DNA from: a virus | Length of the DNA: 64,000 bases | Reading direction: 5' to 3' (one strand) | IMG/VR virus record: IMGVR_UViG_3300050014_000073 | Location: 1 to 64,000 of that record | In this document: positions 1 to 64,000 of the stretch, one piece after another | How positions within the stretch are numbered: position 1 is the first letter of the stretch | How the letters are laid out: each line of letters opens with the position of its first letter | Notes under the pieces: generated by a model | The model's database searches: none | Told to the model about the DNA's origin: nothing | Seen by the model: only the letters and a program-made list of their open reading frames with translations | Program-made: the position numbers and the translations under genes

Positions 1-119
1 TCCCGTTCCGAGACGGGGACAAAGTCTGACAGGCGGACCAGATGAACCGGGTTGAAGCTTTCGCAGTCACAGGACGCAGCAGGCTCCCCGCAAAACTCAC
101 ATACAGGCTCTTGTTGCAT
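1..119 (-). CDS. small Cys-rich hypothetical protein (partial, runs off window)
   Basis: AAGGAGAG RBS then ATG at 119; MQQEPVCEFCGEPAASCDC... Confidence 0.6.
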   Translation of the reverse strand, partial: MQQEPVCEFCGEPAASCDCESFNPVHLVRLSDFVPVSER

Positions 120-132
120 TTGCTCTCCTTGT

Positions 133-189
133 TTTCCCTCTGTGTTTGGTACGGGCTTGGGACCGTTCTCTTTCGAGAGCCACATTACC
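133..189 (-). ncRNA. twister ribozyme (with P3 hairpin; P1 weak or absent)
   Basis: Minus strand reads UAA-UGU-GGC-[UCUC GAAA GAGA]-ACGG UCCC AAGC CCGU-ACCAAAC-ACA-GA-GGG; matches twister core with P2 UGU/ACA, P4 ACGG/CCGU, pseudoknot CCC/GGG. Confidence 0.88.
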
Positions 190-224
190 TTCAGCCCTGG
201 GGAGAGCTGAAGTGTTGAAAGAAG

Positions 225-581
225 TTAGGGATGGGACTGTTTCCAGCGAATGTTCCAGTCACTGATGATTTGATCCATTTCAACCGTTCCGAGAACCTTG
301 AATGGCACAATAGGTGCAACTATCGCGCAGCAGAAGTGGATCTTCAGCTCCATGCTAAATTTGTTGTTGATCTCAGTCACCAAATCCCGATAATGCTGAG
401 TTGACCAACCTGAAATCATCATAAACCCTTTCGCGAGGGGCTTGCTCAATGCTTGAGCGATAGGTTCCGTCATGTCAATAAACGGACCTGGATGAACCGG
501 CTGCACGAAAAGTGAGACCTGCTTGCCTTGTGACATGACGCTAATCATATTGCAAGACTTGAGTAAGTCAGTAGGGGTCAT
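225..581 (-). CDS. hypothetical protein (118 aa; true start 581, not 698)
   Basis: AAGGAGAG RBS before ATG 581; the upstream part of the track ORF is hairpin and ribozyme. Confidence 0.75.
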   Translation of the reverse strand: MTPTDLLKSCNMISVMSQGKQVSLFVQPVHPGPFIDMTEPIAQALSKPLAKGFMMISGWSTQHYRDLVTEINNKFSMELKIHFCCAIVAPIVPFKVLGTVEMDQIISDWNIRWKQSHP

Positions 582-595
582 TTTGCTCTCCTTTA

Positions 596-653
596 TTTCG
601 TCCTCCGCTTTCTTCCCGCTGGACTTGGAACCAGCCGTTGGCGCGTTACGAGA
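596..653 (-). ncRNA. twister ribozyme
   Basis: UCG-UAA-CGC-GC-CAACGG-CUGG UUCC AAGU CCAG-CGGGAAGAAA-GCG-GA-GGA-CGA; P1 UCG/CGA, P2 CGC/GCG, pseudoknot UCC/GGA. Confidence 0.82.
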
Positions 654-779
654 CCGTGCAGGTGGGGGCTTAACCGTCAGCCCCCACCTATCTCCCACCC
701 GACCGCTCCGGGACCGTCCTAGCGACCCGGAGAGGTCAAGTTTTCGGTGTTTTAGGCGTCCCGGGAGTCTTCCCGGGAG

Positions 780-1787
780 CTACGAGACCGTGATAGCACC
801 TCTTGCTTGAGCAGTACTGACCGCCCAGCCCACGTAGTCTCGCAGACCGATTGCTTGGAGCGCCTGCTTGTAGTCGGCGAGCGTCATCCCGTCGCGCAGG
901 ACGTTGATAGCTACCATCCGCTTGCCACCCACGCGAACCAGTCCAAGGTTGATGACGTGAATCGTAGCATGAGGCGAAACTTTTGGTGCACGAGGACCAG
1001 CTGCGGGACGCGGCGCTCCGGGAGTTGCAGCCTTCCGGCTTGCTCGTCCTGCCTTGGGAACCTTACCAACGGGCTTCATCAGACGGTCGGCTTTCGCAGC
1101 CCAGTCATATACGTTGCTGAGGACCGTAGGCAGCGTCGCGATGTACTTGACTCCGTCGAGCGAGGCAGTACCCTCTTCATCAGTCACGATGCTGAGAACC
1201 TGCGTGACCGTGGGAACTTCCCCAAGTACCGTTTTCAGCGGAGGGCGTCCGATCATCTGGTCGAGTTCAGCAGATGGGATCAGAACCTCTCCGTTGAGGA
1301 ACTCACGATCAGCGTTGAACGTGATCCGGAACTTTGTACCTGAGACAGCGAAGGCACCATTCAGGTTACCAAGTACCGTCATCACGTCCTGTACATGCTG
1401 TCCTTTCTGAGGAGCAGCAGCGTCCACTAGCGGCAAGCTGTTCTTCATAGCCCAGAGCTTCTCGAACAGCCGGATGGCCGTCGTCAGTGCCTGAGCCTTT
1501 TCACCTTCGGACGTATTGTTCTCGCCAAGAGCCTTCGCCTTGAGCGCCCTGTCATACGTCTTGATCTGGTCACTGTCCAACGGAGCGCCTGCAATCATCA
1601 TCGTGATGTTGTTGGCGTACCATTCGATTGCTAGCTGTAAGCCCAGCGTGACGCTGAGTGCCTTCCATTCGTAGGCTGTTTGCAAACCTGTGAGGTCCAG
1701 TCGGAGGGGCTGAACTGCGATGGGCGGCGGTACGGTGTTGGTGTTCACACCATACCCGTACCCACGCCTTCTACCGAATCTTGGCAT
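780..1787 (-). CDS. hypothetical protein with basic Pro/Ala linker and small C-terminal domain
   Basis: 335-aa ORF, AAGGAGAG RBS. Confidence 0.8.
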   Translation of the reverse strand: MPRFGRRRGYGYGVNTNTVPPPIAVQPLRLDLTGLQTAYEWKALSVTLGLQLAIEWYANNITMMIAGAPLDSDQIKTYDRALKAKALGENNTSEGEKAQALTTAIRLFEKLWAMKNSLPLVDAAAPQKGQHVQDVMTVLGNLNGAFAVSGTKFRITFNADREFLNGEVLIPSAELDQMIGRPPLKTVLGEVPTVTQVLSIVTDEEGTASLDGVKYIATLPTVLSNVYDWAAKADRLMKPVGKVPKAGRASRKAATPGAPRPAAGPRAPKVSPHATIHVINLGLVRVGGKRMVAINVLRDGMTLADYKQALQAIGLRDYVGWAVSTAQARGAITVS

Positions 1788-1820
1788 GTTGCTCTCCTTC
1801 TCTACTTACTTATTAGAACT

Positions 1821-1876
1821 TGATCCTTCCGCTTTCTTCCCGTCAGGCTGAGGACTGACCGTTGGCGCGTTAATCA
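1821..1876 (-). ncRNA. twister ribozyme
   Basis: UGAU-UAA-CGC-GC-CAACGG-UCAG UCCU CAGC CUGA-CGGGAAGAAA-GCG-GA-AGG-AUCA; P1, P4 and pseudoknot (CCU/AGG) covary against the 596-653 copy. Confidence 0.85.
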
Positions 1877-1930
1877 TTAGGAGTAGGGGGGAGGCTGAAG
1901 AACCTCCCCTTCGATTGTACGTGATGTGAA

Positions 1931-2911
1931 CTACGAGTTGGTGGGTGGCGGTAGGAGTTTGCGGTGAACGGCTTCGACGAACTTGGCTTCGAACTCTCTC
2001 TCAGAATTAACTACGCAGTATTCCCCGCCAAGTGCGACGCAAGCGGCGCGGAGTTCAGCATTGGCGCAGCCCTCTTCGCCAATGTGGATGTAGTCAAGAA
2101 CGATGCCGGAGGCTTTCAGATTTGGGACCCACGAGCTGATTGCCATGCTGGCGCTCCCATCTTCGCCGTCTGTCACCAAGATGAAGTGATGCAGCCCGAC
2201 GACGCTGGGGTGTTTGCGGCAGCAGTCAACGCCTTTCTTGATAGCCTTGAGAATGTCCGTCCCGCCGCCAAGCCCTTCGGCTAGGTTGCCCACGATCGGC
2301 CAGAGCTGTTCGGGCTTGCCGTCGTCAAATCGAACTTCGGCGGTTGACGCGAACGGGATGACGGCCACACGGGAGTTGGGGAACTTTGCGAACCGGGCTT
2401 GCAGTTCACTCTTGGCTAGCTTACGGACTAGCTCCAAACGCGTGGGAGGCTGCTGGTGCTTTTTGCTGAAGTCGACTGCGACTCCGAGGTACGCGATGAG
2501 ATCAGTCCGTAGGATGCGGGCTTTGAGGTCCTCGTCATCTTTGGGGTTGAACGCCGGACCAGCATTCACGGCTCCGACCGGAGCGTCGTCCACCAGTTTG
2601 AGCAAGTCGGACTCGTTGCAGCCCATCCCTCCGGACATGATGAACTCGTTGATTGCAGCAGCAACGCGGGTGCGGACGTCAGCGAGTAGTGCAGCTGGCC
2701 AAAGGTACTGGTCGGTGTAGGTTTGGCCCGTCTTGTCTGCCGCAACGCGCATACCCATCGAACCGCTGACGTCGAACAGGAAGACAATCTTGGCATGCTC
2801 GGTGTAAGTGTCTGAAACGGACTTGAGAACGGAAGTCTTTTGCACTTCGGTTTGGCGCAAGGTCAAGGCGCTACCCATGCTGCCGGAAAGATTCATGTTG
2901 TCGAGTTTCAC
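1931..2911 (-). CDS. von Willebrand factor A (vWA) domain protein
   Basis: MIDAS DVSGSM, GGTD, ILVTDG motifs. Confidence 0.9.
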   Translation of the reverse strand: MKLDNMNLSGSMGSALTLRQTEVQKTSVLKSVSDTYTEHAKIVFLFDVSGSMGMRVAADKTGQTYTDQYLWPAALLADVRTRVAAAINEFIMSGGMGCNESDLLKLVDDAPVGAVNAGPAFNPKDDEDLKARILRTDLIAYLGVAVDFSKKHQQPPTRLELVRKLAKSELQARFAKFPNSRVAVIPFASTAEVRFDDGKPEQLWPIVGNLAEGLGGGTDILKAIKKGVDCCRKHPSVVGLHHFILVTDGEDGSASMAISSWVPNLKASGIVLDYIHIGEEGCANAELRAACVALGGEYCVVNSEREFEAKFVEAVHRKLLPPPTNS

Positions 2912-3219
2912 TTTTGCTCTCCTTTTGATAGCCCTCGCAGGTTATTTAGCGCTTCGATACCTATGCCGATCACGTCCATGTGCGTGGACGTTTCCGGGTC
3001 GGCAACGGCTTCGATCAGCTTACGAGTGTTGCGAATTACTTCCTGCAAGCGATTGAGTTCAGAACTCATGTCCGCTGCGTCCGGTTTCCCGCTTCCGCCT
3101 TTGTACCAGTCACTCACAGTGCAGTCACGCATTGCGCCACGCGCCACTTGCAACCGCTTTTCGCGATCCAGGTAAATCTTTTCGCCTGGTTTCAGATCTA
3201 GCGTTCTAAACTTTGTCAT
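2908..3219 (-). CDS. hypothetical protein
   Basis: AAGGAGAG RBS before ATG 3219; stop overlaps vWA start. Confidence 0.7.
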   Translation of the reverse strand: MTKFRTLDLKPGEKIYLDREKRLQVARGAMRDCTVSDWYKGGSGKPDAADMSSELNRLQEVIRNTRKLIEAVADPETSTHMDVIGIGIEALNNLRGLSKGEQK

Positions 3220-3914
3220 TGGATTTGCTCTCCTTGTTTTGTCCCGTTGGCATACTGCTTCCAAGCGCACCTCGTGGCGGTGGGATCTTGCGCTCTGGGA
3301 ACGAGGATGTTTTCTCGCTCCCCTTGAAATTCAAAATTTTCCGTTTTCGTGATGAGTATTTGCCGGTTCCTTAAGAGCCGCACGGCGCTCGTCCTTGCAC
3401 TCGCCGTCTCCAACTCGCTTGTGGTATACGGCTAACGGCCCGGTTTGCGGTGCGGTCGCTATATATAGGTTGCGTTTGGCGCCTTTCCGGTTTTGGGGTA
3501 CTAGCTTCGGCCTCTCCTGCGCCTAACCCTCGTTGCTCCCAATGGCGTTTGCTAGTGGCTGTCCTAGCCGTCTGGGTACGGGGTGCGGCACGGTATGGGC
3601 GCTGCGTTCCGCCTCACGGTGTGGCTATTTAGTTGTCTAAAGAACTGGGCTCGGTACGGCCAGGGTGGCGTAATACCTAGCGCTCCCGGAGTTGCACCGT
3701 GGCGCTACTGGTACCGGGCGTCCCGCCCGTCCCGCCGCTACTGTCCGTACCGTTTTCATAACCTAATACCTTTATAAACCCTAGCGGGAGGTTTCGGGTG
3801 GTTTTGCGGAACTATTTTTTGAGTTCTAAGCCCTTTGTTTGCAACGGGGACCTGAACTTTGCGAATAAAAGCACATTGCGAAAGTTCGGATTTGACCAGT
3901 TTACGGCGTTACGA

Positions 3915-4433
3915 CTACGCTCCTTGAAAACGACGACGGACAAACTCCGCGAGAAGCAACGCCTCTGCACGGCCATCATCTTTCTTTCGAGTGAGCATCG
4001 GAGCAGCTTGGGGAAAGAGCATCTGTGCCCGAACGATAGAGGCAGACTTGTCGAATCCAGAACCTTTTCCTAACATCTCCTTCTTCCAAGCCTGCGGTGT
4101 CACTCGCTCTAAAGGCAGTCCGAGAGCTGCAATAATCCCTCTCCAGATCCCAACTCCTTCTCCCATAACGAACATTGAGTGAGTACCCTGGCCTGGCATA
4201 GCTCCTACAAGTTCCAGTCCTACCATTCCTACCGTTCCTTCATTCGCAATATCGATAAGGACTTGCGCCATTGTTCGAGGAAGGTAGACGTGCTGATGCT
4301 TCTTGCCTTTCTTGACTTCAGTGATTGGGGTGTCAACGATCTTGACAAGCTTCTTTTCAGAAGTCAGGACAGCAACAGCTCCGAAAAACCCGGGATCAAT
4401 CCCAACAAAAAGTTCAGATGGTTTCATGTACAT
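3915..4433 (-). CDS. RuvC-like Holliday junction resolvase
   Basis: VGIDPG, E motif, VTPQAWKK, DDGRAEALLLA. Confidence 0.88.
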   Translation of the reverse strand: MYMKPSELFVGIDPGFFGAVAVLTSEKKLVKIVDTPITEVKKGKKHQHVYLPRTMAQVLIDIANEGTVGMVGLELVGAMPGQGTHSMFVMGEGVGIWRGIIAALGLPLERVTPQAWKKEMLGKGSGFDKSASIVRAQMLFPQAAPMLTRKKDDGRAEALLLAEFVRRRFQGA

Positions 4434-4617
4434 CTTCTCCTATAACAAGTTCAGTTTCGTAGGCTTTCAGCTTACGAAGCGGGATGTTGAACCGAGGATT
4501 GACCGGGAACTCCAACTTGCTCTTTCGGGTCGTCCCGCAAAGCGTACAGGTCTGCACTCCATTCTGTGGCCAGCCGTATTCGTGAGTCCACGGAGTTTCA
4601 CAAGCAAAGATCTTCAT
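4414..4617 (-). CDS. small Zn-finger-like hypothetical protein
   Basis: C..H..CxxC pattern; coupled to neighbours. Confidence 0.5.
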   Translation of the reverse strand: MKIFACETPWTHEYGWPQNGVQTCTLCGTTRKSKLEFPVNPRFNIPLRKLKAYETELVIGEDVHETI

Positions 4618-4822
4618 GTTCTACGTTTCCGTTGCAGTCCCTGAAGTCGCTATCGCTTATACACTTCCACAACCAACGCTTCCACGTTCGCACTGCTGTG
4701 CCTAACCACCTATAGCTACGAAAATCGGAAAGTCCTTCCGGGTAGGCAGGCCACATTTCACCGAACTCGTTTATGTTGTTTGTCACCCAGCTCCCAAGCA
4801 CTGTATAACAAAAGCTTCGCAC
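4598..4822 (-). CDS. hypothetical protein
   Basis: Fills the operon gap; start uncertain. Confidence 0.4.
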   Translation of the reverse strand: MRSFCYTVLGSWVTNNINEFGEMWPAYPEGLSDFRSYRWLGTAVRTWKRWLWKCISDSDFRDCNGNVEHEDLCL

Positions 4823-4831
4823 GGACCACAG

Positions 4832-5611
4832 TTAATGATTATCTTGAACATTGCCTTTGACTCCCTTCATTGCATTGCGGAGCGCACGGATAGTCAACAC
4901 CTTACAGTGAATACTGTTCTCCGGCATCCATTTCTCAACTAGCGCCAACGCTTCCTCTATGTCAAGCACCTGCTCCGCAATCGCGGCCTGCAAGTCGTTA
5001 CGTTCAAGTGCTGTCTGCGCTAACGTGGAAGAGAGTTGCGTCCGCTCTACGTTGGCAATCGCGTACAACTCTTTCTGGGTTGCAAGCGTGGCCTGGACAG
5101 TCATCAATTTCTCCCGCATGTCGTCATAGCCTTCCAGCCGCGCCACCCGTCGGCCGTGGTCGTTGTCTTGGACAAGGGCCGCGAACTCATCCGGCGTAAT
5201 AAGCTCAGTCCCGAATAGTTCATGCCGCTGGTAGCGGACAAGATCGGTGAGGCGCTGGTTCACGGTCCCAAGTTTCTCCATCCCTGCCCTCAGAGGTTGC
5301 AACTTGGTCACATCCCAATTTAGAAGCGAACCCGCCAGGTCGGCATTCGCCTTCCTCAGCTGCTTGATCTCTGCCTCAGCAGTTTCGGCGCGCTTCTTCC
5401 ACTCCAGTGATTTGCCCAGGCTGATCCCAGGTGTGACGTTGATCGCCCGGAGTTCTCGGATGACACACAGACGCTCATTAGACTCTTGTGTGAGCCTATC
5501 GATCTCCGCCGCAGCCCGGCACAGAGGACACTTCTCATGCTCGCTGTCCAAATGCCCGATCTGTTGATGCCCATCACGGCACATGTGTGGATAACTTTCG
5601 GTGTTAGCCAT
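4832..5611 (-). CDS. coiled-coil hypothetical protein with N-terminal Cys/His motif
   Basis: GGAGG RBS; heptad-like composition. Confidence 0.7.
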   Translation of the reverse strand: MANTESYPHMCRDGHQQIGHLDSEHEKCPLCRAAAEIDRLTQESNERLCVIRELRAINVTPGISLGKSLEWKKRAETAEAEIKQLRKANADLAGSLLNWDVTKLQPLRAGMEKLGTVNQRLTDLVRYQRHELFGTELITPDEFAALVQDNDHGRRVARLEGYDDMREKLMTVQATLATQKELYAIANVERTQLSSTLAQTALERNDLQAAIAEQVLDIEEALALVEKWMPENSIHCKVLTIRALRNAMKGVKGNVQDNH

Positions 5612-5648
5612 TTCGCACCTCCAACACTGATATTATCTTAGACTTTGA

Positions 5649-8462
5649 TTATACGGGAAGTTCTCTTAGAGTTGAAATCCCGTCCTTCTTTGTAACTTCC
5701 CAATGGCGATCTGGTTCCAGTTCCGACAAGACGTAAGGTGAATGCGAAATCACGATGACGTGCTTGAACCGTTCAATTACGGAACTCAGTCCCTGTGCAA
5801 AAGCTCTTGCGTTCGAGGCATCTAGTCCCTCCGTAGGCTCGTCCATCACTAGGAGGTTATGAGGAACAAGTGCATCCCGGAAAGCAAGAGCCGTTATCAG
5901 GCCCGCGAGACGCATCTCTCCAGCGCTCTGGTCCTTTATGGATTTCCCCCCATGAAGATTGCAAACTCGGACGTCAATGTCTCCTCCCGAAATCTCGAAT
6001 TGGATTCCAATCTCTCCTTCCGAGAAGATCTCGCTGTATTTAGAAGCTGCAGAGTTGAGTGCCGGTGCTACGACGGAGCACAAGTAAGCCGGGAGCCCAT
6101 CACGTCCTACAACTTTGACACAAGTCTCAAGAAACTGAACTTCTTCTAACCAGGCAAGATTTGCTCTTTCATGAACAGACCGCTTTTGCTTCAGTTCTGC
6201 TCCACGTGACATCTTGGAAGAGAGAATTGTTTCCAGACGCCGACGAGCATCAGCTTGCTCTTTTAGAACGGTCAAACTGCTGTTCAAGGCAGTCAAAGTT
6301 CGTCGCATCTTATCGCTCTGGAAATTATTCGCTTGGATCTTTTCAATGAGAGTTCGACGAGTAGTTCGGTTCTCGTTTTGCAATCCTTCATAGCGTTCAA
6401 GAGTGACTTCTTCACAGGCAATCTTCGACTTGATCTCCTCTTGGTATTTCTCGAGAGTTTCAACGGATACTTTCCCTCCGCAGACATAGCAGCGTCCAGA
6501 GACTTTTGCACTCGCGTCGTACTGTTCCTTAAGAGTTTCGATCTTCGTTTCCGATTCCGTTGCTTTCGAGAGATAGCTTTCAAACTCCTGCTGGTTCTTT
6601 TCCATTGTTGGCTCCAGCGTCTTATTCATTAGGGCGTTCCGACGAATTGAAGCCTCTTCCTCAGCAACGGCTTTCTCTGTCTCGGAAACTTTCTTCGAAT
6701 CAACTTCGGGAGTTGTTGTAAGAGTCTCCTGTATCTCGGTCAGTCCTCTGACAGTCTCTTCAAGAGCGGAATCAAGCGAACGGATTTCACCTTCGGTATC
6801 TTCGACATTATTACGGCAGCGTGAAAGGACTTTCCGGATCTTCTCCTGAGCTTCCAGGAATCGGTCAAGTCCAAGAAGACGGCTGAACAGTTCCTTCCTG
6901 TCTTTCTCGGTTCCGAACACTGAACCAATCTCGCGCTGCCCAATATAGACAGCATTCGTCAGAACAGACCAGGTCAAGTTTGTCAGGCGTTCAATGCGCA
7001 TCTGAGTGGCCTCAGCTGTTCCCATTGAAATCTCACTTCCGTCAAGATAAATCCGCAGCCGTCCAGGACGCCGTCCTCGTTCGATTCGGAGACTTCGTCC
7101 GTCCGGTATCTCCAAACTTTGTGTGACAAGTGCTGGAAGAGTGGACTCCTGACGCGCCCAGCCGTCAAATGTCTGGCCTTTGAAAGTTCGTCCGAAAAGA
7201 GCAAGAAAGGGCAATGCAGTAACGCTTGATTTCCCACTTCCGTTACTTACACTCTCGTCCGGGTTCCAGTCCAGGTTCTTTCCGGTGATGAGAGTGAGTC
7301 CTTTTTGGTCCAGGTTCAGCTTGATGTCTTTGAAACAGAGAACTTCCTTCGCAGTGACCTCTCCGAACTTCAATCCCTGAACGCCGAATACTCCAATTGA
7401 CTTGAGGTACGTCTGCAAATATGCAATAACTTGATCGACTGTCACTCCTGCTGGAAGCACCAGCTTCTCAAGGTAGTCACGAAGAAGTCCCTCGTCGTTC
7501 TTGGTTGTGTCAATACTGGTGGGAACAGCTTGTGGAGCAACAAACTCGGGAACGAGGTGAAGGTTTGCTCCTGGATAATGCTTTTCGCAGATCTTTCTAG
7601 CTGAGGCGAGTTCCTTTGGAACGTCGTTCTCAATGGGCACTGAAATGCGAACTCTTGTTCCCGTCCAGTCTATCGGGGAAAAGAAGTCTTTCTTAGAAGG
7701 GTCGTACCAGCCGGGAACTCGACTGGGAACGAGAGTGACGCAGTGCTTGAGGGTCTTCTCATCGATGTCAAGGCAGAAGATGCTCTTCAGTTCATTCACT
7801 TCGCTCCAAGTTTGGCAAAACGGGGAACCTGCGAAATAGATTGGAGTTCCTTTTCCTCCCTTGGGAACTAATAGTTGTGGGAGGTGAATGTGACCTCCAA
7901 CGCAGATATTATAAGTTTCAGCAGAGAGGTAAGGACGAATGAGACCTTTCCCTTTCGTATAGGTGCTTTGCTGACACCCTTCGACCTCGTTGTGGAAAAC
8001 AAGGATGCCAAAATCGCTAGAAGGGTATTTCGTAGCTTCCTGAGCGGCTGCTGCAAACTCCTTCCGTTGAGATTCCGGATCACGCAGGTATGGAACTAAG
8101 AACAGCCGGACGTGAGGTCCTAGCTTCGCAACTTTCCAACCGTGATCCGCGACAACGTCTGCTCCAAGAGCTTCGATAAGAGTAGCGCAGGACGGTGAAC
8201 CATCATGAATAGTCACGCTGTCATGATTTCCGCGAAGGAAATAAACTCCTTGACACTGTTCCCGAATCCTTCGAACGGATTCAACCAGGAAATTTGTAAC
8301 TCTCTGATCAATCAAAGTTGCTGGACCGTTGGCGCTCCCGACAATGTCTCCCAGATGAACAACGAAATCTGGTTTCAGGGAAAGGATCTGATCGACGATG
8401 ATTTGGCAGCGATCTAAGTTCTCGAGGAAGCAATGCCAATCTCCACTCATGATGACACGCAT
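5649..8462 (-). CDS. fused SbcD (Mre11-like metallophosphoesterase)-SbcC (Rad50-like ATPase)
   Basis: GDWH, LGD, GNHD, GHIH nuclease motifs; NGSGKS Walker A, coiled coil with CYVC hook, SAGE signature, LLVMDEP Walker B, VISH. Confidence 0.9.
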   Translation of the reverse strand: MRVIMSGDWHCFLENLDRCQIIVDQILSLKPDFVVHLGDIVGSANGPATLIDQRVTNFLVESVRRIREQCQGVYFLRGNHDSVTIHDGSPSCATLIEALGADVVADHGWKVAKLGPHVRLFLVPYLRDPESQRKEFAAAAQEATKYPSSDFGILVFHNEVEGCQQSTYTKGKGLIRPYLSAETYNICVGGHIHLPQLLVPKGGKGTPIYFAGSPFCQTWSEVNELKSIFCLDIDEKTLKHCVTLVPSRVPGWYDPSKKDFFSPIDWTGTRVRISVPIENDVPKELASARKICEKHYPGANLHLVPEFVAPQAVPTSIDTTKNDEGLLRDYLEKLVLPAGVTVDQVIAYLQTYLKSIGVFGVQGLKFGEVTAKEVLCFKDIKLNLDQKGLTLITGKNLDWNPDESVSNGSGKSSVTALPFLALFGRTFKGQTFDGWARQESTLPALVTQSLEIPDGRSLRIERGRRPGRLRIYLDGSEISMGTAEATQMRIERLTNLTWSVLTNAVYIGQREIGSVFGTEKDRKELFSRLLGLDRFLEAQEKIRKVLSRCRNNVEDTEGEIRSLDSALEETVRGLTEIQETLTTTPEVDSKKVSETEKAVAEEEASIRRNALMNKTLEPTMEKNQQEFESYLSKATESETKIETLKEQYDASAKVSGRCYVCGGKVSVETLEKYQEEIKSKIACEEVTLERYEGLQNENRTTRRTLIEKIQANNFQSDKMRRTLTALNSSLTVLKEQADARRRLETILSSKMSRGAELKQKRSVHERANLAWLEEVQFLETCVKVVGRDGLPAYLCSVVAPALNSAASKYSEIFSEGEIGIQFEISGGDIDVRVCNLHGGKSIKDQSAGEMRLAGLITALAFRDALVPHNLLVMDEPTEGLDASNARAFAQGLSSVIERFKHVIVISHSPYVLSELEPDRHWEVTKKDGISTLRELPV

Positions 8463-8473
8463 GTATTTTCCTT

Positions 8474-8572
8474 TTTAGCGACCCTAGGACCGTCGCTGCA
8501 TCCTAACCTATGGAAAAGTACCTAACAACCCGTCCGGACGTGTCCTAGCGACCCGTAGCGATCAGGTTTAGG
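8474..8572 (-). repeat. dispersed two-box element, copy 1
   Basis: CTACGGGTCGCTAGG-47 nt-GCGACGGTCCTAGGGTCGCTAAA; 32 bp identical to 41687-41718. Confidence 0.8.
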
Positions 8573-8587
8573 TCCCTAATGGACAGT

Positions 8588-8687
8588 GTTTCAATCCACG
8601 CCGCTCGCGCGGGCAGCGACGACATTTTAGTTACGCTCCTAATGCCACCACCTGATTTCAATCCACGCCGCTCGCGTGGGCGGCGAC
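8588..8687 (-). CRISPR. type I-C-like CRISPR mini-array (2 repeats, 1 spacer)
   Basis: 33-nt repeats 8655-8687 and 8588-8620 (GTCGCYGCCCRCGCGAGCGGCGTGGATTGAAAY) around a 34-nt spacer 8621-8654; no cas genes in window. Confidence 0.92.
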
Positions 8688-8762
8688 TTCTCGCCTCTCA
8701 AACTGTAATTGCTCCGCCGAGGAATACAGATAACAGAACCAGACTTCCGTATTCTAGAAGCT

Positions 8763-9752
8763 TCACTGTCTAGCTCCGTAACGTGAACATATCTGATAGA
8801 GTTCAGCGTGTAGCCAATGAACCCACATCGCGTCATCGTAAGGAGGCGAGCAAAGCTCTAACAAACATTTCGCTGCCCGGGCTTGCCCTACTGGAGTGGG
8901 CTCCTTGACGAGAATCCCCTTGAGCCATCCTGCCATACAAGCGCGAAGAAAGCGGCTGTCTTCTGGAGTTGTGTCTTTCAGAAGAGTGCAGGTCTCTTTC
9001 CAGTTCCCGGAAGTCACTGCTCGACAAAGCCGGAACGTGTCAACCGAAGATCCGTCAGCTCCAGCAGCAGCATCACTTGCTGTTGCACCAGCAGCGTACT
9101 TCTCGAGAGCTTGAAGCAGAAGCCCTGGAGCGCTGACGCGCATGATATGAACAGCTTCAATTAAAGGATCAAGAGCACGAGTCACTTCAGCTTTGGCTGC
9201 ATACTTCTTAAGAAAGTTCTCAGTGTCTGTAATTCCAAGAGTCTTCAACTGGTACTTCGTGCAGCGCCGGATGCTTGCTACAGGAACTTTCCGTATCTCA
9301 GACGTGCAGAGAATCCAGACGGTGAATTCAGGAGGCTCCTCCATAGGAGTCAAGATGGCATTCCAAGCCTGTTTACTCAGACCGTGGCATTCGTCGAGTA
9401 TGATAATGCGCTTCATCCCAGTGATAGGACGGTGCTGGCTTAGTTCGGCGATCTTCTCGAGTTCGTCTACTCCGGAATGCTCTGATGCATTGATCTCGTG
9501 AATTGGGAAGTTGGAGAAATTCTTCCAGCAGTCTTCACAAGGGTCACCCCAGAGTTTCATGTGGGAGCACTGGAATGCAAGCGCAATAATACGTGCCAAT
9601 GTTGTTTTCCCTGATCCGGATTCACCGTAGAACAACCAGGTTCTTGGTGGGCGTTTTGCCATGTGCTGCCGGATCGCGGAAACAATTGCCGTCTGCCCGT
9701 ATAGTCCACTTAGAGTTCTCGGGCGCATTGAGAGATTGAGCGTTCTTGGCAT
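8763..9752 (-). CDS. clamp loader, DnaX/RFC-like AAA+ ATPase
   Basis: GESGSGKTT, C-x-PCxxC zinc motif, EINAS, IILDECH, EEPP, SIRRC. Confidence 0.92.
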   Translation of the reverse strand: MPRTLNLSMRPRTLSGLYGQTAIVSAIRQHMAKRPPRTWLFYGESGSGKTTLARIIALAFQCSHMKLWGDPCEDCWKNFSNFPIHEINASEHSGVDELEKIAELSQHRPITGMKRIIILDECHGLSKQAWNAILTPMEEPPEFTVWILCTSEIRKVPVASIRRCTKYQLKTLGITDTENFLKKYAAKAEVTRALDPLIEAVHIMRVSAPGLLLQALEKYAAGATASDAAAGADGSSVDTFRLCRAVTSGNWKETCTLLKDTTPEDSRFLRACMAGWLKGILVKEPTPVGQARAAKCLLELCSPPYDDAMWVHWLHAELYQICSRYGARQ

Positions 9753-9755
9753 GGT

Positions 9756-9968
9756 TTACCAGCGACTAGGATTGCGTGAAGCTTTGATTATGAAAACGAC
9801 GAAGGCTCCTAAACAGATTAAAAGAACTATCCCTGCCGTAATCCAAATCGGCGGCAGAACCCACCACCAAGACCAGTTGATCTTCCCAATTAGCTTCAGC
9901 GTAATGAAAACAATCGTAAGGAGACCGGCAAATCCGATTCCTCCTGAACTGCTACTTGACTCACTCAT
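9756..9968 (-). CDS. small two-TM phage membrane protein
   Basis: SGGIGF...LKLIGKINWSWWWVLxPIW motif. Confidence 0.8.
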   Translation of the reverse strand: MSESSSSSGGIGFAGLLTIVFITLKLIGKINWSWWWVLPPIWITAGIVLLICLGAFVVFIIKASRNPSRW

Positions 9969-9970
9969 TG

Positions 9971-11695
9971 TTACTCTCCTTCCTTCTTCTTGACATCGTC
10001 AGCCGGGACAAATTCTAGCGGTCCGTTGAAAAGTAATCTGTAGCCAATCTCCGAGGATTCTCCTCCACCCGTCTTGTTCTTGAGGCATTTCATGATTCCA
10101 CGAATACCGATCACTTCGCCCTTATCCATAATCTTGCTCCCCGCAACGCGGTGAACTCGAACTCGAACGTGGCTGTAGAACTTTGGGGCATTGCCTCCCG
10201 GTGTATGAGAAGAGTCACCAAACGATGATTTGGGGCCTTCACGAAGCTGGTTGACAAGAATGATAAGTGCATTATGAACTTGCGCACATCCTACCCAACG
10301 CCGAAGAAGCCTCCCCATGAAAAGAGGAAGGTCCATATTCGTTCGCATGTTGGCATCTTCAAGGCCCGTGAGGGATTCACCTTCAGTAAGGAGTGCTGCG
10401 ATGGAGTCTAAGACAACAACTCGTTTCGTATGCCCTTTTTGTTGCATTGACGCTTCGATCTCACTACAGAGCTCTTGAGCAGTCGAGAGCCGAGGATTCT
10501 TCTCTTGGTGAGTCTTCCCGGTCTTCTTGTCAACGTAACTGAACTGACCAACATAGGGCTGAATCAAAGTCAGTTTGGATACATCGAGACCAGCCGTCGT
10601 AGCTTCAGGACCGCCGCAGGAAATGCATTCGGTAAGAATAGCAGGGTCTTTCACTGTTGGACGGGTTCCAGTTCCATTGCAGTGCGGGCACTTTGCCATC
10701 CCACGGACCCTTGCCCAACCGGGATCGAAACTGTTCTCGACGTCACCGTATACAACATGGGCCCCGTCGTATTGAGCAAGAGCCGCGATTGACATCACGA
10801 GGGCCGACTTTCCCTGTGAGTTATGGACCACGACGCCGTTCGCAACGAAGTTGTCGATCCCTGGAACGGTCATGTCGTAGACGTCTTCGTAGCCGTAGAA
10901 TTCCACCTTCTTGACTTTGCCGGATCTTCCTTCTAAGTTCCGTTTTGTTGCGTGGTACGAGAGGTGATCGAAGCAAGTCTTCCATTCGAGGTTGTCGACG
11001 GAATGATTATGGTCGTTCTCGTCTTTATGATGCCCGTCCCATTCATCTGTCGGACGATCACCATAAATCTCTGAAAGAATGAACCGATGCTCCGAAAAAT
11101 TCTCACCGTTGTTCAAATGAATTACAGAATGCCCGTTCGTCAGCTTCCGAAAGAAGGGCATGATGCGATCTCCCGGCTTCAGATCTGAAAGTTTTCGGTA
11201 TCCTTGTGACTCCCAATCGTAAGCGGAACTGTACTTCGATCGAGAGGTTGAACGTTCACGAAGCATGAACGGATGAGAAGCAGTCGCGATAATGAACTCG
11301 GGTTGCTTTCCATAGATACGAACTGAGTTCTTAGGGACTTGGAAGGTTACTTTGTAGACAGGACGCTTTCCTACTTTCCAGACACAAGACGCCTGTCGAA
11401 GTACGATGCGTCCTAACTTCTGATCAAAGCCATACACCCATGGCTTGGTCCCGACAAGGTTTTTGATGGGGATTCCTTTCGGGAATCTATCAAGGTCTCG
11501 CGGACAGTCGATTAAAGTTTCTCCGGCGAGACACTCCCACCCAGAAACTTCGATCATCCTCCCATACGGGATTCCGCGATCCTTGTGTCCTAGAACAGTA
11601 TTCAGTCCGGGGATTTTCGTGTCAAGCCAGAGCTGAGGCGTCCATTTGAGAGTAAGATGCCCCAGAGCTTGCCGTATCCTGTCTAATTCAGTCAT
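9971..11695 (-). CDS. recA: RecA/UvsX-like recombinase containing an intein
   Basis: GIPYGRMIEVSGWE/SQGKS split P-loop, VVLDSIAAL, NQLR, TPGGNAPKFY, KNK. Confidence 0.93.
   Translation of the reverse strand: MTELDRIRQALGHLTLKWTPQLWLDTKIPGLNTVLGHKDRGIPYGRMIEVSGWECLAGETLIDCPRDLDRFPKGIPIKNLVGTKPWVYGFDQKLGRIVLRQASCVWKVGKRPVYKVTFQVPKNSVRIYGKQPEFIIATASHPFMLRERSTSRSKYSSAYDWESQGYRKLSDLKPGDRIMPFFRKLTNGHSVIHLNNGENFSEHRFILSEIYGDRPTDEWDGHHKDENDHNHSVDNLEWKTCFDHLSYHATKRNLEGRSGKVKKVEFYGYEDVYDMTVPGIDNFVANGVVVHNSQGKSALVMSIAALAQYDGAHVVYGDVENSFDPGWARVRGMAKCPHCNGTGTRPTVKDPAILTECISCGGPEATTAGLDVSKLTLIQPYVGQFSYVDKKTGKTHQEKNPRLSTAQELCSEIEASMQQKGHTKRVVVLDSIAALLTEGESLTGLEDANMRTNMDLPLFMGRLLRRWVGCAQVHNALIILVNQLREGPKSSFGDSSHTPGGNAPKFYSHVRVRVHRVAGSKIMDKGEVIGIRGIMKCLKNKTGGGESSEIGYRLLFNGPLEFVPADDVKKKEGE
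10820..11533 (-). mobile_element. intein (238 aa) with HNH homing endonuclease in the RecA Walker A motif
   Basis: Starts CLAGET, block B TASHPF, EHR..HHKDENDHNHSVDNL, ends VYDMTV..NFVANGVVVHN followed by Ser. Confidence 0.93.
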
Positions 11696-11802
11696 TGTTT
11701 GATTTACCTTAAAACGGGTGGGATCTTGCGAACGACCCCACCCTAATTTTATAAACTACCAAGCTGACCCGACCGCGCTGCCCTAGCGATTCGTAACGTT
11801 CG

Positions 11803-12828
11803 CTATCGACGTCTTGCAGGAGTAGCGGGAGCCGGAGCCGTCCGTTTTGGCGGCGTTGCGGTTGGTGCTGCTCTTCGCGTGGGAGGCGGAGGAGAGGCAC
11901 GTCTGCTCGGGGCAGGACGAGCCGGTTCCGGTTCCGGTTCGGGTTCTGGCTCTTGCTCCTCTTCTTCAGCGGGAGGCTCTTCGTCAGGTGCGTACTCTTC
12001 GGGAACCTCCGGATCGGAGGCTTCCTCAAAAGGGGTTTCTTCGTCCTCGACAATCGTTCCTTCACCTGCTTCTTCTACTGCTTCGGTCTCGGATGATTGC
12101 TCCGTCTCTTCCGTAGCTTCGGACTCTGGCTCGGAGTCAGTTGCCTCGTCCTTACGAGGACGGCCGAAATACCGGCTCTTTTGGTCCTCTTCGTCATAAG
12201 CCGGAATGAGACTGTCGAGATCCTTGATTTGAAGCCGGACGCTCAACGGAACCTTGGACGGCGACTCGTCGCCTTCGATTTCGGGATACCGCGTTTTGAG
12301 GCCCTCGCCCGTCCGAGTGATGTTGAGGTTGTACCCCTTGTCAGGATCAACGTAGTCCTTCTTCGAAGAAGTCAGTTTGGAATAGATGCGAACGGCAAGG
12401 CTCCCGCCTCCGCCAGATCCCATCCACCAGGCTTTCGGGGGTTGAAACTTCTGGGTGTTTGGATCGAATCGCGAAGCTTGAACTAGAAGCTTCTCCTGGT
12501 AGCCGATCTTGCCTGCAACGACGCGCTTCTGTGCGTTGCCGCTTGCTTCCAGTTCCGGTATCTTCACGTCGCAGAGCCAACAGCTACCAACACCCGCGAT
12601 GTTCTTTCCGCATCCTGTCATTGCGCTGTCGGGACCGACGTTGCTATGGATTCGAAATTCACGGATGGGTGGATGAATCACACCCTTCGGACCGAGACGC
12701 CCGTCAGGCAAAAAGTCCTTCTTGTCGGGGAGAACACGGATGCAGTTTTCACCTGCTAGCATCTTTAGAGTGTTCCCTTCACTTTTCTCTTTCACACGAT
12801 CGCGACCTTGCGATCTCCAGTCAGCCAT
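11803..12828 (-). CDS. single-stranded DNA-binding protein (gp32-like) with acidic/Pro tail
   Basis: IRVLP, H..C...CxxC, DPDKGYNLNITRTGEGLKTRY. Confidence 0.8.
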   Translation of the reverse strand: MADWRSQGRDRVKEKSEGNTLKMLAGENCIRVLPDKKDFLPDGRLGPKGVIHPPIREFRIHSNVGPDSAMTGCGKNIAGVGSCWLCDVKIPELEASGNAQKRVVAGKIGYQEKLLVQASRFDPNTQKFQPPKAWWMGSGGGGSLAVRIYSKLTSSKKDYVDPDKGYNLNITRTGEGLKTRYPEIEGDESPSKVPLSVRLQIKDLDSLIPAYDEEDQKSRYFGRPRKDEATDSEPESEATEETEQSSETEAVEEAGEGTIVEDEETPFEEASDPEVPEEYAPDEEPPAEEEEQEPEPEPEPEPARPAPSRRASPPPPTRRAAPTATPPKRTAPAPATPARRR

Positions 12829-12836
12829 GGTAGTTA

Positions 12837-13010
12837 TTACTCCTTGTCCTTGTTATCGTTGTCTTTAGAGTTGTCGAAGTTCAACATGCGACGTAGATGT
12901 TGCCGTTTCTCTTCGAAGAATGTTCGTACGGAAATTCTGATGACCGCCGTCACCGCAATCACAACGAGAAGCGGCCCAGCTACGAATTCGATGACGGGAG
13001 TGAGTGCCAT
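12837..13010 (-). CDS. small membrane protein (57 aa, not in ORF track)
   Basis: MALTPVIEFVAGPLLVVIAVTAVIRI..., GGAG RBS, fills operon gap. Confidence 0.6.
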   Translation of the reverse strand: MALTPVIEFVAGPLLVVIAVTAVIRISVRTFFEEKRQHLRRMLNFDNSKDNDNKDKE

Positions 13011-13016
13011 AATTAT

Positions 13017-13505
13017 TTACTCTCCGGGGAAGCGATCTTTCAGTCGGCGGCGGGACTCTTTCGTTTTCTCAGCAGCAGCTTCGATGGATCGCCCCATCGA
13101 ATACTCGGACTGCACCATATTCTCAACAATACGCAAACAGTCTCTCCGCATCCGAAACGCTTCCACAACAAGTTGGGAATAGATATCGAGAGTCTCGGTG
13201 CGAGCCAACTTCTTTGCGAAGTCTTCGACGATTGTGTTGGTGAGAAGCAGTGCGTCAATGTTCCCTTCAGTAAGCTTATTGCCGTTGGCGCGGGCGTCTT
13301 CTCGGATTTTGAGCTCCTTCTCAGCACGAATCTTCTCCCACGCCATTTTCGCTGCTGTCTTGTTTTCGAGGCATTGAAGACGATAGTCTATCGCTGTCAC
13401 GAAGAGGACACTATTTTCAGCAGCTGCTTGTACGACGTTATCGGGAGAGAAGTCAATCTTCTCAAGAAGGACTGAGACGTTGATAGGTTTGCTAACGGGA
13501 TTCAT
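13017..13505 (-). CDS. helical protein, UvsY-like recombination mediator candidate
   Basis: KLTEGNIDA motif, helical, next to SSB and RecA. Confidence 0.55.
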   Translation of the reverse strand: MNPVSKPINVSVLLEKIDFSPDNVVQAAAENSVLFVTAIDYRLQCLENKTAAKMAWEKIRAEKELKIREDARANGNKLTEGNIDALLLTNTIVEDFAKKLARTETLDIYSQLVVEAFRMRRDCLRIVENMVQSEYSMGRSIEAAAEKTKESRRRLKDRFPGE

Positions 13506-13511
13506 AACTGA

Positions 13512-13880
13512 TTATACGGTCTTGCCGTCTTTTCCTTTCGATAGAAAACGTAGTGCGAGCCACTTTCCAATGTAGTCTGCTATCGAACTGACGAAGGGTA
13601 TCTGCGGGTCACCTGTAACTCCCTGAGGTTCGAAATGAAGATTCGTTAACTTCTCAGAAATCTTTTCGAGAGGGACGCCGTACTGAAGCGCCAAGCTGAT
13701 CATAAGAGCCAATGCGTGACAGAGACCTCGTTCAAATGATCCCATTTGTTTGATTACGAGGAATACTTCACCGGGAGTTCCATCTGGCCATAAGCCTACG
13801 GTGATGAAACCTTTCATATTCCCGATTTTGAGCTTCTTCGTAACAGACTCGCGATCTTCGGACATCGGCTTTCGAATCAT
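13512..13880 (-). CDS. stand-alone TSCPD-type domain (C-terminal part of class II ribonucleotide reductase)
   Basis: DGTPGEVF, ISLALQYGVPLE, FEPQG, SSIADYI. Confidence 0.8.
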   Translation of the reverse strand: MIRKPMSEDRESVTKKLKIGNMKGFITVGLWPDGTPGEVFLVIKQMGSFERGLCHALALMISLALQYGVPLEKISEKLTNLHFEPQGVTGDPQIPFVSSIADYIGKWLALRFLSKGKDGKTV

Positions 13881-14138
13881 TCAGTTTGCTCCGTAAACAG
13901 GCTTCCCGTCTTTCATGATCCAGATGGGCGCTCCGTGGACTTCTTTCTCTTCGAACGCAGGCCGGATCTTAACAGGATACTTGGGCTTATATCCTGTCAC
14001 TGTCGCAGGAACGATGAACTTTAGGCAGATATCGTTTGGCTCGGGATCTCTGCTTGAGACATAATGCTGCGTAGGAAGTCCTTTAGCTCTCTGCCTCTCT
14101 CGCCACTGCCGAATACGTTCTTTCCCAGGAGTAGTCAT
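13881..14138 (-). CDS. hypothetical protein
   Basis: ATGA overlap with the polymerase stop. Confidence 0.5.
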   Translation of the reverse strand: MTTPGKERIRQWRERQRAKGLPTQHYVSSRDPEPNDICLKFIVPATVTGYKPKYPVKIRPAFEEKEVHGAPIWIMKDGKPVYGAN

Positions 14139-15049
14139 AATGAAACTACCGGCATCAGGTCGTTCCAATCCTTTGCGTCTATCTCTTTCTGCTTCACACG
14201 CCACTTTGTGAGGAACTCATCTAGAGGCTCGCCTTCGTATTCGATCATGCTTCCCATTGTCATTCCGGCTGTTGCTTCAGCTAGGATAGGAACACGAAGC
14301 TTCAACTTGAACTGCGTTTGGGCGTACTCATAAGCACCAACTTCGAACAAATGCATGAGCTGTTGATGCGCTTTAGCAATATCGCCGAGACGGACAATGA
14401 AATACAACGCATCGTGAACTTCCATGATGCAACGCTGGAGCAGATTATAAGTTCGTGGTTTCAGGTCCAGAAGGGCCAACGCAATGAGAAGGAACTGGTG
14501 AGCCGTTCCTTGAACAGGAGTGTTGATTGCTTGATTCCCCCAGTAGGTACTTCGAGTCGAGTCGTTCTCTCGAATCTCGCGCCGGAATCCGAACAGAGTC
14601 TCTACATAGTGGTTCTTCATAGCGAAGTCTCGCTGGCTATCGATGTAAGCAGCTACTCCACGGTACTTCTTGAAGTAATTGCGATGAAGTTGAATCATTC
14701 GGACTTTAGTGATTCCGGTTAGATCTGCGTTGGCGCCGTCTCTAGCACGTATTCGCGAGACAGTTGAAGGATAGATACTCTCCTCACCAAGACCAAACAC
14801 AATTCCGAAGTGGAGCTCTTTGCACATGCGACGAGTTTTCTTGTCTTTGGCTATACGCTCGAAATCCCATCCTGTGAGAGTATGACCAACTTGGCAGTGG
14901 ATGTCCTTCAACTTATTCTTGCGGTCCAGGGCAGCTTCCTGAAGCTGACGGATGAGTAACGGATCACCAGATATCTCTGCCAAAGCTCTTATCTCTATCT
15001 GGCTTCCATCTGCAGCTAACAAACAAAGAAGATCGGAAACATCTTTCAT
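14135..15049 (-). CDS. family A DNA polymerase, C-terminal catalytic part
   Basis: Motif A DGSQIEIR, motif B RRMCKELHFGIVFG, NTPVQGTA, motif C VHDAL. Confidence 0.92.
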   Translation of the reverse strand: MKDVSDLLCLLAADGSQIEIRALAEISGDPLLIRQLQEAALDRKNKLKDIHCQVGHTLTGWDFERIAKDKKTRRMCKELHFGIVFGLGEESIYPSTVSRIRARDGANADLTGITKVRMIQLHRNYFKKYRGVAAYIDSQRDFAMKNHYVETLFGFRREIRENDSTRSTYWGNQAINTPVQGTAHQFLLIALALLDLKPRTYNLLQRCIMEVHDALYFIVRLGDIAKAHQQLMHLFEVGAYEYAQTQFKLKLRVPILAEATAGMTMGSMIEYEGEPLDEFLTKWRVKQKEIDAKDWNDLMPVVSL

Positions 15050-16824
15050 AGAGCTTGTCTCCAATCCTCGTCTGCGATAAGAAGGTTTTGCAGCAAAATG
15101 TTTCCGTGGAGGTTCTGGAAATTTGTGATCCCCTCGGCTTCGGCACGGTCACCTTTTCCGCTTCGCAGCCTCCCAGTGATTGCGCCTGTGAGCCACCAAA
15201 TTGTACGGAGTTCCCCGTCATAAAGGCGTGCTCCCGTCTCATAACCTTTCAAGAACGTTGATTTAATCACACCTAAAGACCGGCGTTTTAGCACAATGTC
15301 TAAGGTGTTATTCTGCGTCTCGGCTTGAAGCAGACGGAGAACGTCTTTCTGAGTGGATCGGCCTTCATCTCCTTGCGGTAGCTGTAAGACGTCGTAGATC
15401 AACTTAGCAACCTGCTCTGGTGCGTTGCAATTGAAATTTGGATCCCCTGAAATCTGTTGGAGTTGCCGGTCGAGCTTCTCGATCATCTCCGGAACGATCT
15501 CCATAGCTTTCTTCCAATTGGGCCAGTCTAAACGGGGACCCCGAGTCTCCATTCGGTCTAGAGTTTTCCCGGCATGAATATAGACCTCGACAAGAGGCTG
15601 GCTGACTTGTGAAGAGAACCGTTGTTCTAGACGTTGCGTGATGTCACAGTCCCCAGAGTTCCTAAGAGAGAGACGGTCTATTGGTGCGTCGGCGAAATGT
15701 CCGCTCCATTCATCAACCGTACTCTTATAGTCACAAAATTCCGGGAAGAACCGATATGTTAAGTTCTCAAGGCTGCAACTTCTCAGAAAGCTGTAGCGCA
15801 AATATGTTCCGTATTGAGTATCATACGAGTAGCCTCGCAACGGAACACGAATAGTTTCTATACAGACGTCTGAATCGTACGAGCCATTCTGCAACGACTT
15901 TTTCAAGTCATGGTCAGCTACTAGTTTTGCAACTCGCTTCCGGATCTCTGAGAGATGAGTAGGCTCGTATCCTGATTGCGGATGATCAACTACAACTGAG
16001 AAGCATCGTCCCGTCCATGAACTAAAATCCTTTGGGTTCTGGTAATGACCCGTCCCGAATCCTGCGAGGAGTAACAGACGCTTCCCGTCTACGACATCAT
16101 CTTCAATGTCGAAACTGACTCGTCGATGCTGCCGTTGTTCAGTTCGTAGAATGCGTTCCATCTCATCGAACTCAGCGAGAGTCCTGACCGTTGTGTAGTT
16201 TTGTGCTTTGACGTAACCCCACCTCCCTGGATGGTCTAGGATCGCTCTAACAGCACGGAAGCGGTCACGCCAGGTAAAGTACTCCCATCCTGCTTGGACG
16301 CCTCCCTGCTGGTAGATGTAGCTTGGATGCCAGGACAATACAACGTAGCAGTCCCACGGTGGGAACCAAAATATGGGCTTGTCTTTCTTGAAGTTCTTTC
16401 CGAGAAGCTGATTCCCGGCAACGTCTCCAAGTATGACGTGAACAGCAGCACGTCCCGCGTTGAGGCGCAAGGCTTCGTCATTATACGGACTACAACACTG
16501 AAGTTCACGTTTGGTAGGTTCATGCTCTTCACCATCCGTCCCAAGAGGTTGACAGCGAAGGACATTGTTCACATCGAACTCTTCTCGCGAAAGTCCGGAG
16601 AGCTTCATCGTATCCCAAAGAAAAGTTCCTGTCGGTCCAACAAGTTCTATACGCTTCGCGTTCTCGTGGCCATCTGGCGACTGAGCCCATAGGAACCCCT
16701 TTCGTCCCTTAATTCGTTCGAGTCTCTTGACTTTGTTGACTCCAGGCATCTTGTCGAGAGGGCACTGCGAACATCCAAGGATTCCTTCACGAGATACCGG
16801 CTGCTCGAAGAGATTGAAAGGCAT
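15046..16824 (-). CDS. family A DNA polymerase, N-terminal part (UDG-like domain, 3'-5' exonuclease, thumb)
   Basis: CxxCPL, LVGPTG, NVLRCQP, WHPSY (UDG4-like); FDIED, NGSYD, YDTQ exonuclease motifs; TGRLRS..NFQN. Confidence 0.88.
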   Translation of the reverse strand: MPFNLFEQPVSREGILGCSQCPLDKMPGVNKVKRLERIKGRKGFLWAQSPDGHENAKRIELVGPTGTFLWDTMKLSGLSREEFDVNNVLRCQPLGTDGEEHEPTKRELQCCSPYNDEALRLNAGRAAVHVILGDVAGNQLLGKNFKKDKPIFWFPPWDCYVVLSWHPSYIYQQGGVQAGWEYFTWRDRFRAVRAILDHPGRWGYVKAQNYTTVRTLAEFDEMERILRTEQRQHRRVSFDIEDDVVDGKRLLLLAGFGTGHYQNPKDFSSWTGRCFSVVVDHPQSGYEPTHLSEIRKRVAKLVADHDLKKSLQNGSYDSDVCIETIRVPLRGYSYDTQYGTYLRYSFLRSCSLENLTYRFFPEFCDYKSTVDEWSGHFADAPIDRLSLRNSGDCDITQRLEQRFSSQVSQPLVEVYIHAGKTLDRMETRGPRLDWPNWKKAMEIVPEMIEKLDRQLQQISGDPNFNCNAPEQVAKLIYDVLQLPQGDEGRSTQKDVLRLLQAETQNNTLDIVLKRRSLGVIKSTFLKGYETGARLYDGELRTIWWLTGAITGRLRSGKGDRAEAEGITNFQNLHGNILLQNLLIADEDWRQAL

Positions 16825-16828
16825 TTCC

Positions 16829-17887
16829 TTACAAATCTGCTGCGAGAATGACGTTGTTCCGCGTTCCGTCCGTACAACGGAACACGCTGGCATTCGAGGT
16901 CTTAGCGAAAGTGACTTCGCATTCATCGTCGATCCCCGTAACGTATTCGAACCATGACGTAATACGGCGAACGGGCCACTTGACAGAAGCTGGCAGCGGA
17001 GTTCCTGTTTTGACAAGATCAATCGAACGTTGGAACTTGCTCGTATTAAGATCAACTGTCACAGTCAGGACGTTTGCCTTGACTTCGATCTCAGCAGCTT
17101 CGTTTTTGTCTACCAGAAATTGACTTGCTACCTGAAGAGCTTTGAGAAGCTCAGATCCTTTGATGACTGCGACGGCTGGGGATTTGACTCTCTCAGCAAG
17201 AGCATCTTTGCACTTGTCGATGGGGTATCCGGCAAGTTTCACGGACAGTGACTGGTAGACGTATCCGTTGGAGAGATCGACGCCGACGCCCGTCTTGTCA
17301 GCGGCAATCTTCCCGTCGTGACCAACGAGGAACTTTGCTACTTCAGCCGGTAGCATGAAATCGTGTTTGACGAGACTTCCAAGACATGCCATCATGAACA
17401 GCGTGTCCGTGACGAGAACTCCGTATCCAGAGCCAAAATAGACAGCCTCGACGTTTTCAGTTCCAGCCATGTTCGGGAGATACTTCACGGCAGTCTTGAG
17501 AGTGGTCTTCTGGTCGTCAGTCAAATCGAACGAGGCAGCGGGCTTCCAGCTTTCATATCCCGTGACGGGAGTGCGTGCGGCGACTTCGAGACGCTGACCG
17601 GACTTCAGCGTGAGCTTGTCTTTCGCGCAGTAAATCTCGATCTCGGTTCCGGTCGCAGTATCTAAGAACGCTTTCAAAGGGCGGCGGTCTAGGAACGACG
17701 TCCAGGCTCCTTTTCCTTCCGTTCCAGCGGCGTGAGCTTCCGCCCAGAGAGCTCCGGTAAGAGCAAGTGATATACTCTTGCCATCTGACTTCAGTCTAAC
17801 GAATTGACTGGAGTCTAGGACGGGACTTGTCTGAACGGAGTCAACGATCTTGAAAGCAGCTTGTAGGTCTTTGGTAGAGATTTTCAT
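16829..17887 (-). CDS. DNA sliding clamp (beta-clamp-like)
   Basis: 352 aa with DnaN-like alternating strand/helix pattern; adjacent to polymerase; loader present. Confidence 0.7.
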   Translation of the reverse strand: MKISTKDLQAAFKIVDSVQTSPVLDSSQFVRLKSDGKSISLALTGALWAEAHAAGTEGKGAWTSFLDRRPLKAFLDTATGTEIEIYCAKDKLTLKSGQRLEVAARTPVTGYESWKPAASFDLTDDQKTTLKTAVKYLPNMAGTENVEAVYFGSGYGVLVTDTLFMMACLGSLVKHDFMLPAEVAKFLVGHDGKIAADKTGVGVDLSNGYVYQSLSVKLAGYPIDKCKDALAERVKSPAVAVIKGSELLKALQVASQFLVDKNEAAEIEVKANVLTVTVDLNTSKFQRSIDLVKTGTPLPASVKWPVRRITSWFEYVTGIDDECEVTFAKTSNASVFRCTDGTRNNVILAADL

Positions 17888-18067
17888 GAAGTTTTCTCGG
17901 CATAGATCCGTTCTAGGATCTCTTCTTGACGGTCAGATAGGGAACCTGAGTCGTCGAACTGTTCCTGAATGGACTCAACGAAGTTTTTCCTCCCACTTCG
18001 TAAGATTCCGTCCTTCTGACTGGATCTTTTCAATCCAGTCTTTGATATCAGAGGCTTTATGAGTCAC
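17884..18067 (-). pseudogene. small phage protein with +1 frameshift in an A5 run (error or pseudogene)
   Basis: VTHKASDIKDW..LTKWEE / NFVESIQEQFDDSGSLSDRQEEILERIY join if one A at 17984-17988 is removed. Confidence 0.6.
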
Positions 18068-18073
18068 AACTAA

Positions 18074-18511
18074 TTATACGGTTTCGGGCTTTGGTTTCCC
18101 TAGCAGAGCAAGCTGACAGACTTTTGAATCAGGACAGAGAAACTTACACTCATTCGCAGAAGGGTCATATCCTAGCAGCTCAGTTCCATTGAGGAGAATT
18201 GTTGTTGGCTTCCCAAAACAGGAGATAGAGTAAGGAGCTTTCTGCATTGCTACATAGCAGAACGAACAGATCATCGTCTCGAGACGGTATAGACCTGAAA
18301 TGATCTCCTTCCTGGTAAATCTTCTTTGACAGCGTAAGCACTCAAGTGCCTTGCAGTCTTTAGGAAGCTTGCGGGTCTCTAGGATCGCTGCGTCGGGTAA
18401 GGTCCCCAGCCTAGCTGCTATTCCACCTAACGGACGCGTCCTAGCGACCCGTATGCCTCGCCGTAGCTCTTTAGGGATAGGCGTACCGAAAATATTCGCT
18501 CTAGGAAGCAT
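18074..18511 (-). CDS. Cys-rich zinc-binding hypothetical protein
   Basis: CxxC..CxxC and CFG..C..C..C. Confidence 0.65.
   Translation of the reverse strand: MLPRANIFGTPIPKELRRGIRVARTRPLGGIAARLGTLPDAAILETRKLPKDCKALECLRCQRRFTRKEIISGLYRLETMICSFCYVAMQKAPYSISCFGKPTTILLNGTELLGYDPSANECKFLCPDSKVCQLALLGKPKPETV
18372..18453 (-). repeat. dispersed two-box element, copy 2 (inside CDS)
   Basis: TACGGGTCGCTAGG-48 nt-GCAGCGATCCTAGAGACCCG. Confidence 0.6.
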
Positions 18512-19142
18512 AAGTCATAACTGTACGGAAGTCATCTAGCGAAGCATGGCAGCGAGCAAATGTATTGCGAAGGTCTTGAATCATGGAAAGCAGATCAGGA
18601 CTTCCGGCTTTCAGCTCCCCACGAAGTCCAATGAGTACTCCCTCTTGACCGAAGACAATCCAGGTACCGTTCCCATCTGTCTTATAGAATCGTTTCTCGC
18701 GAAGGGCAAATCCGTTCAGCAGACGGTCAACGAATTCCACGACACGATCTGATCCAAATTCGATCACGCGTTCGACAGCGTCGAAAGCAATCTTCCGGCG
18801 TTCGAAACTAGGAATCGACAGATGCTTTGCGTTGCTCAGCTCAACAGTTTCGGCGCTCAGCTTCTTCCGTTGGTAGTGAGCCAGTATCGTGAGGCACTCA
18901 CGCTCGGCGACCCACCAGACCCAGGTACTTTCCTTTACACGAGTCCGGTCGTACTTCTTTCTCTGCTTGTGGATGTGAAGAGCTACGTCGGCAATCATGT
19001 CCTCCACATCATATCCGCTTTGGACGTTGGGAGGAAGCATCTTCCACCAGTGAAGAACTCTCTGACTGACAATACCAAGATTTCGTGTGATCAGATTAGA
19101 CTGATACGCGGCTTGGGAGTACGAACGATAGGAGGAGGGCAC
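18501..19142 (-). CDS. sigma-factor-like protein
   Basis: Region-2-like YDVEDMIAD..KYDRTRVKESTWVWW. Confidence 0.6.
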   Translation of the reverse strand: MPSSYRSYSQAAYQSNLITRNLGIVSQRVLHWWKMLPPNVQSGYDVEDMIADVALHIHKQRKKYDRTRVKESTWVWWVAERECLTILAHYQRKKLSAETVELSNAKHLSIPSFERRKIAFDAVERVIEFGSDRVVEFVDRLLNGFALREKRFYKTDGNGTWIVFGQEGVLIGLRGELKAGSPDLLSMIQDLRNTFARCHASLDDFRTVMTYAS

Positions 19143-20116
19143 GAAGGCGGAGTCCTTTCTGTATTTGATTTGACTTCGAAGAACTTGTGACGGAGCGCTA
19201 GAAGCGACACCATGTTGCGGTCCGCAAGAAACTGTTCGAACTTCAGCTTGGCAGCTGCTCGTTCAATATTACTTCTCCAAAACGGTTCGGTTCGGTAAGA
19301 TGGGATTCCATGAGCTTCGATGCAGGACTTGATTCGGGGATCGTACCAGGAAGTAGGAATCTGAGCAGCGTAATATGACTTCTTGATCTCGGGCCAGATT
19401 GGTTCTAGGTTTGCGTGAAGAAGCCGGAAGCTAGGAATCTGGTCTTTAAATCCTGGAAGTCCTAAGTCAGCGCCGTCTTTCAGCAGCTTGATTGCCGTCT
19501 TCGGTCCCATCCCGCGCATTGGCTTGATATTGTCACAGGAGTCCCCGCCAAGTGCGAGGTATTCATCCCAGACGTGAACCGGGATTCCGAACTCCTTCTC
19601 GACGTCGGTGTGTGAGATCCGGCGGAAGTTTCCGTTTTCCTTCTTGGGAACGAGAACTTGTACGCGGGAGTTGAGCAACTGGTAGAAGTCTTTGTCAGTA
19701 CTGAATATGAGCACGTCGTCCTTCAAGATCTTCGACAGTACTCCAATGACATCGTCAGCCTCAAGTCCCATCACGCTGACGCTGGAATAGCCTAGCAATG
19801 TCAGGATGTTGAAAACTTCTGGAAGTTGAGCGAGAATCCCTCGGTACTCGTCATTGTTATGATTGCGGTTTGCTTTGTACTTCGTGACTACGTCTTCGCG
19901 CCAGTTGCGGGGTTTTGCTGCGCCTGGAATTGGAATGCCATGGTCCCATACCCACAAGATCCTTGGAGAGACGTTTTGCCGTAAGTCATGAAGGGTTTTC
20001 AGGATGCCGTATATGATACCAGTGGGTTTGCTTTCGTACGAGAGGTTGTGGAATGCGTAGTGAGCCCGAAATACGGTGTTCATTACATCCACGAGGATTA
20101 CAGGAGACTGTGGCAT
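19091..20116 (-). CDS. 5'-3' exonuclease (FEN / PolI N-terminal / T4 RNase H type)
   Basis: ILVD, YKANR, EADDVI, STDKDFYQL, GDSCDNI, GMGPKTA. Confidence 0.93.
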   Translation of the reverse strand: MPQSPVILVDVMNTVFRAHYAFHNLSYESKPTGIIYGILKTLHDLRQNVSPRILWVWDHGIPIPGAAKPRNWREDVVTKYKANRNHNNDEYRGILAQLPEVFNILTLLGYSSVSVMGLEADDVIGVLSKILKDDVLIFSTDKDFYQLLNSRVQVLVPKKENGNFRRISHTDVEKEFGIPVHVWDEYLALGGDSCDNIKPMRGMGPKTAIKLLKDGADLGLPGFKDQIPSFRLLHANLEPIWPEIKKSYYAAQIPTSWYDPRIKSCIEAHGIPSYRTEPFWRSNIERAAAKLKFEQFLADRNMVSLLALRHKFFEVKSNTERTPPSCPPPIVRTPKPRISLI

Positions 20117-20117
20117 G

Positions 20118-20291
20118 TTACGCTACGTTCTTGTAAGTCTTACCACGCAGGATGTTGGAAATGGTTGCTTGGGTGACCCCGAGTTTATCCGCAACCTTTT
20201 TCTGGGTCAGTTCTTCACGAGGCTGAAGAACTTTGCGTACCCACTCGACTTGAGCAGATGAGAGAGAAGCAGAACCTTTTTTACGTGCCAT
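20118..20291 (-). CDS. small HTH (XRE/Cro-like) regulator, 57 aa (not in ORF track)
   Basis: LTQKKVADKLGVTQATISNILRGKTY. Confidence 0.8.
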   Translation of the reverse strand: MARKKGSASLSSAQVEWVRKVLQPREELTQKKVADKLGVTQATISNILRGKTYKNVA

Positions 20292-20329
20292 ACTTTATAA
20301 AGTATAACGTATTGATTGGGAGTAGTAAA
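20290..20329 (-). promoter_or_regulatory. sigma70-like promoter with perfect 16-bp palindromic operator
   Basis: TTTACT-17-TATACT; palindrome ATACTTTATAAAGTAT at 20290-20305 spans the -10 box to the start codon. Confidence 0.65.
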
Positions 20330-20344
20330 GGAATATTTATTCCG

Positions 20345-21235
20345 CTACTTTAGGAGCAGACGAGCTCGGGTTCCCCACGTGTAAGGAACCAAGTTATTCG
20401 TGATCAGAGCTTGTAGTTCTTCTAGCGGAGCTTCATCAGCAGGAAGTCGGACGGGCCACACGATACTGACAGGATTCTTCCAGCGTTCAACGAGCTTCTC
20501 GGCGACGTGAACCGTTCCCTTCCGTCCTACGGAATCCGGGTCAGGATAGAGAACCAAGTGTTTGCAGGAACTCTCGGAAATCTGTTGGAGTTGAATATCC
20601 GTCAAATCGTGTCCTAGGAGTGAAGCGGAGCCGGAATCCGTGACCTGAGCAATCCGGAGTGCTTTGATTGCTCCTTCACTGAGAATCGTCACTTCCTGCT
20701 TCGGGTCAAATCTGAACAGGTATTTTTCCCCGCGACTATTGAGGTACTTCGGCGTAGAGTCGGTGAACGTTCGGGCGTTGATTGCCTTTAGCTCCTTGTC
20801 TACGAAAACCGGGAACAGGATTCGATAAGCATATCTTCCACCGTACGAAACTCCGATACGATTCTCCCGGATCTGCTCTTCCGTGATTCCACGGTCTAGG
20901 ATATACTTCTTGGCTTGGCAATCGAGATCGTCATAGACGCGAGTGAGAACCTGGAAATCCTTTGGGAACTCAACGCGCTCAAAGTTCCCGGAATCTGGAG
21001 CTTTCTCGACTCCTGTGACCTCGGCTGAAATCCCAAGTTGCTTGAGAACAGGAACGATAGCGTATCTATGCTTCCAATTGCACTTCCCGTTAAAACACCT
21101 GCCCCATTGTTGGGTTGTATGCACACACAGAAGAAGTCGAGGATCATTGCAAAAAGGACACGCGATGTGAATCTTACCGTCATGCCCCTGGCGGAACTTA
21201 ATACCTCTGCGAAGGAGAGCTTCCTGGAAAGTCAT
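20345..21235 (-). CDS. DNA primase (Zn finger plus TOPRIM)
   Basis: CPFC..C..C, RILFPV, PKYLN, SEG, YPDPD. Confidence 0.9.
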   Translation of the reverse strand: MTFQEALLRRGIKFRQGHDGKIHIACPFCNDPRLLLCVHTTQQWGRCFNGKCNWKHRYAIVPVLKQLGISAEVTGVEKAPDSGNFERVEFPKDFQVLTRVYDDLDCQAKKYILDRGITEEQIRENRIGVSYGGRYAYRILFPVFVDKELKAINARTFTDSTPKYLNSRGEKYLFRFDPKQEVTILSEGAIKALRIAQVTDSGSASLLGHDLTDIQLQQISESSCKHLVLYPDPDSVGRKGTVHVAEKLVERWKNPVSIVWPVRLPADEAPLEELQALITNNLVPYTWGTRARLLLK

Positions 21236-21298
21236 GTCAACTTTATAAAAGGGCGGATTACGCGCCGCCCCGCGTGGTTGAACTGCCCTTTTCTTTCG

Positions 21299-21907
21299 CT
21301 ACTGGATGGGCTCTGGCCGCCTGCGCCGCATTAGACTCAATGCCAAAAGTCCCGCCCCGAGCAGAAATAGCGAGGTTGGCTCAGGCGCATTGGAGGATGC
21401 CACGAAAGCCTGGGTGCCACTCCCGGCCACTGGCTCGATATATTCCACCGAGCCGAAATTGAACGTTGGGATCTCGGAGCTTGCCGTCCAGAGGTAGGAA
21501 GCCATACTCGCGGTCGTCGCAAAGGCCCCCTGGTCGAAGACGTTCCACATATCCTGCTGGATGTCGATCTGCGACTGCGGTGTAGGCGTTAGCAGTGTCG
21601 AAAGCACGCCAATCAATTCGTAGCCTTGGAGTGCTCCCCGATCGGCGGAGAACATGCCGGAGGACGCCGCCTCGCCCAGCGTGTCGATATTGGCCATCCA
21701 GCTTTCGCCGGTTGTGATTTCGTTGAATAGGTCGTAGCAGTCGGCGGATATGTCCAGACTTCCGACTGTGAGAAAGTAAGGCAGAACGTAATCGGAGCCG
21801 TTGTTTACCCCGGTTGTCCCGTTGAATGTGACCTGAATCGTTTCCGCATTCAGGCAAATTGTACCCACCAATAAGGCCATGGCGAGCAGTTTAATCGTCG
21901 TTTTCAT
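21299..21907 (-). CDS. PEP-CTERM sorted surface protein
   Basis: Signal peptide MKTTIKLLAMALLVG; C-terminal APEPTSLFLLGAGLLALSLMRRRR. Confidence 0.92.
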   Translation of the reverse strand: MKTTIKLLAMALLVGTICLNAETIQVTFNGTTGVNNGSDYVLPYFLTVGSLDISADCYDLFNEITTGESWMANIDTLGEAASSGMFSADRGALQGYELIGVLSTLLTPTPQSQIDIQQDMWNVFDQGAFATTASMASYLWTASSEIPTFNFGSVEYIEPVAGSGTQAFVASSNAPEPTSLFLLGAGLLALSLMRRRRPEPIQ

Positions 21908-22120
21908 GTTGTGTTCATTCCTCCTGGGCGGATTACGCACCGCCCCGCGCTGTACCTGGTCCACTAGATTCTGCAAGGCGTGATAGGTTTTCTCAAGCAT
22001 CTTCGTCTCCTTTTTGATCCAGTTTCTAATCCCTTAATTTGCTCTCAGTCCGGGATCGACATTATTGGGACTTGCAAGATAGACTGTCATGTGTTTGCTC
22101 AACAGGGTGAGTCTTTAAAG

Positions 22121-22532
22121 TCATGTCAACTTTACAGGAATCAGGTACTCTTGTATACAGTCGAGAGTGTAGTTCTGATTCGGATTCGGATCGTGGGCAA
22201 TATCCGCCTTCCAATAGACCTTATTTGGATCGGGGCCTTCTTCTGAAAGGAATTTCAAAACGACGGAATGTCTCTCCTCAGTTCCTACTACTGAAAAGAA
22301 CCCTAGTCCGTATACTCCGATAGCACAGACGGAGTCTTCCGGGTGGAAGTAGAGAAATCCATATCCTTGCTCTTCTAGCCAGTCCATTGCAGGATCAAAC
22401 CAAGCCTTTCCCGGTCCAAATTCAGAGAAGTTAGGTACCTCGTCGAGAGGCAGGTCCAAGATACTAGCAAAAGCTGCTTGCAGACAATTGCCTTGAAGCT
22501 TCCCGAACTTATTTTTGAAATACCGGCGTCAT
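22121..22532 (-). pseudogene. phage protein with GNCLQAAxASIL motif (peptidase-like); +1 frameshift in A5 run near the start
   Basis: MTPVFQ + NKFGKLQGNCLQAAFASILDLPLDEVP in frame if one A at 22512-22516 is removed. Confidence 0.6.
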
Positions 22533-22553
22533 GGTTCCTCCGGGAACACTAGG

Positions 22554-23420
22554 TCATATCACAAGTTTTCTTGCAAGAACTCTTTGTATTCCAGCATCAG
22601 TATCAAGAACAGACCACGACTTGATTTTACTGCTTGCCTTCTTGATCTCTATAGCAATTGCTTCCGCGACGGCGGGAACGACTGCGTTCCCACACATTCG
22701 TTTACGAACGGCATCAGAAAATCCCGAAGTCCAGCCAATTGGAAATCCAAATCCGTATTCATACTCTTCCGCCAAAAGACGCCGTAACCCTTTTCCGGAC
22801 TTCCAAACGAAATTTGCATTACGAACATTTCCGCCTTCTTGTGACATAAGACAACCCAAAACTGCATGTTGAACTTTAGACAGCGCTTTACGAGATGATG
22901 GATTAGTTGCTTGGACATGAAACATTCGAATTGCAGTTTTGGAAGTACAGCCAACGACAAAGGCTCTTTCGCGGTTTTGAGGTACAAATTGGGAGGCGTT
23001 CGCCCAGATAACAACGACTGCGTATCCGCAGGCTTCCAGTGCGAGAGCGAACTCGTTAACATTTGGTGAAGGAACATTCTCGCGGACCACCCACCGAGGC
23101 GCGAGTCGTGCTGCCACGGCAAGGTAGTATCCGGACAAGTCGGGATGACGGCTTTCATGATTTCCTTTCGCAATAGAGCGCGCGGGGCAGGGGTCTCCTC
23201 CGATGATTACATCTGGAACTGGAATGGGATTGTTCCCTAAAAGTCTAGTTTTTAGAAGATCCTTGACATCAGAATAAATTGGAACTCCAGGAAACTTGTT
23301 ATGAAGCCGTTGACAGGATCGGTCTTTCTCACAGAACCAGATTGTCTTGAATCCTGCGTTGCAAAAGCCGAGATCCATTCCTCCGATTCCTGAGAACAGA
23401 CTTCCAACCGTCAGCTTCAC
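22554..23420 (-). CDS. C5 cytosine DNA methyltransferase
   Basis: SLFSGIGG, GDPCP, ENV, QNRER, GNAV. Confidence 0.92.
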   Translation of the reverse strand: MKLTVGSLFSGIGGMDLGFCNAGFKTIWFCEKDRSCQRLHNKFPGVPIYSDVKDLLKTRLLGNNPIPVPDVIIGGDPCPARSIAKGNHESRHPDLSGYYLAVAARLAPRWVVRENVPSPNVNEFALALEACGYAVVVIWANASQFVPQNRERAFVVGCTSKTAIRMFHVQATNPSSRKALSKVQHAVLGCLMSQEGGNVRNANFVWKSGKGLRRLLAEEYEYGFGFPIGWTSGFSDAVRKRMCGNAVVPAVAEAIAIEIKKASSKIKSWSVLDTDAGIQRVLARKLVI

Positions 23421-24787
23421 GGTTCCTCCGGAACGGCATTCATTTTCGCATACCGGGCCGTCGCTTCTGCGTCGTATATGCTTCCCTGCTTCAAGTCCGG
23501 GACGATCTCACACCCAATTTCCATCCGGGCGTTTTTATGCGCCGCAACCCATAAGTAAATCGAATCTTCAGTCCAGTCCCCTTTTCCCATCGAGATTCCA
23601 CAAGCGACTTTCCGCATCTTGCCGATGTCTTCGGCAACACGATCCCCGCTCAGGATCTTGAGATTCCGCGTATCACGCTGGGTCTGAGCAGCTACCCAGC
23701 CCACCTGGTTGTACCGAGCCATGAACTGCCGCAAGCCTCGATAGACATCGTCAGATTCAAACCGCTTCTCGGAATATTTCCGGCTCGGTCGGATTTCCTC
23801 ATCATAGTCAATGAGCGTCGCATCAGGTATGAATCCCTCATCTCGAAATGACCCGACGGCAGATTCAAGAGTTGCAAGAGTAAATCCCCCCTCCGTCCCA
23901 TCATAGATCTTGATCTTCCCGTGAACTGAGTTCTTGAACTTCTCAAATCTCTTGGTAAGAGTCTGAGGATAGTCTGCCAGTCCAATCATCGAAATATGCG
24001 AGACGATTGCGTCCAGCCGGTCCTCGACAGTTTTTCGTGGGTCTTCAAGTGTGACGTACAGTACATTGAGCCTCTGCCGTGCGTAGGCGATCGCTAGCCA
24101 CTCTAAGAACATACTTTTGCCCCGTTTGTACGGGGCCAGGACCATGCCCAGCTCCTTAGGTGCTACAAGAGGGACGATCTGGTCGAGAGGTTCAATAAGA
24201 GAGTAGGGAACCCGAACATGCTTTCGTTCAGCTAGACGGCGGGCGATACGGTCATCGAGAGTTGACAGATAGTCAGTAGTCCGGTTCTCGTTCTGGAGAA
24301 CAAGAACTCCCTTCCTGACGATCTCTGCCCACTTCTCGTCTGTGAGCTGTCCCGAAGAGTGAAGATCGACTAACTCTTCTATCGCGTTCTTGCGAAGCTG
24401 GTTGCTTTTGAACTTGACAACCTTTTCTACTAAGGCATCCGGAGCTGAGAGCTTGAGTTTCTCTATTGAAGCAACGTACTCGAAAAGTTCGGCTTTCTGC
24501 ATTGCCCCAAGATCAAGCTGATGGGCATACTCTAAGACGTCGGACTGCGCCAGTTTCCCGAGAGGTTCGTGATGTTTCTTCCAGAACTCCAACGCTCGTT
24601 CCGCTACAATCCAGCGAGCTCGGCCGCGAGGCGCTGCTTTGTCAGGACGGAAATCTTCGGGTGACAGTAACGTTCCACACTGCTTCAGAGTATGATGATC
24701 GAGAACGAGAAGAGCAACCAGACTGTCCTGGAAGTGTGTGTCGTCCCACCAGCGGCTTGGAGATGGATGTTTGGAGGCTATAGACAT
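23417..24787 (-). CDS. replicative DNA helicase (DnaB/gp41-like SF4)
   Basis: APYKRGKS, YVTLED, LIDY, AAQTQR, AED, KNAR. Confidence 0.88.
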   Translation of the reverse strand: MSIASKHPSPSRWWDDTHFQDSLVALLVLDHHTLKQCGTLLSPEDFRPDKAAPRGRARWIVAERALEFWKKHHEPLGKLAQSDVLEYAHQLDLGAMQKAELFEYVASIEKLKLSAPDALVEKVVKFKSNQLRKNAIEELVDLHSSGQLTDEKWAEIVRKGVLVLQNENRTTDYLSTLDDRIARRLAERKHVRVPYSLIEPLDQIVPLVAPKELGMVLAPYKRGKSMFLEWLAIAYARQRLNVLYVTLEDPRKTVEDRLDAIVSHISMIGLADYPQTLTKRFEKFKNSVHGKIKIYDGTEGGFTLATLESAVGSFRDEGFIPDATLIDYDEEIRPSRKYSEKRFESDDVYRGLRQFMARYNQVGWVAAQTQRDTRNLKILSGDRVAEDIGKMRKVACGISMGKGDWTEDSIYLWVAAHKNARMEIGCEIVPDLKQGSIYDAEATARYAKMNAVPEEP

Positions 24788-24796
24788 TGAACTAGG

Positions 24797-24997
24797 TTAT
24801 GACCGCGACTCCGACCCCGACCGCGACCCCGACCCCGACCGCGGCCTCAACCCCGACTGCGACCACGACCGCGACCCCGACCCCGACCACGACCTCGACC
24901 ACGACCGCGACCCCGACCCCGACCGTGACCTCAACCCCGACTGCGACCACGACCGCGACCCCGACCCCGACCATTTATGAAGTTTGTTCCAACGCAT
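24797..24997 (-). repeat. 6-bp tandem repeat encoding S[RWG] dipeptide micro-protein, copy A
   Basis: MRWNKLHKW then SGSGSRSWS... from CGACCN hexamers. Confidence 0.85.
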
Positions 24998-24998
24998 A

Positions 24999-25568
24999 TC
25001 ACGCTCTCCTGAAATTCCTTCTGGGATGAAGTTCCCGAAATCGCTGTCGACGAATCTCGTTCTCGAATTGAATCCGTTTCTGAGGTATTGTCTTTAGATA
25101 GTTTTTCAGTTCCCTATCCGGATCGAGATCTTCTTTTCCCGACCAAGCTAGTTTTATACTTGGTAGATTGTAGGACTTCCGGTTCTCACCATTCGGATAT
25201 GTCTTGATGACGGCTTCTTCGAGACGCTGTCGAGCTGAGGCGCTTGCAATGAGAGAAGCCGGAAGCCCAAGGTGGAGTTCCTTATCGTTGTTCGGATCGT
25301 ACTTCCGTCCCTGCTTATAGACAAGAGTCAAGACGTCGAGAATAAACTCAGGCGTAACGCAGTAGCGCATCGACCATACTTTGAGAGTAAGTAGTAGGAG
25401 TTCAGCATTCGGTCCTAGAGGCATCCATACAATGACATCTTCTGAATAAGGTTTCCGGTTGGTTCGCTGTCTACGAGAGTTCTCGACTTGCAATAAAGCT
25501 TTCTCAAGTCGAGACGCCCAGGCAGTGACAGCCTCCCGCAGTGCATGTTTAAGTTCAAGGTCTACCAT
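24999..25568 (-). CDS. hypothetical protein
   Basis: 189-aa ORF in operon. Confidence 0.7.
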   Translation of the reverse strand: MVDLELKHALREAVTAWASRLEKALLQVENSRRQRTNRKPYSEDVIVWMPLGPNAELLLLTLKVWSMRYCVTPEFILDVLTLVYKQGRKYDPNNDKELHLGLPASLIASASARQRLEEAVIKTYPNGENRKSYNLPSIKLAWSGKEDLDPDRELKNYLKTIPQKRIQFENEIRRQRFRELHPRRNFRRA

Positions 25569-25783
25569 CTGGAGTGGTCTTGGAGAAGCGTACCATCTAT
25601 GAAATGAGAGGGTAGTACGACGATGCCTCCGGGAAGGTCAAGGGTAACGAAAGCGTAGGATTGCCGCATTACTAGACCTTCCTGTCCTGCGAAAGCTCCT
25701 TGATTGATGCGAAGCTGAAGGCCATCGCGGTCGAACACTTCGCCTACAATATAGATTTTTTCGCCTTTGATGACTTTGGGCAT
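25562..25783 (-). CDS. small KOW-motif protein
   Basis: LRINQGAFAGQEGLV resembles a KOW motif. Confidence 0.5.
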   Translation of the reverse strand: MPKVIKGEKIYIVGEVFDRDGLQLRINQGAFAGQEGLVMRQSYAFVTLDLPGGIVVLPSHFIDGTLLQDHSRW

Positions 25784-25797
25784 TGTGTTAGATTTTC

Positions 25798-26010
25798 TAT
25801 AGCTGCGACCCCGACCCCGACCCCGACTCCCGACCGCGACTCCGACCCCGACCGCGACCTCAACCCCGACCACGACCACGACCGCGACCACGACCCCGAC
25901 CGCGACCTCAACCCCGACCACGACCACGACCGCGACCCCGACCACGACCCCGACCACGACCGCGACCCCGACCACGACCCCGACCATTTATGAAGTTTGT
26001 TCCAACGCAT
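25798..26010 (-). repeat. 6-bp tandem repeat encoding S[RWG] dipeptide micro-protein, copy B
   Basis: Same MRWNKLHKW start as copy A; one-base phase break near 25828. Confidence 0.85.
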
Positions 26011-26018
26011 CGGAAATC

Positions 26019-26282
26019 CTACTTCCCTTCGCCGAAACTTTCGATAGCTCCACGCTGCACATACCAAGACGTGCCCGGAAGCGGTTGAGCATCTTTGTAG
26101 CCCCGTTCGGTAAACGCACCCGTTTCGTAAACGATCTTGGCGTCGGTTAGCAGAACGCAAGACTCATTCACTCCGGAAAGAGTTCCGGCATAGATGTAGT
26201 TCAAGCAGAATAGAAGGACTGACTTTCCAATAAGAGAAAGCAATCCTTCTTCGTCTTCGGAAACTTCAATAAGCTTTTTCAT
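26019..26282 (-). CDS. Sm/LSm-like small beta-barrel protein
   Basis: LIGKSVLLF..NYIYAGTLSGVNESCVLLTDA..WYVQRGAIESF pattern. Confidence 0.65.
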   Translation of the reverse strand: MKKLIEVSEDEEGLLSLIGKSVLLFCLNYIYAGTLSGVNESCVLLTDAKIVYETGAFTERGYKDAQPLPGTSWYVQRGAIESFGEGK

Positions 26283-26288
26283 GATTGA

Positions 26289-26624
26289 TTATACGGTTAC
26301 TGGATCACTGTTCCTTCTGGCAATTTTCCTAGACTGTAACACAGCGCGCCTTTGATGGTTAACGGAATGCAGGTAGGGAGTACCCACGCCCTCTCCAAAG
26401 TTCTCAGCGATTTCCGGTGCGAAGGTGAAGTAGCAGTATAGTGGGTCTTTCAGGACTGGCATAAGCATCCTCTCCGCGTGGGCCTTTCCTATGCCGCGAG
26501 ACCGCAGGTAGAACAGCGCCTCTTCGGGGAAACCCGCCGTGGACGGAGACAGGAAGTGCTGCTGTTGGAGTTTATCGTCTTCGCCTGGAGTCCATTCGGG
26601 ATTCGGAATCATTTTGGGAATCAC
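26289..26624 (-). CDS. small protein with SufB/SufD C-terminal-like motif
   Basis: EEALFYLRSRGI..AERML. Confidence 0.55.
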   Translation of the reverse strand: MIPKMIPNPEWTPGEDDKLQQQHFLSPSTAGFPEEALFYLRSRGIGKAHAERMLMPVLKDPLYCYFTFAPEIAENFGEGVGTPYLHSVNHQRRAVLQSRKIARRNSDPVTV

Positions 26625-26679
26625 GCAGAACCTCCACTTCAATTATACGGTTGTGAAAAGACCACGGAATAAAAATCGC

Positions 26680-26708
26680 TTTACTTTGCACTGCTACCGT
26701 AGTATAAA
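26680..26708 (+). promoter_or_regulatory. sigma70-like promoter at the strand switch
   Basis: TTTACT-17-TATAAA. Confidence 0.5.
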
Positions 26709-27491
26709 AAAGGTAGCGTCGTTGGCTGGCAAGCTGGTGGCGTCGGACTTCTTCTGAGAAGTTCAAGGAATCGGGGCGGGTTTCAGTTCCACGAAACCTG
26801 TTACCCGCCCCTTCCGTTTTGTGGAAATGACAACTTCTTCAAATTCGGCCAGCAGCAAAATATCCCCTAGGCATACCGTAAGCCTCTCTAAGAGGCAAGG
26901 ACTGGCGCTTAGGGTAATACGCTCTGCAAGTACTAGCGGTCTCCATACGTTCGGTTGCAGGGTGGGTAGTGTCTCTATGAAGCCCGTAAGGGCGGTTCCA
27001 CAAGAGACAGCGCGGGGGTTTGAGACAGAAGCGCGGAACCGATCGAACTGCAACAGAGGAAACTCTCGGTCAAATTCTGTCAACGTCACCATCCTACAAA
27101 TTCCCATATCTGGAATACCAAATGGCACAGATTCACGCCAGGTCGTGAGGAGAGACGTAAGAGTTGCATCTTACGTCACGTCTGCGGACGCGGCGATTTC
27201 TTACATTCAAGGTACGCTAGAGAAAAATCCTAGCGTGAAAGTTTTCTTATCAGGCAGCAGTCAACATTTCTTAAGCCTCGATATGGGCGTCTTGAGTGGC
27301 TTACGCTTCGCGCAGGGCAGGTTCTCCCTAGAGTCCTTTCGAGTAGTAAACTTCCTTCATGTACTGGGGTCTTAGAACCTCTTAAATTTGTGAAGAGGAA
27401 GTTTGCGTTTTGACCTCGATTGGGCCTAGGGGGAGCTCTGCCCCTTTCAAGAGAGGAAACCGCAGCTACGCTGCTCTTCCTATTCTCTTGA

Positions 27492-27809
27492 AAGTGTCTT
27501 TACATCGCTTCGCGATACAAGCGGCCTGCTCAACCAAAGCGAAAATCAAGAAAGTATCCTTTACGAGAAACAAAAGGAAAAAGCTCGTTTTATCGTACAT
27601 ACATCCATTCTCCTGAGTGGTTCTCTTTCCGAGAACGGATTCTTCTTGCCCGCGGAAGTCACTGTGAAGTATGCAAAGCATACCGAAGTCCACTTCATCT
27701 CCACCACGACACTTATGAAAACCTTGGGCACGAGAAAGACGAAGACGTCCGTTTGCTTTGCGTTCCTTGCCACGAGACTTTCCACGGAAGGAAATTCAGA
27801 AACGTATAA
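27492..27809 (+). CDS. HNH endonuclease lacking a canonical start (not in ORF track)
   Basis: YIHSPEW..RERIL..CEVC..LHLHHDTYENLGHE..LLCVPCHETFH. Confidence 0.75.
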   Translation, partial: KCLYIASRYKRPAQPKRKSRKYPLRETKGKSSFYRTYIHSPEWFSFRERILLARGSHCEVCKAYRSPLHLHHDTYENLGHEKDEDVRLLCVPCHETFHGRKFRNV

Positions 27810-27818
27810 TTAGCTATC

Positions 27819-28157
27819 ATGATTACCGTAACCGTTTCCGGTCCTTCCAAGTGCGGAAAAACCGCCGTTGCTGTATTCCTTGCTCGTCAGTTAGACGGTC
27901 TAACGAAATCCGTTCAGCTCCGTGACGAGACAAGCAATACTCTTACTTTCCAAGCCGTCCTTGACGTTCTCGAAGATGCTGAAGTAACCGTCATTGCAAA
28001 AGATGACATAGAGATAAAACTTCCCCATGAACAAGACATCCTCTTCCCCGACGAGAAGAGCTACACTCCTCCTGTTCCTGAGACGGAGCATCCCGAACCG
28101 GAAGAGAATCTGCTCACCGAAGACGAAGCTCTTTCCCGAATCCTTACGAACGCCTAG
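27819..28157 (+). CDS. hypothetical protein with P-loop-like N-terminus
   Basis: GPSKCGKT; follows ACGTATAAT. Confidence 0.6.
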   Translation: MITVTVSGPSKCGKTAVAVFLARQLDGLTKSVQLRDETSNTLTFQAVLDVLEDAEVTVIAKDDIEIKLPHEQDILFPDEKSYTPPVPETEHPEPEENLLTEDEALSRILTNA

Positions 28158-28167
28158 GATTTAAATT

Positions 28168-28371
28168 ATGGAATCCTATGCACTTGTCATATCGGAACAG
28201 TATCGTATCCTAGTTCACGAAGCAGGACTGAAAGAGGGTCGGAGTGGGAAGATTATGTATCCCGGTCCACTTCCTGTAGGAGCAATCCTGAAAGCTGACT
28301 GGGATCAGGGAGTTGAAGAGGGTCTCAAGGTGTTCAAGCAATCCAAGTCTCGCGAGAGGCTAGATTGCTAG
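28168..28371 (+). CDS. hypothetical protein
   Basis: In operon. Confidence 0.5.
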   Translation: MESYALVISEQYRILVHEAGLKEGRSGKIMYPGPLPVGAILKADWDQGVEEGLKVFKQSKSRERLDC

Positions 28372-29162
28372 ACGTCATCACTTTCGGAGAGACGCTCTTA
28401 CAAACACGGGACCTCGATCCAGTATACGTTATGCTGTACCGTTCTCAATTTTCGTTCTTCCAAAAAGAACGCTTTACCGTAGCGTACTGGCTATTCTATC
28501 ATTCAGGAGTTTCTGCACTGCTTTCTGAAAAGATGGGGCATGCGTTCTGGGACGCTTGCCAGGAACAGTTAACTCTTGCTCCAAGGGGAACGGAGAGACG
28601 ACACTTCCGTGGATCTGCTGCAACGAAAGCAGTCCAGGCTCTTCATAGTCTCTATCCAGATCCTGAAGATTTTGTGGAAGCAATGTGTCCATCTCAGAGT
28701 ACATGCGAGACGTTCCACACAGTTTCATCGCGAGTGGAAAAGCTTCCGCAGTTCGGACCTTGGATTGCTTTCAAAGTCTGTGATATGCTAGAACGTGTTC
28801 TAGATCGTCAGATTGATTCCTCAGGATGCATAGATCTTTGGTTTCGAGAGCCTCTTACTGGTGCAGAGAAAGCTGCTACTGCTTTCTCTCTTCCTTCCCG
28901 CGATGCTGCGATTCAGTTCCTTCTTGAGAAGTTTCATAGCTGGGGCGCTCCACCTGACTACAAGCGTAAAGTCAACTTGCAGGAGATCGAAACAATCTTA
29001 TGCAAGTGGAAGGCACATCTTGGAGGCCATTACGAGATTGGGAAGGATACTTACGAGATATTGCATGGACTCCGAAAGTATTCCTCACGCTCTTCTAGTG
29101 CTGCGCACCTGATAGACTGTTTGCAAGAAGGGACTTTGTGCAAGAGGAATACTCTTTGCTGA
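28365..29162 (+). CDS. amino acid:DNA transferase (aGPT-Pplase2 family)
   Basis: TRDLDPVY, RGTERRHFRG, FGPWIAFKVCDM, QEIETILCKWK. Confidence 0.85.
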   Translation: MLDVITFGETLLQTRDLDPVYVMLYRSQFSFFQKERFTVAYWLFYHSGVSALLSEKMGHAFWDACQEQLTLAPRGTERRHFRGSAATKAVQALHSLYPDPEDFVEAMCPSQSTCETFHTVSSRVEKLPQFGPWIAFKVCDMLERVLDRQIDSSGCIDLWFREPLTGAEKAATAFSLPSRDAAIQFLLEKFHSWGAPPDYKRKVNLQEIETILCKWKAHLGGHYEIGKDTYEILHGLRKYSSRSSSAAHLIDCLQEGTLCKRNTLC

Positions 29163-29737
29163 AACCACCTCACGTTCCGGTTATCAACATCCGTGGAGTA
29201 AACGGAAGTGGGAAGAGTTATCTAGTCCGTTCTTGGATGAAACTGCTTGGAGCGAAACCATATCCGCAGCGGTCAAATTTGTTTGGAGGAGAGACTGCAA
29301 CTGGAGCGGAGTACTATTTGCTTTCAGACGATGGAAGGGTGATCGGGGACTACCGTACCAATTGCGGAGGCTGTGACCGCATCCACTCCCAAGATGAAGT
29401 TGCGGACCATATTCGGTTAGGGATTTCCTCTGGTTCACGTTACGTTCTGTTCGAAGGTGTGATTCTCTCAACAGTGTTTGAGTATTGGCATCAGTTCAGC
29501 CAGTCCATCAACGGGATGCTCTGGGTCTATCTTGACACCCCACTGGAAGTTTGTTTGAAGAGGGTTTCCGAGCGAAACAAGAACAAGGCATTCAAAGAGA
29601 ATCTCGTTCGGGACAAGTTCCGGCAGGTTGCTTCCACGCGCCGTCGAGCAGAAGCCGCTGGAGAGAAAGTGTTTGAGATTCATTGGGAGAACGCAGAGAA
29701 AGAGCTAGAAAACCTCATAGCAGGATTAAACATATGA
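29138..29737 (+). CDS. P-loop kinase (5-hmdU DNA kinase type)
   Basis: NIRGVNGSGKS, GGCD, FEG, LDTPLEVCLKRV. Confidence 0.85.
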   Translation: MQEEYSLLKPPHVPVINIRGVNGSGKSYLVRSWMKLLGAKPYPQRSNLFGGETATGAEYYLLSDDGRVIGDYRTNCGGCDRIHSQDEVADHIRLGISSGSRYVLFEGVILSTVFEYWHQFSQSINGMLWVYLDTPLEVCLKRVSERNKNKAFKENLVRDKFRQVASTRRRAEAAGEKVFEIHWENAEKELENLIAGLNI

Positions 29738-29859
29738 AACTTCCTAAAGTTCGTATGCTCCGGCAGATTCTATATTGGATGGAGGAGCGACAGAGACGAA
29801 TGCGCCTGGCAAACGCCGCCGTATGGGTGTTACGGAAACAGAAGAGGAGACTTATATGA
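29734..29859 (+). pseudogene. 41-aa truncated paralog of the downstream aGPT-Pplase1 gene
   Basis: MKLPKVRMLRQILYWMEERQR vs MKLPPVRNLKKFLWFMEERQR. Confidence 0.7.
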
Positions 29860-30773
29860 AGTTGCCTCCGGTAAGGAACTTGAAGAAGTTTTTGTGGTTT
29901 ATGGAGGAGCGCCAAAGGGTTTATTTAAGGCGACAGGCAGGTGAACCTTATCCTTGGACTTCGGATCCCATCTTACGCCGCTTTCGATTTTGCAATGTTT
30001 ATCGAGAGCAGGATCGGGTGACGACTTTTTGGCGAGAACGTTGGGCAAAGAAATACGCTGATCACTCGAACTTATGGTTTGCTGCTTGCTTGTTTCGGCA
30101 CATCAACTGGCCCAATACGCTCGAAGAAATTGGATTCCCCAAAGAGTGGAATCCTCGTAAGGTCCTTCGCATTCTCGAGAAGCGGAAAGCACGGGGAGAT
30201 AAAGTCTACACAAGTGCTTATCTTCTCGGAGGCGGAAACACCAAGCATGAAACCAAAGTCCGCTACACGGTGATGACAGTATTGAATCCTGTGTGGAAGT
30301 GGGTTGAGAAGGCTCTTCCTGGAACGGGTCGTATTGCTCCTTGGTTAACTGACGGAACTGATGACGTTCCCTGTACGTTACGCGAAATGTTCGATTGGCT
30401 CTGCCAGTTCCACGGCTTCGGGAAGTTTCTCTCCTACGAAATCGTCACCGATCTTCGTCATACTCGTTATCTATGCAACGCTCCTGACATAATGACTTGG
30501 GCGAATCTCGGTCCGGGAGCGCAGCGCGGATTGAACCGTCTTTACGAACGGGAGCTGAATCAGTCACATCCCCAGGCTCAGCTTCTCGAAGAGCTTCTGG
30601 CAATTCAAGAGTGGGTGGTTAAGAACCGTGATTCGAGAGTTCTTCCTACGATAGAGCCACGAGATCTCGAACATAGTTTTTGCGAGTGCGACAAACTTCT
30701 TAGAGCCAAGGAGCGCCTTGTGCAAGGACGTATAATCGGTCTAGAAAGATTCAGACATCCAGGCTTGATTTGA
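29856..30773 (+). CDS. aGPT-Pplase1 family DNA hypermodification protein
   Basis: ERQRVY..PWTSDPIL..FCNVYREQDRVT, FRHINW, GKFLSYEIVTD, GPGAQRGL, EHSFCECDK. Confidence 0.88.
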   Translation: MKLPPVRNLKKFLWFMEERQRVYLRRQAGEPYPWTSDPILRRFRFCNVYREQDRVTTFWRERWAKKYADHSNLWFAACLFRHINWPNTLEEIGFPKEWNPRKVLRILEKRKARGDKVYTSAYLLGGGNTKHETKVRYTVMTVLNPVWKWVEKALPGTGRIAPWLTDGTDDVPCTLREMFDWLCQFHGFGKFLSYEIVTDLRHTRYLCNAPDIMTWANLGPGAQRGLNRLYERELNQSHPQAQLLEELLAIQEWVVKNRDSRVLPTIEPRDLEHSFCECDKLLRAKERLVQGRIIGLERFRHPGLI

Positions 30774-30791
30774 CGAAGGAGAAATCATAAC

Positions 30792-31274
30792 ATGATAAAC
30801 GCAAGTGAGTTTTACGGACCGCGCCGTCTCAAGGCGCGAAACAACAATACGCTGCTCAAGGGCAACATGATCCCGCGACGGTTCAAGTCCATCGTCATTC
30901 GTGTGACGGGAGTTCGTTCAGCTCCTTCTGACTGGGACTGCCGGCTTATTCTGGACTTCGATTTCCATCCCGAAGCTCTCGAAGCTCTTCGAGGATCGGA
31001 AGCAGCTAGTGCTCATTCCTGGGCTGTAAACAAGACTAATGGCCAGCGGCTTCGTTCGTACTTATCAGCTTCTGACGACTTCGAGGAACTGGTCGACTGC
31101 CGTGTCCGTCTCAAGGTCATTCCGCAACGTGACCCGAAGTCGGGCGAGCGTGTTCGTTCGCTGGAAGTGACTTCTCTAGCACGCGAAGGGTCAACTCATT
31201 GGGAAGTGCTGGCCTCCTCCGGTAGAGATTGCGGAAGAAGACGAAACGTATTTTTCGTATCCTCCTGTTTTTGA
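30792..31274 (+). CDS. hypothetical protein (3' end may be frameshifted)
   Basis: AAGGAG RBS. Confidence 0.6.
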   Translation: MINASEFYGPRRLKARNNNTLLKGNMIPRRFKSIVIRVTGVRSAPSDWDCRLILDFDFHPEALEALRGSEAASAHSWAVNKTNGQRLRSYLSASDDFEELVDCRVRLKVIPQRDPKSGERVRSLEVTSLAREGSTHWEVLASSGRDCGRRRNVFFVSSCF

Positions 31275-31296
31275 GGAGGAGAAAACGGAACTGTTT

Positions 31297-32190
31297 TTGA
31301 AGATCTTCATCCCCACTAAAGGACGTCCGGTTCGGATCAGTACTCACAAGTACTTCCCTTCCGCTTACGTTGTTGTACACAACGAGCAGGAAGCGGAGCA
31401 GTATCGCGCGAATGCAACGATCGATCCTAAACGGATTCTCATTAGTGGAGCGAAGACCGATGCGTTCGGCCTAACTCGACAACGTGAATGGGTGTGCCAG
31501 ACGCAAGCAAAGAAGAATGAGTGGATTCTGTTCGCTGACGATAACATCTATTACTTGCTAGCGATGGATAAGGAACACTATGGTTTTCCAGAAGTTCTAC
31601 TGACGGCAGACCATACCAGATTGTCGGAAGAAGAGAAAGCGACGGCTCGCAAGGAAGGTGCGATCTGGCGTCCTCGTTTCAACACGCGAGTCCCGGTAGA
31701 ACGGTTCTTGAGGGAGATCGTTCCGGATACAGTTTCTCATTGTGAGATTATCGGAGCACACCTTGCAGGGTTTTCTCTTACAGATAACATCTTATTTCGG
31801 CGAAAGAAGTTTGTTGACGTCGGATACGTCATAGGCAAGTTGATGCTCTGGCACAACACTGGGCATGTCCCCTTCGACCATACAGTCACGATGGAAGACT
31901 TCTATCACACAGCCGAGAACCTGAAGCGATACGGAGTTTGCGTAGTAAACAACTTCGTTGCGGTCCGCCCGACGAATTGTCACTATCTTCCAGGCGGAAT
32001 GGGAACGTATGACGAGCGAGTTCCGTATCGCAAGCGGGACGTGGAAACTTTGTTAGCACGGTATCCTGGGATGTTGGCAGTGAAGGACAGAGAGGGATTT
32101 GTTCCAGGAACTGACTTGCGTCTTCTCTTGCATTCACGTGAGGATGTTCAACGATGGCAACGAGCGCAGAAGCGCACAAGATTGTTTTAG
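31297..32190 (+). CDS. GT-A fold glycosyltransferase (phage DNA-modification type)
   Basis: IFIPTKGR, LFADDNI, MEDF, PGGMG. Confidence 0.8.
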   Translation: MKIFIPTKGRPVRISTHKYFPSAYVVVHNEQEAEQYRANATIDPKRILISGAKTDAFGLTRQREWVCQTQAKKNEWILFADDNIYYLLAMDKEHYGFPEVLLTADHTRLSEEEKATARKEGAIWRPRFNTRVPVERFLREIVPDTVSHCEIIGAHLAGFSLTDNILFRRKKFVDVGYVIGKLMLWHNTGHVPFDHTVTMEDFYHTAENLKRYGVCVVNNFVAVRPTNCHYLPGGMGTYDERVPYRKRDVETLLARYPGMLAVKDREGFVPGTDLRLLLHSREDVQRWQRAQKRTRLF

Positions 32191-32196
32191 GAGGAT

Positions 32197-33222
32197 TTGA
32201 TGCGAACTGTGGATCTTAGTCGTGGTGAGCAGGTTCGTCTGTTCAACGGTTTGGCAATCGAGATTGCAAGCAAGTGCAATCGAACTTGCTACTTCTGCCC
32301 GAACGGATACAACCAGCGTGAAGATGTCTTCATGCTGGAGGAAACGGTCTCACGTTTGCTGGAAGAGCTCTCACGCTTGAAGTACTCTGGGCGTATCGAG
32401 TGGTACATCTACAACGAACCGACACGTGACGAACGGCTGAAGATGTTCATTCGTTGGGCGCGAGTTCAGGTTCCGCGCGCTTGCCAGATGATCAACACGA
32501 ACGGTGACTATTTCAAGGATAAGTTTGACATCGCTGCATTGTTCTTTGCTGGTCTCAATCAGATGCAGATCAACATCTACAGCGCGCAGGATAACGCAGA
32601 GAATGATAAGACGTTTGAGAACGGCGTTGCGCAAGCGCGAAAGCGTGAAGCGCAGCTACAATCGTGGGTTGATAAGATCTCCCCAACAATGAATATCCAT
32701 TCGGATGCGAGTCTCTACTTGAACTCAGGCCCGCGAAAGCGTATTTGCAAAGTCGTGGCGAAGTATGGCGTCCGTCCCAGTTTCAAGGATAGTGATCTCG
32801 AGGGGCCAAATCACTTCTCGAACCGCAGTGGAAACATTCCTGGTTTCCGCAATGGGCTTACAGAACCACTGAAGAAGATGTGTGTGCGCCCGTTCAGGTT
32901 TCTCAATATAGATTACCAGGGCGATGCCCTTCTTTGTTGTAACGACTACCATGGAGTTGTTAAGATCGGGAACGTGAAGGACCATACGCTGGTGGAATTG
33001 TGGAACTCTTCGGTTCTCAATCGTTATCGTGTCAAGTTGCAAGGTCATGATCGTAATTCAGCACTGTGCGACAAATGCGACTACAACGGGGGACACTATC
33101 AACATCAGGTGGGACACGTTACGACGGGGTCAGCGGAACAGGATGTGGAGTGGGTACAGGAGCCGTTTTATCCGGGCGGACTGGTTCAGATCGCGCCGAA
33201 GACGGATAAGAGGTTGATTTAG
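32197..33222 (+). CDS. radical SAM enzyme with SPASM/twitch domain
   Basis: CNRTCYFC, NEP, NTNG, CVRPF..LCCND..CDKC. Confidence 0.92.
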   Translation: MMRTVDLSRGEQVRLFNGLAIEIASKCNRTCYFCPNGYNQREDVFMLEETVSRLLEELSRLKYSGRIEWYIYNEPTRDERLKMFIRWARVQVPRACQMINTNGDYFKDKFDIAALFFAGLNQMQINIYSAQDNAENDKTFENGVAQARKREAQLQSWVDKISPTMNIHSDASLYLNSGPRKRICKVVAKYGVRPSFKDSDLEGPNHFSNRSGNIPGFRNGLTEPLKKMCVRPFRFLNIDYQGDALLCCNDYHGVVKIGNVKDHTLVELWNSSVLNRYRVKLQGHDRNSALCDKCDYNGGHYQHQVGHVTTGSAEQDVEWVQEPFYPGGLVQIAPKTDKRLI

Positions 33223-33228
33223 AGCTAT

Positions 33229-33313
33229 TACGGATTGCTAGGTCGTTTCCGTGGCATCCGGTTTGTGGAAAGTACCGTATAACTAGTCTAGCGACGGTCC
33301 TAGGGTCGCTAAA
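33229..33313 (+). repeat. dispersed two-box element, copy 3
   Basis: TACGGATTGCTAGG-48 nt-GCGACGGTCCTAGGGTCGCTAAA. Confidence 0.75.
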
Positions 33314-33360
33314 CACAAACGTCTTCGACTTCTTTCTGGAAATCGGAAAGGAAAGAAACA

Positions 33361-34374
33361 ATGCAAGTAATACGAGTAAGAAACATCAACCAAGCGTGGG
33401 ATCATGCAAAGATCCTTCTCAATGCCAATCACACAACTCGTCCCAGTCGGGTCGGGGAGGTGATTGAATACCCCGACCCAGTCACGACGGTCTACGAGAA
33501 GCCGTGTGAGCGTGTCCTCTTCAATGAGAAGCGGAATGCTAATTGCTTTTTCAATTTCATGGAAGCAATGCATATGCTTGCGGGCCGAAATGATGTCGCG
33601 TGGCTGGAACGATTCAATTCCAAGATTCGCGATTTCATCGGTAACGTGGAAGTGCAGCATGGTGCATACGGCTACCGCTGGCGAAAGTTCTTCGACATGG
33701 ACGGGGGCGCAGAGGATGACTATGCGGACCAGATTCTCAAGATCATTCGGATGCTGAAGAAGAACCCCGATGAACGCCGCGCTGTTCTTACCATGTGGAG
33801 TCCGTTGGCGGACTTGGAACGACCAGATCTTGCAGACGTGCCGTGCAATTTGATCTGCACGTTCAAGATTCGAGGCGGTGCTCTCGACATGATTGTCTTC
33901 TGTCGTTCAAATGACATTGTGTTTGGCGCGTATTCTGCAAATCAAGTGCACTTCAGCTTTCTGCTGGAGTACATGGCTTCTATGATCGGAGTACCGGTTG
34001 GGCGTTACTTTCAGATCTCGGACTCTTGGCACGCTTACACTTCTCGTTGGTCCGAATTTGGCGGTCTTGATCCCACTCCGACGATTGATCGCTATGCGTT
34101 GGGCATGGTTCCGTTCCCGCTGGTTGATCATCCTGAGACGTGGGACGAAGATCTGAAGCGGTGGATGGAACGAGACTTCACGCAAGAGTTCTCCAATCGG
34201 TTCTTCTCACGAGTTGCTGAGCCGATGTGGCTCTCATGGTCAGAATACAAGCATAACAATCTCGACAACGCAATTAGGGTTATACGGAATTGTGATGCAG
34301 CTGACTGGCGCTGGGCGGGAACAGAGTGGTTGCTCAACATCCAGAGGAAGCGAGCAGAGAAGGGGAAGAAATGA
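33361..34374 (+). CDS. thymidylate synthase-fold enzyme, likely dUMP hydroxymethylase
   Basis: AYGYRW, RRAVL, PCN, RSND..GAYSAN (Asn indicates dUMP specificity), HAY. Confidence 0.88.
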   Translation: MQVIRVRNINQAWDHAKILLNANHTTRPSRVGEVIEYPDPVTTVYEKPCERVLFNEKRNANCFFNFMEAMHMLAGRNDVAWLERFNSKIRDFIGNVEVQHGAYGYRWRKFFDMDGGAEDDYADQILKIIRMLKKNPDERRAVLTMWSPLADLERPDLADVPCNLICTFKIRGGALDMIVFCRSNDIVFGAYSANQVHFSFLLEYMASMIGVPVGRYFQISDSWHAYTSRWSEFGGLDPTPTIDRYALGMVPFPLVDHPETWDEDLKRWMERDFTQEFSNRFFSRVAEPMWLSWSEYKHNNLDNAIRVIRNCDAADWRWAGTEWLLNIQRKRAEKGKK

Positions 34375-34562
34375 GACAGGAAGATCCAAAGTCGACTTTA
34401 ATTGAACGATTTCGGGTATGGCGTCTCTTCTGGGTTGCTTGCCGTGTCCCGAGACGGAACGATCTCTATATCAACAAGAACGGCTTGCTTCAACGTTGTA
34501 AGACGACGAACTACTCGCGTCGCGCTCAAAAGCGTACAATTGTGAAAGAGGGATGGAAGTGA
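34371..34562 (+). CDS. small hypothetical protein
   Basis: ATGA overlap with the TS-fold gene. Confidence 0.45.
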   Translation: MRQEDPKSTLIERFRVWRLFWVACRVPRRNDLYINKNGLLQRCKTTNYSRRAQKRTIVKEGWK

Positions 34563-35149
34563 AGAATCTTTTTGAAAATCTGATGTGGTTCCGAAGATTT
34601 GGTTCAACGAGACGCTTCCATTCTGAGACGTTCATCGGAACACCAGAGACAGTTCTACACCACTCTGCTAGTACAGCTCTTATCCTGATTCAGGTCTTAG
34701 GAGAAAACGTCTCCGTCAACTTGCTCAAGGCTGCTCTGTGCCACGATCTCGAAGAGGGACTTACAGGCGACGTCCCCGCGCCGGTCAAGTGGGCTATTGG
34801 AAATACGTTCGAAGAGTTGGAGCGTCGGATTCGTGTGTTCCACGATATTCCGTTCCCAGGATTGAACGGCGAGGAACAGCATCAGCTCAAGGCTGCGGAT
34901 TTTCTGGACTGCGCGATGACGTGTCTCATGCAGCGAAAGATGGGGAACTCTCTAATTGATACGGTTTTCGAGAACTTAGTCGAGTATGAAAACCGAAGTC
35001 CGATCTTGGGCTACGTTGAGACAATTCTGTTCCTCTATCTCTGGCGAGAAGTCAAAGCGGAATACAGACAGACGGTTAGCGGAAGCCGATATGGAAGCGT
35101 CGGTCACCCCTTCTGGAGTCAAGATGCCAAAAGTGAGAAGCAAAGCTGA
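34553..35149 (+). CDS. HD-domain deoxynucleotide phosphohydrolase (YfbR/DatZ-like)
   Basis: RRFH, HHS, CHDLEE..TGDVPAPVK, AAD. Confidence 0.88.
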   Translation: MEVKNLFENLMWFRRFGSTRRFHSETFIGTPETVLHHSASTALILIQVLGENVSVNLLKAALCHDLEEGLTGDVPAPVKWAIGNTFEELERRIRVFHDIPFPGLNGEEQHQLKAADFLDCAMTCLMQRKMGNSLIDTVFENLVEYENRSPILGYVETILFLYLWREVKAEYRQTVSGSRYGSVGHPFWSQDAKSEKQS

Positions 35150-35741
35150 GTTCTTCCGGCTGTCACAGGAAATGGTCTTCGGGAATCGTCTTCAGCAATT
35201 CGGGTGGAAACTCTTCGATGAAATGTTTCAAGACTGCCGGAACGCAAGATGTATTGGTCGCGAACCTTGGTACGATAGCGAACTTCCTCCTATGCCTGAA
35301 AAGGTCAGTGTTAGGAACGTACTTGCAGGTGGCGATGAACGGGTTCAACGGTATCGTCTCGGACCAGCTTTCGCTCATGCTCATTGTGTCTCGTTGATCA
35401 AGACCCACATCGTCACTCCTGAACAGCTCATACTTGATGAGAGTGCTCCAGATCATCTAGTCACGTTGCAAGCAGAAGTCCGGAATAGCGAAAGGTTTAT
35501 TGACATGCGATTCGCGCTGCATTCTGGAGTAGGGATGCGACCTGCTTATGCCGCAATGAAGCCCGTGAGTGGGATTCGGGCCGTGACAATCCTGAAAGAG
35601 TACCTGGACGCACCGTCTTGGGACAACCTCTGTGAAATTCTTCATGTATATAGCGAAAGTGTCGTAGAGCTGAGTTCGTACTCAGTTCCAGTAGGAGTTC
35701 TGGGTCTCTCGACAATTATTTGGGAAGTGAGGAATTATTGA
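35124..35741 (+). CDS. hypothetical protein
   Basis: GGAG RBS before ATG 35124. Confidence 0.65.
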   Translation: MPKVRSKAEFFRLSQEMVFGNRLQQFGWKLFDEMFQDCRNARCIGREPWYDSELPPMPEKVSVRNVLAGGDERVQRYRLGPAFAHAHCVSLIKTHIVTPEQLILDESAPDHLVTLQAEVRNSERFIDMRFALHSGVGMRPAYAAMKPVSGIRAVTILKEYLDAPSWDNLCEILHVYSESVVELSSYSVPVGVLGLSTIIWEVRNY

Positions 35742-35742
35742 T

Positions 35743-35978
35743 ATGAGAGTTCTTGTTGTTGTTGGTGGCCAGCCTGGATCTGAAGCTAAAGGAAAGGCAT
35801 GCGTATTTGTCTGGATTACCTAGACGCAAAGGACAGAAACGTTCGTAGGAGCGTCGATTTGGGTAAGAGATCTCACAAGTTCCTTCACGAGTTGGAGACC
35901 CGTACGGAACTGAGAGTAGGTCTTGCATTCACAGGTCCGCATCAAGACGATCTCGTTTATTGGGATTCTGTTTTGTGA
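35743..35978 (+). pseudogene. internally deleted adenylosuccinate-synthetase-family gene (PurZ-like)
   Basis: N-terminus MRVLVVVGGQPGSEAKGK; out-of-frame C-terminus ICLDYLD..FLHELETRTELRVGLAFTGP. Confidence 0.75.
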
Positions 35979-36009
35979 TGTCAATCTCCTTTTGCCAAAA
36001 ACCATTCGC

Positions 36010-36038
36010 TTTACTTTTCTATCGCGTTAGGGTAAAGT
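36010..36038 (+). promoter_or_regulatory. sigma70-like promoter
   Basis: TTTACT-17-TAAAGT; same CGCTTTACT context as 26680. Confidence 0.4.
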
Positions 36039-36145
36039 AGTAAGTTAAAGTACTCTTTGGGGTCCTATCTCGTTGATAGGATTAGCTTGCGGCGCGAGTA
36101 GAGACGTTTTCAACGGCTCGTTTGCCAGACAGGTGACCATACTCC

Positions 36146-36523
36146 GTGTCTCCTCGTAAATCACACAAGCTTCTTAAGGGCCCAGCTCTGTCCGAGATCC
36201 TTCGGGTCACAGTTCACCAAGTCAAGTGGTTCGTCGCGGGCCAGCCTACTCTTTTGATTCCTCCTTCAACGGCGCTTGCTCTTGTGAGAGAGGGCGAGTA
36301 TGAAGGTAAGGCAAGTGCCCAGCGAGTCTACTACATACGTGAAATTGACAATTGTCCAAAGCCTGTATGCAATCCTTCGTATTGGGACGACCGTGCTGTC
36401 TACCCTGGTGAAACAGATTCGCCTTCACGACATACTGTAGACCTCTGGGACCAAATTCTCAAGCGCCGTTCCAGTCGCGTAGCTGTTCAAGTTGTCGCCG
36501 CCCACGCGAGCGGCGTGGATTGA
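36146..36523 (+). CDS. hypothetical protein whose stop codon lies inside a CRISPR repeat
   Basis: 125-aa ORF. Confidence 0.55.
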   Translation: MSPRKSHKLLKGPALSEILRVTVHQVKWFVAGQPTLLIPPSTALALVREGEYEGKASAQRVYYIREIDNCPKPVCNPSYWDDRAVYPGETDSPSRHTVDLWDQILKRRSSRVAVQVVAAHASGVD

Positions 36524-36526
36524 AAT
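36494..36526 (+). CRISPR. solitary type I-C-like repeat
   Basis: GTCGCCGCCCACGCGAGCGGCGTGGATTGAAAT, identical to reverse complement of 8655-8687. Confidence 0.88.
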
Positions 36527-36540
36527 CAGGTATTTGAAGA

Positions 36541-36873
36541 ATGGCTTCTCCTTCTTCCGGTTTCCTCGCAGCGTCGCTTTCATCTGCAGCTCCCGCTATT
36601 AGTTCCCGCCTTCGTTCCTCTGTTCGTTCCGCTCTTAACTCGCATCAGTCATTGAAAGCCGTCCGCGGTCGCGGATCAGAAGTTCAGTCACATCGTTCAG
36701 CTCTTGTCTACTTGCGCGAGCTTGAAGCTGAACTTTGTTTGGTCCAGAACTTGTTGTTGGACGCTTGGAAAGAGTGCGACTACTCGCGGGATTTCCGGAA
36801 GTTTATTCGTCATACTGACCAGGCTCAGCAGCGACTTCATCAAGCGATCAAGAAGCTTGCCAGGACCGTATAA
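36541..36873 (+). CDS. hypothetical protein
   Basis: Ends ACC GTA TAA. Confidence 0.6.
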   Translation: MASPSSGFLAASLSSAAPAISSRLRSSVRSALNSHQSLKAVRGRGSEVQSHRSALVYLRELEAELCLVQNLLLDAWKECDYSRDFRKFIRHTDQAQQRLHQAIKKLARTV

Positions 36874-36874
36874 T
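36866..36874 (+). promoter_or_regulatory. CCGTATAAT promoter-like motif (representative copy)
   Basis: Exact copies also at 5648, 13511, 18073, 26288, 26642 (minus); variants at 27802, 30728, 33275 (plus). Confidence 0.7.
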
Positions 36875-36880
36875 CAGGTT

Positions 36881-37054
36881 ATGAGAAATTGGAAAGACGA
36901 TCCAAAGGCAGTTGAGGCAGTTGAGTATCTTCTGGGCATCGGAATGAATGCGGACGAGTTCCTTCAAGCAGATATAGAAGAGAGCAGTGATTTGGAATCT
37001 GATGATGCCGATCCGGAAGTAGAAAGCCGTATTCATGAGGTTGTTGAGGAATAG
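36881..37054 (+). CDS. small acidic protein, probably leaderless
   Basis: ATG 6 nt after TATAAT; very D/E rich. Confidence 0.6.
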   Translation: MRNWKDDPKAVEAVEYLLGIGMNADEFLQADIEESSDLESDDADPEVESRIHEVVEE

Positions 37055-37055
37055 T

Positions 37056-37319
37056 ATGCCTATCCGTCAATGCAAGAACGGCCACCTGACAGGCTTTCGA
37101 AACTGTTCACTATGCGGCAGCAAGCAGACTCGTGATGTAGCGTGGAAGGCAGTTGCATCTCCTGATGTTGAGGAAGTTGCATCTCCTGCTGCAGAAGTGA
37201 AGCCTCTTCACGTTTCGTTCCTCAATCAGTTCCGGGTTTGGAGAGAGAAGCATCGGAAGGCTGTTCAGCTTCGATTGCGTACTGCACGTTGGGGATTCAA
37301 GGTGCACGAGAGGATATGA
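37056..37319 (+). CDS. zinc-ribbon hypothetical protein
   Basis: CKNGH..CSLC. Confidence 0.5.
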   Translation: MPIRQCKNGHLTGFRNCSLCGSKQTRDVAWKAVASPDVEEVASPAAEVKPLHVSFLNQFRVWREKHRKAVQLRLRTARWGFKVHERI

Positions 37320-37530
37320 GCAGTGAAAGGCAGAGACAAGAGGCGAAGAGCCCAGTCGCGAAGGCGGACAGCTTTGGAGCACCGCTATACGACGAGCAAT
37401 ACGACTACTGGCTCCTCAAGTCTTACAGCAATCCCCGAAATGGTCTCTGGATCAGAATTGAGCTGGTCCGAGCAATTCGAGACACAGGCCAATCCAGAAA
37501 GTCCGATCTTTTTGGAGGGGGTGGAATGAA

Positions 37531-37794
37531 ATGAGCACTCACGTTGTTATCATCGACCGTGACAGCTTCACTCCTCGGCATCTGGAAGCACCGAATCAGT
37601 TCATCATTGAAGTCAACTCCCAAGGCTTCAACGCATACCAGACTACGAGCAAAGGCGAGCGTGAACTGATAGCAACTAGTGCCTCCGTTCTCACGTTTGC
37701 TGCAGTCATGGCGAGGATTATCCATGACGCAGGCTTTGCTGAGCAAGTTCACTTCCTGGCCGTGAAGCTGGACCCGATGGAGGTCAAGCCGTGA
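37531..37794 (+). CDS. hypothetical protein
   Basis: RBS and operon packing. Confidence 0.55.
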   Translation: MSTHVVIIDRDSFTPRHLEAPNQFIIEVNSQGFNAYQTTSKGERELIATSASVLTFAAVMARIIHDAGFAEQVHFLAVKLDPMEVKP

Positions 37795-38066
37795 TCACGA
37801 TTTGGAAATACCCTCTTCGTGTTCAATGTGAACAGAACATTGATATGCCTGAAGGTGCTCAGGTCCTCTGCGTACAGAATCAAGGTCCTGTTCATACACC
37901 TCTTCCTTTCCTTTGGGCGAAGGTTAACACTGAGAAGAAACTCGTTCCGAAAAAGATCTTGATTCGGGGAACAGGACACCCATTGGAAGGGGACGCGCAT
38001 TATATAGGAACGTTCCAGATAGATGGAGGAGATCTTGTCTTCCACGTCTTCGAGAGGTTTCTATGA
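37791..38066 (+). CDS. conserved phage hypothetical protein
   Basis: TIWKYPL..MPEGAQVL..GTGH..YIGTFQ..VFHVFE pattern. Confidence 0.75.
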   Translation: MITIWKYPLRVQCEQNIDMPEGAQVLCVQNQGPVHTPLPFLWAKVNTEKKLVPKKILIRGTGHPLEGDAHYIGTFQIDGGDLVFHVFERFL

Positions 38067-38377
38067 TCATTCGTGCTCTCGATCTTCAAGGAGTTCCAGT
38101 CCCGATGAAGGCTATGCGTCTTCATGGTATCTTTTCTTTAGAGGCACGATCTCATGAACATCTATACGTTGGTCCAATCGAGATCGAATCTGACGAAGAG
38201 TATGAACGGGAAGAAAGACAAGCATACGTTCCAATGGGGGTTTGCATCATGAACTGCCAGCCTCGAAAGAACTATAAGGAAGTTCCTCCCTGCGAGAAGT
38301 CAATCTCGTTGAAGGAGTACCTCCTGTGGTTCGGCTTCGTCGTACTCCTGGCAATCCTCAGTCGGTGGTGGAGTTAA
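38063..38377 (+). CDS. hypothetical protein with C-terminal TM
   Basis: ATGA coupling. Confidence 0.55.
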   Translation: MIIRALDLQGVPVPMKAMRLHGIFSLEARSHEHLYVGPIEIESDEEYEREERQAYVPMGVCIMNCQPRKNYKEVPPCEKSISLKEYLLWFGFVVLLAILSRWWS

Positions 38378-38594
38378 TGACTGCAATCCTCGAACGCCTG
38401 AACCGCTGGGTCCAAGCTCTTCCCAGCAATGATTCAATACCTGTAACGCATCGGGAAGCTGATATCCTGGCAGAAGGCCTCTCAAAGAACTCTTTCTACT
38501 TCAAGATGTCAAACGCGAGTTCTGATCCTCACGTCCTCCGCAACTCCCTCCAGAAGGGAACATTCCGGTTCTGTAATCATAAGGTGTTCGTGCT

Positions 38595-38861
38595 ATGATG
38601 ACCCCTCACAATTCAAAAGCAATCCAAGAGATGATCGCAGTCGGCGTCATTCCCCAAAACTGCCAGAAGTTTGAGATGCTATCCGACGCCGAAGGAGCTG
38701 TTCTGTTCAAGTACGAAGTCTTTGCTACCGAGGAACAGGTTCAGCAGATTGCCGATGCTCTTAAACGGAATCCAGAAGAAGCTCAGCGGATTACCAGAAC
38801 AGTGTTGTTCGGGGTAAATGACAAGGACAGTTCCCCTACAGCTAAAGTAGAACTTCCATAA
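38595..38861 (+). CDS. hypothetical protein flanked by 21-bp direct repeats
   Basis: CATAAGGTGTTCGTGCTRTGA at 38578 and 38857. Confidence 0.6.
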   Translation: MMTPHNSKAIQEMIAVGVIPQNCQKFEMLSDAEGAVLFKYEVFATEEQVQQIADALKRNPEEAQRITRTVLFGVNDKDSSPTAKVELP

Positions 38862-38890
38862 GGTGTTCGTGCTGTGATTGATATCGTTCA

Positions 38891-38923
38891 GTCGCTGCCC
38901 GCGCGAGCAGCGTGGATTGAAAC
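38891..38923 (+). CRISPR. solitary type I-C-like repeat
   Basis: GTCGCTGCCCGCGCGAGCAGCGTGGATTGAAAC; one mismatch to reverse complement of 8588-8620. Confidence 0.88.
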
Positions 38924-38949
38924 AACCCTTACCTCCTATTAAAATTCCA

Positions 38950-39306
38950 ATGGCACAAGGAAGTCAGTATCACGTCAACGCCCGGGATAAAGACCGGGTC
39001 CAGTGTATGGCAGAGGGCGGAGTTCCAGAGACTCGGATTGCAGAAATCCTCGACATGGCTCCGAAGACCCTACGCAAGTATTACGGAAAGCTCATCAAGG
39101 ATTGTTTGGACGAAACCGTAGGCAAGATTGGTCACTCGATTGTCCAGAGAGCCTTAGATCTGAACTGCCGTGACGGGGCTTCCTGTGCAATGTTCTATCT
39201 CAAGACCCGAGGCAACAAGTACGGATGGTCCGAGAAGATTGGGTTTGATGACGCAGCTGCTAGCTTGATTAAGCGGGTCATTGGCGTGAAAGACGACGAA
39301 ATCTGA
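38950..39306 (+). CDS. terminase small subunit
   Basis: HTH IAEILDMAPKTLRKYY, AMFYLKTRG..GW; upstream of TerL. Confidence 0.8.
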   Translation: MAQGSQYHVNARDKDRVQCMAEGGVPETRIAEILDMAPKTLRKYYGKLIKDCLDETVGKIGHSIVQRALDLNCRDGASCAMFYLKTRGNKYGWSEKIGFDDAAASLIKRVIGVKDDEI

Positions 39307-39323
39307 TCCAGGTTGGAAACCCT

Positions 39324-39716
39324 TTGCGTGAACATCGTGTTACTCACCCAACGTTCGGAGTTGTTACCTGGTTCGAAATCAAAGCTGGAACTGCTTCTCT
39401 TACCAAGTCTCTCAAAAAGCGGATTTGTAGCTGGTGCCTTAAGGAAGTTCATGGGTCTCGCCGGACACGTTGTGGAAGTAAGGAATGCGATGAGGCCTTG
39501 CACCGTGCGCAGCGTTATTCATATTGTCGAGGCATTCAGCTTCGTGAACACCGATTCTGCGAGTGTGGAGTACGCGGATCTGAAGTTGACCACGTTGTTC
39601 CAGTCAGTCTTGGTGGAACTGGTGACAAGAGCAACCTCCGTACTTTGTGTCGTGCCTGCCATAAGGTTGCAACTGCTTTGCTTCGCGCAATGAAATCCAA
39701 GTACAAGGCTATATAA
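39324..39716 (+). CDS. HNH endonuclease
   Basis: EVDHVVPVSLGGTGDKSNLRTLCRACH. Confidence 0.88.
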   Translation: MREHRVTHPTFGVVTWFEIKAGTASLTKSLKKRICSWCLKEVHGSRRTRCGSKECDEALHRAQRYSYCRGIQLREHRFCECGVRGSEVDHVVPVSLGGTGDKSNLRTLCRACHKVATALLRAMKSKYKAI

Positions 39717-39720
39717 AGCA

Positions 39721-41259
39721 GTGGCTGCTCTCGCTCAACCTCCGATCAAGAAGCAAAAGTGGATACCGAGGAAGGAATTTCTCAAGCAGATCCACGACCC
39801 TGCTTTTCAAGCACCTAAGGTTCAGTACATCGACTACGAACCGAGGGGCAACGTCAAGGAGATGTTCCGTCATAAGGAACGTGAGATTATCCTTGCAGGT
39901 CCGGCTGGAACAGGTAAGAGCCGAGGGGCTCTTGAGAAGCTTCATTGGATTTGTGAGAAGTATCCTCGCGCTCGCTGCCTCATGCTGCGCAAGACTCGTC
40001 GCAGTTTGACGCAGTCGGGTATTATTACGTATGAGCAGCGTGTTCTTCCCGCTCCCAACTACGTTCCGTTCCACGGTGGCGAACAAGCCTACATCTATCC
40101 GAACGGGAGCATCCTAGCAGTAGGAGGCCTTGACGATCCGAACAAGCTGTTCTCTTCGGATTGGGATGTCATCTTCGTCCAACAGACTGAGGAGTTGAAC
40201 TTAGGGGAATGGGAGAGCTTGCTCCGGTCTCTTCGTTCATGGAAGGTTCCATATCAGCAGGTCATTGGTGACTGTAACCCTGGGCCTCCTACCCATTGGA
40301 TTCTGTCCCGCAAGTCAGCGGGGTCCTGTACCTTTTTAGAGACGCGTCATGAAGACAATCCGGAACTGTGGAACGGCTACTGCCCGATGCACGGGAAGAT
40401 CGAACCGGAGTGGACCTGTCGAGGACGCGAATACATCTCGGTGCTTGACGCCTATACAGGAGTCCGGTTCCTTCGTCTCCGCAAAGGGATCTGGGCAGCT
40501 GCTGAAGGGATTGTCTATGAAGACGTCTGGGATGTAGCGGTTCACGTCATTGATCGCTTTGTCACAACTCCTTTAGATAAGGACCAGGTTCCTAAGAGCT
40601 GGCCACGCTATTGGGGCGTTGACTTTGGCTATACGAACCCCTTCGTCTGGAGCGCCTTTGCGGAAGACCCTGACGGACGTCTGTTCCGGTACAAAGAGAT
40701 CTACCGGACGAAGACTCTTGTTGAGGACCATGCCAAGCGGATTCTAGAAGTGACGCAGGACGAACCTAAGCCTCAGTGGATTGTCTGCGATACGGATGCT
40801 GAAGACCGCGCTACTTTAGAGAAGCATCTTGGGATGAAGACAGTCGGAGCTTGGAAGTCCGTCAGTCCTGGAATCCAGGCGGTCTCAACGCGCCTCAAGA
40901 TTGCCGGCGACGGGAAGCCTCGGTTGTTCTATCTTAAGAACTCTGTCGTGGACGTTGATCCTTTGCTCCTGGCGGAACATAAGCCAACTTGCACTGAAGA
41001 AGAGTACCCAGTATATGTTTGGGACACATCGAACAACCGGAAGCGCGGTGAAGAGCCTGTAAAGGAATTTGACCACGGGCAAGACTTGAGCCGGTACGTC
41101 ATAACTAAAAAAGATGACACTTCCGGCAAGAAGCCGAAGTTCTTTGCGATTGGTTCCGTGACGAAGACGGGTGGTTCAGGAGAAGGTGGCAGCTTGGCTC
41201 GTCCTTCGCCTTGGAGAATGGGTGGAGGAATCGGATTGGGAACGCGGTGGGGACAGTGA
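39721..41259 (+). CDS. terL: terminase large subunit
   Basis: GPAGTGKS, DCNP, GVDFGYTNP, DHGQD..RY. Confidence 0.93.
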   Translation: MAALAQPPIKKQKWIPRKEFLKQIHDPAFQAPKVQYIDYEPRGNVKEMFRHKEREIILAGPAGTGKSRGALEKLHWICEKYPRARCLMLRKTRRSLTQSGIITYEQRVLPAPNYVPFHGGEQAYIYPNGSILAVGGLDDPNKLFSSDWDVIFVQQTEELNLGEWESLLRSLRSWKVPYQQVIGDCNPGPPTHWILSRKSAGSCTFLETRHEDNPELWNGYCPMHGKIEPEWTCRGREYISVLDAYTGVRFLRLRKGIWAAAEGIVYEDVWDVAVHVIDRFVTTPLDKDQVPKSWPRYWGVDFGYTNPFVWSAFAEDPDGRLFRYKEIYRTKTLVEDHAKRILEVTQDEPKPQWIVCDTDAEDRATLEKHLGMKTVGAWKSVSPGIQAVSTRLKIAGDGKPRLFYLKNSVVDVDPLLLAEHKPTCTEEEYPVYVWDTSNNRKRGEEPVKEFDHGQDLSRYVITKKDDTSGKKPKFFAIGSVTKTGGSGEGGSLARPSPWRMGGGIGLGTRWGQ

Positions 41260-41366
41260 ACGAGCAGAACCGCTTCCATAAGCATCATCGCGCCGTTCGG
41301 TTCTGTCTTCGTGTTATGGTTATCAGTCATCATCATTTCTGGGAAGAAAACAAAAGGAGAAAGCAT

Positions 41367-41684
41367 ATGAACAACTACAACGATGGACAGAATCTTTTGA
41401 TCCAAGTGGTCAATGTCGTCGATGTTTTCGGGCAACCGGCAGTATTGACTGTGGTCCCGTTCTGGAGTACTTCAGATGCAACGGTCTTCAATCCAGTTGC
41501 TGCTGCTGACGGTTTGTCAGCAACGGGAGTTGCCTTGAAGACCGGAACAGTGACTATCACTGCAACGACAACCGATCAGGGATCAGCGTCGGTTACGCTT
41601 CCTGTTGGAGCGGGCCAAGCGGTCAGTTTCCAGCTCCAGGTTAGTATAGTACCAGTGGCAACTACTCTCAATCCGATTGCCTAG
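41367..41684 (+). CDS. Ig-like domain protein
   Basis: WSTSDATV..DGLSA..GTVTITAT. Confidence 0.65.
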   Translation: MNNYNDGQNLLIQVVNVVDVFGQPAVLTVVPFWSTSDATVFNPVAAADGLSATGVALKTGTVTITATTTDQGSASVTLPVGAGQAVSFQLQVSIVPVATTLNPIA

Positions 41685-41686
41685 AC

Positions 41687-41783
41687 CCTAAACCTGATCG
41701 CTACGGGTCGCTAGGACAGTCTGTAGACTCTGGATAGGTACTTTTCTACGCCATAGTCAACGCTAGCCTTAAACGGTCTCTAA
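41687..41783 (+). repeat. dispersed two-box element, copy 4
   Basis: CCTAAACCTGATCGCTACGGGTCGCTAGGACA identical to copy 1; TAGGTACTTTTC shared; degenerate second box. Confidence 0.75.
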
Positions 41784-41784
41784 T

Positions 41785-42111
41785 ATGGGGACTTCATCCA
41801 CTAACAAAGGACCTGTCGCGGACGCCAAAGTCCCAATCGTTCCGGGCGTCTATCCTGTAAAGGATCTGATGCAGCGGATCGAGGAGACTAAAGAATCCAA
41901 GACTCCTTCCCCACCAATGTCAATGAAGTCCTCTCCACTTGCTGTGAAGTCTGCTTGGTACGAGATGGACTATCTTGTCAAGTATCGCGATCCGCTGCTG
42001 GCAGTTGGATTCGGATTGGTAGTTGTGGGAATCTTTCGTATCTATGTTCCAGCGGGGTTTGTGGTTCTGGGGCTAGGACTGACGGCAGCAAGTTTGTTCC
42101 TGTCGAAGTAG
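41785..42111 (+). CDS. membrane protein (2 C-terminal TM)
   Basis: Hydrophobic C-terminus. Confidence 0.65.
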   Translation: MGTSSTNKGPVADAKVPIVPGVYPVKDLMQRIEETKESKTPSPPMSMKSSPLAVKSAWYEMDYLVKYRDPLLAVGFGLVVVGIFRIYVPAGFVVLGLGLTAASLFLSK

Positions 42112-42118
42112 AGGAGAA

Positions 42119-42472
42119 ATGAAAATGAAACTTCGTTCAATCTTGTTGGTTCTGTTCCTGAGCATTGCAAGCGCCCAGGGACTTCTTGCTCCTGTCAGTA
42201 TCCCGGACATCTCGGGGACGGGATCAGCCGTTGCAATCGCAGCGTCAGGAACAGTAGTCCGCTTCTGTCAGCTCGTTGCTCCTTCGACGAACACGAACAA
42301 CGTTCGTTGGGGAGACTCAGCGATTACGACGTCACGAGGATCAATCATTGCTCCTGGAGGAGGACAGTTCATTCCTCCTGGCGGAGTTGGTTCTCCTTAC
42401 ACGATTGACCTTGGTCATTGGTACGTTCTGGTTCAGTCAGGCGACTATCTGACAGAGACTTGCGCGAAGTAA
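42119..42472 (+). CDS. secreted beta-rich protein
   Basis: Signal peptide ending ASA. Confidence 0.7.
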   Translation: MKMKLRSILLVLFLSIASAQGLLAPVSIPDISGTGSAVAIAASGTVVRFCQLVAPSTNTNNVRWGDSAITTSRGSIIAPGGGQFIPPGGVGSPYTIDLGHWYVLVQSGDYLTETCAK

Positions 42473-42485
42473 GGAGAGTACTACA

Positions 42486-44003
42486 ATGAAACGACTTCTT
42501 CTTCTTGTACTTCTTCCACTCGGACTATTTGCGCAGTACGTGCCGGGGAGCAGATCGTTCACCGCGCTCACTGGCGGTGCTACCAGCACGGCCACGGGCG
42601 GCGCAACCACGATCAACGGCCTGTACGTGGTCACCGACACTGGAACGGCCAACACCTACACGTCGGCAGTGGACGCGAGCGCCCCGGCCCTAGCAGACGG
42701 CATTCTCATCGACTTCGTGGCTGTTCATGCGAGCACCGGAGCCTCCACGTTTGCGTATCAGGGTGGGTCGGCCCGAGCCATTGTGGACCAGACCGAAACC
42801 GCGCTTACGTCGGGTATGATTCCAGTGGGGCACGTCTTACTGAAATACAAGGCGACGGGAACGAAGTGGATCTTGCTCGACGCATTGAATCAAAGTACGA
42901 CCGCCAACGCGGGGACGGCCACGACAGCGGCGAACCTCAGCGGAACGCCTGCCTTACCCAATGGGACCACTGCGACCACACAATCTCAGGCAGACGGCAC
43001 GACCAAGCTGGCGACCACGGCCTATGTGGATACTGGATTGGGCGGCAAGGCCGCGTCGGGTGCTTCCACGTCCGTCAATTCTCAAACATGCGCACTCGGC
43101 GGATCTTGCACCGTGACCGTTACACCGACCGGGGCTGGACTCAGCAACGTCACCAACGATACCCAAACCAAAGCGGCAGTCGTGCCTAACACCGCGCCAT
43201 CTGCTGGGCAGATTCTTGTGGGCAACGCGGGCGGGTCGGCCTACGCTCCTGTGTCGGTGAGTGGATGCACTCTCACAAGTACCGGGGAGCTGTCATGTAG
43301 CGGTTTGCAATGCCTCGACACCGGCGCGGTTAACGCGATCACCTGCACTCAGGCGGGCGTGACAGCTTACGCTGCCGGGCTCCAACTGACCGTTACCCCC
43401 TTGCATACAAATACCGGCGCAGCCACTTTGACTGTGAACTCGCTGGCATCTTTACCCGTGCAGCGCAATGGGGCGGCGTTGACAGGTGGCGACTACCTGA
43501 TCGGCCAGCCGGTCACAGTTATCTGCGGTCTGACGGCGTGCCAGATAGGGGGATCTGGCCCGTGGTCCGACGATGGCTCGACGATCAGCGCGGCGAGTGG
43601 GAGGAGCGTAGCGATACCGACTGCGTTGCCTGGAGCGTTGCCCACAACGACGGGAGGCAGCGGAGTGCTTGTCCCGGTTCTGATCTCCACCTCTGGGCCT
43701 GTATCGCCCGTCGCCACGGGTTTTTACATCAACAACGCGAGCAGGGCGCTCACCTACACACTGCCCGCCATCACATCGGCTAACGTCGGCCTTCAGGTTT
43801 GCGTCCGCAACGCTGTCACCAAGACGGGCGCAATCACGCTTACAGCACCAGCATCCACGTATATTGACGTTTCCGGTGCGGTGGGCAGCGCAGCGGGAAC
43901 GCTGGTAAGCGGTGGCGCGCTGGGGGATGCAGCGTGTGTGGTGGCGGTTGATACGACGCATTACTACGCTTTTATCGGCGTGGGGACTTGGAATAATAAC
44001 TAG
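42486..44003 (+). CDS. fibre-like Thr/Ala/Gly-rich protein with signal peptide
   Basis: MKRLLLLVLLPLGLFA; TKLATTAYV and NTGAATL tail-fibre-like motifs. Confidence 0.75.
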   Translation: MKRLLLLVLLPLGLFAQYVPGSRSFTALTGGATSTATGGATTINGLYVVTDTGTANTYTSAVDASAPALADGILIDFVAVHASTGASTFAYQGGSARAIVDQTETALTSGMIPVGHVLLKYKATGTKWILLDALNQSTTANAGTATTAANLSGTPALPNGTTATTQSQADGTTKLATTAYVDTGLGGKAASGASTSVNSQTCALGGSCTVTVTPTGAGLSNVTNDTQTKAAVVPNTAPSAGQILVGNAGGSAYAPVSVSGCTLTSTGELSCSGLQCLDTGAVNAITCTQAGVTAYAAGLQLTVTPLHTNTGAATLTVNSLASLPVQRNGAALTGGDYLIGQPVTVICGLTACQIGGSGPWSDDGSTISAASGRSVAIPTALPGALPTTTGGSGVLVPVLISTSGPVSPVATGFYINNASRALTYTLPAITSANVGLQVCVRNAVTKTGAITLTAPASTYIDVSGAVGSAAGTLVSGGALGDAACVVAVDTTHYYAFIGVGTWNNN

Positions 44004-44005
44004 CC

Positions 44006-46351
44006 ATGCGAAAACTCTCTATTCTCACTCTGCTGGTGTTAGCCGGATCTCTCGCCGCGCAGATCCTTGCACCGATTGTGGCCGGCGGCCCTCAGTGCTG
44101 CACCTACTATATCTCAAACACAGGCTCTGACTCAGCCAACGGCCTCACGCCTACAACTGCAAAGCAAACTATCGCAGCGGTCAATGCACTTACACTCTTG
44201 CCAGGTCAGTCGGTCGGTTTCAAGCGCGGCGGCACGTGGCGCGAGACGCTGACGCCGGGGCAGAGCGGCGCGGCGGGGAGCCCGATCACGTTCGGGTCGT
44301 ATGGGAGCGGAGCGCAGCCAATCATCAACGGGGCGGACGTATTTACTCCCTGGACTTCTCAGGCAGTTGGCGCTAGCGGTAATGTAGCTAAGGCCGACAT
44401 GAGGTTGAGTACAATCTCAGGGACGGCGTTCGTGGATTTTGGCGCGGCGGGCTCCCTGACTCCATACCTGGGATCTACATTGGTAATCACTGACAGCGCA
44501 GGAAAACATCTTACGGGCTACATTAAAGCCGCTGGGTCAAGTGAGACCCTTGGCACAACCGAGTACGTCCCCAATACCGCGTTTTCCAACACGTCTAATG
44601 TCTGGACAAGCAACGCCAACATGGCAACCTCAAGCGGTACGGGTTACGGCGGCAGCAACGCCCTTCAGGTAACCACCACGGCCGGATTTGGGTCTGCCCA
44701 TGAGAGCTTGACTACCTCGGCGGGAATGTTGATAAAGAGTTCTGCGTACCTGAAAGTGGGGACTGGATCAAGCGGCCAAAAACTTGAAATCACTGATACC
44801 GCATACGGATCTCTTGCGGTGACTGCTTGGGTTGCTCCCGCCAACTGGACACAGTACGTTCTCTACGCTACCTCGGGAGTAACGAACCAAGTCGGCAATC
44901 AGTATTACTCCAACTACAACAACGGTACGATGTCGCAGTACTCGGTGCCAAGTAGCAAACAGGTTATCACACCGAGCGCCACGGGCGTGACGATTACTTC
45001 TACTGCGGGCGGCTCTACCTATGCGTGGGCATCAGAGGAATCGGGGTTTAATCGCAACGACACAACCTATTCGTATGCGATCACCAGCAGCACGGTCTAT
45101 TACATTTCCTACACGACGGCCCCAACGCAAGTCTTTGAGGACGGCAGTCGCCTATCTCAGAATGTGACTTCTTACGCTTCCCTTGTGCCTGGACAATGGT
45201 ATCTGGATATGGTAGCCACCAAGATTTGGGTACGGCTGACCGGAGACGATGCCCCATCTAACGGGCACACCATTCAGGCCAGCCAGCGGGCAATGGCTAT
45301 TGACATTGGCGATGGCAACGCCTACGCGGGGGTGAGCTACATCACCGTGCAGGGAATCCATGCCACAATGTCAAACGGCGGCTATGGCAACATTGGGCTG
45401 GTTCACGCCGCGACGAACCACGTAATTATATCCGGGGTAACATCCGACTACAGCGCCAATGACGGGATCAAGATAAGCTCCACGGTTGAGGGCGGGGATA
45501 TCAACATCACCGGCAATGTCAGCAACAATAACCTGGGCATCGGGGTCAGCACTAATCAGTACTCGGGGGCATCGCTTGGGCACGAAGTCTACATTCAGTA
45601 CAACAATGTTTCCGCCAATCAAGCGGATGGCATCGAAACCTATGGGAATTACGCGATCATTCAGTACAACACCGTCCACGATAGCGGCACGACCTCGACC
45701 GACTGCATCGGCATTCACATTTATTCCGCGAGCGGTTCCGATGGGCTTGGGCAACACAACATTATTCGATACAATACGGTCTACAATCAGATGTCAAACG
45801 GTTTCGATGGTTCCGGCATAGAGACTGACCACTACGCGGCTAACAACTCACTGTATGGAAATGTGATTTACAACAACCAAGGTCCATGCATCGACCTGTG
45901 GGACAGTGCCTCTGTGCTGGTTTACAACAACACCTGCTACGGAAATTTGCGGAACCCGGCTTTCCCCGGAGGGCACGGCGAAATCGTCCTCGGTCAAGCT
46001 CTAGGGCTGACTAACAACATCACGGTGGAGAACAATATCACCTACCCCACAAGCTCAGGCGCGTATTCGATTTACATTGACGCGACGACGGCTGCAAAGA
46101 CCCTGGCATTCGTCCACAATCTTTGGTACGATCCGTCAAACTCGGATTGGTGGTATGCGGGGTCTGCCGGGAGTACGCTCGCGGCGTGGAACTCCCAAAC
46201 ATTCGCAGGGTCGGACTTGTATGGTAACCCGCTGATGGTCGCTCCCGCTAGTGCAAACTTCCTGCTACAGCCCACTTCCCCGGCCCTAGCCGCTGGTGTC
46301 TTCATCCCCGGCGTGAGCACGGCGAATCCGCCGAACATTGGAGCCAAATGA
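44006..46351 (+). CDS. right-handed beta-helix (pectin-lyase-like) protein with signal peptide
   Basis: YYIS..GSDSANG, FKRGGTWRE, GSYGSG, parallel beta-helix repeats, LQPTSPA..NIGA. Confidence 0.85.
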   Translation: MRKLSILTLLVLAGSLAAQILAPIVAGGPQCCTYYISNTGSDSANGLTPTTAKQTIAAVNALTLLPGQSVGFKRGGTWRETLTPGQSGAAGSPITFGSYGSGAQPIINGADVFTPWTSQAVGASGNVAKADMRLSTISGTAFVDFGAAGSLTPYLGSTLVITDSAGKHLTGYIKAAGSSETLGTTEYVPNTAFSNTSNVWTSNANMATSSGTGYGGSNALQVTTTAGFGSAHESLTTSAGMLIKSSAYLKVGTGSSGQKLEITDTAYGSLAVTAWVAPANWTQYVLYATSGVTNQVGNQYYSNYNNGTMSQYSVPSSKQVITPSATGVTITSTAGGSTYAWASEESGFNRNDTTYSYAITSSTVYYISYTTAPTQVFEDGSRLSQNVTSYASLVPGQWYLDMVATKIWVRLTGDDAPSNGHTIQASQRAMAIDIGDGNAYAGVSYITVQGIHATMSNGGYGNIGLVHAATNHVIISGVTSDYSANDGIKISSTVEGGDINITGNVSNNNLGIGVSTNQYSGASLGHEVYIQYNNVSANQADGIETYGNYAIIQYNTVHDSGTTSTDCIGIHIYSASGSDGLGQHNIIRYNTVYNQMSNGFDGSGIETDHYAANNSLYGNVIYNNQGPCIDLWDSASVLVYNNTCYGNLRNPAFPGGHGEIVLGQALGLTNNITVENNITYPTSSGAYSIYIDATTAAKTLAFVHNLWYDPSNSDWWYAGSAGSTLAAWNSQTFAGSDLYGNPLMVAPASANFLLQPTSPALAAGVFIPGVSTANPPNIGAK

Positions 46352-46595
46352 AACCCCTTCTCATCCTCTTGCTCTGCGCTCCGGCGTGGGGCACAAACAC
46401 CCAATCGCTGGCGGAAGCGGAGCAGCGGGCGGCAGATTTCGATGTAGCAGGAGACTTATGAAACGATCCGTTATCTTCTTGGTATTCGCAGCAATCGCGG
46501 CGGGGAATCCGCGCCCGGCCTCCGGCTCTTGGGACATCGGGGCGTATCAGTACGTGGCCGCTCCAGCATCCAACCTGCTGGCGGTGAGGCGGTAA
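46348..46595 (+). pseudogene. two collapsed secreted-protein remnants (37 aa and 45 aa)
   Basis: MKPLLILLLCAPAWG...; MKRSVIFLVFAAIAA joined directly to GNPRPASGSWDIGAYQY. Confidence 0.55.
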
Positions 46596-46760
46596 TGGCC
46601 CAAAACGACGCGGTGAGGATGGGCAGGGGTAAGCCCGGTGAAGCGTAGCGCACGGAAAGCCAAAATGATCGAATCCTCTGGTAGGTGTTTAATTGTGAAG
46701 TATAAGGTGGCAAAACAGATTTGCAATTTGGAGCAAAGAGTCAAAGAACTGGAGAATAAA

Positions 46761-47042
46761 ATGGCAACATTTGCAGCAGACTTGGCGGCCTTGCAGGCTG
46801 TCGTGACGAAGATGACGGGCGACTTGACCGCGATTGCGTCAGGTATCTCAAACCTAGTAACGGAAGTAGCTACGCTTACCAGCGAACTGGCGTCGGGAAG
46901 CATTACTCCAGCTCAGCAAGATGCGCTGGACACGGTTACAGCATCCCTCGCCTCTCTGGGGGTGACTGCCGACGCCGCTGTAGCTAGTCTTCCAGCTTCC
47001 TCAGCTCCCCCAGTGCCTGCACCTCCCGCCCCGCCCGCTTAG
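46761..47042 (+). CDS. coiled-coil protein with Pro tail
   Basis: GGAG RBS, MATFAADLAALQA. Confidence 0.6.
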   Translation: MATFAADLAALQAVVTKMTGDLTAIASGISNLVTEVATLTSELASGSITPAQQDALDTVTASLASLGVTADAAVASLPASSAPPVPAPPAPPA

Positions 47043-47053
47043 GAGTGGTATAT

Positions 47054-47740
47054 ATGCGGCGGTTGATTCCATTTCTTCTGCTGGCGTCTGGTTCACTCAT
47101 GGCACAGACGCCAGTAGGGCCTGGGCAGGTTGGCACGATGTACTGCATGGCTGTTCAACGGGCAGTCTGTGTGCTTCCGCCTGCTAACTGCCCGCCAGCA
47201 CAGGTGCAGACGTATTGCTATCAGTATCCCGCAAACCCAACTTGGGTGCTGGTTCATAACTCTATCGACAGTCTTCCTGCTAGCGGCGGATCGTTGACGG
47301 TCTCGTTTAATTGGGCGAGTGACCTCATCACTTGGTATTTTGTCTTGTCCGGCCCGGGCGATGGCGGAGGCACTGTAACTGCGCCAGCAGCCTTGGAATG
47401 GGAATACACGGCTGACCAAGATCCTATCCAGTATGGAATCTTCGGTCCGTTGACTTCCGCCGCTTGCGTCAGTACGCTTTGCACAGTCTACACGGACGCC
47501 TACGGCGCTGACATGATGGTGGGGATCGGGGCTTATCCAGCGGGAGTCAGCGGGCCGAGTTCGTTGGTCATTTTAGCTGGGTCCACTACGGCGCAGTTCA
47601 CTATTGTGTTTGCGGGCACTCCGGTAGTGGTAAGTCCTACAGTGACAAATTGGAACTATGGGGCGCTGCCGGGAAGCAATATGCTTTATACCCCTGGGCC
47701 AAACTTCCAGCCTACAGTATGGATGGGTGGAGTAAATTGA
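47054..47740 (+). CDS. secreted protein
   Basis: Signal peptide MRRLIPFLLLASGSLMA. Confidence 0.7.
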   Translation: MRRLIPFLLLASGSLMAQTPVGPGQVGTMYCMAVQRAVCVLPPANCPPAQVQTYCYQYPANPTWVLVHNSIDSLPASGGSLTVSFNWASDLITWYFVLSGPGDGGGTVTAPAALEWEYTADQDPIQYGIFGPLTSAACVSTLCTVYTDAYGADMMVGIGAYPAGVSGPSSLVILAGSTTAQFTIVFAGTPVVVSPTVTNWNYGALPGSNMLYTPGPNFQPTVWMGGVN

Positions 47741-48045
47741 AGAACATTCGTACCTGTGTTAAGTGTGGCCATCCGTTTCCTGCTTTTCAGCGTGAATCGA
47801 AATGTCAGCCTTGTAAGCAAGTTCCTGGCACGGTAGTTTGTCCCCCAGGAAGGGAGATGGGGATATTGGCGCTGCTTGAAACTGGAGCGACCAATAAAGA
47901 GATTGGCGCCGCACTGGCTCTTACTAAGGGGGCTATCAAGCAGTATATAATGGGTCTGCGTGTAAAATACCAATGCAAGAATCGCACAGACCTCGCGGTA
48001 CACTTTGCGACTGGAACGCTTCTTAAGGAGAACACCAATGCATAA
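47737..48045 (+). CDS. Zn ribbon plus LuxR-type HTH regulator
   Basis: CVKC..CQPC; GATNKEIGAALALTKGAIKQY..NRTDLA. Confidence 0.8.
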   Translation: MKNIRTCVKCGHPFPAFQRESKCQPCKQVPGTVVCPPGREMGILALLETGATNKEIGAALALTKGAIKQYIMGLRVKYQCKNRTDLAVHFATGTLLKENTNA

Positions 48046-48562
48046 GTTTTCTATTTTCGCCGCCGTTGCTCTGCTCCTGCCGCTCGTAGGATGCAATGCT
48101 CCAGTCGTCACGGCTGTCACTCAGGCGACTATCGACAACGCTGCTCTAATCGCGTTGCTCTCAGACCCGAACCTTACATCCGTGCAGAAAACCGAAGTGA
48201 TGAACTACGCTCAGGCAGCCTCAGTCGCTGTCGGGCAGGTGAGCATCATTCTGGCAGCAGGCGGGACCGCTGCGCAGATGAGTTTGGAGATTGCGTCGGC
48301 GCTGGCGCCGGTCGCTTCTCCGCTTCTGCCAGGACTGCCTGCGGATATCGTGACAGCCATCGGGTATGAGGCGCGGGACATTCAAGCTATCCTGACGGCC
48401 TACGGCGTGCCCGTGGCAGCAACAGCGTCCAGCGCACGCACCGCAACGGTACAGACACAAGGCAAGGTTATCAATCTCAGTTCCGGAGACATTGCCAATC
48501 TGAAGGCAGCACATGCCAAGGTAGTGTTGAATGAGGCAGCCATCGCACAGGCAAAGAAATGA
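48038..48562 (+). CDS. lipoprotein
   Basis: Lipobox LVGC. Confidence 0.75.
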   Translation: MHKFSIFAAVALLLPLVGCNAPVVTAVTQATIDNAALIALLSDPNLTSVQKTEVMNYAQAASVAVGQVSIILAAGGTAAQMSLEIASALAPVASPLLPGLPADIVTAIGYEARDIQAILTAYGVPVAATASSARTATVQTQGKVINLSSGDIANLKAAHAKVVLNEAAIAQAKK

Positions 48563-49128
48563 AATCTTCTCTACTCATCTTCATTGTCCCTCTCGTTGCC
48601 TTTGGGCAGACCTCTGGTTCTGGTATTCCTGTCCCGAACCCACCCGCTGTGCCGCAGTTCACGCAGCTCGTGGTTGGGACCGTGTACGACCAGCTCTATG
48701 GCTGGCGAGCCGCCTTCGCCGGTCTGCTTCCAGTGTCTAAGGGTTTCTGGTTCGCGGTCACAGCACTCGTGTCCCCAGAGCACTTGAACGACCCGAATAC
48801 AGGTACGCGTGTGATGAGTCTGACTTCTACATTGTATGCGGAAGGCTATAAGTCACTCTACACGGGTCACAAGTTCAGTGCATGGATTGGTAGTGGCCTT
48901 CGTGTTAATATATCAAACTCTGGACAGGTTCAATCATTGAATGGTTCTACCGGACTGAACCCTCCGATTAGCACGATGGTCCGCTATGCCATAAGCAGCA
49001 AGTGGTCCGTGGATGTCGGCACTCGAACTACGTACATCTCACCGCCCAACGGGAGCACTGCGAAGGGCTGGTGGGACTTCGCTCTAACGACAGGGATTGG
49101 GTACGACCTCCCGAAATCGCTGAACTAG
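48559..49128 (+). CDS. secreted protein, outer-membrane beta-barrel-like
   Basis: Signal peptide, amphipathic strands, C-terminal GIGY. Confidence 0.55.
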   Translation: MKSSLLIFIVPLVAFGQTSGSGIPVPNPPAVPQFTQLVVGTVYDQLYGWRAAFAGLLPVSKGFWFAVTALVSPEHLNDPNTGTRVMSLTSTLYAEGYKSLYTGHKFSAWIGSGLRVNISNSGQVQSLNGSTGLNPPISTMVRYAISSKWSVDVGTRTTYISPPNGSTAKGWWDFALTTGIGYDLPKSLN

Positions 49129-49137
49129 GATAAGTAC

Positions 49138-50142
49138 ATGGACCCGCTTAATCTTGAAGTCATCCAAGCTGCAGTCAAGACCGTCAACGAGAACACCATC
49201 CCGCTTCTCGAAGCAGCGTTCGCTAGGCAGCTGGCGCAGGCGACGAAGGACATGACCGACGTTGTGGATCGTGCCAACGTGCAGATAGCGAACCAGGTTC
49301 AGGGAGCACTGATTGGCTTTCAGGCAGTAGCTGACAAGGCCGCAAAGGATCATGCCCCAGAATCCGGCGCTCTGGTGCTCCGGCCACGATGGCGAGGCGG
49401 TGGGGGCCGTGCCGTTCTGCGCGGGCGGGAAGGTGCTGCTGGGGACGATGGGGGCGTTATGAAGCAGGAGAGCACAATGGTAAACACAACGGACATTCCG
49501 AACCTGCCGAGTTTCGATGAGCAGATCCGCGACTTGACCGGCCGCCAGGGGGATCTCCAGCGCGAGATCGACAACCTCAGCGAAGATTATCGGAGTGAGA
49601 TCGACATACTGGTTTCTTCAAAGCAAACCATCCAAGCAAAGATAGATCGCTGCCGGTCTGAGGAGGACGCCCGTAAGGAAGGTGGATGGCGTTGCCCGCT
49701 TTGCGGAAACCGATACAGCTTTGCGGATGGGGTTCGTTATCTCACGGCTTCCAAGGTTTGCCCGTGTCCAGAGATGCCTGCGGGAATCCGCACGGTGCGC
49801 GAAAGAAGGAATCAGCAGGTTCTCCAGTGCAACGTCGGTTATCAGACGGGCGTTGACCATACCGTCGGGGCACAGAAACATCACGGCGAGACACCGACGC
49901 TATGGGCAAAGGTCCGCCTGAAAGACGGGGGCGAATGGGAGTCGGGAGGAATCCTGAGCGTTCACCCCGCGGCTGATGTCAACCTCCAGTTCGATAAGCC
50001 CAACAACCTCGGGGTTGTGTTCTTTCTGGATAAAATCGAGTCGGTCACGCTTCGGGTTGAACGGGAGCCCACGAGCTTGGGAGCAGGCGGTTATGACTGC
50101 CGTTCCGACATTGATGGAGAGGATACGTTAGGAAGTAGGTAA
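49138..50142 (+). CDS. composite hypothetical ORF (probably more than one gene or remnant)
   Basis: Internal RBS/ATG near 49477; unrelated-looking segments. Confidence 0.45.
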   Translation: MDPLNLEVIQAAVKTVNENTIPLLEAAFARQLAQATKDMTDVVDRANVQIANQVQGALIGFQAVADKAAKDHAPESGALVLRPRWRGGGGRAVLRGREGAAGDDGGVMKQESTMVNTTDIPNLPSFDEQIRDLTGRQGDLQREIDNLSEDYRSEIDILVSSKQTIQAKIDRCRSEEDARKEGGWRCPLCGNRYSFADGVRYLTASKVCPCPEMPAGIRTVRERRNQQVLQCNVGYQTGVDHTVGAQKHHGETPTLWAKVRLKDGGEWESGGILSVHPAADVNLQFDKPNNLGVVFFLDKIESVTLRVEREPTSLGAGGYDCRSDIDGEDTLGSR

Positions 50143-51042
50143 GTGCGATACATTATTTCAATTCAAGGGGGTGGCCTTCGTGGCATCATCCCCTGCCTGG
50201 CACTAGCCAAACTCGAAGCCCAAACCGGGATGCTTACGCGTGATTGGATCACGAGGCATGATGGCCTTATTGCAGGCACTTCAACTGGCGCTCTACTGGC
50301 TGCGTGTGTGGCCTGTGGCGTTCCGGCCGCCGATGCCTTGAAGGTCTACACCGAACAGGGCGCCAAAGTGTTCAGCCCGACGAATGACGTGGAACGTAAA
50401 GTCAGGCTCGTCGTCACTGGCCACCAGTTTGACAATCAGGTACTCGCGTCGGTCGTGAGGAACACATTGAAGTTTGATCCTATTCTCAACGACTTGCCGA
50501 TTAGGGTGCTCATCACAGCCACGGCCATGGACGGGAATCCTTGGTATTTCGTCCGAGATAACCCGAACAATTCCCAGGTGATTGGAACGTACAAGTTGGC
50601 AGACGCCGCGATAGCTTCTGCTTGCGCTACGACGTATCACGCGCCTTGGCCGATTGATGGTCTTGGCTGGTTTGCGGATGGTGGGTGCGGTGGGTTGTGC
50701 GACCCAGTCTACCAGGCTGCGGTGGAAGCGTTCTACTATGATGCGTTTGATCCAGCGCAAACGCGGATTATCAGCCTGGGGACAGGTTGCTTACCGGCGA
50801 ACACGCAACCGAAACCTCCGAGTGACCTACTAGAGAACATCTCTTGGGTGATTGATGCTTTGCTGGGTGATTCCAAGACGTTCGCAGAACAGGCGGTGGA
50901 TCGGCACTGGCCGGATCTATTGACAGTCTTCAATCCTCAGCTTCCTTACAGCATCGATGAAGCTGAAGTTAACCAGATCCCGACATTGTTGAAGATAGGA
51001 CAGGCAGCAGCGGACAAGATGGACTGGAGCATATTTTCATGA
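50143..51042 (+). CDS. patatin-like phospholipase
   Basis: GGGLRG, AGTSTG nucleophile, DGG, ISLGTG. Confidence 0.92.
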   Translation: MRYIISIQGGGLRGIIPCLALAKLEAQTGMLTRDWITRHDGLIAGTSTGALLAACVACGVPAADALKVYTEQGAKVFSPTNDVERKVRLVVTGHQFDNQVLASVVRNTLKFDPILNDLPIRVLITATAMDGNPWYFVRDNPNNSQVIGTYKLADAAIASACATTYHAPWPIDGLGWFADGGCGGLCDPVYQAAVEAFYYDAFDPAQTRIISLGTGCLPANTQPKPPSDLLENISWVIDALLGDSKTFAEQAVDRHWPDLLTVFNPQLPYSIDEAEVNQIPTLLKIGQAAADKMDWSIFS

Positions 51043-51353
51043 ACGGCAACGGCAACATGAAAGCAAGCTCCTGGGTAGTGCTCGAATGCCTGATCATCTT
51101 AGCCGTGCTGGGTGGTGCGTGTTTCTTCGTGACTCCGAAATATGAGGCAGGCGTGTCCATCGTTCTCGGTGCGGTAATCGCGGTTCTCAATCATCAGATG
51201 GGATCGGTTGCGGGCGGCAAGCTGCCTGAGCAGATTGGTTCCCCGCAACCCGGCCAAACATCACAGACAGATACCCACACGCAGTCCACGGAACCAGCAC
51301 CGGCGCATCTTCCCCCGAATCCTCAATCTGAAAGCCTTCACAACCCTCAATGA
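51039..51353 (+). CDS. two-TM membrane protein, holin candidate
   Basis: Two hydrophobic segments and a polar tail. Confidence 0.55.
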   Translation: MNGNGNMKASSWVVLECLIILAVLGGACFFVTPKYEAGVSIVLGAVIAVLNHQMGSVAGGKLPEQIGSPQPGQTSQTDTHTQSTEPAPAHLPPNPQSESLHNPQ

Positions 51354-51580
51354 CGCCTTCAAACAGCGATGTTGAAAAATTAGCGTTCCCAGTCTGTCCT
51401 TACTGCGGAGCCGATCCGATGAACATCTCCAGTCTTCCGTTCAATATTGGACCTGCTCAGTTCCTAATAATCTTCTGCGGAAATGATGCCTGCCGGAAGC
51501 ATCTGAGTATGCAGATGGTTGGTGTGCAGCAGACGGATATTCTGACTCCCTTTCACCGTGGCCCGAAGCTGGTAGTGTAG
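51350..51580 (+). CDS. small zinc-ribbon protein
   Basis: CPYC..C..C. Confidence 0.6.
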   Translation: MTPSNSDVEKLAFPVCPYCGADPMNISSLPFNIGPAQFLIIFCGNDACRKHLSMQMVGVQQTDILTPFHRGPKLVV

Positions 51581-51609
51581 CCCCCTTCAGAAAAACAGGT
51601 AGAAACTCC

Positions 51610-53193
51610 ATGGCACTCACTGACAGAATCGTGAAGTCCTTTAGTGGGCCAGTCTATTCTGGGACCGGTCAGGAGTTTACTCCGATTCCGGGAAGCGAGT
51701 ACAGTGCTCTTCCTAAGACTCCTCCGTTTTCGGAAATTGGCGTTTCTGGAGTTCTCAGGACTCGCGGCGTCGGGTATCTATACGAGGAATGGTTAGCTTC
51801 TCTATCCACTTCTCGAGGCAAGATGGTCTACCGTGAGATGCGGGACAACGACGCGGTTATTGGGTCGATGTTCTTCGCTCTCGAAATGATTCTCCGCCGC
51901 GCTCAGTGGCATATGGAACCCGGACCCGGAAAGAAAGGCGACGACTACGGACAGTTCATTGATGAGTGCTTCAACGATATGAGCCATACGTTCGAGGACT
52001 TCATTGCTGAGTGCGTCAACATGTTTGTCTTCGGGTATTCACTGTTCGAGACAGTCTACAAACGCCGCCAGGGACCCAAAGGAAAGAAAGCTTCCAAGTT
52101 CGACGATGGGTTGATCGGCTGGAGGAAGTTTGCCCCTCGCGCTCAAGAGAGCATCCTCTACTGGATTTGGGATGACGAAGGAGGACTGCAAGGTGCCGTT
52201 CAGCTTGCTGCTCCCGATTACCATACCGTCCCGATCCCAATCTCGAGATTGCTTCTCTTCCGCACAACTTCTGTCAAGAACAACCCTGAAGGGCGGTCTC
52301 TTCTCCGTAACTGCTTCCGAAGCTGGTTCTTCAAACGCCGTATTGAAGAGGTTGAGGGGATTGGTATTGAGCGCGACCTTTGCGGCATTCCAGTATTGTA
52401 CGCAAGCGCTGAAGCTCTCGCTGCAATGGGAGGACAAGCTGCTGCTGAGAAGTTGGTTAGTAACATCCGAGTTGATGACCAGGCCGGAATCATCCTCCCG
52501 TTGGCGTTTGACGAGAAGGGGAATCAGCTTGTTAAGATTGAACTGATGCGGACTGCCGGTCAGAAGCAGATGAATCCGTCGGAGACAATCGGACGTTATA
52601 ACTCCGACATGTTGAATACTATGTTGGCAGGGTTCGTTCAGTTCGGACAGACGTCAGTTGGATCTCGGGCGCTTCACATGAGCGCCACACAGATCTTCAG
52701 TCTGGCGATCACGGCATTCATGGACTCAATTGCAGCAATCATCAACCGTATTGCGATTCCCCGGCTGATGGCAATGAACTCGATGGACCTCTCGTCCGCG
52801 CCAAAGCTGGTTCCTGGTGAAATCGGGGTTCGTGATCTCGAAGAACTGAGTCAGTATGTTTATCAGTTGAGTCAGTCAGGTCTGACGTTCTTCGACAAGG
52901 AAACTACCAACTACCTTCGGAAGACTGCACGCCTGCCTGAAATGCCTGAGGACGACGAAGCCGGACCGGAAGAGAATCCGAATCAGGCTCCTCCTCCCCA
53001 ACTGACTCCTGATCAGCAAGCTCAAGCACAAGTACAAGGTGAACCTCCAGATCCCAACGCACCTCCAGCTCCGGCAGCTCCCAGTGCTGCGTCTCCGAAA
53101 ACACCTCCGGCGCTGAAGCCGAAGAAGCCGATTGCGGCAACTCCGCCTTCCAGTCAAGCTTCTGCTGGTGAAAAACTTAGGCAAACCGCGTGA
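51610..53193 (+). CDS. portal protein
   Basis: YREMRDND..FGYSLFE..NPEGRSLLR..GIERDLCG; position before MuF. Confidence 0.88.
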   Translation: MALTDRIVKSFSGPVYSGTGQEFTPIPGSEYSALPKTPPFSEIGVSGVLRTRGVGYLYEEWLASLSTSRGKMVYREMRDNDAVIGSMFFALEMILRRAQWHMEPGPGKKGDDYGQFIDECFNDMSHTFEDFIAECVNMFVFGYSLFETVYKRRQGPKGKKASKFDDGLIGWRKFAPRAQESILYWIWDDEGGLQGAVQLAAPDYHTVPIPISRLLLFRTTSVKNNPEGRSLLRNCFRSWFFKRRIEEVEGIGIERDLCGIPVLYASAEALAAMGGQAAAEKLVSNIRVDDQAGIILPLAFDEKGNQLVKIELMRTAGQKQMNPSETIGRYNSDMLNTMLAGFVQFGQTSVGSRALHMSATQIFSLAITAFMDSIAAIINRIAIPRLMAMNSMDLSSAPKLVPGEIGVRDLEELSQYVYQLSQSGLTFFDKETTNYLRKTARLPEMPEDDEAGPEENPNQAPPPQLTPDQQAQAQVQGEPPDPNAPPAPAAPSAASPKTPPALKPKKPIAATPPSSQASAGEKLRQTA

Positions 53194-53231
53194 CGAGCTC
53201 GAAATGGACCGCTACAGTCGTAAAACTGAGT

Positions 53232-53320
53232 GCTACGGGTCGCTAGGGCAGCTTGCAAGGGTCTAACTAGTATATTTCATAGGGTAGCCGGTCAGAGACC
53301 GTCCTAGGGTCGCTAAACAC
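53232..53320 (+). repeat. dispersed two-box element, copy 5
   Basis: GCTACGGGTCGCTAGG-47 nt-GAGACCGTCCTAGGGTCGCTAAACAC. Confidence 0.8.
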
Positions 53321-53332
53321 CTCGTAATTACA

Positions 53333-53812
53333 ATGCCAGTCAAAATGAGATTCCGGACCGACGGTTGGCACTACGCTAACTTGAAAACTCATGGCTGGAC
53401 GCGGGAGAGGTTCGTTGCTGAGATGCATCACGAGCCTGATTACATCAATACGTTTGAAGCAACTCCTATTGCAGAACCCGGCGATGTCTGGAGGATGTAC
53501 TGGTACAAAGAAAACGGCGATCGCCCCTTGAATGGATACGCCATCTGTTGCATCAAGTGCGGTCACGTTCATCTATGGGGAACGGCGGGCAACTGCCAGA
53601 CTGATGTTCAGGAAGTTCACTACAAGGACGATGCTGGGAACGCCAAGTCGTATAAGTCTTGTGTGCATAAGCGGACTGGAACCGGGTCGTGCTGGAACTG
53701 GACGGGATGCGCGGAAGACAACACTCTTGATTGTAAGCCTTCCTTGTTAGTGACGCACAGCGATTGCAACTTCCACGGATTTCTTGATAATGGAATGCTG
53801 AGATTTTGTTAG
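53333..53812 (+). CDS. Cys-rich protein with WxWxG..L..PS..C.FHGF..NG motif
   Basis: Motif as stated (DUF6527-like). Confidence 0.6.
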   Translation: MPVKMRFRTDGWHYANLKTHGWTRERFVAEMHHEPDYINTFEATPIAEPGDVWRMYWYKENGDRPLNGYAICCIKCGHVHLWGTAGNCQTDVQEVHYKDDAGNAKSYKSCVHKRTGTGSCWNWTGCAEDNTLDCKPSLLVTHSDCNFHGFLDNGMLRFC

Positions 53813-53832
53813 AGAGGAGGTGAAAAGCAAAA

Positions 53833-54126
53833 ATGGAAAGACCTGACTTGTCGGGACTTCTAGTTGGAGGCAGGGTTATTTATGTTGATCCTGTTGCAGT
53901 CCAGCATGAAGCTCTGGTGACAACTGTTTTCGGCGATCCTTCAACTTGCGTTCCTTGCGTAAATGTCGTCTATGTTTCCGACGAAGAGAAGATGCAAGAT
54001 CCGTATGGACGGCAGATCGCGCGTCAGTCGTCACTTTGTCATCGGTCTGTCAATCCGGCACATGGGAACTATTACATGATGCCTGGCGATGAACCGAATT
54101 TGATCCAAGAAGCCTTTCAGAAGTAG
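53833..54126 (+). CDS. hypothetical protein (SH3-like)
   Basis: GGAGG RBS. Confidence 0.65.
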   Translation: MERPDLSGLLVGGRVIYVDPVAVQHEALVTTVFGDPSTCVPCVNVVYVSDEEKMQDPYGRQIARQSSLCHRSVNPAHGNYYMMPGDEPNLIQEAFQK

Positions 54127-54199
54127 GATCATTTAGGTTATCTGCGGAACCGATGAGGGACCACAAGCAGATAGCCTCCAAATTGCTTTTCACAATTCC

Positions 54200-55201
54200 A
54201 TGCCTCTCTCTTTCATCCGAAAAGCCAAAGCCACCGACGCAGTACTGCAAGCTGCGTCGCGTATGGAAGCTTCGCTGGCGCAGGCTTTTCTGGACGCCGT
54301 CGACGCGATGCAGGACGACGTTGCTCTTACCAAGCTCTCTGCTGCTATCGAAGCTGGTGACATGAACCAGGCTCTGGCGATTATGGCAGTGGATCAGGGG
54401 TTCGTACAGGCGCTTCAGGGGAAGGGACTTGAAGCCGGAGTGAAATCATTCCGAGATGCCGTTCAAGCAACGTTTGCAGCGGGAGCTCAAGCAGCTATTA
54501 CTCAACTCCCGAAATCCGTATCATTGGATCTGGCATTCAACTTGATGAGTCCCGAAGCGATCAATCATCTTGAGACATACTCGTTCAGCCTCATCCAGCA
54601 GATCTCCGAACAGACTCGTGAAGCAATTCGACAGACGATCTTGCGGGCATTCAAAGAGGGTGGTCATCCTTACGAACAAGCGCGCAGCATTCGGAACGTC
54701 ATTGGACTGACGGCGCGACAAGAGCAAGCTGTAGCGAACTACGAAGCTTCGTTGTCTGGGAACTCTGCTACACGAGACGCCCTGACTCGTGCTCTCCGAG
54801 ACGGAAGGTTCGACTCAACGGTTGCCCGTTCAATCACCAACCAGACTCCGCTGTCTCAAGCCCAGGTTGACAAGATGGTTGACCGATACCGAAGTCGGTT
54901 CATTGACTATCGGGCAAAGACCATTGCGAGAACAGAGTCCGTGCGAGCTTCAAATCTAGGACAACGAGAAGTCTGGCGTCAGGCAAAGCAACAGGGATTG
55001 ATCGAAGAGGATCAGAAGCGGGTCTGGATCACTTCAGGCGACGACAAAACTTGCGATGACTGCGCCGGTCTTGACGGAACTGAAGTCGGTCTTGATGAAG
55101 AGTTTGAGGATGGAGTCATGGACCCACCTGACCCCCATCCGGATTGCCGGTGTACTACTGCTCTATCAATTAAGAAACGGGACTCATTACGAGTTGCATA
55201 A
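54200..55201 (+). CDS. head morphogenesis protein (MuF / SPP1 gp7 family)
   Basis: RAKTIARTE, KRVWIT..D..TCDDC, PHPDCRC. Confidence 0.92.
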   Translation: MPLSFIRKAKATDAVLQAASRMEASLAQAFLDAVDAMQDDVALTKLSAAIEAGDMNQALAIMAVDQGFVQALQGKGLEAGVKSFRDAVQATFAAGAQAAITQLPKSVSLDLAFNLMSPEAINHLETYSFSLIQQISEQTREAIRQTILRAFKEGGHPYEQARSIRNVIGLTARQEQAVANYEASLSGNSATRDALTRALRDGRFDSTVARSITNQTPLSQAQVDKMVDRYRSRFIDYRAKTIARTESVRASNLGQREVWRQAKQQGLIEEDQKRVWITSGDDKTCDDCAGLDGTEVGLDEEFEDGVMDPPDPHPDCRCTTALSIKKRDSLRVA

Positions 55202-55217
55202 AAGAGGGAGATGAAAA

Positions 55218-55718
55218 ATGATTAATATTTATGATCCGGAAAACAGAGATGCGCAAAACAAGGATGCATCTCTCGAACCCGAACAGGAGCCCGTCATTCT
55301 GGCAAACAACCAGCGCGTCCGTTACGCCATCCATAGCGTTCCTGAGCACAACATCATCAAGGCAGTTGTGACCTCGTCTGACGCGTCGGCTATCAAAGTC
55401 GTTCCCGACGTCAACACGGAACAGGGGACCGTTGCTTCCGGATTTCTGGTTGGAGGTTACTCAGTTCGACGGAGCGCACTGCCAGGAGGTAGAGAATCTG
55501 AAGCACCTCTCGTGGTGGTTTCCGCCGAACTGACTTACGGAAACGACGGTGTCACGCGAACCATATCACAGACTTTCGGCGTGGAGGACCCGTTCGAAGG
55601 AGTTCATGAGTTCACTTTCGGTGAACCAGAACTCACACCGGCACCTCCGACGGCCGAAGAGTTGCAAGAGAGAGCTTCGCATCCTGCGGAGTTTCCGGTC
55701 TCGAAGAATCGGAGATAA
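55218..55718 (+). CDS. hypothetical protein
   Basis: RBS, 166 aa. Confidence 0.65.
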   Translation: MINIYDPENRDAQNKDASLEPEQEPVILANNQRVRYAIHSVPEHNIIKAVVTSSDASAIKVVPDVNTEQGTVASGFLVGGYSVRRSALPGGRESEAPLVVVSAELTYGNDGVTRTISQTFGVEDPFEGVHEFTFGEPELTPAPPTAEELQERASHPAEFPVSKNRR

Positions 55719-55723
55719 TTCCT

Positions 55724-56149
55724 ATGGAGTCCCGTTTCGGCGGGACTCCGGTTCTTTTATCTGGTATGACTTGTCTTATCTGCTCAGGGAAATGCGTGAA
55801 GAACGGGCGCTGGCCTAATGGCGGACAACGCTGGAAGTGTAAGTCGTGTCGTAAATGGTACAGTGACGAACTCCATCCCATTCCAGGTTTCTACCTGCGA
55901 CCTGGGCAGATTGTGACATTGAAAAGAAACTTCCTTTATGGGATTTCCGTTCAGGCAACAGTCGCAGAGTACCAGTATAATGACAGGACTATCCTGAAGT
56001 TCTTTCGCTATTGCCATTCTATCGGAATGAAGCGCAGTCACTGTCCTTGCGGCCGACCAGCAGGACATCGTGCCTGTTGTAGGGAAATGAGACAGATTCA
56101 CGACCATCTCACGAAAAGGAAAGGAAAACGAACATGCCAACTAGCTTAG
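55724..56149 (+). CDS. IS1 InsA-like zinc-ribbon/HTH protein
   Basis: CLIC..VKNG..GGQRWKCKSC; no DDE domain or IS ends seen. Confidence 0.6.
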   Translation: MESRFGGTPVLLSGMTCLICSGKCVKNGRWPNGGQRWKCKSCRKWYSDELHPIPGFYLRPGQIVTLKRNFLYGISVQATVAEYQYNDRTILKFFRYCHSIGMKRSHCPCGRPAGHRACCREMRQIHDHLTKRKGKRTCQLA

Positions 56150-56307
56150 TTCTTCTGGGCATCATCACACTGGTGCTCCATCTGCTGTTTACGTATCTGC
56201 TGCCAGTTCCGAATCCTCCAAGCCGGTACTTCCGTCCGCTGGTCGCCACAGCGGTGATAATCATCGTACTGCTCCTGTGGTACGTTCTTCCCGTTCACGT
56301 CGGGTAA
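56134..56307 (+). CDS. two-TM small protein, holin candidate (not in ORF track)
   Basis: 57 aa, directly upstream of the cell-wall hydrolase. Confidence 0.6.
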   Translation: MPTSLVLLGIITLVLHLLFTYLLPVPNPPSRYFRPLVATAVIIIVLLLWYVLPVHVG

Positions 56308-56311
56308 CTAC

Positions 56312-56749
56312 ATGCCCCTCGCTCCACTGAATGAACCTTACGCTTCCGATCCTACTCTACTCTTGGCTCTCTGTATCTGGAGAGAAGCAAGAGGGGAGTC
56401 GCATGATGCCAAGGTCGGAGTTGCGTCCGTAGTCATGAACCGTTGCGTTATGGCCCCCGCTCAAGGCTTCAAGAGGTCCGTAACTGGGAATATTCTCCAT
56501 CCGTGGGCCTTCAGTTCGTTTATGGAAGGTGACCCGAATGCAGTGAAGTATCCTGCGAGTGGGGATTCCTCCTGGACTGATTCTCAATTGGTTGCTCAAA
56601 ACGAAATGCGGAATCATCTCAGTACTGATCCAACGGACGGAGCCATCTTCTATCACAGTAACGCGGAAGCTCTGCCTCCTCCTAAAGATTGGGGAAACGT
56701 GACGTTCACTGGAACCATCGATCATCTCCATTTCTTCAAGATTGCCTAA
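56312..56749 (+). CDS. SleB-like cell wall hydrolase
   Basis: IWREARGE..VASVVMNR..AFSSF..DPTDGAIFYH..HLHFF. Confidence 0.9.
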   Translation: MPLAPLNEPYASDPTLLLALCIWREARGESHDAKVGVASVVMNRCVMAPAQGFKRSVTGNILHPWAFSSFMEGDPNAVKYPASGDSSWTDSQLVAQNEMRNHLSTDPTDGAIFYHSNAEALPPPKDWGNVTFTGTIDHLHFFKIA

Positions 56750-57242
56750 CATGGGAACGTTGGCAGAGTACCTGGTTGAGAAGTACAGTCCGGATCAGTC
56801 TCGCGCTGCGAATGGTGAGTTTGGTGAAGGTAGCATTGAGTTCAAGCCTTCTGCCCGGATGCAACGAGCCCTGGAATCGCGTGTTCCATGCGGAGTTGAA
56901 AAACAGCGTATCGCAGATGAGCAGGAACGGATAGTGAGCAAGGCCGTTGGTATCCCTCGTACGAAAGATAACTCTGCGTTCGACATGCGCAATGATGAAG
57001 TTGGTCTTGAACTTAAGTGTATGCAAGACAGTCGAAATGGCAAAATTACGATGTCAAAGACTGCCCTAGGTCGTAAGCTTGCTGAATCACAAGCTGAGGG
57101 GTTGAAGACTTACACCATCGTTGCAGATAAGCGTTCAGGAGGTGGCGGGACGCGTTACTACATCAAGTCCGGTCTCGGTTCATTTCACGTAAGCAATATG
57201 ACTCCCACAACGCTGTCTGAAATACGGAGCATGGTTCGATGA
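56742..57242 (+). CDS. PD-(D/E)xK-like nuclease with head-protein-like N-terminus
   Basis: VEK-YSPDQSRAANGEF leader; E..FD..LELK. Confidence 0.55.
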   Translation: MPNMGTLAEYLVEKYSPDQSRAANGEFGEGSIEFKPSARMQRALESRVPCGVEKQRIADEQERIVSKAVGIPRTKDNSAFDMRNDEVGLELKCMQDSRNGKITMSKTALGRKLAESQAEGLKTYTIVADKRSGGGGTRYYIKSGLGSFHVSNMTPTTLSEIRSMVR

Positions 57243-60200
57243 GCATCGAACTCACAAACGAAACTGGTTTGCTTGGGCAGGTGGCTAGCAATGCAGGCTA
57301 CTCTGATCTCATCGAATCTGCGAAGGGCATCCCGGTTCTTAAGACTTTCTTTCAGCAGGGTGCTACTGAAGATGTTCCTCCTGTTGTTGAAGCTCTCAAG
57401 AAGCTGGACGGTCCGAAAGACGTTCTCGAAACGGCATTCTCTCTGGCGAAGCTGATGGAAGGACAGGAGCTGGTCATCATAACGGATGGAACCTCAGACG
57501 ACGAAGTAGAAAAGGGTGGTCCTGGTTCCGGACCTCATGGACAAGGCGGGAACAAGGTTGTTGCTTGGATTCAGCATCCAGCTTTGGGTGTTCGTTCAAT
57601 AGGGAGATCTGGGAATTCATCAGCAGTACGGATTCCTACTCATGCGGAAGTTCTCGATCAAGCGCGAAAAGATACAGGGACGAATGTTAAGTACGACGCG
57701 CTAAATCGCGGCTATGCAACTGTTCGCGGAGGCTTTGCGAACGTTGTGACTCATACTCAGGATTCGTCTAGGGCTCTCGTTGATCGCCCTATGCTGGATC
57801 ACTCCGCCGTTGAAGAGCATCTGAAGAATACTTACGGAGCGAAGGACGCAATCTGGTTGACTGGGAAAGTCGCTGAGGCAGAGAACGAGGAGATTAACAA
57901 GATGAAGCTCTCGGTCATTCACTTCGGTTCCGATGCAGACCTCCCAGCTTCGGTTCGCAATGCTATTCCTTCGTTCGCTCTGTCAGTCTTCCGCAATGCC
58001 TTCAATGAAGCGACAGGCAGCGGCAAGTCCGAGATGAACGCCTATATCAAGGGATACCGGGCTCTTGAAGACGCGGGCTATGTTTATGATGACGCAGGTA
58101 AATGGTCAGTGAAGAAGGACGGTCCTACTCTTGGAACGGTTCACATCAATCGACCTCTTGGTAGAGTACTCCCGAAAGATCAGAATGATCCTTTTGATGA
58201 GGCAATTGATGACGTTCTGCATCCGAAGAAGAGAATCAAAAAGATTGACCTCTCCCTTCCGTTGTTTGAGCATCTCATGATCGAGTGCGGGGATTTCACC
58301 CTGGGTGGTGACGTCGTGATGAAAGAAGATCAGATCACGGTGGACGTTCCTCTGTTCATTCGGCTTCTCGAACTTGCCCGCGAAGACATCAAGACCGATC
58401 CTCCAATCCACGAGGTCACCGAAAAGATCACTGAGCTGATGGGCGACAAGACCTGCCTTGACATGGACGACTACGAAAAGATCGTATCCGTATTGAAGCG
58501 GAAGAAGAAAGAAAAGGACGATCCAGGAACCGAGGACGTTGACATCCCTGACGACATGTTCGTCGAGAACCCTCCTGCTGCTGGTCAGTCTACTACTTTG
58601 AAGAAACGTATCAGCGGCAACTCTGATATCGCACTCAACACTAAGGGTCAGAAACTGGCCGACGCACTAGGGAAGCAGATTGCTCTTCGGGGCGGTCTCG
58701 ATATTTTGTATTCCAGTCCTCTTCCCCGAGCTGTCGAAACAGCCGACGCAATTATCGAAAATGCCAACACGAGTATCAAACGGGCTTCCCCGCTTCCAGC
58801 TCTTTGCCCTTGGCACCTAGGTGAGTATGAAGGACGGATGCCGGATGCTGTTCATAACCTAATCGACGGCTACATCGCCCATCCTGACGAAGCTCCTCCT
58901 GGAAAGTGTGCCGATGGCTCTCCATCCGAGTCATTCAACTCAGCTAAGAACCGGCAGCTTTCTTGCTTGAAGAAGCTCTATGAAGACTGGGCTGAACAGG
59001 ACCCCACTCTCAAGATTGGTGTCGTGATGCACTCCCGGGGGATGGAACTCTTACAGTCCTGGGTTGACGAAGATTGCCCCGAAGACTTCGACCTGAAAGA
59101 CTCTGATCTGGTTCATCCCGATGATCCCGAACACGCTACTATGCTTCGCTGGCACAAAGACAATATCAAGGACGTGGATTTGGACGATGATGCTCCGCTG
59201 ACTCCTGGAGTATATCTCATTCTTCACAGCTTGACTGATGACGATACTGATGAGGGAAATCCTGAACTGACGAAGAGGCAGGAGAGAGAGGAGGCGATCC
59301 ATTCCGTAGTTAAGAAATACCTCCCGCCTCTTGAGGTCCATCAAGCTGCAAAACGCGCGTACGACGTGGGAATGGCAGTCATTGATATCACAGCTCCTTT
59401 GGCTGAAGGTGAAGGGCTTCCTGTTTCCGAAATTCAGAAGATTGCTGATCACTTCGCTGAGACAACCTCTATTACCGAGCCGCAGACAACTCGTGATGCA
59501 TGGGGCGGGAAATACGCAGCTAAGTGGGCAGCACGCGTCTTCAAGAAAGCTGCTAAGGACTTTCCAGAATGGCAAGGCATCGATTTGGACGGGACGTTAT
59601 GCGAACCAACGGAACCTTATGATTCCACGAAAATCGGAAAGCCTATTGACGCGATGGTTGCACATGTCAAGTCTCTCCTCGCTGAAGGGAAGACGATCAA
59701 AATCTTCACCGCTCGTGTTGCTGACGATCCTGACGGTAAAGTCAAAGCTGCTATCGAAGCGTGGTGCAAAAGTCACCTCGGTCAAGTCCTACCTGTTACG
59801 AACGAGAAAGATCCCGGAATGATGGATCTCATCGATGACCGGAGCCACCGACCAGAAGAGGTTACCAAAGCTGGTGACGGAGTCATGGTTGCTCTATGGC
59901 CTGACCCTGATACCGCCAAACAGATTGCTGTAAAGGACGGTGAGTCTTCTGACGATCTTCATATCACGTTGGCGTACTTCGGTAAGAGTGTTGACGCGGA
60001 TAAACTCCCGTTCTTGGAAGCAGCTCTCAAACACTTCGCTGAAACTCACTCTCCAATCAAGCTTCAGCTAGGTGGCTTGGGACGGTTCCCGGCCACTCCT
60101 TCGTCAGACGGTCAGGACGTTGCCTACCTAGGAGTTCACTCTCCCGAAATCCAGAAGTTCCGTCAAGACCTGGTTGACAGCGTAAAGGGAATGGGAGTTG

Positions 60201-60826
60201 ATCCGAAAGCCAACTTCGGTTACAATCCGCACATGACGTTGAAATTCGTTGCTCCTCATGCGCCGCATCTGCTTCCTACTCCTGACTCGAAGAACTTGAA
60301 GTTCACTGAAATCGTGCTCAGTGTCGGAACGGAAAAGAAAGTCTTTCCTCTGACCGGTCTGAAAAGCGCAGTCACGAAGAATACTGATGAGTTCGAAATC
60401 TCTGGCGACATCATCAAGGTTGACAAAGACCGGCAAATGGTTTGGGGATGGTTTTCAATTGTTAGTGTTAATGGAAAGCCATTCGCTGATTCCCAGGGAG
60501 ACGTAATCACGCCCGAAACAATCGAGGAGAGCGCATACGACTTCGTTCTCAATGCTCGTAAGGGTGGTGAGATGCATGAAGCAAAGAAGGACGGTGATGT
60601 TGAAGGTGTAGGACGCCTTATCGAATCGGTAGTCTTCACGGATGAGAAACAGAAGGTAATGCAAGACAGCCTCCGTGAACAGGGGATTGATGCAGTACTC
60701 GCGCTGGGATGTGTGGCATGGTGGGGCGGAATGCACATAGACGATTCTGACACCTGGGATAAGGTAAAGACTGGGAAGCTTCGTGCCTGGTCAATAGGCG
60801 GGCGTGGAAAAAGAGCTTCTCTGTAA
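57239..60826 (+). CDS. multidomain polyprotein: ChaB-like, permuted histidine phosphatase, HAD phosphatase, 2H phosphoesterase, XkdF-like prohead protease
   Basis: DLPASVR..FRNAFN; YSSPLPRAVET; GIDLDGTL..IFTAR..IDD; LHITL..PHMTL; VWGW..DSQGD..EMH..WSIGG. Confidence 0.85.
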   Translation: MSIELTNETGLLGQVASNAGYSDLIESAKGIPVLKTFFQQGATEDVPPVVEALKKLDGPKDVLETAFSLAKLMEGQELVIITDGTSDDEVEKGGPGSGPHGQGGNKVVAWIQHPALGVRSIGRSGNSSAVRIPTHAEVLDQARKDTGTNVKYDALNRGYATVRGGFANVVTHTQDSSRALVDRPMLDHSAVEEHLKNTYGAKDAIWLTGKVAEAENEEINKMKLSVIHFGSDADLPASVRNAIPSFALSVFRNAFNEATGSGKSEMNAYIKGYRALEDAGYVYDDAGKWSVKKDGPTLGTVHINRPLGRVLPKDQNDPFDEAIDDVLHPKKRIKKIDLSLPLFEHLMIECGDFTLGGDVVMKEDQITVDVPLFIRLLELAREDIKTDPPIHEVTEKITELMGDKTCLDMDDYEKIVSVLKRKKKEKDDPGTEDVDIPDDMFVENPPAAGQSTTLKKRISGNSDIALNTKGQKLADALGKQIALRGGLDILYSSPLPRAVETADAIIENANTSIKRASPLPALCPWHLGEYEGRMPDAVHNLIDGYIAHPDEAPPGKCADGSPSESFNSAKNRQLSCLKKLYEDWAEQDPTLKIGVVMHSRGMELLQSWVDEDCPEDFDLKDSDLVHPDDPEHATMLRWHKDNIKDVDLDDDAPLTPGVYLILHSLTDDDTDEGNPELTKRQEREEAIHSVVKKYLPPLEVHQAAKRAYDVGMAVIDITAPLAEGEGLPVSEIQKIADHFAETTSITEPQTTRDAWGGKYAAKWAARVFKKAAKDFPEWQGIDLDGTLCEPTEPYDSTKIGKPIDAMVAHVKSLLAEGKTIKIFTARVADDPDGKVKAAIEAWCKSHLGQVLPVTNEKDPGMMDLIDDRSHRPEEVTKAGDGVMVALWPDPDTAKQIAVKDGESSDDLHITLAYFGKSVDADKLPFLEAALKHFAETHSPIKLQLGGLGRFPATPSSDGQDVAYLGVHSPEIQKFRQDLVDSVKGMGVDPKANFGYNPHMTLKFVAPHAPHLLPTPDSKNLKFTEIVLSVGTEKKVFPLTGLKSAVTKNTDEFEISGDIIKVDKDRQMVWGWFSIVSVNGKPFADSQGDVITPETIEESAYDFVLNARKGGEMHEAKKDGDVEGVGRLIESVVFTDEKQKVMQDSLREQGIDAVLALGCVAWWGGMHIDDSDTWDKVKTGKLRAWSIGGRGKRASL

Positions 60827-60899
60827 GAAATTTCTGGGATTCGCCCACCAGCCTGCGCCTCACGGGGACGGACAAGGATGGGCCACCCTTAAGATAGAC

Positions 60900-61274
60900 A
60901 TGACTGATTTATCCATCGTACTGACGGCAGCTGGCATGGCGTCAGCCGCGACCGCTTGGGTGTCAATCCAAGTTACCCGCTCCGCTGCCGCTGCACGTAA
61001 AGAAGCATGCCGTGTAGCTAAAGAATTACAGCACTTCAAAGAGCACTTGCCGGTTTACCTGAATGGCACGTATCGCCGCACGCCAGAATGTGAACTCTTG
61101 CACAAGTCTGTTGAGAAACAATTTTCTTCTCTGCCTGCATTACTGGCTGGGTCGGAAGAGTTCCGCCGCCTTATAAGCGTTTCTGTATCAGACGGCATCG
61201 TTTCTGTATCAGACGGCATCTGGGCTTCAAAGGCTAGGCGGCATTCGCATGGGGTGTCAGATGAAACTAAGTAG
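60900..61274 (+). CDS. membrane-anchored hypothetical protein
   Basis: N-terminal TM; 21-bp tandem duplication at 61178-61219. Confidence 0.5.
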   Translation: MTDLSIVLTAAGMASAATAWVSIQVTRSAAAARKEACRVAKELQHFKEHLPVYLNGTYRRTPECELLHKSVEKQFSSLPALLAGSEEFRRLISVSVSDGIVSVSDGIWASKARRHSHGVSDETK

Positions 61275-61830
61275 AGTTTGGATCACCATGCTGTGCGTCT
61301 TGCTTTTGTGGACAGTGGTGTCCTTTGCAGAATCAAAAGTCGAAGTTGACCCCCGCGCCAAGTTGGCTGCTTCCGAATCCGCCCGAGCACAGGCGTTGCA
61401 AGAGAAAGCATCTCTGTCCGCCGCCATAGTGCGGTTAAACAAAAGCCAATCCGTTACAAGGACAGCTTCCCAGGATGCTGGACTTGCCCAAGACACAGCA
61501 GAGAGCACTGCCCTTATTATTCAAAAAGCGGCAGCCGATGCTAGTTCGGCAGCAGTTCTCGCTGAGATTGAGGCAAACCGATTCAATAGCAATGCAATGG
61601 CGCTGATTGGTGTGCAGGCCCTTGTCTTATTGGGAATATTAGGAGGCTTTATAAACAGCGCATACTCATCTTCACGTGATCACAAGTGGGCTATGGATGC
61701 CACTGCCCGGACGGAAAAGCAAGTCCAGGAAACGCACTCTGTTATGAGGGCAGTGGAGAAGAATACAAACTCCATGGTTGAAAAAGATGCAAGCGTCGTC
61801 TTACAGGGAAGGATTTACTGCGGGGTCTAA
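61261..61830 (+). CDS. membrane/coiled-coil protein
   Basis: Signal/TM, coiled coil, second TM; probable frameshift near 61781. Confidence 0.6.
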   Translation: MKLSRVWITMLCVLLLWTVVSFAESKVEVDPRAKLAASESARAQALQEKASLSAAIVRLNKSQSVTRTASQDAGLAQDTAESTALIIQKAAADASSAAVLAEIEANRFNSNAMALIGVQALVLLGILGGFINSAYSSSRDHKWAMDATARTEKQVQETHSVMRAVEKNTNSMVEKDASVVLQGRIYCGV

Positions 61831-61850
61831 AGAGTGAGAGGAGGACAACA

Positions 61851-62117
61851 ATGATTTCTAAACTTACGGCCAAAAAGAAAGCAGCGGCAGTGAAATTGAA
61901 GTTGAAAAAGCTTGTTGCTGTGCAAGAGCACATTCGTTTGGAGCACGAAGCTGTGGTGAAAGACATTGAAGAGGTTGAGGTTGCGCTCCACAACCACGAA
62001 ATCCAACAAGAGGCAGATGAACCGGAACCTGTGATCATAGAAAATGATCCTGTCATACAGGAGAAGCCTGTTGTTCTGGAACGCTCGCGGTGGCAACGAT
62101 TTCTGGATTCGTTTTGA
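61851..62117 (+). CDS. hypothetical protein
   Basis: GGAGGA RBS. Confidence 0.6.
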   Translation: MISKLTAKKKAAAVKLKLKKLVAVQEHIRLEHEAVVKDIEEVEVALHNHEIQQEADEPEPVIIENDPVIQEKPVVLERSRWQRFLDSF

Positions 62118-62148
62118 TAGCGTGAATCCACACTTAAAGGAGTAAACA

Positions 62149-63771
62149 ATGCCTCAGTCACTCAGCGAACTTCGGGTCAACGAGATTTCATTAGTTGACG
62201 CCCCGGCCTGCCGCCAGGTAGTCGATGGGAAGAAGATCCCGAGAGCAACTGTTGCGATCTGGAAACGAGACTCTTCCAACTTTGATGATGTTCTCAAAGC
62301 CGCCAAGGGTGTCAAGTTCCTGATCGGTTCCAAGGATGACGTCTCTAAGGTCCAGTCTGTCGTATTCGACGCCGCTCAGTGGAACGAGACTTCTGCTAAG
62401 AAGTGGCTGACGGACAACATATTCAAAGCAGAGACGATGGACAAGACGGAGAAAACTCTGCGGTTCCGTCAGGAGGACGCAGGACAGTTCACTCGGTTCA
62501 CGGTTGTGGACTCAGGTCAGTTCCAGAAAGCTGAGGCTGAGGAGTGGGACGACAAGGACGAGACTTGCAAGGCAGTCGATGGGAAGACGTATGACGGGAC
62601 GTCTTATCCAAAGAGCGACTTTGCCTACACTCCAACGGACACACCATCCGATTGGAAACTACGACTTACGAAAACTCCAGGTGGCAGGCCCGACGCTGGT
62701 ATTGTTGGCGCGGCGGTAGCTGCTCTGGGAAAAGGATTCCGGGGGAAGAAAGTCATTATTCCGGCCGACGCGCTCCCCGGCGTGAAAGCCAAGGTCAGTG
62801 CCGCATGGCACAAAGCAAACCCGGACCGTAAGGAAGAAGAGCTTCCTCCGATCCTCAAATCCGAACAAGGAGAAAATAACACCATGACTCTAGCCGAATT
62901 GGAGACGAAGGTCACCAAGTTGGATGAGAACGTCGTGTCTCTGACTAGCGAGCGCGATGTTCTGAAAGCCGAGAACGCCTTGGTTCTCAAGATGTCGAAG
63001 AAGGAGCGCAAGCTCTACGCTTCGATGGACGAGGCCAAGCGCAAAGACTACATGACTGCCGACGAACAGAAGCGCAAAGCGCTCCTCGACGGTGCGCAGT
63101 CCCAGAAACGCCAGAAGAAGCTCTGTGACACAATGGATGAAGCCACCAAGGGCGCATTCGAGAAAGCAGGGCCGAAGGAACGCGCTACGATGCTGGCTGA
63201 CGCCGACGCAAAGTGCAAGGCAGCGAAGGCCGGCAAGAAAAAGTCGGGTTCCAAGTCAGTTCCCAAGCCGGGCGATGCTGATTTCGATCCTGACGGTGAC
63301 GATGACAACGACAGTGGTGATGACGAGGCAACCAAGACGCTGACCAAGAAGCTTGCCGCTGCCGAAGACAAGATCGCCAAGAACGATGCTCAGTTGGAAG
63401 TGATGACCAAGCGCGACCGGCTGGTCAGCTTCACCAAGCGGGCTGAATCCGAACTGCCTAACACTCCCGGAACGCCGGAAGAGAAGGGTGACATTCTCAT
63501 GAAGCTGGCAGACAGCTTCGGGGAGAAGTCCGAGACTTTCACGAAGATGCTCTCGCAGTTGAAGAAAGCTGACGAGGCTTTCAAGAGCAGCTTCTCTGAA
63601 ATCGGAAAGACCGGTGGCAACATCCCGGCAGCGGCAGCTTGGATGGCCAAAGTCGCGGAGATTCAGAAGCGCGACAACATCAGTGAGGGGCAGGCTTCGT
63701 TGAAAGCCTATGAAGAGGCTCCCGATCTGGTCATGGACTACGACCGCCAGCGTCCGGCGATGCGGGTCTAA
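62149..63771 (+). CDS. capsid scaffolding protein
   Basis: EISLVDAPA..AIWKRD N-terminus, long charged coiled coil; follows the protease. Confidence 0.75.
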   Translation: MPQSLSELRVNEISLVDAPACRQVVDGKKIPRATVAIWKRDSSNFDDVLKAAKGVKFLIGSKDDVSKVQSVVFDAAQWNETSAKKWLTDNIFKAETMDKTEKTLRFRQEDAGQFTRFTVVDSGQFQKAEAEEWDDKDETCKAVDGKTYDGTSYPKSDFAYTPTDTPSDWKLRLTKTPGGRPDAGIVGAAVAALGKGFRGKKVIIPADALPGVKAKVSAAWHKANPDRKEEELPPILKSEQGENNTMTLAELETKVTKLDENVVSLTSERDVLKAENALVLKMSKKERKLYASMDEAKRKDYMTADEQKRKALLDGAQSQKRQKKLCDTMDEATKGAFEKAGPKERATMLADADAKCKAAKAGKKKSGSKSVPKPGDADFDPDGDDDNDSGDDEATKTLTKKLAAAEDKIAKNDAQLEVMTKRDRLVSFTKRAESELPNTPGTPEEKGDILMKLADSFGEKSETFTKMLSQLKKADEAFKSSFSEIGKTGGNIPAAAAWMAKVAEIQKRDNISEGQASLKAYEEAPDLVMDYDRQRPAMRV

Positions 63772-63835
63772 CTTCGGAGAGCCTTCCGCCAAAGAGGGCT
63801 CGCCAGAACAAATTCACTAACAGGAGAACAACTCA

Positions 63836-64000
63836 ATGGCTTACGATCTCGTACGAACCAAATCGATCGTTTCCGCAATCAACTGCCAGCCGTCGATTCC
63901 GACTCAGGGCTCCCCTTTGCAGTACATCTTCGTTGCCCTGAACTCGTCTGGACAGCTTGTCAAACCGAATCCCTACGGGTATTCCATCGGCGTGTTGCAA
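63836..64000 (+). CDS. head decoration/cement protein (partial)
   Basis: AGGAG RBS; QYIFVALNSSGQL..IGVLQ; follows scaffold. Confidence 0.6.
   Translation, partial: MAYDLVRTKSIVSAINCQPSIPTQGSPLQYIFVALNSSGQLVKPNPYGYSIGVLQ

What the first reader, a model, noticed from the sequence alone, without database searches (positions are those of the whole stretch)
36494..36531. Solitary I-C repeat sharing the first 5 spacer bases with the mini-array
38 bp are identical to the reverse complement of 8650-8687: the repeat plus CAGGT, the PAM-proximal start of the spacer. It overlaps the stop codon of one gene and ends 14 nt before the next ATG. Solitary repeats are known to act as RNA anti-CRISPRs (Racr), including against type I-C. 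Alternatively, host Cas5d cleavage would process the phage mRNA at this junction.
Basis: partly seen in the sequence, partly recalled or inferred. Interest (0 to 1): 0.75.

Follow-up and report, generated by a model that had tools for sequence, protein, structure and literature searches.

The report
Lone CRISPR repeat in peat phage
An uncultured peat phage carries single copies of its likely host's type I-C CRISPR repeat inside its own gene operons, a known kind of viral decoy against CRISPR immunity, here with an unusual shared change that weakens the repeat's hairpin.

Summary
Window 36494-36531 is the exact reverse complement of 8650-8687, 38 of 38. A DNA contig from another run bridges it, so it is not a misassembly.

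It is one of four type I-C repeat copies in an 83-kb Cas-less virus record. The others are a two-repeat mini-array (8588-8687, minus) and a second solitary repeat (38891-38923), which is outside this finding's coordinates. All four are sense to the local genes.

SR1 equals the mini-array's first repeat plus 5 nt of its spacer. It therefore looks like a copied or truncated mini-array unit.

The closest cellular repeats lie beside complete I-C cas operons in Acidobacteriota MAGs. All four phage copies have A at repeat position 16, giving a C·A mismatch in the upper stem. Only 1 of 609 host-locus repeats has this, and 0 of 15 repeats in other viral loci.

Best reading (about 0.5): a Racr-type decoy RNA transcribed inside an operon, as for the published RacrIC1. 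Function is untested. The host is not pinned, no spacer target was found and no acr gene was recognised.

This is a new member of a known kind. This scan has noted solitary I-C repeats in other phages before.

The parts
36494..36526 (+). SR1: solitary type I-C-type CRISPR repeat (33 nt), identical to the mini-array's first repeat; holds the TGA stop (36521-36523) of ORF 36146-36523
   Evidence: (I1); bridged by a DNA contig in X11 and by an RNA-library contig in X15
36527..36531 (+). CAGGT: 5 nt identical to the first 5 nt (PAM-proximal end) of the mini-array spacer; read as a vestige of a copied or truncated spacer
   Evidence: no similarity beyond it in the aligned flanks
38891..38923 (+). 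SR2: second solitary I-C-type repeat, 32/33 identical to the mini-array's second repeat; intergenic between ORF 38595-38861 and the terS-like ORF (ATG 38950)
   Evidence: (I2, D12); bridged by DNA contigs in X11 (with a 7-nt deletion placed at 38923) and in X12 (no difference)
8655..8687 (-). Mini-array repeat A (first in the direction of transcription), 33/33 identical to SR1
8621..8654 (-). Mini-array spacer, 34 nt, starts with CAGGT; no target found
   Evidence: (no other match in 83 kb at up to 10 substitutions)
8588..8620 (-). Mini-array repeat B, 30/33 identical to repeat A (positions 6, 11, 33 differ)
36146..36523 (+). Orphan ORF (125 aa, GTG start); its last 10 codons and stop lie in SR1; no acr assignment
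   Evidence: codon score 0.116 against -0.34 and -0.69 in the shifted frames; 1 hit, its own 99% variant
36541..38861 (+). Block of about nine small co-oriented ORFs bracketed by SR1 and SR2; one matches DUF7352 / phrog_3848, the rest match nothing; two segments are replaced in a variant strain
   Evidence: X11 contig joints 36896->37286 and 37773->38020
38950..41259 (+). terS-like ORF (my reading of the sequence; only a weak hit to a PHROG of unknown function, E 8.4e-4), HNH endonuclease and terminase large subunit, directly downstream of SR2

Best explanation
SR1 is a real solitary type I-C CRISPR repeat unit in a Cas-less, uncultured tailed phage from peat. It is a copy of the first repeat of the phage's own mini-array, carried over with the first 5 nt of that array's spacer, so it most likely arose by duplication and truncation, or short-patch conversion, of a mini-array unit (inferred). 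It has no promoter-like site of its own above chance. It lies sense-oriented at a gene junction, so it would be transcribed as part of a polycistronic phage mRNA (inferred, with weak support from one RNA-library contig). The stem base, the UGG after the cut site and the 11-nt 3' tail that published Cas5c enzymes depend on are unchanged. The host's Cas5c should therefore recognise it. Together with SR2 and the mini-array repeats, the RNA would then tie up Cas5c, and Cas7 on the RNA downstream of the handle, in non-productive complexes. That makes it an RNA anti-CRISPR of the Racr kind, as shown experimentally for RacrIC1 (function here is inferred by analogy). The G-to-A change at repeat position 16, shared by all four copies, weakens the upper stem. 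Whether it tunes binding or cleavage or is neutral is unknown.
For: Identity and copy number: (4 true copies; the next-best site has 9 mismatches; shuffles give 0-1 sites at up to 12 mismatches).
Type I-C assignment: repeats differing by 1 nt from SR2 form a 35-37-copy array beside cas1, cas4, cas7, csd1/cas8c, cas5d and cas3 in an Acidobacteriaceae MAG. BLAST of window 30000-49999 against 5 MAGs hits only their arrays, with G001 repeats about 97% identical to SR2 and G002 repeats about 94% to SR1.
Cas-less phage: no Cas5d or Cas7 family match in the 83 kb.
Orientation: 4 of 4 copies are sense to the flanking genes.
Pairing at positions 6-19 is kept in three forms: C-G in SR1 and repeat A, U.G in repeat B, U-A in SR2.
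Cas5c determinants: cut at the 3' stem base, UGG after the cut and the 3' overhang critical, loop and 5' overhang not (PMC8524198, passages). All are intact here.
Precedent: RacrIC1 is co-transcribed 11 nt behind acrIC5 and inhibits I-C (PMC10651486).
Ecology: the stretch is held in 14 peat DNA runs at half or more of its words, and partly in 6 RNA runs. Repeat-spacer-repeat joints on SR1 and SR2 in RNA run X15 show arrays with similar repeats (laid at 85% or more) in the same samples.
SR1 and SR2 are retained in a variant strain that has replaced two segments between them.
Against: There is no direct evidence of transcription, Cas5c binding, cleavage or inhibition.
The host is not identified: 624 spacers from 61 fetched array loci and five candidate MAGs searched with about 63 kb of the window gave no spacer match to the phage.
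No acr or aca gene was recognised next to SR1. 6 of the 7 small ORFs scanned around and just downstream of it (35799-38598) match nothing, and one matches only DUF7352. The upstream ORF is an orphan with a poor Atlas model, pLDDT 0.33.
The A16 change lowers the canonical hairpin from -16.6/-18.1 kcal/mol (host repeats) to -8.9 to -11.1 (6-bp stem), and alternative folds become the minimum-energy structures. This could equally mean decay.
No close relatives of the phage exist in IMG/VR (terminase at most 51% identity, 3 loci, none with the repeat), so conservation cannot be tested.
The variant strain differs by only 4 letters in 1,097, so retention of SR1 there says little.
The 6-19 covariation may simply mirror two host repeat types, since both C-G and U-A forms are common in host arrays.
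Confidence: 0.5

Rival explanations
1. Neutral relic. SR1 (and SR2) are leftovers of recombination or truncation events involving the mini-array or a host array. They are tolerated because they sit at gene junctions, and they have no present function.
For: The 5-nt spacer vestige looks like a truncation scar. All copies carry a stem-weakening change seen in 1 of 609 host-locus repeats. No promoter-like site above chance (6 found against 6.5 expected). No recognisable acr neighbour. No conservation data.
Against: Outside position 16, all four copies keep every base of the stem base and the 3' tail. SR1 and repeat A are 38/38 identical, while repeats A and B differ at 3 positions. 4 of 4 copies are sense-oriented. 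Positions 6-19 stay paired through a G.U intermediate. Both solitary repeats persist in a strain that has turned over neighbouring DNA.
Confidence: 0.25
2. mRNA processing or regulation site. The phage uses host Cas5c to cut its polycistronic mRNA 25 nt before the ATG at 36541 and 37 nt before terS, or lets Cas5c/Cas7 sit on these 5' regions. Expression of the downstream genes would then be coupled to the presence of the host's I-C system.
For: Both solitary repeats lie just upstream of start codons, 14 and 26 nt away. Cas5c cuts at the 3' stem base and stays on the 11-nt handle of the downstream product (PMC8524198).
Against: An essential packaging operon that depends on a non-universal host defence system would be risky. 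One RNA-library contig runs uncut across SR1, 36339-36861, though contigs cannot exclude processing. No precedent was found in the papers read.
Confidence: 0.12
3. Guide-making unit. SR1 plus its downstream sequence yields a crRNA-like RNA that either attacks sibling phages lacking the insert or represses a host gene or cas promoter (Cracr/crlRNA-like).
For: Viral crlRNAs that repress cas genes, type I-C included, are described in the preprint 10.1101/2024.10.29.618823 (abstract and section 7). Earlier notes of this scan propose one-repeat guides in other phages. SR1 shares the first seed segment, CAGGT, with the mini-array spacer.
Against: SR1 has a single repeat and no second repeat to define a 3' end. 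The trinucleotides just upstream of SR1 and SR2 are GTT and TCA, not TTC (the TTC PAM is taken from the abstract listing of PMC8406640). No SR1-less allele appears in the 4 runs laid. The 34 nt after SR1 or SR2 have no TTC-flanked match better than 10 of 12 seed positions in the 68 host-side loci scanned (L008-L075), which is chance level. The variant strain deletes 7 nt right at the start of SR2's would-be guide.
Confidence: 0.06
4. Assembly artefact. A host CRISPR repeat was spliced into the viral contig.
For: Repeats shared with abundant host arrays break assemblies. Many contigs end at 36494/36525 and 38890/38924, and X11 depth spikes to 733 in bin 36405-36525.
Against: Contigs from other runs cross both sites with phage sequence on both sides: X11 across SR1; X11 and X12 across SR2; an X15 RNA-library contig across SR1. 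The stretch is held whole (98% or more of its sampled words) in 9 runs, although these may include the source sample.
Confidence: 0.02

Closest known systems
RacrIC1-acrIC5 operon of a Bifidobacterium pseudocatenulatum prophage (Camara-Wilpert et al. 2023, PMC10651486)
   Same: A single type I-C repeat in a Cas-less viral genome, placed directly behind a small ORF and transcribed with it rather than from its own promoter. It is presumed to act through the host Cas5c/Cascade proteins.
   Different: Here the upstream ORF is an orphan with no detectable relation to any Acr, and the repeat overlaps its stop codon instead of lying 11 nt behind it. The genome holds a second solitary repeat and a mini-array. 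All copies carry a C.A mismatch in the upper stem. Nothing has been tested experimentally.
Viral solitary repeat units (SRUs; Faure et al. 2019, as described in PMC10651486 and PMC11656645; 2,103 viral SRUs found with SRUFinder)
   Same: It matches a known CRISPR repeat, sits in a virus with no adjacent cas genes and no neighbouring partial repeat.
   Different: [quoted passage not shown] SR1 is inside an operon, and 30 of its 33 nt are covered by a predicted ORF end. I could not check whether this IMG/VR record is already in that paper's SRU list, because supplements are closed.
Virus-borne CRISPR mini-arrays (SPV1/SPV2, Medvedeva et al. 2019, as described in PMC11656645)
   Same: The same phage has a repeat-spacer-repeat unit without cas genes, and SR1 is a copy of its first repeat plus 5 nt of its spacer.
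   Different: Mini-array repeats are described as identical to host repeats, with spacers mostly targeting related viruses. Here the repeats differ from every sampled host repeat at position 16, and no target was found. SR1 itself has no spacer.
Viral crRNA-like regulators (Cracr; preprint 10.1101/2024.10.29.618823)
   Same: Phage-borne degenerate repeat units that load host Cas proteins; type I-C examples are reported.
   Different: [quoted passage not shown] SR1 shares only 5 nt with the mini-array spacer, and no target was found in the host loci examined.

Membership tests
Type I-C CRISPR repeat | Repeat of 32-33 nt with a 2-nt 5' overhang and an 11-nt 3' tail of the UGGAUUGAAA(C/U) type after the stem | tested here: met
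   The same ends are present in 609 repeats of 61 fetched array loci. The repeat layout is described in PMC8524198.
Type I-C CRISPR repeat | A 7-8 bp stem closing a short loop | tested here: inconclusive
   Six base pairs are kept, then a C9.A16 mismatch. The canonical 6-bp fold is -8.9 to -11.1 kcal/mol against -16.6/-18.1 for host repeats, and it is not the minimum-energy fold of the isolated repeat.
Type I-C CRISPR repeat | Near-identical repeats form arrays next to cas3-cas5c-cas8c-cas7-cas4-cas1 | tested here: met
   G001 (Acidobacteriaceae MAG): an array whose repeats differ from SR2 by 1 nt lies beside Cas1, Cas4, Cas7, Csd1, Cas5d and Cas3 matches.
Viral solitary repeat unit (SRU) | Lies in a virus or MGE without associated cas genes | tested here: met
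   An IMG/VR virus record with terminase, clamp loader and other phage genes. No Cas5d or Cas7 match in the 83 kb. Other cas families were not searched, and the record is about 80% complete.
Viral solitary repeat unit (SRU) | Not adjacent to other full or partial repeats | tested here: met
   The nearest copy is SR2, 2,397 nt away. Between SR1 and SR2 no site has 12 or fewer mismatches; the only such site nearby is a 12-mismatch one at 36082, about 410 nt upstream, which is at the level shuffles reach (0-1 sites).
Viral solitary repeat unit (SRU) | Intergenic position | tested here: inconclusive
   SR1 overlaps the last 10 codons and the stop of a predicted orphan ORF that has a positive codon score. 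SR2 is fully intergenic.
Racr (functional RNA anti-CRISPR) | Transcribed | tested here: inconclusive
   One contig of RNA library X15 covers 36339-36861. DNA carry-over is not excluded, and contigs show no strand or ends.
Racr (functional RNA anti-CRISPR) | Bound or processed by the cognate Cas ribonuclease, forming aberrant complexes | not testable with these tools
   There is only indirect evidence: the published Cas5c determinants are intact.
Racr (functional RNA anti-CRISPR) | Inhibits interference by the cognate CRISPR-Cas type | not testable with these tools
   This needs a phage or plasmid interference assay.
Racr (functional RNA anti-CRISPR) | The host carries the matching subtype | tested here: inconclusive
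   The host is unknown. The closest repeats are in peat/soil Acidobacteriota I-C arrays, and arrays with similar repeats (laid at 85% or more) occur in the same samples. No spacer links any genome to the phage.
Cracr / crlRNA | A pseudo-spacer with at least 9 PAM-proximal matches to a host cas or toxin promoter target, flanked by repeat-like elements | tested here: not met
   SR1 has one repeat. The 34 nt after it have no TTC-flanked match above chance in the host-side loci scanned.

The most novel reading that the evidence does not exclude
The position-16 G-to-A change shared by all four copies may be adaptive rather than decay. It would make the repeats Cas5c-binding but poorly cleaved traps that spare the phage's own polycistronic mRNAs. 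Alternatively, SR1 and SR2 may act as a pair: Cas5c cuts at both would release a 2.4-kb RNA with a crRNA 5' handle and a 3' hairpin, on which Cas7 would polymerise, soaking up the Cascade backbone protein on a scale a short Racr cannot reach. Either would be a new mode of RNA anti-CRISPR for Cas6-less type I-C systems, in which the processing enzyme stays on the downstream product.
Probability: 0.1. Interest if true: 0.7.

Novelty: new member of a known kind. Interest (0 to 1): 0.4.

Why it matters
Solitary repeats are an established but thinly tested class of RNA anti-CRISPR, and only one type I-C example has been assayed. This phage offers three things. First, it holds a natural series in one genome: a mini-array plus two solitary repeats in two sequence variants, each closest to a different Acidobacteriota repeat type. 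Second, the 5-nt spacer vestige is direct sequence evidence that a solitary repeat can derive from a mini-array unit. Third, it carries a phage-only stem mutation whose effect on Cas5c binding versus cleavage is directly testable. It also points to type I-C immunity as a live pressure on phages of peat Acidobacteriota, which are abundant, hard-to-culture hosts.

Tried and rejected
Relatives. The repeat pattern with A16 gave 0 hits in viral contigs and 0 in genome contigs. It gave 1 hit in metagenome contigs, a degenerate repeat near the end of a 50-repeat host-type array. Terminase relatives number only 3 loci at 45-51% identity, none with the repeat. The clamp-loader search found none. Comparative conservation of SR1 therefore could not be tested.

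Other IMG/VR stretches with the looser pattern: 6 stretches from 5 contigs (3 with a single copy, one mini-array, two from one contig that carries a full array). Raw ORF lists in these GC-rich loci did not settle orientation or context, so I draw nothing from them.

Spacer target. There is no second match in the 83 kb at up to 10 substitutions, no exact match in IMG/VR and no blastn match in INPHARED phages. One 10-nt seed match with a TCC flank lies inside cas3 of MAG G001. By my estimate it is at chance level, and it is absent from the other two cas loci, so I rejected it as evidence for a Cracr role.

Host spacers against the phage. None of 624 spacers from the fetched loci matched; all alignments were 18 nt or shorter. 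BLAST of window 1-8580, 8700-28699 and 30000-64000 against five MAGs found nothing outside the repeats. The two best non-repeat hits in G004 are not in arrays. Window 28700-29999 and record 64001-83140 were not searched.

In-context RNA folding. The canonical hairpin probability varies with flank length for the phage copies. The control on genuine host arrays also gave low values: means of 0.00-0.20 for three arrays and 0.89 for a fourth. I reject this measure as uninformative and use only the isolated-repeat energies.

Promoter and terminator scans were at chance level. The TTGAAA/TAAAAT site overlapping the end of SR2 is therefore not used.

Rfam gave no family at gathering score for the window, and none at E up to 1 for 35500-39500. 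There are no tRNAs.

Upstream ORF as an Acr. There were no Pfam, PHROG, PDB-sequence or Atlas leads. The downstream ORF gave none either.

Parts of the laid stretch without cover in X12, X15 and X16, and RNA contig ends inside SR2 (X15 record 21 ends at 38920), are not used. Repeats shared with host arrays break assemblies.

They may show whether this record is already listed among the SRUs of PMC10651486 or the Cracr candidates of the preprint.

Full report
**What is there**

The window is the first 64 kb of an 83,140-nt IMG/VR virus record, classed linear and about 80% complete, with GC 51.5%.
- Genes run on the minus strand up to about 27.2 kb. They include a clamp loader, an SbcCD-like fusion and a RecA/UvsX-like gene with an intein.
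- From about 27.8 kb they run on the plus strand. They include a thymidylate-synthase-like gene, small ORFs, an HNH endonuclease and the terminase large subunit.

The reported identity is exact: 36494-36531 is the reverse complement of 8650-8687, 38 of 38. The repeat pattern occurs four times in the window and in the whole record. It occurs 0 times in 100 shuffles and 0 times for the backwards control. A scan allowing up to 12 mismatches of 33 finds nothing else better than 9 mismatches; shuffles give 0-1 such sites.

The four copies are:
- mini-array repeat A (8687->8655)
- mini-array repeat B (8620->8588); the 34-nt spacer lies between A and B, all on the minus strand
- SR1 (36494-36526, plus)
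- SR2 (38891-38923, plus)

All four are sense to the neighbouring genes.

Identities between copies:

| Pair | Identity | Positions that differ |
|---|---|---|
| SR1 vs repeat A | 33/33, plus the next 5 nt (CAGGT, the spacer's first 5 nt) | none |
| SR2 vs repeat B | 32/33 | 19 |
| Repeat A vs repeat B | 30/33 | 6, 11, 33 |
| SR1 vs SR2 | 29/33 | 6, 11, 19, 33 |

The flanks share nothing more.

**Not an artefact**

I laid four runs on 35800-39400 at 85% likeness; all four are kept as contigs.
- DNA run X11: one 2,138-nt contig covers 35800-36896 with four other letters, none in SR1. This strain has replaced 36896-37286 with 45 other letters and 37773-38020 with 35 other letters.
- SR2 is crossed by an X11 contig, with 7 nt left out at 38923, and by an X12 contig with no difference.
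- RNA library X15: one contig covers 36339-36861, across SR1. This is a weak hint of read-through transcription, because DNA carry-over cannot be excluded and contigs carry no strand.
- Many contigs end at the repeat borders. X15 holds repeat-spacer-repeat joints on both SR1 and SR2. So arrays with similar repeats (laid at 85% or more) are present in the same samples.

The stretch is held in 14 peat-metagenome DNA runs at half or more of its words (9 of them may be the source sample). It is held partly in 6 peat or permafrost RNA runs.

**It is a type I-C repeat**

A looser pattern with the loop left free found 60 stretches in species-representative genomes.
- The closest repeats differ from SR2 by one base. 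They belong to Acidobacteriota MAGs (Acidobacteriaceae, Terriglobia, Bryobacterales) and one Hydrogenedentota MAG.
- In the Acidobacteriaceae MAG G001 the array lies beside genes matching Cas1, Cas4, Cas7, Csd1/Cas8c, Cas5d and Cas3.
- BLAST of window 30000-49999 against five such MAGs hits only their arrays. G001 repeats are closest to SR2 (97%) and G002 (Bryobacterales) repeats are closest to SR1 (94%).
- The phage itself has no Cas5d or Cas7 match.

**A phage-only change**

| Set of repeats | Positions 9 and 16 |
|---|---|
| 609 repeat instances in the 61 fetched host-type loci | C-G 575, U-A 27, U.G 6, C.A 1 |
| 15 repeats in six other viral stretches | C-G 15 |
| The four phage copies | C.A 4 |

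- The single host C.A case is the degenerate repeat that the exact-pattern metagenome scan was bound to find.
- The A16 pattern has no exact match in 185,579 representative genomes, nor elsewhere in IMG/VR.
- In isolation the host repeats fold into the 8-bp stem at -16.6 and -18.1 kcal/mol. The phage copies reach only -8.9 to -11.1 for the remaining 6-bp stem, and other folds become the minimum-energy structures.
- Folding in context is uninformative, because genuine arrays also score low.
- Positions 6 and 19 stay paired in three ways: C-G, U.G and U-A. This fits selection on the stem, but it could also mirror two host repeat types, since both forms are common in host arrays.

**Context of SR1**

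- The TGA inside the repeat (36521-36523) ends a 125-codon ORF. That ORF has a positive codon score (0.116, against -0.34 and -0.69 in the other frames). It has no relative except its own 99% variant (1 protein among 19 candidates). It gave no Pfam, PHROG, PDB or Atlas lead.
- The next ATG is 14 nt after the repeat.
- SR1 and SR2 bracket about 2.4 kb of small co-oriented ORFs. One matches DUF7352 and the rest match nothing. The terS-like ORF, HNH endonuclease and terminase follow SR2. The terS reading is mine, from the sequence; the only family hit is a weak one to a PHROG of unknown function.
- No promoter-like or terminator-like site stands out above chance, and no Rfam family matches.

**What it most likely does**

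From the passages I read:
[quoted passage not shown] For the Bacillus halodurans enzyme, recognition rests on the UGG just after the cut, the stem base and the 3' overhang, not on the loop or the 5' overhang. Cas5c remains on the handle at the tail of Cascade.
- PMC10651486: viral solitary repeats act as RNA anti-CRISPRs. RacrIC1 lies 11 nt behind an acrIC5 homologue on one transcript and inhibits type I-C on its own. 2,103 viral solitary repeat units were catalogued.

In SR1 every base of the stem base, the UGG and the tail is intact. Its position behind a small ORF mirrors RacrIC1. I therefore commit to a Racr-type decoy transcribed within the operon, at about 0.5. Of the steps in this chain, only sequence identity, copy number, orientation, type assignment and presence in independent contigs are shown. 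Transcription is weakly hinted. Binding, cleavage and inhibition are inferred.

**Rivals**

- Neutral relic of a truncated mini-array copy (0.25). The spacer vestige and the weakened stem fit it. The perfectly kept functional bases, the 4-of-4 sense orientation and the kept 6-19 pairing argue against it.
- mRNA processing or regulation by host Cas5c (0.12). This shares the first step with the decoy reading and cannot be separated from it here.
- Guide-making unit (0.06).
  - The bases before SR1 and SR2 are GTT and TCA, not the TTC PAM (abstract listing of PMC8406640).
  - No SR1-less allele was seen in the four runs.
  - No seed match above chance was found in the host-side loci scanned.
  - The variant strain deletes 7 nt where SR2's guide would start.
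- Assembly artefact (0.02).

**What remains open**

- The host is not pinned. None of the 624 spacers from the fetched loci matches the phage, and the five MAGs contain no matching spacer.
- The mini-array spacer has no target in the record, in IMG/VR (exact match) or in INPHARED.
- There are no close phage relatives.

**Comparison and novelty**

This is a new member of the known class of viral solitary repeat units and Racr candidates. Its particular features are:
- it coexists with a mini-array whose two repeat variants it and SR2 copy pairwise
- the 5-nt spacer vestige points to an origin from a mini-array unit
- it lies inside an operon at a gene junction
- all copies share a phage-only upper-stem mismatch

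Earlier notes of this scan list the mini-array, SR2, a dispersed two-box element and a thymidine-hypermodification cluster in this genome. They also list solitary I-C repeats in other phages. I tested their one-repeat-guide idea here by the PAM criterion, and it was not met.

Noticed in passing
window 8474-8572 (-), 33290-33316 (+), 41687-41719 (+), 53221-53320 (+); partial copies at 709-743, 11766-11795, 18431-18453: A composite intergenic element recurs upstream of genes in the direction of transcription: two conserved boxes sharing a GGGTCGCTAGG-type core, the second forming a hairpin. The mini-array sits immediately upstream of one copy, and SR1 and SR2 lie between the copies at 33.3 kb and 41.7 kb. 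It may be a phage promoter or operon boundary (D3, D7, D14, D15, I3, I9).
   Followed up: partly
window 36494 region as laid in run X11 (tables 7 and 8): One X11 contig joins the mini-array's upstream flank to a repeat. The two X11 contigs that run on behind the repeat carry letters unlike the reference spacer. This may be a spacer polymorphism in the phage mini-array, or host-array contigs. It could not be resolved because read laying is capped at one call.
   Followed up: no
window 36896-37286 and 37773-38020: In the X11 strain these segments are replaced by 45 and 35 other letters. The small-ORF block between SR1 and SR2 is therefore variable between strains that otherwise differ by about 0.4%.
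   Followed up: partly
window 38923-38930: Seven nt right after (or including the last base of) SR2 are absent in the X11 strain. In X12 the site is as in the window.
   Followed up: no
L073 (G001:C16) about 13891 (+), inside cas3: The first 10 nt of the phage mini-array spacer match here exactly, with a TCC flank. By my estimate this is chance level, and it is not seen in the cas loci of G002 or G003.
   Followed up: partly
window 9971-11695 (-): A RecA/UvsX-like recombinase gene is interrupted by an intein with an HNH-type endonuclease region.
   Followed up: no
window 24768-25045 and 25793-26058: Two regions with 12/18-nt periodic direct repeats lie inside minus-strand ORFs (D1). The first shares 79% identity over 71 nt with a contig of MAG G005, probably a low-complexity coding repeat.
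   Followed up: no
L080 2683-2781 (-) (IMGVR_UViG_3300047539_000053): Another viral contig carries a two-repeat I-C mini-array. The 25 nt upstream of its first repeat equal the 3' part of its spacer, which suggests a third, diverged unit or a duplication.
   Followed up: no
window 38917-38945 (+): A promoter-like site (TTGAAA, 17 nt, TAAAAT; 10 of 12) has its first hexamer in the tail of SR2 and ends 5 nt before the terS-like ATG. The scan as a whole is at chance level.
   Followed up: no

Follow-up and report, generated by a model that had tools for sequence, protein, structure and literature searches.

RacrIC1, a type I-C RNA anti-CRISPR from a prophage of Bifidobacterium pseudocatenulatum, has been validated experimentally; it shares a bicistronic RNA with acrIC5 and sits 11 nt beyond that gene (Camara-Wilpert et al. 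2023, PMC10651486). Viral solitary repeat units (SRUs; Faure et al. 2019 and SRUFinder, both as described in PMC10651486) are recognised by identity and coverage of 90% or more against a known repeat, a bit score of 41.1 or higher, the absence of any further repeat, full or partial, within 100 bp and an intergenic position. Cracr arrays, like the host RNAs CreR and CreA, give repeat-derived crRNA-like RNAs, and the Cracrs of mobile elements described by Liu et al. (bioRxiv 10.1101/2024.10.29.618823) are aimed at type I systems, including I-C. Virus-borne CRISPR mini-arrays are described as being used against related viruses (PMC11656645).

The locus studied here is a complete 33-nt type I-C CRISPR repeat, named Rd, at positions 38891–38923 (+) of the window, i.e. 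the whole 64,000-nt stretch that was analysed from the 83,140-nt IMG/VR record of a peat-soil phage. RacrIC1 is its closest precedent. RacrIC1 as described in PMC10651486 and Rd are both solitary I-C repeat mimics in a phage, just 3′ of a small gene and with no cas genes nearby, and RacrIC1 shares an RNA with its upstream gene, as we propose for Rd from its orientation. Unlike RacrIC1 in that description, Rd has no known Acr as a neighbour, belongs to a phage with two solitary copies plus a mini-array, shares a G16A change with all of these copies and probably faces an acidobacterial host.

Rd also shows the features of SRUs as PMC10651486 gives them. It matches the host repeat at 97% identity (32/33) over its full length, with 56.3–58.0 bits under our own blastn settings, above the SRU threshold. 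The best score in the 100-nt flanks is 15–16 of 33 against a background mean of 16.5, the nearest copy is 2.4 kb off, and the repeat is intergenic, between a stop at 38861 and the ATG at 38950. The preliminary description had proposed a Racr: on this sequence evidence "Racr candidate" seems a fair label, while the mechanism is a proposal, set out below. SRUs often lie directly downstream of a predicted promoter (PMC10651486), whereas no sigma-70-like promoter was found directly upstream of Rd or of any of the other three copies.

The resemblance to Cracrs is partial. In the account of bioRxiv 10.1101/2024.10.29.618823, multi-unit viral Cracr arrays aim their units at variants of one system type, which parallels the two stem versions found in this phage. 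A Cracr is defined there by 9 or more PAM-proximal nt that match a CreR/CreA spacer or the promoter of cas or creT; for the phage repeats, no such match was found in the loci searched from related hosts (35 around cas5c and 19 with arrays). Taken as a whole, Rd fits a described class, RNA decoys against host CRISPR immunity being a known phage trick, and it introduces no new principle.

Four type I-C repeats in the phage genome

The features of the window to which the text refers are as follows.

8588–8687 (−): mini-array, made of Ra (8655–8687), a 34-nt spacer and Rb (8588–8620)
36146–36523 (+): conserved 125-aa gene with 62 homologues at E ≤ 0.001; its last 9–10 codons and TGA stop come from Rc
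36494–36526 (+): Rc, solitary type I-C repeat (C6, A11, A16, G19, T33)
36527–38890 (+): 2.36-kb cassette of small genes between Rc and Rd, in which DUF7352 alone is recognised
38595–38861 (+): 88-aa gene that ends 29 nt before Rd
38891–38923 (+): Rd, solitary type I-C repeat (T6, G11, A16, A19, C33) with the 11-nt 3′ handle TGGATTGAAAC
38924–38949 (+): 26-nt linker from Rd to terS; it lacks an SD motif and contains CCTCCT and, 4 nt ahead of the ATG, a TAAAAT box
38950–39306 (+): terS-like gene, 118 aa, named from gene order, a 33%-identical relative that matches PHROG 309 and a weak match to phrog_12540
39324–39716 (+): HNH endonuclease gene
39721–41259 (+): terminase large subunit (TerL) gene

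The sequence of Rd is GTCGCTGCCCGCGCGAGCAGCGTGGATTGAAAC, and that of the second solitary copy, Rc, is GTCGCCGCCCACGCGAGCGGCGTGGATTGAAAT. A degenerate 32-nt pattern built from Rd and the copy at 36494 was used to search for further copies. It gave four matches in the window against none in 100 dinucleotide shuffles, and even at a tolerance of 8 mismatches the rest of the 83,140-nt record contains no other copy. Ra equals Rc over all 33 nt and the identity runs on for 5 further nt (CAGGT); Rb differs from Rd solely at position 19. The T-ending repeat comes first and the C-ending one second, both in the mini-array and for Rc and Rd around the cassette. Each of the four copies points the same way as the genes around it and sits just past a gene end. 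An alignment of 12 host, viral and phage repeats has 28 columns without variation, and every one of these is preserved in all four copies. The 3′ handle of Rd is identical to that of the host repeats. An Rfam scan at the repeats returned no family, CRISPR direct-repeat or other, at E ≤ 1, and the 99-nt region around Rd had no match among GenBank phages.

That a solitary I-C repeat stands just before terS, as had been claimed from the letters alone, is borne out by the sequence of Rd and its 32/33 match to a host array. The preliminary description had likewise noted and compared the two solitary copies; that they bracket a variable cassette escaped it, and so, perhaps, did their link to the mini-array.

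The mini-array has a clamp-loader gene on one side and a fused SbcCD-like gene on the other. Like the anti-virus mini-arrays described in PMC11656645, it combines two host-type repeats with one spacer, here of 34 nt, in a phage. Rd differs from such units in being a single repeat, and the spacer of the separate 8588–8687 unit had no target in the phage itself (up to 10 mismatches), in IMG/VR (exact matches only) or in GenBank phages (E ≤ 10). Directly downstream of the mini-array, just before the start of the SbcCD-like gene, lies a dispersed two-box element (window 8474–8572, −).

CRISPR type, likely host and habitat

Species-representative genomes were searched with a pattern left free at positions 6, 11, 16 and 19. 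The 18 contigs retrieved comprised 12 from Acidobacteriota, 4 from Hydrogenedentota, 1 from Sumerlaeota and 1 from Rhizomicrobium, the acidobacterial tally being taken from contig titles (Bryobacterales, Terriglobia, Acidobacteriaceae, Sulfopaludibacter). One array repeat (L012/L034), 32/33 identical to Rd, adjoins a cas3-cas5c-cas8c-cas7-cas4-cas1c-cas2 operon in the classic I-C order (cas8c being csd1 and cas7 csd2). This operon was typed with the NCBIfam models TIGR01876, TIGR01863, TIGR02589 and TIGR03640, all above their cut-offs. At the level of sequence, Rd is thereby confirmed as a genuine type I-C CRISPR repeat. From the orientation of this array relative to cas2, the transcribed sense is GTCGC...GAAAC, and all four phage copies show this sense on the coding strand of their neighbouring genes.

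The nearest array repeats come mainly from acidobacterial MAGs, and the host is probably a member of the Acidobacteriota. Among 401 genomes sampled from the class, 25 have a Cas5c match at E ≤ 0.001. Peat and permafrost runs contain the phage repeatedly (20 rows from 19 studies), and contigs 90–95% alike to Rc from the same runs pile up on 36494–36525, where the depth reaches 157–294 in a DNA run against about 7 alongside. Among these contigs is one from an RNA library with the layout repeat–35 nt–repeat. Type I-C arrays of the Rd family are present in the habitat of the phage and apparently expressed there. A comparison of 141 spacers from 19 related arrays with the phage gave no match, the best (15/16 nt) being at chance level, so that these spacers give no sign of CRISPR pressure on the phage.

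The repeat family was found in two more IMG/VR contigs, as a solitary unit (L027) and as a two-repeat unit (L028). The two repeats of the latter (IMGVR_UViG_3300047539_000053) are about 34 nt apart and derive from a tandem duplication of the repeat plus about 27 nt of upstream flank; since the duplication took in the flank, the apparent spacer of this unit is a copy of the flank.

Stem variation and predicted folding

The stems of the two solitary copies are CGCTGC/GCAGCG in Rd and CGCCGC/GCGGCG in Rc. The pair 6–19 is C-G in Ra and Rc, U·G in Rb and U-A in Rd. This pair also covaries over the repeat family (CG 4, GC 2, UA 2, AU 1 and UG 1 in 10 distinct rows), and six of the eight stem pairs are invariant across the same number of distinct repeats. 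T6/A19 belongs to the commonest repeat of the host arrays L010, L012, L015, L016 and L024, and C6/G19 to that of L008, L020, L021, L025 and L026. As each version is thus the commonest in different host arrays, the difference within the phage could have been taken over from two host variants or be adjusted to them. The compensatory change on which the preliminary description had built an argument for selection on RNA structure is real, in that U-A replaces C-G, with a U·G intermediate in the mini-array, and the stem is kept. Such selection is not proven by it, because both versions occur in host arrays: the 6–19 difference may mirror two host repeat variants rather than selection inside the phage.

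Position 16 behaves differently from the host pattern, being A in all four phage copies and G in the commonest repeat of all 19 host loci. Exact searches for the A16-type repeat matched no IMG/VR contig, no GTDB species genome and one metagenome contig; the latter is a true array (L008), and only 1 of its 55 repeats carries A16. Either the four copies stem from one A16 ancestor or A16 arose more than once; with a single A16 ancestor, the path from C-G through U·G to U-A would have taken place within the phage.

A16 breaks the pair C9–G16. In the stem of Rd, six of the eight host pairs stack unbroken, and C10–G15 pairs too, beyond the broken C9–A16. The canonical 8-bp hairpin is predicted at −16.6 and −18.1 kcal/mol for host repeats, with an ensemble frequency of about 0.8; for the phage copies the canonical stem is predicted at only −8.9 to −11.1 kcal/mol, against −11.1 to −11.6 kcal/mol for a rival hairpin (9–14 with 20–25) that buries the expected cut site. 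Canonical pairing has a predicted probability of 0.13 in Rd, 0.21 in both Rc and Ra, and 0.01 in Rb. By these predictions the canonical hairpin is the minority fold in the phage copies, a second reason to regard selection on the RNA stem as unproven. Rd ends in the handle ...UGGAUUGAAAC, identical to the type I-C handle. The substrate rules of Cas5d worked out by Nam and by Garside in 2012 reportedly come down to the stem base plus the 3′ flank.

Genes and sequences flanking Rd

The 88-aa gene upstream of Rd is a real gene, with homologue clusters at 47–49% identity and no assigned function. The gene downstream of Rd is followed by the HNH gene and then by TerL. A relative of its product, 33% identical, matches PHROG 309 (terminase small subunit) and directly precedes TerL and portal genes. 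The protein itself weakly matches phrog_12540, a family without assigned function, and had no match to PDB sequences at E ≤ 1. On the strength of the gene order and the 33%-identical relative, "terS" is a reasonable name for the gene at 38950. Two things back its ATG as the true start: where the 112-aa homologue P0122 has its N-terminus, and the occurrence of the 118-aa form P0124 on 8 contigs. None of GGAG, GAGG, AGGA and AAGG occurs in the 20 nt before this ATG; the statement that the repeat ends 26 nt before a terS gene with no obvious RBS agrees with the sequence.

The TerL relatives in IMG/VR are only 45–51% identical (L005–L007), and those of terS 33% (L064–L066). The exact 11-nt handle motif is absent from the loci L005–L007, and one-mismatch 9-mer matches occur in five of the six relative loci (L005–L007, L064–L066). 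Closer TerL relatives, about 62% identical, exist on contigs of 75–103 kb.

Rc overlaps the last 30 nt of the 125-aa gene, and the conserved part of the protein ends before the repeat. This family, of no known function, includes a 5,174-aa relative in which 12 stretches match. A sister strain from a peat DNA run differs in two segments of the cassette between Rc and Rd, where 45 nt stand in place of 389 nt and 35 nt in place of 246 nt. The replaced segments lie at window 36896–37286 and 37773–38020, their substitutes are unrelated, and the region is a hot spot of gene turnover. The same strain lacks 38923–38929 (7 nt, directly after the repeat), which shortens the repeat-to-ATG distance from 26 to 19 nt. 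It is near-identical otherwise, with 0 substitutions in 1,245 nt, and because it is so close, the conservation of the repeat in it carries no information.

SD-less starts are common in this phage: by a crude count, 27 of 96 long ORFs lack an SD-like motif at all of the first six candidate starts. The genome holds 11 GTATAAT boxes, of which 6 lie 5–8 nt before a start codon, including one inside the cassette (at 36868, 6 nt before the ATG at 36881). The motif (about RMCCGTATAAT, 5–8 nt before starts) was seen at window 27804 and 36868 (+), at 26294, 18079 and 13517 (−) and at genome position 68876 (+), with no obvious −35 box. The sequence of this family suggests leaderless-type phage promoters.

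Possible roles of the solitary repeat

We put first, with even confidence for and against, the reading that Rd is a solitary repeat unit copied from a I-C array of Acidobacteriota-like soil bacteria and acts as a Racr-type RNA decoy. The mechanism proposed for it is inferred and would run as follows. Rd would be transcribed in the sense direction within a polycistronic phage RNA, between the end of the small-gene cassette and terS. Once host Cas5c had bound to its stem base and 11-nt handle, Cas5c, Cas7 and Cas8c would assemble on an RNA that is no proper crRNA, and the Cas proteins would thereby be drawn off the phage-targeting crRNAs. The two stem versions (C-G and U-A) might let the phage mimic two natural host repeat variants. 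Neither cas5c nor cas7 was found in the 83-kb phage record, and no neighbouring gene matched a known Acr family in Pfam or PHROGs. RNA-library contigs cover 36339–36861, bridging Rc, and 38700–38920, a coverage in which DNA carry-over is possible and which is no proof of transcription. The contig end at 38920 was considered as an RNA end and rejected, as it comes from a single run and falls at a strain-variant site; stretches that the RNA-library contigs leave uncovered carry no evidential weight either. Against a decoy speaks A16, which lowers the predicted stability of the canonical hairpin in all four copies.

The main rival holds that the solitary repeats are neutral relics, left by recombination with host arrays or by collapsed or duplicated mini-arrays and tolerated between genes without any role. 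Rc corresponds to the first mini-array repeat plus 5 flanking nt, suggesting a simple duplication; G16A weakens the predicted canonical fold in all copies, and a degenerate repeat near the end of the real array L008 has A16 too. That no target, promoter or Acr neighbour was found would also suit a relic. However, the host-invariant positions are intact in all four copies, the complete handle included, the sole varying paired position stays paired in all three of its states, and the four copies are all in the sense orientation. We judge such a neutral origin unlikely, and the readings in which Rd serves as a guide, a processing site or a promoter rank lower. The sequence after the repeat could act as a crRNA-like guide that represses host cas/creT promoters (a Cracr) or targets sibling phages lacking the insert. 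Phage Cracr arrays against I-C systems have been described in bioRxiv 10.1101/2024.10.29.618823, in related I-C operons of hosts cas5c is preceded by a repeat handle, an 18-nt palindrome and a promoter, so such circuits exist in the group, and a TTC lies one base off the Rd junction. The junction triplets themselves are TCA (Rd) and GTT (Rc), not TTC. When the four downstream "guides" are compared with the handle-adjacent sequences in the 35 loci around cas5c, the shared leading stretch never exceeds 3 nt, and the only PAM-plus-7-nt seed match there has 16/34 identity, which is chance level; the 19 array loci gave no PAM-plus-8 seeds and no 11-mers, and no repeat-free allele appeared among the four runs examined. 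With these results a guide function looks improbable.

Another group of readings places Rd in gene expression. Host Cas5c might cut the phage mRNA at Rc and Rd as borrowed processing sites, freeing a cassette mRNA with crRNA-like ends and setting the 5′ end and the translation of the terS message. Rc and Rd do enclose the 2.36-kb cassette with the T-ending type first and the C-ending type second, as the mini-array repeats do around their spacer, terS has no SD motif, and two twister-P1-like matches flank a small ORF elsewhere in the window. Yet SD-less starts are common and the leaderless-type GTATAAT family is a simpler explanation, an RNA-library contig runs uncut across Rc, the repeat-to-ATG distance drops from 26 to 19 nt in the sister strain, and an essential packaging gene that relied on a host defence enzyme would fail in Cas-less hosts. 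We give this processing little chance, and the earlier idea that terS expression is coupled to Cas5d finds no support, given that SD-less starts are common and the distance to the ATG varies. A wider version, in which Cas5c is a phage mRNA-processing enzyme that excises the mRNA of a strain-variable cassette from the terS/late message, G16A tunes the cleavage through the competing hairpin and twister-like ribozymes add self-cleavage sites, is if anything harder to credit. The faintest chance of all goes to a promoter, with the TTGAAA of the repeat as −35 and TAAAAT (38940–38945) as −10 of a nearly leaderless terS mRNA. TTGAAA/TAAAAT is the best promoter-like site in 35500–39800 (10/12 matches, 17-nt spacer), and the six of eleven GTATAAT boxes that lie close to start codons would be in keeping with such a message. 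But the region holds 4 such sites where shuffles give 3.1, the other three copies have no matching −10 box, and the 7-nt deletion of the sister strain shortens the spacer to 10 nt. That deletion shows that neither a fixed repeat-to-ATG distance nor the TTGAAA/TAAAAT promoter is conserved.

If the Racr-type decoy that we prefer is active, it would extend RNA anti-CRISPRs to phages of Acidobacteriota-like hosts of peat; such hosts are hard to culture, and phage-host links for them are therefore scarce. It would also give one phage with two natural stem variants of a repeat, possibly covering two host CRISPR variants. The shared G16A poses a concrete question, namely the effect of a weaker hairpin on cutting or binding by Cas5c.

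Twister-like matches and a pre-cas5c element of related hosts

No twister was found in the window at Rfam gathering thresholds. Two full-length twister-P1 matches lie below the threshold of 67.2 bits, at 132–191 (−) with 38.5 bits and at 597–652 (−) with 30.0 bits (E-values 1.2e-6 and 3.2e-4 in a 1-kb scan), and a small ORF is flanked by them. The match at 132–191 (−) keeps the conserved twister core (UAA ... CGGUCCCAAGCCCG ... GAGGG). The remark that the phage combines its repeats "with the twisters" goes back to these sub-threshold matches only.

A further observation concerns two Acidobacteriota I-C operons (L034, about 12950–13040, −; L030, about 1380–1480, +), in which a perfect palindrome of 18 nt comes after the handle GTGGATTGAAAC and leads on to a TTGAC(A/T)-17-TAT(AG/TA)T promoter just before cas5c. 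In L034, a TTC PAM stands at the reverse-strand copy of the palindrome. By its sequence, this pre-cas5c element looks like a CreR-like, self-regulating crRNA-like RNA.

What the first reader, a model, noticed from the sequence alone, without database searches (positions are those of the whole stretch)
57239..60826. Prohead-protease polyprotein loaded with nucleotide-processing enzymes and Lys cleavage motifs
ChaB-like, histidine phosphatase, HAD and 2H phosphoesterase domains precede an XkdF-like protease. Domain borders repeatedly show hydrophobic-x-K (VEK, INK, VKK, VMK, LTK, VTK twice, IIK), also seen in portal, scaffold and ORF 56742. Known: 2H enzymes include Acb1, which degrades cyclic-nucleotide immune signals, and 2H plus HAD activities heal 2',3'-cyclic phosphate RNA ends. 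Inference: self-cleavage packages an anti-defence or RNA-repair kit for ejection; it might also act on ribozyme-generated ends.
Basis: partly seen in the sequence, partly recalled or inferred. Interest (0 to 1): 0.72.

Follow-up and report, generated by a model that had tools for sequence, protein, structure and literature searches.

The report
Phage cargo polyprotein with built-in protease
An uncultured phage encodes one long head-module protein that strings several phosphate-removing enzymes in front of a capsid-maturation protease, with conserved lysine sites between the parts that look like cutting points, so it is probably cut into separate enzymes that travel in the capsid.

Summary
ORF 57239-60826 (1195 aa) lies between the portal/MuF genes and the scaffold/capsid genes of an 83-kb uncultured virus. 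From N- to C-terminus it carries:
- an N-terminal domain
- a weak ChaB-like domain
- a divergent histidine phosphatase
- a PNKP-like HAD phosphatase
- a LigT-like 2H phosphoesterase
- a C-terminal XkdF protease

Hydrophobic-x-Lys is not more frequent than chance (26 seen, 25.3 expected). At the module borders, however, it is almost invariant across 27 relatives while its neighbours vary freely. P1 Lys is 25 of 25 at K293, K456 and K877. The sites sit mostly in predicted disordered linkers. Relatives insert, delete or split modules exactly at them. The same signal ends short conserved N-terminal peptides of portal, MuF and small proteins, and it is frequent in the scaffold.

New here: the residue after K293 starts a copy, in the same register, of the capsid protein's N-terminus (1 of 20,000 shuffles reach the score).

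Best reading: a polyvalent cargo polyprotein processed by its own prohead protease. This kind was predicted in print in 2017, so it is a new variant, not a new kind. Cleavage, packaging and substrates are all untested. The Acb1 and RNA-repair readings get little specific support.

The parts
57239..57514 (+). N-terminal domain, residues 1-92, ending VEK(92) before GGPGSG
   Evidence: The AF2 model is folded at 1-83, with 10-residue block means of pLDDT 78-95. The same domain heads stand-alone proteases and 2H proteins in relatives L008, L009, L010 and L011. No Pfam or PHROG hit.
57515..57901 (+). Residues 93-221: GGPGSG motif and a stretch present only in this phage among the aligned rows, ending INK(221)
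   Evidence: All other rows of A1 are gapped here. Most of it has pLDDT under 50. Several relatives start their ORF at the residue aligned to M222.
57902..58117 (+). ChaB-like domain, residues 222-293, ending VKK(293)
   Evidence: Pfam ChaB E 6.6e-4, 20.7 bits, below the cut-off of 27. ChaB hits 4 of 27 relatives at E up to 0.001. Block pLDDT is 84-92 over 231-290.
58118..58165 (+). Copy of the capsid protein's N-terminus, residues 294-309
   Evidence: MCP residues 2-17 score 44 (BLOSUM62, ungapped) at residue 294. The next best score is 17. The shuffle mean is 16.8 with sd 4.0, and 1 of 20,000 shuffles reach 44. The motif occurs only twice in six frames of the 83-kb record. It is conserved in relatives directly after the Lys site.
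58166..58606 (+). Disordered linker with VMK(362), a helical module at about 363-424, and a KDDPGT linker ending LKK(456)
   Evidence: pLDDT is under 50 at 293-371 and 423-458, with helices at 370-424. K362 is K in 16 of 19 rows and K456 in 25 of 25. The module is absent in P0007, P0010, P0011, P0015 and P0019.
58607..59275 (+). Divergent histidine-phosphatase domain, residues 457-679, ending LTK(679)
   Evidence: Pfam His_Phos_1 1e-18, but only profile positions 13-156 are matched. The best stretches of the listed PDB relatives all start at chain residue 12 or later. H663 is at least 90% conserved and follows a predicted extra strand at 657-662.
59276..59548 (+). Helical domain of unknown family ('YLPP...AWGG'), residues 680-770, ending FKK(770)
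   Evidence: Block pLDDT is 83-94 over 691-770. No Pfam or PHROG family. By local blastp it is found in 18 of the 150 best XkdF-domain representatives.
59549..59869 (+). HAD phosphatase module, residues 771-877, ending VTK(877)
   Evidence: phrog_1238 9.5e-9 and phrog_415 (polynucleotide kinase) 5.7e-4. HAD_PNKP E 0.015, below threshold. The DLDGT motif is kept in most rows of A1. The whole module is missing in P0008, P0009, P0012, P0013 and P0015.
59870..60379 (+). LigT-like 2H phosphoesterase, residues 878-1047, ending VTK(1047)
   Evidence: Pfam 2_5_RNA_ligase2 2.2e-13. H908, T910 and H998 are invariant in A1. Foldseek top hits are E. coli LigT 5ldm (7.8e-8) and drCPDase 5h7e.
60380..60826 (+). 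XkdF-type prohead protease domain, residues 1048-1195, plus the stop codon
   Evidence: Pfam Peptidase_S78_2 1.5e-16. D1084, H1113 and S1185 are invariant in A4, which has 25 rows reaching down to 21% identity. The best fold match of 48,161 chains is T4 gp21 5jbl (Z 6.6, rmsd 3.5, 101 aligned), followed by VZV protease (Z 4.6).
51610..53193 (+). Portal protein, with a conserved 9-residue N-terminal peptide ending phi-x-K
   Evidence: Portal_Mu 2e-31. K9 is conserved in 8 of 8 aligned rows. By my reading of the printout, 9 of 9 N-termini end phi-x-K and are followed by a gapped, variable stretch.
54200..55201 (+). MuF-like minor head protein, with a conserved N-terminal peptide ending phi-x-K
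   Evidence: Phage_Mu_F 3.4e-16 and phrog_3517 4.3e-72. By my reading, 12 of 12 printed N-termini carry phi-x-K within the first 8 residues.
56742..57242 (+). Small protein with a leader ending VEK(14) before YSPDQ, then a PD-(D/E)xK-like module. Its stop overlaps the polyprotein's ATG by 4 bases.
   Evidence: Coordinates. In L008, L009, L010 and L011 the same module is the C-terminus of protease-less cargo polyproteins. No Pfam or PHROG hit. The nuclease label is my reading of the motif only.
62149..63771 (+). Scaffold-like protein (540 aa), the likely main substrate of the protease
   Evidence: It lies before the decoration-like and capsid genes. It has 9 conserved phi-x-K sites against 0 phi-x-R, 2 phi-x-E and 2 phi-x-D. 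Alignment A3. phrog_19463, function unknown. 'Scaffold' is inferred from position and from the charged, helical C-terminal half.

Best explanation
This is a virion-cargo ('polyvalent') polyprotein of a Mu-type head module. Modules are strung together and end in the phage's own XkdF-type prohead serine protease.

Proposed mechanism:
- The protein enters the procapsid with the scaffold.
- The protease (candidate triad D1084, H1113, S1185) cuts after Lys in V/I/L-x-K sites in the flexible linkers.
- It also cuts the scaffold and short N-terminal leaders of portal, MuF and small head proteins.
- This frees separate pieces: a ChaB-like domain, a fragment whose new N-terminus copies the capsid protein's N-terminus, a divergent histidine phosphatase, a small helical domain, a PNKP-like HAD phosphatase and a LigT-like 2',3'-cyclic phosphodiesterase.
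- I infer that the freed enzymes stay in the head and enter the next cell with the DNA. There they would remove 2',3'-cyclic, 2'- or 3'-phosphates from RNA ends or from nucleotide-based defence signals.

Shown here: the architecture, the context, the conserved sites, intact 2H and HAD motifs, and module shuffling at the sites.

Inferred: cleavage, packaging, ejection and substrates.
For: Context: portal, MuF, cell-wall hydrolase, this ORF, scaffold-like gene and capsid gene lie in one direction.

Protease:
- Pfam XkdF 61 bits.
- Invariant Asp, His and Ser across 25 rows.
- The top two fold matches are capsid-assembly proteases, T4 gp21 (Z 6.6) and VZV protease (Z 4.6).
- 35 viral models match at E up to 0.001, mostly named XkdF.

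Sites:
- P1 Lys is 100% at K293, K456, K770 and K877, with a hydrophobic P3, inside otherwise variable linkers.
- Of the seven conserved junction sites (K293, K362, K456, K679, K770, K877, K1047), five lie in segments with pLDDT under 50. K679 lies in a block with mean pLDDT 50. K770 ends a helix.
- Of all 26 phi-x-K, 10 lie in the 22% of residues with pLDDT under 50 (my count).
- Insertions (Fic, ADP-ribosyltransferase-like and others), deletions (HAD, helical module) and ORF splits in relatives fall at these sites.

Trans action: L009, L010, L011 and L014 have a stand-alone protease gene plus protease-less cargo polyproteins that keep the same sites.

Wider use of the signal:
- Portal and MuF N-terminal peptides.
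- A shared leader on two small ORFs of this phage and on ORFs in L007, L009, L010, L011 and L014.
- Nine conserved sites in the scaffold.

Enzymes:
- Both HxT motifs of the 2H domain are invariant, and the fold is LigT-like.
- The HAD DxDxT motif is kept.

Precedent:
- T4 gp21 cuts after L/I-x-E, and short N-terminal targeting peptides load ejected proteins such as IPI and Alt (PMC9026906, passages).
- SPN3US gp245 cuts after A-x-E (PMC10052503, passages).
- Polyvalent proteins with a C-terminal assemblin-like peptidase, and 2H domains predicted to degrade defence nucleotides (PMC5512222, section 20 and passages).
Against: - No experiment exists. The virus is known only from a metagenome.
- The tripeptide is no more frequent than chance, so the case rests on conservation and position.
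- K770 lies at the end of a predicted helix, and K1060 lies inside the protease domain. Not every conserved site need be cut.
- The fold match to gp21 is modest (Z under 8), Foldseek found no PDB match at E up to 0.001, and one paper calls XkdF unrelated to the assemblin-type peptidases (PMC7824862, passage).
- The histidine phosphatase lacks the N-terminal RHG stretch.
- The HAD assignment rests on PHROGs and a motif, not on a Pfam hit over threshold.
- No RNA ligase, RtcB or clear kinase is in the record, which weakens an RNA-repair role.
- Processed pieces might be expelled from the head like scaffold fragments rather than kept.
Confidence: 0.6

Rival explanations
1. Assembly-only polyprotein. 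The N-terminal modules serve as bulky propeptides or core components during head assembly. They are cut up and expelled before DNA packaging, like scaffold fragments. Any enzyme activity matters only in the producing cell, late in infection.
For: In T4 most core fragments and propeptides leave the head (PMC9026906, passage). The scaffold here carries the same conserved sites. No call shows retention in the virion.
Against: Relatives swap in typical effector domains (Fic, ADP-ribosyltransferase, PARP-like) at the same positions. That fits delivered effectors better than assembly parts. Catalytic motifs of the 2H and HAD modules are conserved. 2H is also fused to portal and to an HK97-type protease in other phage proteins (P0031 and P0032 Pfam lists).
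Confidence: 0.15
2. There is no cleavage between modules. The protein works as one multi-domain enzyme-protease. The conserved V/I/L-x-K marks something else, such as a shared strand start, a binding motif or a modification site.
For: K770 and K1060 sit in predicted secondary structure. Cleavage is untested. Phage N4 virion RNA polymerase is packaged unprocessed despite a peptidase domain (PMC5512222, passage).
Against: The same tripeptide precedes at least seven unrelated folds and ends short N-terminal peptides of portal, MuF and small proteins. Its neighbours are unconstrained. Module gain, loss and gene fission happen exactly there. The pattern of hydrophobic P3 and charged P1 parallels the documented gp21 rule (PMC9026906, passage).
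Confidence: 0.12
3. RNA end-healing kit for repair. The 2H domain opens 2',3'-cyclic phosphates and the HAD (PNKP-like) domain removes the phosphate. This restores tRNAs or mRNAs cut by host anticodon nucleases or toxins, with ligation left to a host enzyme.
For: The 2H fold is LigT/CPDase-like. The HAD resembles the PNKP phosphatase family weakly. The two lie side by side in most relatives.
Against: No RNA ligase, RtcB or clear 5'-kinase is in the 83-kb record, which is estimated 80% complete. The authors of PMC5512222 (section 20) state that 2H domains of polyvalent proteins were never seen with RNA ligases. The HAD module is dispensable in 5 of 19 rows of A1.
Confidence: 0.2
4. Acb1-like anti-CBASS or anti-cOA nuclease cargo. 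The 2H domain cleaves cyclic oligonucleotide immune signals on entry.
For: Pfam Acb1 hits 2 of 27 relatives at E 1e-4. Acb1 7t27 appears among the fold matches. A role against nucleotide signals is predicted in PMC5512222 (section 20).
Against: The query has no Pfam Acb1 hit at E up to 1. Acb1 ranks 47th (TMt 0.52), well behind LigT-type enzymes.
Confidence: 0.15

Closest known systems
Polyvalent proteins of phages with a C-terminal assemblin-like peptidase (Iyer, Burroughs, Anand, de Souza, Aravind 2017, PMC5512222)
   Same: Many unrelated domains sit in one polypeptide. The gene is encoded among head genes. The peptidase is at the C-terminus. The 2H domain is among the modules. Architecture varies between orthologues. 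Release by the embedded peptidase and delivery with the DNA are predicted.
   Different: The main text of that paper does not contain 'XkdF' or 'phosphatase'. It gives no cleavage motif and no capsid-protein mimic. I could not see its figures or supplementary files, and these may show similar architectures.
T4 internal proteins IPI-III and Alt, loaded by N-terminal capsid-targeting sequences and cut by gp21 after L/I-x-E (PMC9026906, passages)
   Same: There are short N-terminal leaders, a three-residue rule with hydrophobic P3 and charged P1, a scaffold cut many times, and ejected anti-defence cargo. The protease domain here has gp21 as its best fold match.
   Different: P1 is Lys, not Glu. 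The cargo is chained into one polyprotein fused to the protease rather than made as separate small proteins. The protease family is XkdF.
SPN3US and phiKZ ejection proteins processed by gp245 and gp175 (PMC10052503, passages; PMC5694885, search listing only)
   Same: A prohead protease removes propeptides from many head and ejection proteins at an x-x-E type motif (A-x-E).
   Different: Those are jumbo myoviruses with separate genes, and the motif and protease family differ.
Arthrobacter phage Laroyevirus gp18, for example Edmundo QGJ88092.1
   Same: It is a 2H plus XkdF fusion placed after portal and MuF and before the capsid gene. Residues 864-1192 of the query are matched at 25-27% identity.
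   Different: It has only two modules (about 370 aa). It is annotated variously as RNA ligase, aldolase or capsid maturation protease. I found no published processing data.
LigT/ThpR 2',3'-cyclic phosphodiesterases and the T4 Pnkp phosphatase (end-healing enzymes)
   Same: The 2H fold with two HxT motifs is present. The HAD module has DxDxT and a weak PNKP-family signal.
   Different: The record has no kinase or ligase partner. The modules are embedded in a head protein. The reaction products of these enzymes are recalled knowledge, not tested here.
Acb1 anti-CBASS 2H nuclease
   Same: The same 2H superfamily.
   Different: It is a distant match only: rank 47, TMt 0.52. The query has no Pfam Acb1 hit.

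Membership tests
Peptidase_S78_2 / XkdF prohead protease | Pfam model over the gathering score | tested here: met
   61 bits against a cut-off of 24, residues 1058-1192 covering profile positions 5-124 of 126.
Peptidase_S78_2 / XkdF prohead protease | Conserved candidate catalytic His and Ser (with an acidic residue) | tested here: met
   D1084, H1113 and S1185 are invariant in 25 rows that include relatives at 21-31% identity. Which residues are catalytic in this family is not established in anything I read.
Peptidase_S78_2 / XkdF prohead protease | Gene position of a prohead protease (after portal/MuF, before scaffold and capsid) | tested here: met
   In L009, L010, L011 and L014 it is a stand-alone gene at that place.
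Peptidase_S78_2 / XkdF prohead protease | Proteolytic activity and the cleavage rule | not testable with these tools
   Only inferred from the conserved phi-x-K sites.
Assemblin-like (herpesvirus / T4 gp21) peptidase fold | Structural similarity to solved capsid-assembly proteases | tested here: inconclusive
   VIA-align wide: 5jbl gp21 Z 6.6, rmsd 3.5, 101 aligned; 1vzv Z 4.6; 8j3s Z 3.4. These are ranks 1, 2 and 18 of 48,161 chains. Foldseek PDB gave nothing at E up to 0.001. Z under 8 may reflect only a common arrangement.
Polyvalent proteins (Iyer et al. 2017) | Several (2 to 15) biochemically unrelated domains in one polypeptide | tested here: met
   At least four Pfam or PHROG families plus four unassigned folded modules.
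Polyvalent proteins (Iyer et al. 2017) | Encoded with the virion packaging or head genes of a phage | tested here: met
Polyvalent proteins (Iyer et al. 2017) | Mosaic, fast-changing architecture among orthologues, including effector domains | tested here: met
   Fic in 1, ADPrib_exo_Tox in 1, PARP in 2 and Acb1 in 2 of 27. Splits and fusions are seen in L003-L016.
Polyvalent proteins (Iyer et al. 2017) | Transfer into the host cell with the DNA | not testable with these tools
   No data.
2H phosphoesterase, LigT/ThpR-like | Two HxT/S motifs | tested here: met
   H908-x-T910 and H998-x-T. H908, T910 and H998 are invariant in A1.
2H phosphoesterase, LigT/ThpR-like | Pfam model over threshold, and the fold | tested here: met
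   2_5_RNA_ligase2 50.9 bits against 27. Foldseek: 5ldm 7.8e-8 with TMt 0.65, and 5h7e with TMt 0.70.
Acb1 (PF23474) | Pfam model match | tested here: not met
   No hit for the query at E up to 1. 2 of 27 relatives hit at E 1e-4.
Histidine phosphatase superfamily, branch 1 | Pfam model over threshold | tested here: met
   68.2 bits against 21.7. 24 of 27 relatives hit.
Histidine phosphatase superfamily, branch 1 | N-terminal RHG motif with the nucleophilic His (the motif and its place are recalled) | tested here: not met
   Profile positions 1-12 are unmatched. The best stretches of the listed PDB relatives all start at chain residue 12 or later. There is no RHG before residue 457, and that stretch is a variable linker.
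Histidine phosphatase superfamily, branch 1 | A substitute catalytic His supplied by circular permutation (L-H663-S after an extra C-terminal strand) | tested here: inconclusive
   H663 is at least 90% conserved, and a strand at 657-662 is predicted with high pLDDT. I could not inspect coordinates or run a permuted search.
HAD phosphatase, PNKP-like | DxDxT nucleophile motif, with a Thr/Ser motif and an acidic motif | tested here: met
   DLDGT, FTAR and DD by direct reading. The DxD is kept in most rows of A1 and degenerate in P0018 and P0019.
HAD phosphatase, PNKP-like | Curated family model over threshold | tested here: not met
   HAD_PNKP scores 15.9 bits against 27.6. The only support is phrog_1238 (9.5e-9) and phrog_415 (5.7e-4).
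ChaB | Pfam model over threshold | tested here: not met
   20.7 bits against 27. 4 of 27 relatives hit at E up to 0.001. The resemblance stands, but membership is not shown.

The most novel reading that the evidence does not exclude
The V/I/L-x-K sites act as a modular address-and-cut code for a whole phage lineage. Any domain placed between two such sites, or behind a short leader ending in one, would be loaded into the procapsid and released by the XkdF protease.

Cleavage after K293 would unmask an N-terminus that copies the capsid protein's own mature N-terminus in exact register. The cargo would then dock wherever that capsid arm docks (scaffold, neighbouring subunits or the portal vertex). 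That would be cargo loading by mimicry of the capsid protein.

Because the cut is after Lys, standard tryptic virion proteomics would not have seen it.
Probability: 0.3. Interest if true: 0.8.

Novelty: new variant of a known kind. Interest (0 to 1): 0.6.

Why it matters
If the reading holds, it has four consequences.
- It gives a simple, testable rule (hydrophobic-x-Lys) for which proteins a large group of uncultured phages cut during head assembly. At least 2668 cluster representatives match this XkdF domain. Of the best 150, 123 carry 60 or more residues in front of it.
- It shows how such phages swap anti-host enzymes in and out of one gene.
- It points to a possible new way of getting cargo into a capsid.
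- It warns that cuts after Lys are invisible in tryptic virion proteomics.

The rule could also be used to load foreign proteins into phage heads, as was done with the T4 targeting sequence.

Tried and rejected
- Simple enrichment of phi-x-K is rejected: 26 seen against 25.3 expected.
- Counting phi-x-K near the start of the protease domain in 150 representatives gave 137 of 138. I give this no weight. A 37-residue window often holds the tripeptide by chance, and one site lies inside the domain.
- Covariation between each phage's capsid N-terminus and its polyprotein copy could not be tested, because the capsid motif is nearly invariant in the 10 records that have it.
- Complex prediction of the scaffold C-terminus (residues 400-540, A3) with polyprotein residues 286-335 (A2) gave the verdict 'no answer', score 0.00. 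It says nothing either way.
- The ESM Atlas search of residues 1-98 gave no usable hit.
- Pfam and PHROGs found nothing for residues 1-100, 294-445 or 680-775, for the 140-aa leader protein, or for ORF 56742.
- Foldseek against the PDB with the protease-domain model gave nothing at E up to 0.001.
- phmmer of the whole protein against the PDB gave only weak phosphoglycerate-mutase hits.
- The capsid protein's only PDB relative is 3bjq, and that match does not cover the N-terminus.
- The scan of 185,579 species genomes gave 23 loci. All match within query residues 840-1071, essentially the 2H region. No prophage relative was found, and so no host.
- Literature:
  - 'GGPGSG' gave 17 papers. None of the 10 listed concerns phages.
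  - 'capsid maturation protease' with '2H phosphoesterase' gave 0 papers.
  - 'prohead protease' with 'polyprotein' and 'bacteriophage' gave 5 papers. None describes this architecture apart from PMC5512222.
  - 'XkdF' with 'protease' gave 24 papers. From the 20 titles and abstracts listed, none reports cleavage sites.
- Supplementary files and figures of PMC5512222 and PMC7824862 were not seen and may list similar architectures.
- The HK97 cleavage site, which I recall as being after a Lys, was not confirmed in anything I read. It is not used.

Full report
WHAT IS THERE

The window is the first 64 kb of an 83,140-base IMG/VR virus record. The record is linear and CheckV estimates it 80% complete.

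ORF 57239-60826 (+, ATG, 1195 aa) sits in a one-directional head module. In order:
- Mu-type portal, 51610-53193 (Portal_Mu 2e-31).
- MuF-like protein, 54200-55201 (3.4e-16; phrog_3517 4.3e-72).
- Hydrolase_2 cell-wall hydrolase, 56312-56749.
- A 166-aa ORF, 56742-57242, whose stop overlaps the polyprotein's ATG.
- The polyprotein itself.
- Three short ORFs.
- A 540-aa scaffold-like protein, 62149-63771.
- Beyond the window, a small decoration-like ORF and the major capsid protein at record positions 64287-65309 (phrog_1005 3.3e-68).

An identical protein is in the public collection, and 26 relatives of 757-1397 aa share 39-62% identity.

DOMAINS

Over Pfam threshold:
- His_Phos_1, residues 454-607.
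- 2_5_RNA_ligase2 and LigT_PEase, residues 904-1009.
- Peptidase_S78_2 / XkdF, residues 1058-1192.

Weaker assignments:
- ChaB is below threshold, at 20.7 against 27 bits.
- The HAD module is supported only by PHROGs (phrog_1238 9.5e-9; phrog_415 'polynucleotide kinase' 5.7e-4), by a sub-threshold HAD_PNKP hit and by its DLDGT, FTAR and DD motifs.

An AlphaFold2 model built on 27 sequences has mean pLDDT 71. It shows folded blocks at 1-83, 225-292, 372-424, 459-671, 691-772, 773-869, 879-1042 and 1063-1195. These are separated by segments with pLDDT under 50.

With the whole model, Foldseek ranks LigT-type 2',3'-cyclic phosphodiesterases first: E. coli LigT 5ldm at 7.8e-8, and drCPDase 5h7e with TMt 0.70. 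Acb1 7t27 comes only at rank 47.

A separate model of residues 1040-1195 (pLDDT 79) has no Foldseek match in the PDB. An all-against-all structural search over 48,161 chains puts T4 prohead protease gp21 first (Z 6.6, rmsd 3.5 A, 101 residues aligned) and varicella-zoster protease second (Z 4.6). This is suggestive but not conclusive at these Z values.

D1084, H1113 and S1185 are invariant across 25 sequences reaching down to 21% identity.

THE LYSINE MOTIF

Counted naively, hydrophobic-x-Lys is at chance. There are 26 against 25.3 +/- 4.1, and 965 of 2000 shuffles reach 26.

The signal is in position and conservation. In the 27-sequence alignment:
- P1 is Lys in 25 of 25 rows at K293, K456 and K877, in 26 of 26 at K770, in 22 of 25 at K679 and in 16 of 19 at K362.
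- P3 is V/I/L/M/F in 24-25 of 25 at K293, K456, K679 and K877, in 24 of 26 at K770 and in 14 of 19 at K362.
- At K293, K362, K456 and K877 the commonest residue at P8-P4 and at P2 reaches only 12-36%.

By contrast, the conserved phi-x-R, phi-x-E, phi-x-D, phi-x-N, phi-x-S and phi-x-T sites fall at positions inside the folded blocks.

Of the seven conserved junction sites, five lie in segments with pLDDT under 50. K679 lies in a block with mean pLDDT 50, and K770 ends a helix.

Every large difference between relatives falls at these sites:
- About 100-residue inserts follow the Lys aligned to K679 in P0006, P0008, P0009 and P0012.
- A Fic-containing insert occurs in P0014.
- An ADP-ribosyltransferase-like insert lies between the 2H and protease modules in P0008.
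- The HAD module is cleanly absent in five rows.
- The helical module at 363-443 is absent in five rows.

INK(221) precedes the residue at which several relatives simply start.

RELATIVES SPLIT THE GENE

In 14 close IMG/VR loci the same gene slot, between MuF and the scaffold, holds one, two or three genes.
- L009 and L011 have a 1127- or 1186-aa cargo polyprotein without a protease, plus a 271-aa gene made of the N-terminal domain, an acidic linker and the protease.
- L010 has three genes of 653, 559 and 222 aa.
- L014 has two genes, of 1038 and 261 aa.
- L008 has two genes, of 794 and 706 aa.

The protease-less cargo proteins keep the Lys sites, so processing would have to work in trans.

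In L008-L011 the module of ORF 56742 forms the C-terminus of the cargo protein. So that small ORF is a detached module of the same system.

THE SAME SIGNAL ELSEWHERE IN THE HEAD MODULE

- Portal proteins begin with a conserved nine-residue peptide ending phi-x-K, followed by a gapped, variable stretch. This holds in 8 of 8 aligned rows by script and in 9 of 9 printed N-termini.
- MuF proteins begin with a conserved peptide ending phi-x-K in 12 of 12 printed rows.
- Two small ORFs of this phage (record 65795-66217 and 73271-73465) share a 16-residue leader ending phi-x-K directly before GGPGSG. That motif also follows K92 in the polyprotein.
- Similar leaders head unrelated proteins in L007, L009, L010, L011 and L014.
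- The scaffold has nine conserved phi-x-K sites against none for phi-x-R and two each for phi-x-E and phi-x-D.

This is the pattern known from T4. There, gp21 cuts after L/I-x-E, shreds the scaffold, and removes short N-terminal targeting peptides from proteins that are later ejected (PMC9026906, passages). It is also known from SPN3US, where the rule is A-x-E (PMC10052503, passages).

A COPY OF THE CAPSID PROTEIN'S N-TERMINUS

The capsid protein starts M-P-L-P-T-L-S-D-V-H-V-N-R-P-L-T. The polyprotein reads D-G-P-T-L-G-T-V-H-I-N-R-P-L-G from residue 294, the first residue after K293.
- Capsid residues 2-17 score 44 there, and the next best position scores 17.
- Shuffles average 16.8 (sd 4.0), and 1 of 20,000 reach 44.
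- The motif occurs only at these two places in six frames of the record.
- The capsid N-terminus is nearly invariant in all 10 records that include the gene.
- The copy follows a phi-x-K site in the same register in all 16 rows of A1 that have residues aligned there (16 of 19 rows).
- It does so in all five protease-less cargo proteins. In L009 and L011 it comes straight after an N-terminal leader instead of a ChaB domain.
- It is absent from the four stand-alone protease genes.

So it travels with the cargo, not with the protease. My inference is that cleavage exposes a capsid-like N-terminus that docks the cargo inside the shell. A complex prediction with the scaffold C-terminus gave no answer. 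That is recorded under Tried and rejected only.

ENZYMES AND LIKELY ROLE

- The 2H domain keeps both HxT motifs and looks like a LigT-type cyclic phosphodiesterase.
- The HAD module keeps its nucleophile motif and leans towards the PNKP phosphatase family.
- The histidine-phosphatase domain starts after the point where the RHG motif should be.
  - I find a predicted extra strand at 657-662 followed by a His that is at least 90% conserved.
  - I could not check the geometry, so its activity is open.
- The record has no RNA ligase, no RtcB and no clear kinase. This agrees with the published remark that 2H domains of polyvalent proteins never accompany RNA ligases (PMC5512222, section 20).

I therefore lean to erasure of phosphate-bearing RNA ends or nucleotide signals early in infection, rather than full RNA repair. 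The substrates are unknown.

HOW NEW

Polyvalent proteins, their C-terminal assemblin-like peptidases, their 2H domains and their predicted release and injection were described in 2017 (PMC5512222).

Fusions of XkdF with other domains are common.
- The domain matches 2668 cluster representatives at E up to 0.001.
- Of the best 150, 123 have 60 or more residues in front of it, 34 have 300 or more, and 15 have 600 or more.
- In 136 of the 150 the domain ends the protein.
- Viral models named ChaB or zeta-toxin carry the domain.
- Cultured Arthrobacter phages have a 2H-XkdF gene in the same slot.

I did not find the following in print: the XkdF version of the theme, a Lys-type cleavage rule, the module-exchange pattern at those sites, or the capsid N-terminus copy (searches; figures and supplements not seen).

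VERDICT

This is a new variant of a known kind and a good target for simple experiments.

Noticed in passing
window 56742-57242: A 166-aa ORF has a leader ending VEK before YSPDQ, then a module with a D...E-x-K pattern that I read as PD-(D/E)xK-like. Its stop overlaps the polyprotein's start codon. In L008, L009, L010 and L011 the same module is fused to the end of cargo polyproteins.
   Followed up: partly
beyond the window: record 65795-66217 and 73271-73465 (L002 2296-2718 and 9772-9966): Two small ORFs share a 16-residue N-terminal leader ending phi-x-K directly before GGPGSG, then diverge. Similar leaders occur in L007, L009, L010, L011 and L014. They are candidate capsid-targeting peptides.
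   Followed up: partly
window 58535-58561 (residues 433-441) and relatives: A second recurrent linker motif, K-DDPGT-[EQ]-DV, lies before the phosphatase module. It appears in most relatives, sometimes twice. Its role is unknown.
   Followed up: no
window 62149-62210: The scaffold-like protein starts with a conserved motif (E-[IV]-S-L-V-D-x-P-A). L5, L8, E12, S14, L15, D17 and A20 are invariant in 9 rows. The motif reminds me of the end of HK97-type proteases, but this is recalled and not tested.
   Followed up: no
window 56312-56749: A Hydrolase_2 (SleB-like) cell-wall hydrolase gene lies inside the head module (6.4e-11). PMC5512222 mentions PF07486 as a rare module of polyvalent proteins (passage).
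   Followed up: no
window 60804-61830: Two ORFs (156 and 193 aa) lie between the polyprotein and the scaffold. They have hydrophobic stretches that look like membrane or signal segments, and no family hits. blastp found no homologues in the 14 related loci.
   Followed up: no
beyond the window: L002 1838-2296: The gene after the capsid gene ends in a SAP domain (5.9e-7). It is conserved in position in 8 related loci.
   Followed up: no
beyond the window: L002 2719-11536: A run of ORFs between the capsid and tail genes. I saw the ORFs but ran no family search on them.
   Followed up: no
P0029, P0031, P0032: More distant proteins join the 2H domain to GGDEF (PF00990), to a portal (PF04860) and to an HK97-type protease (PF04586). 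So 2H is repeatedly tied to head proteins.
   Followed up: no
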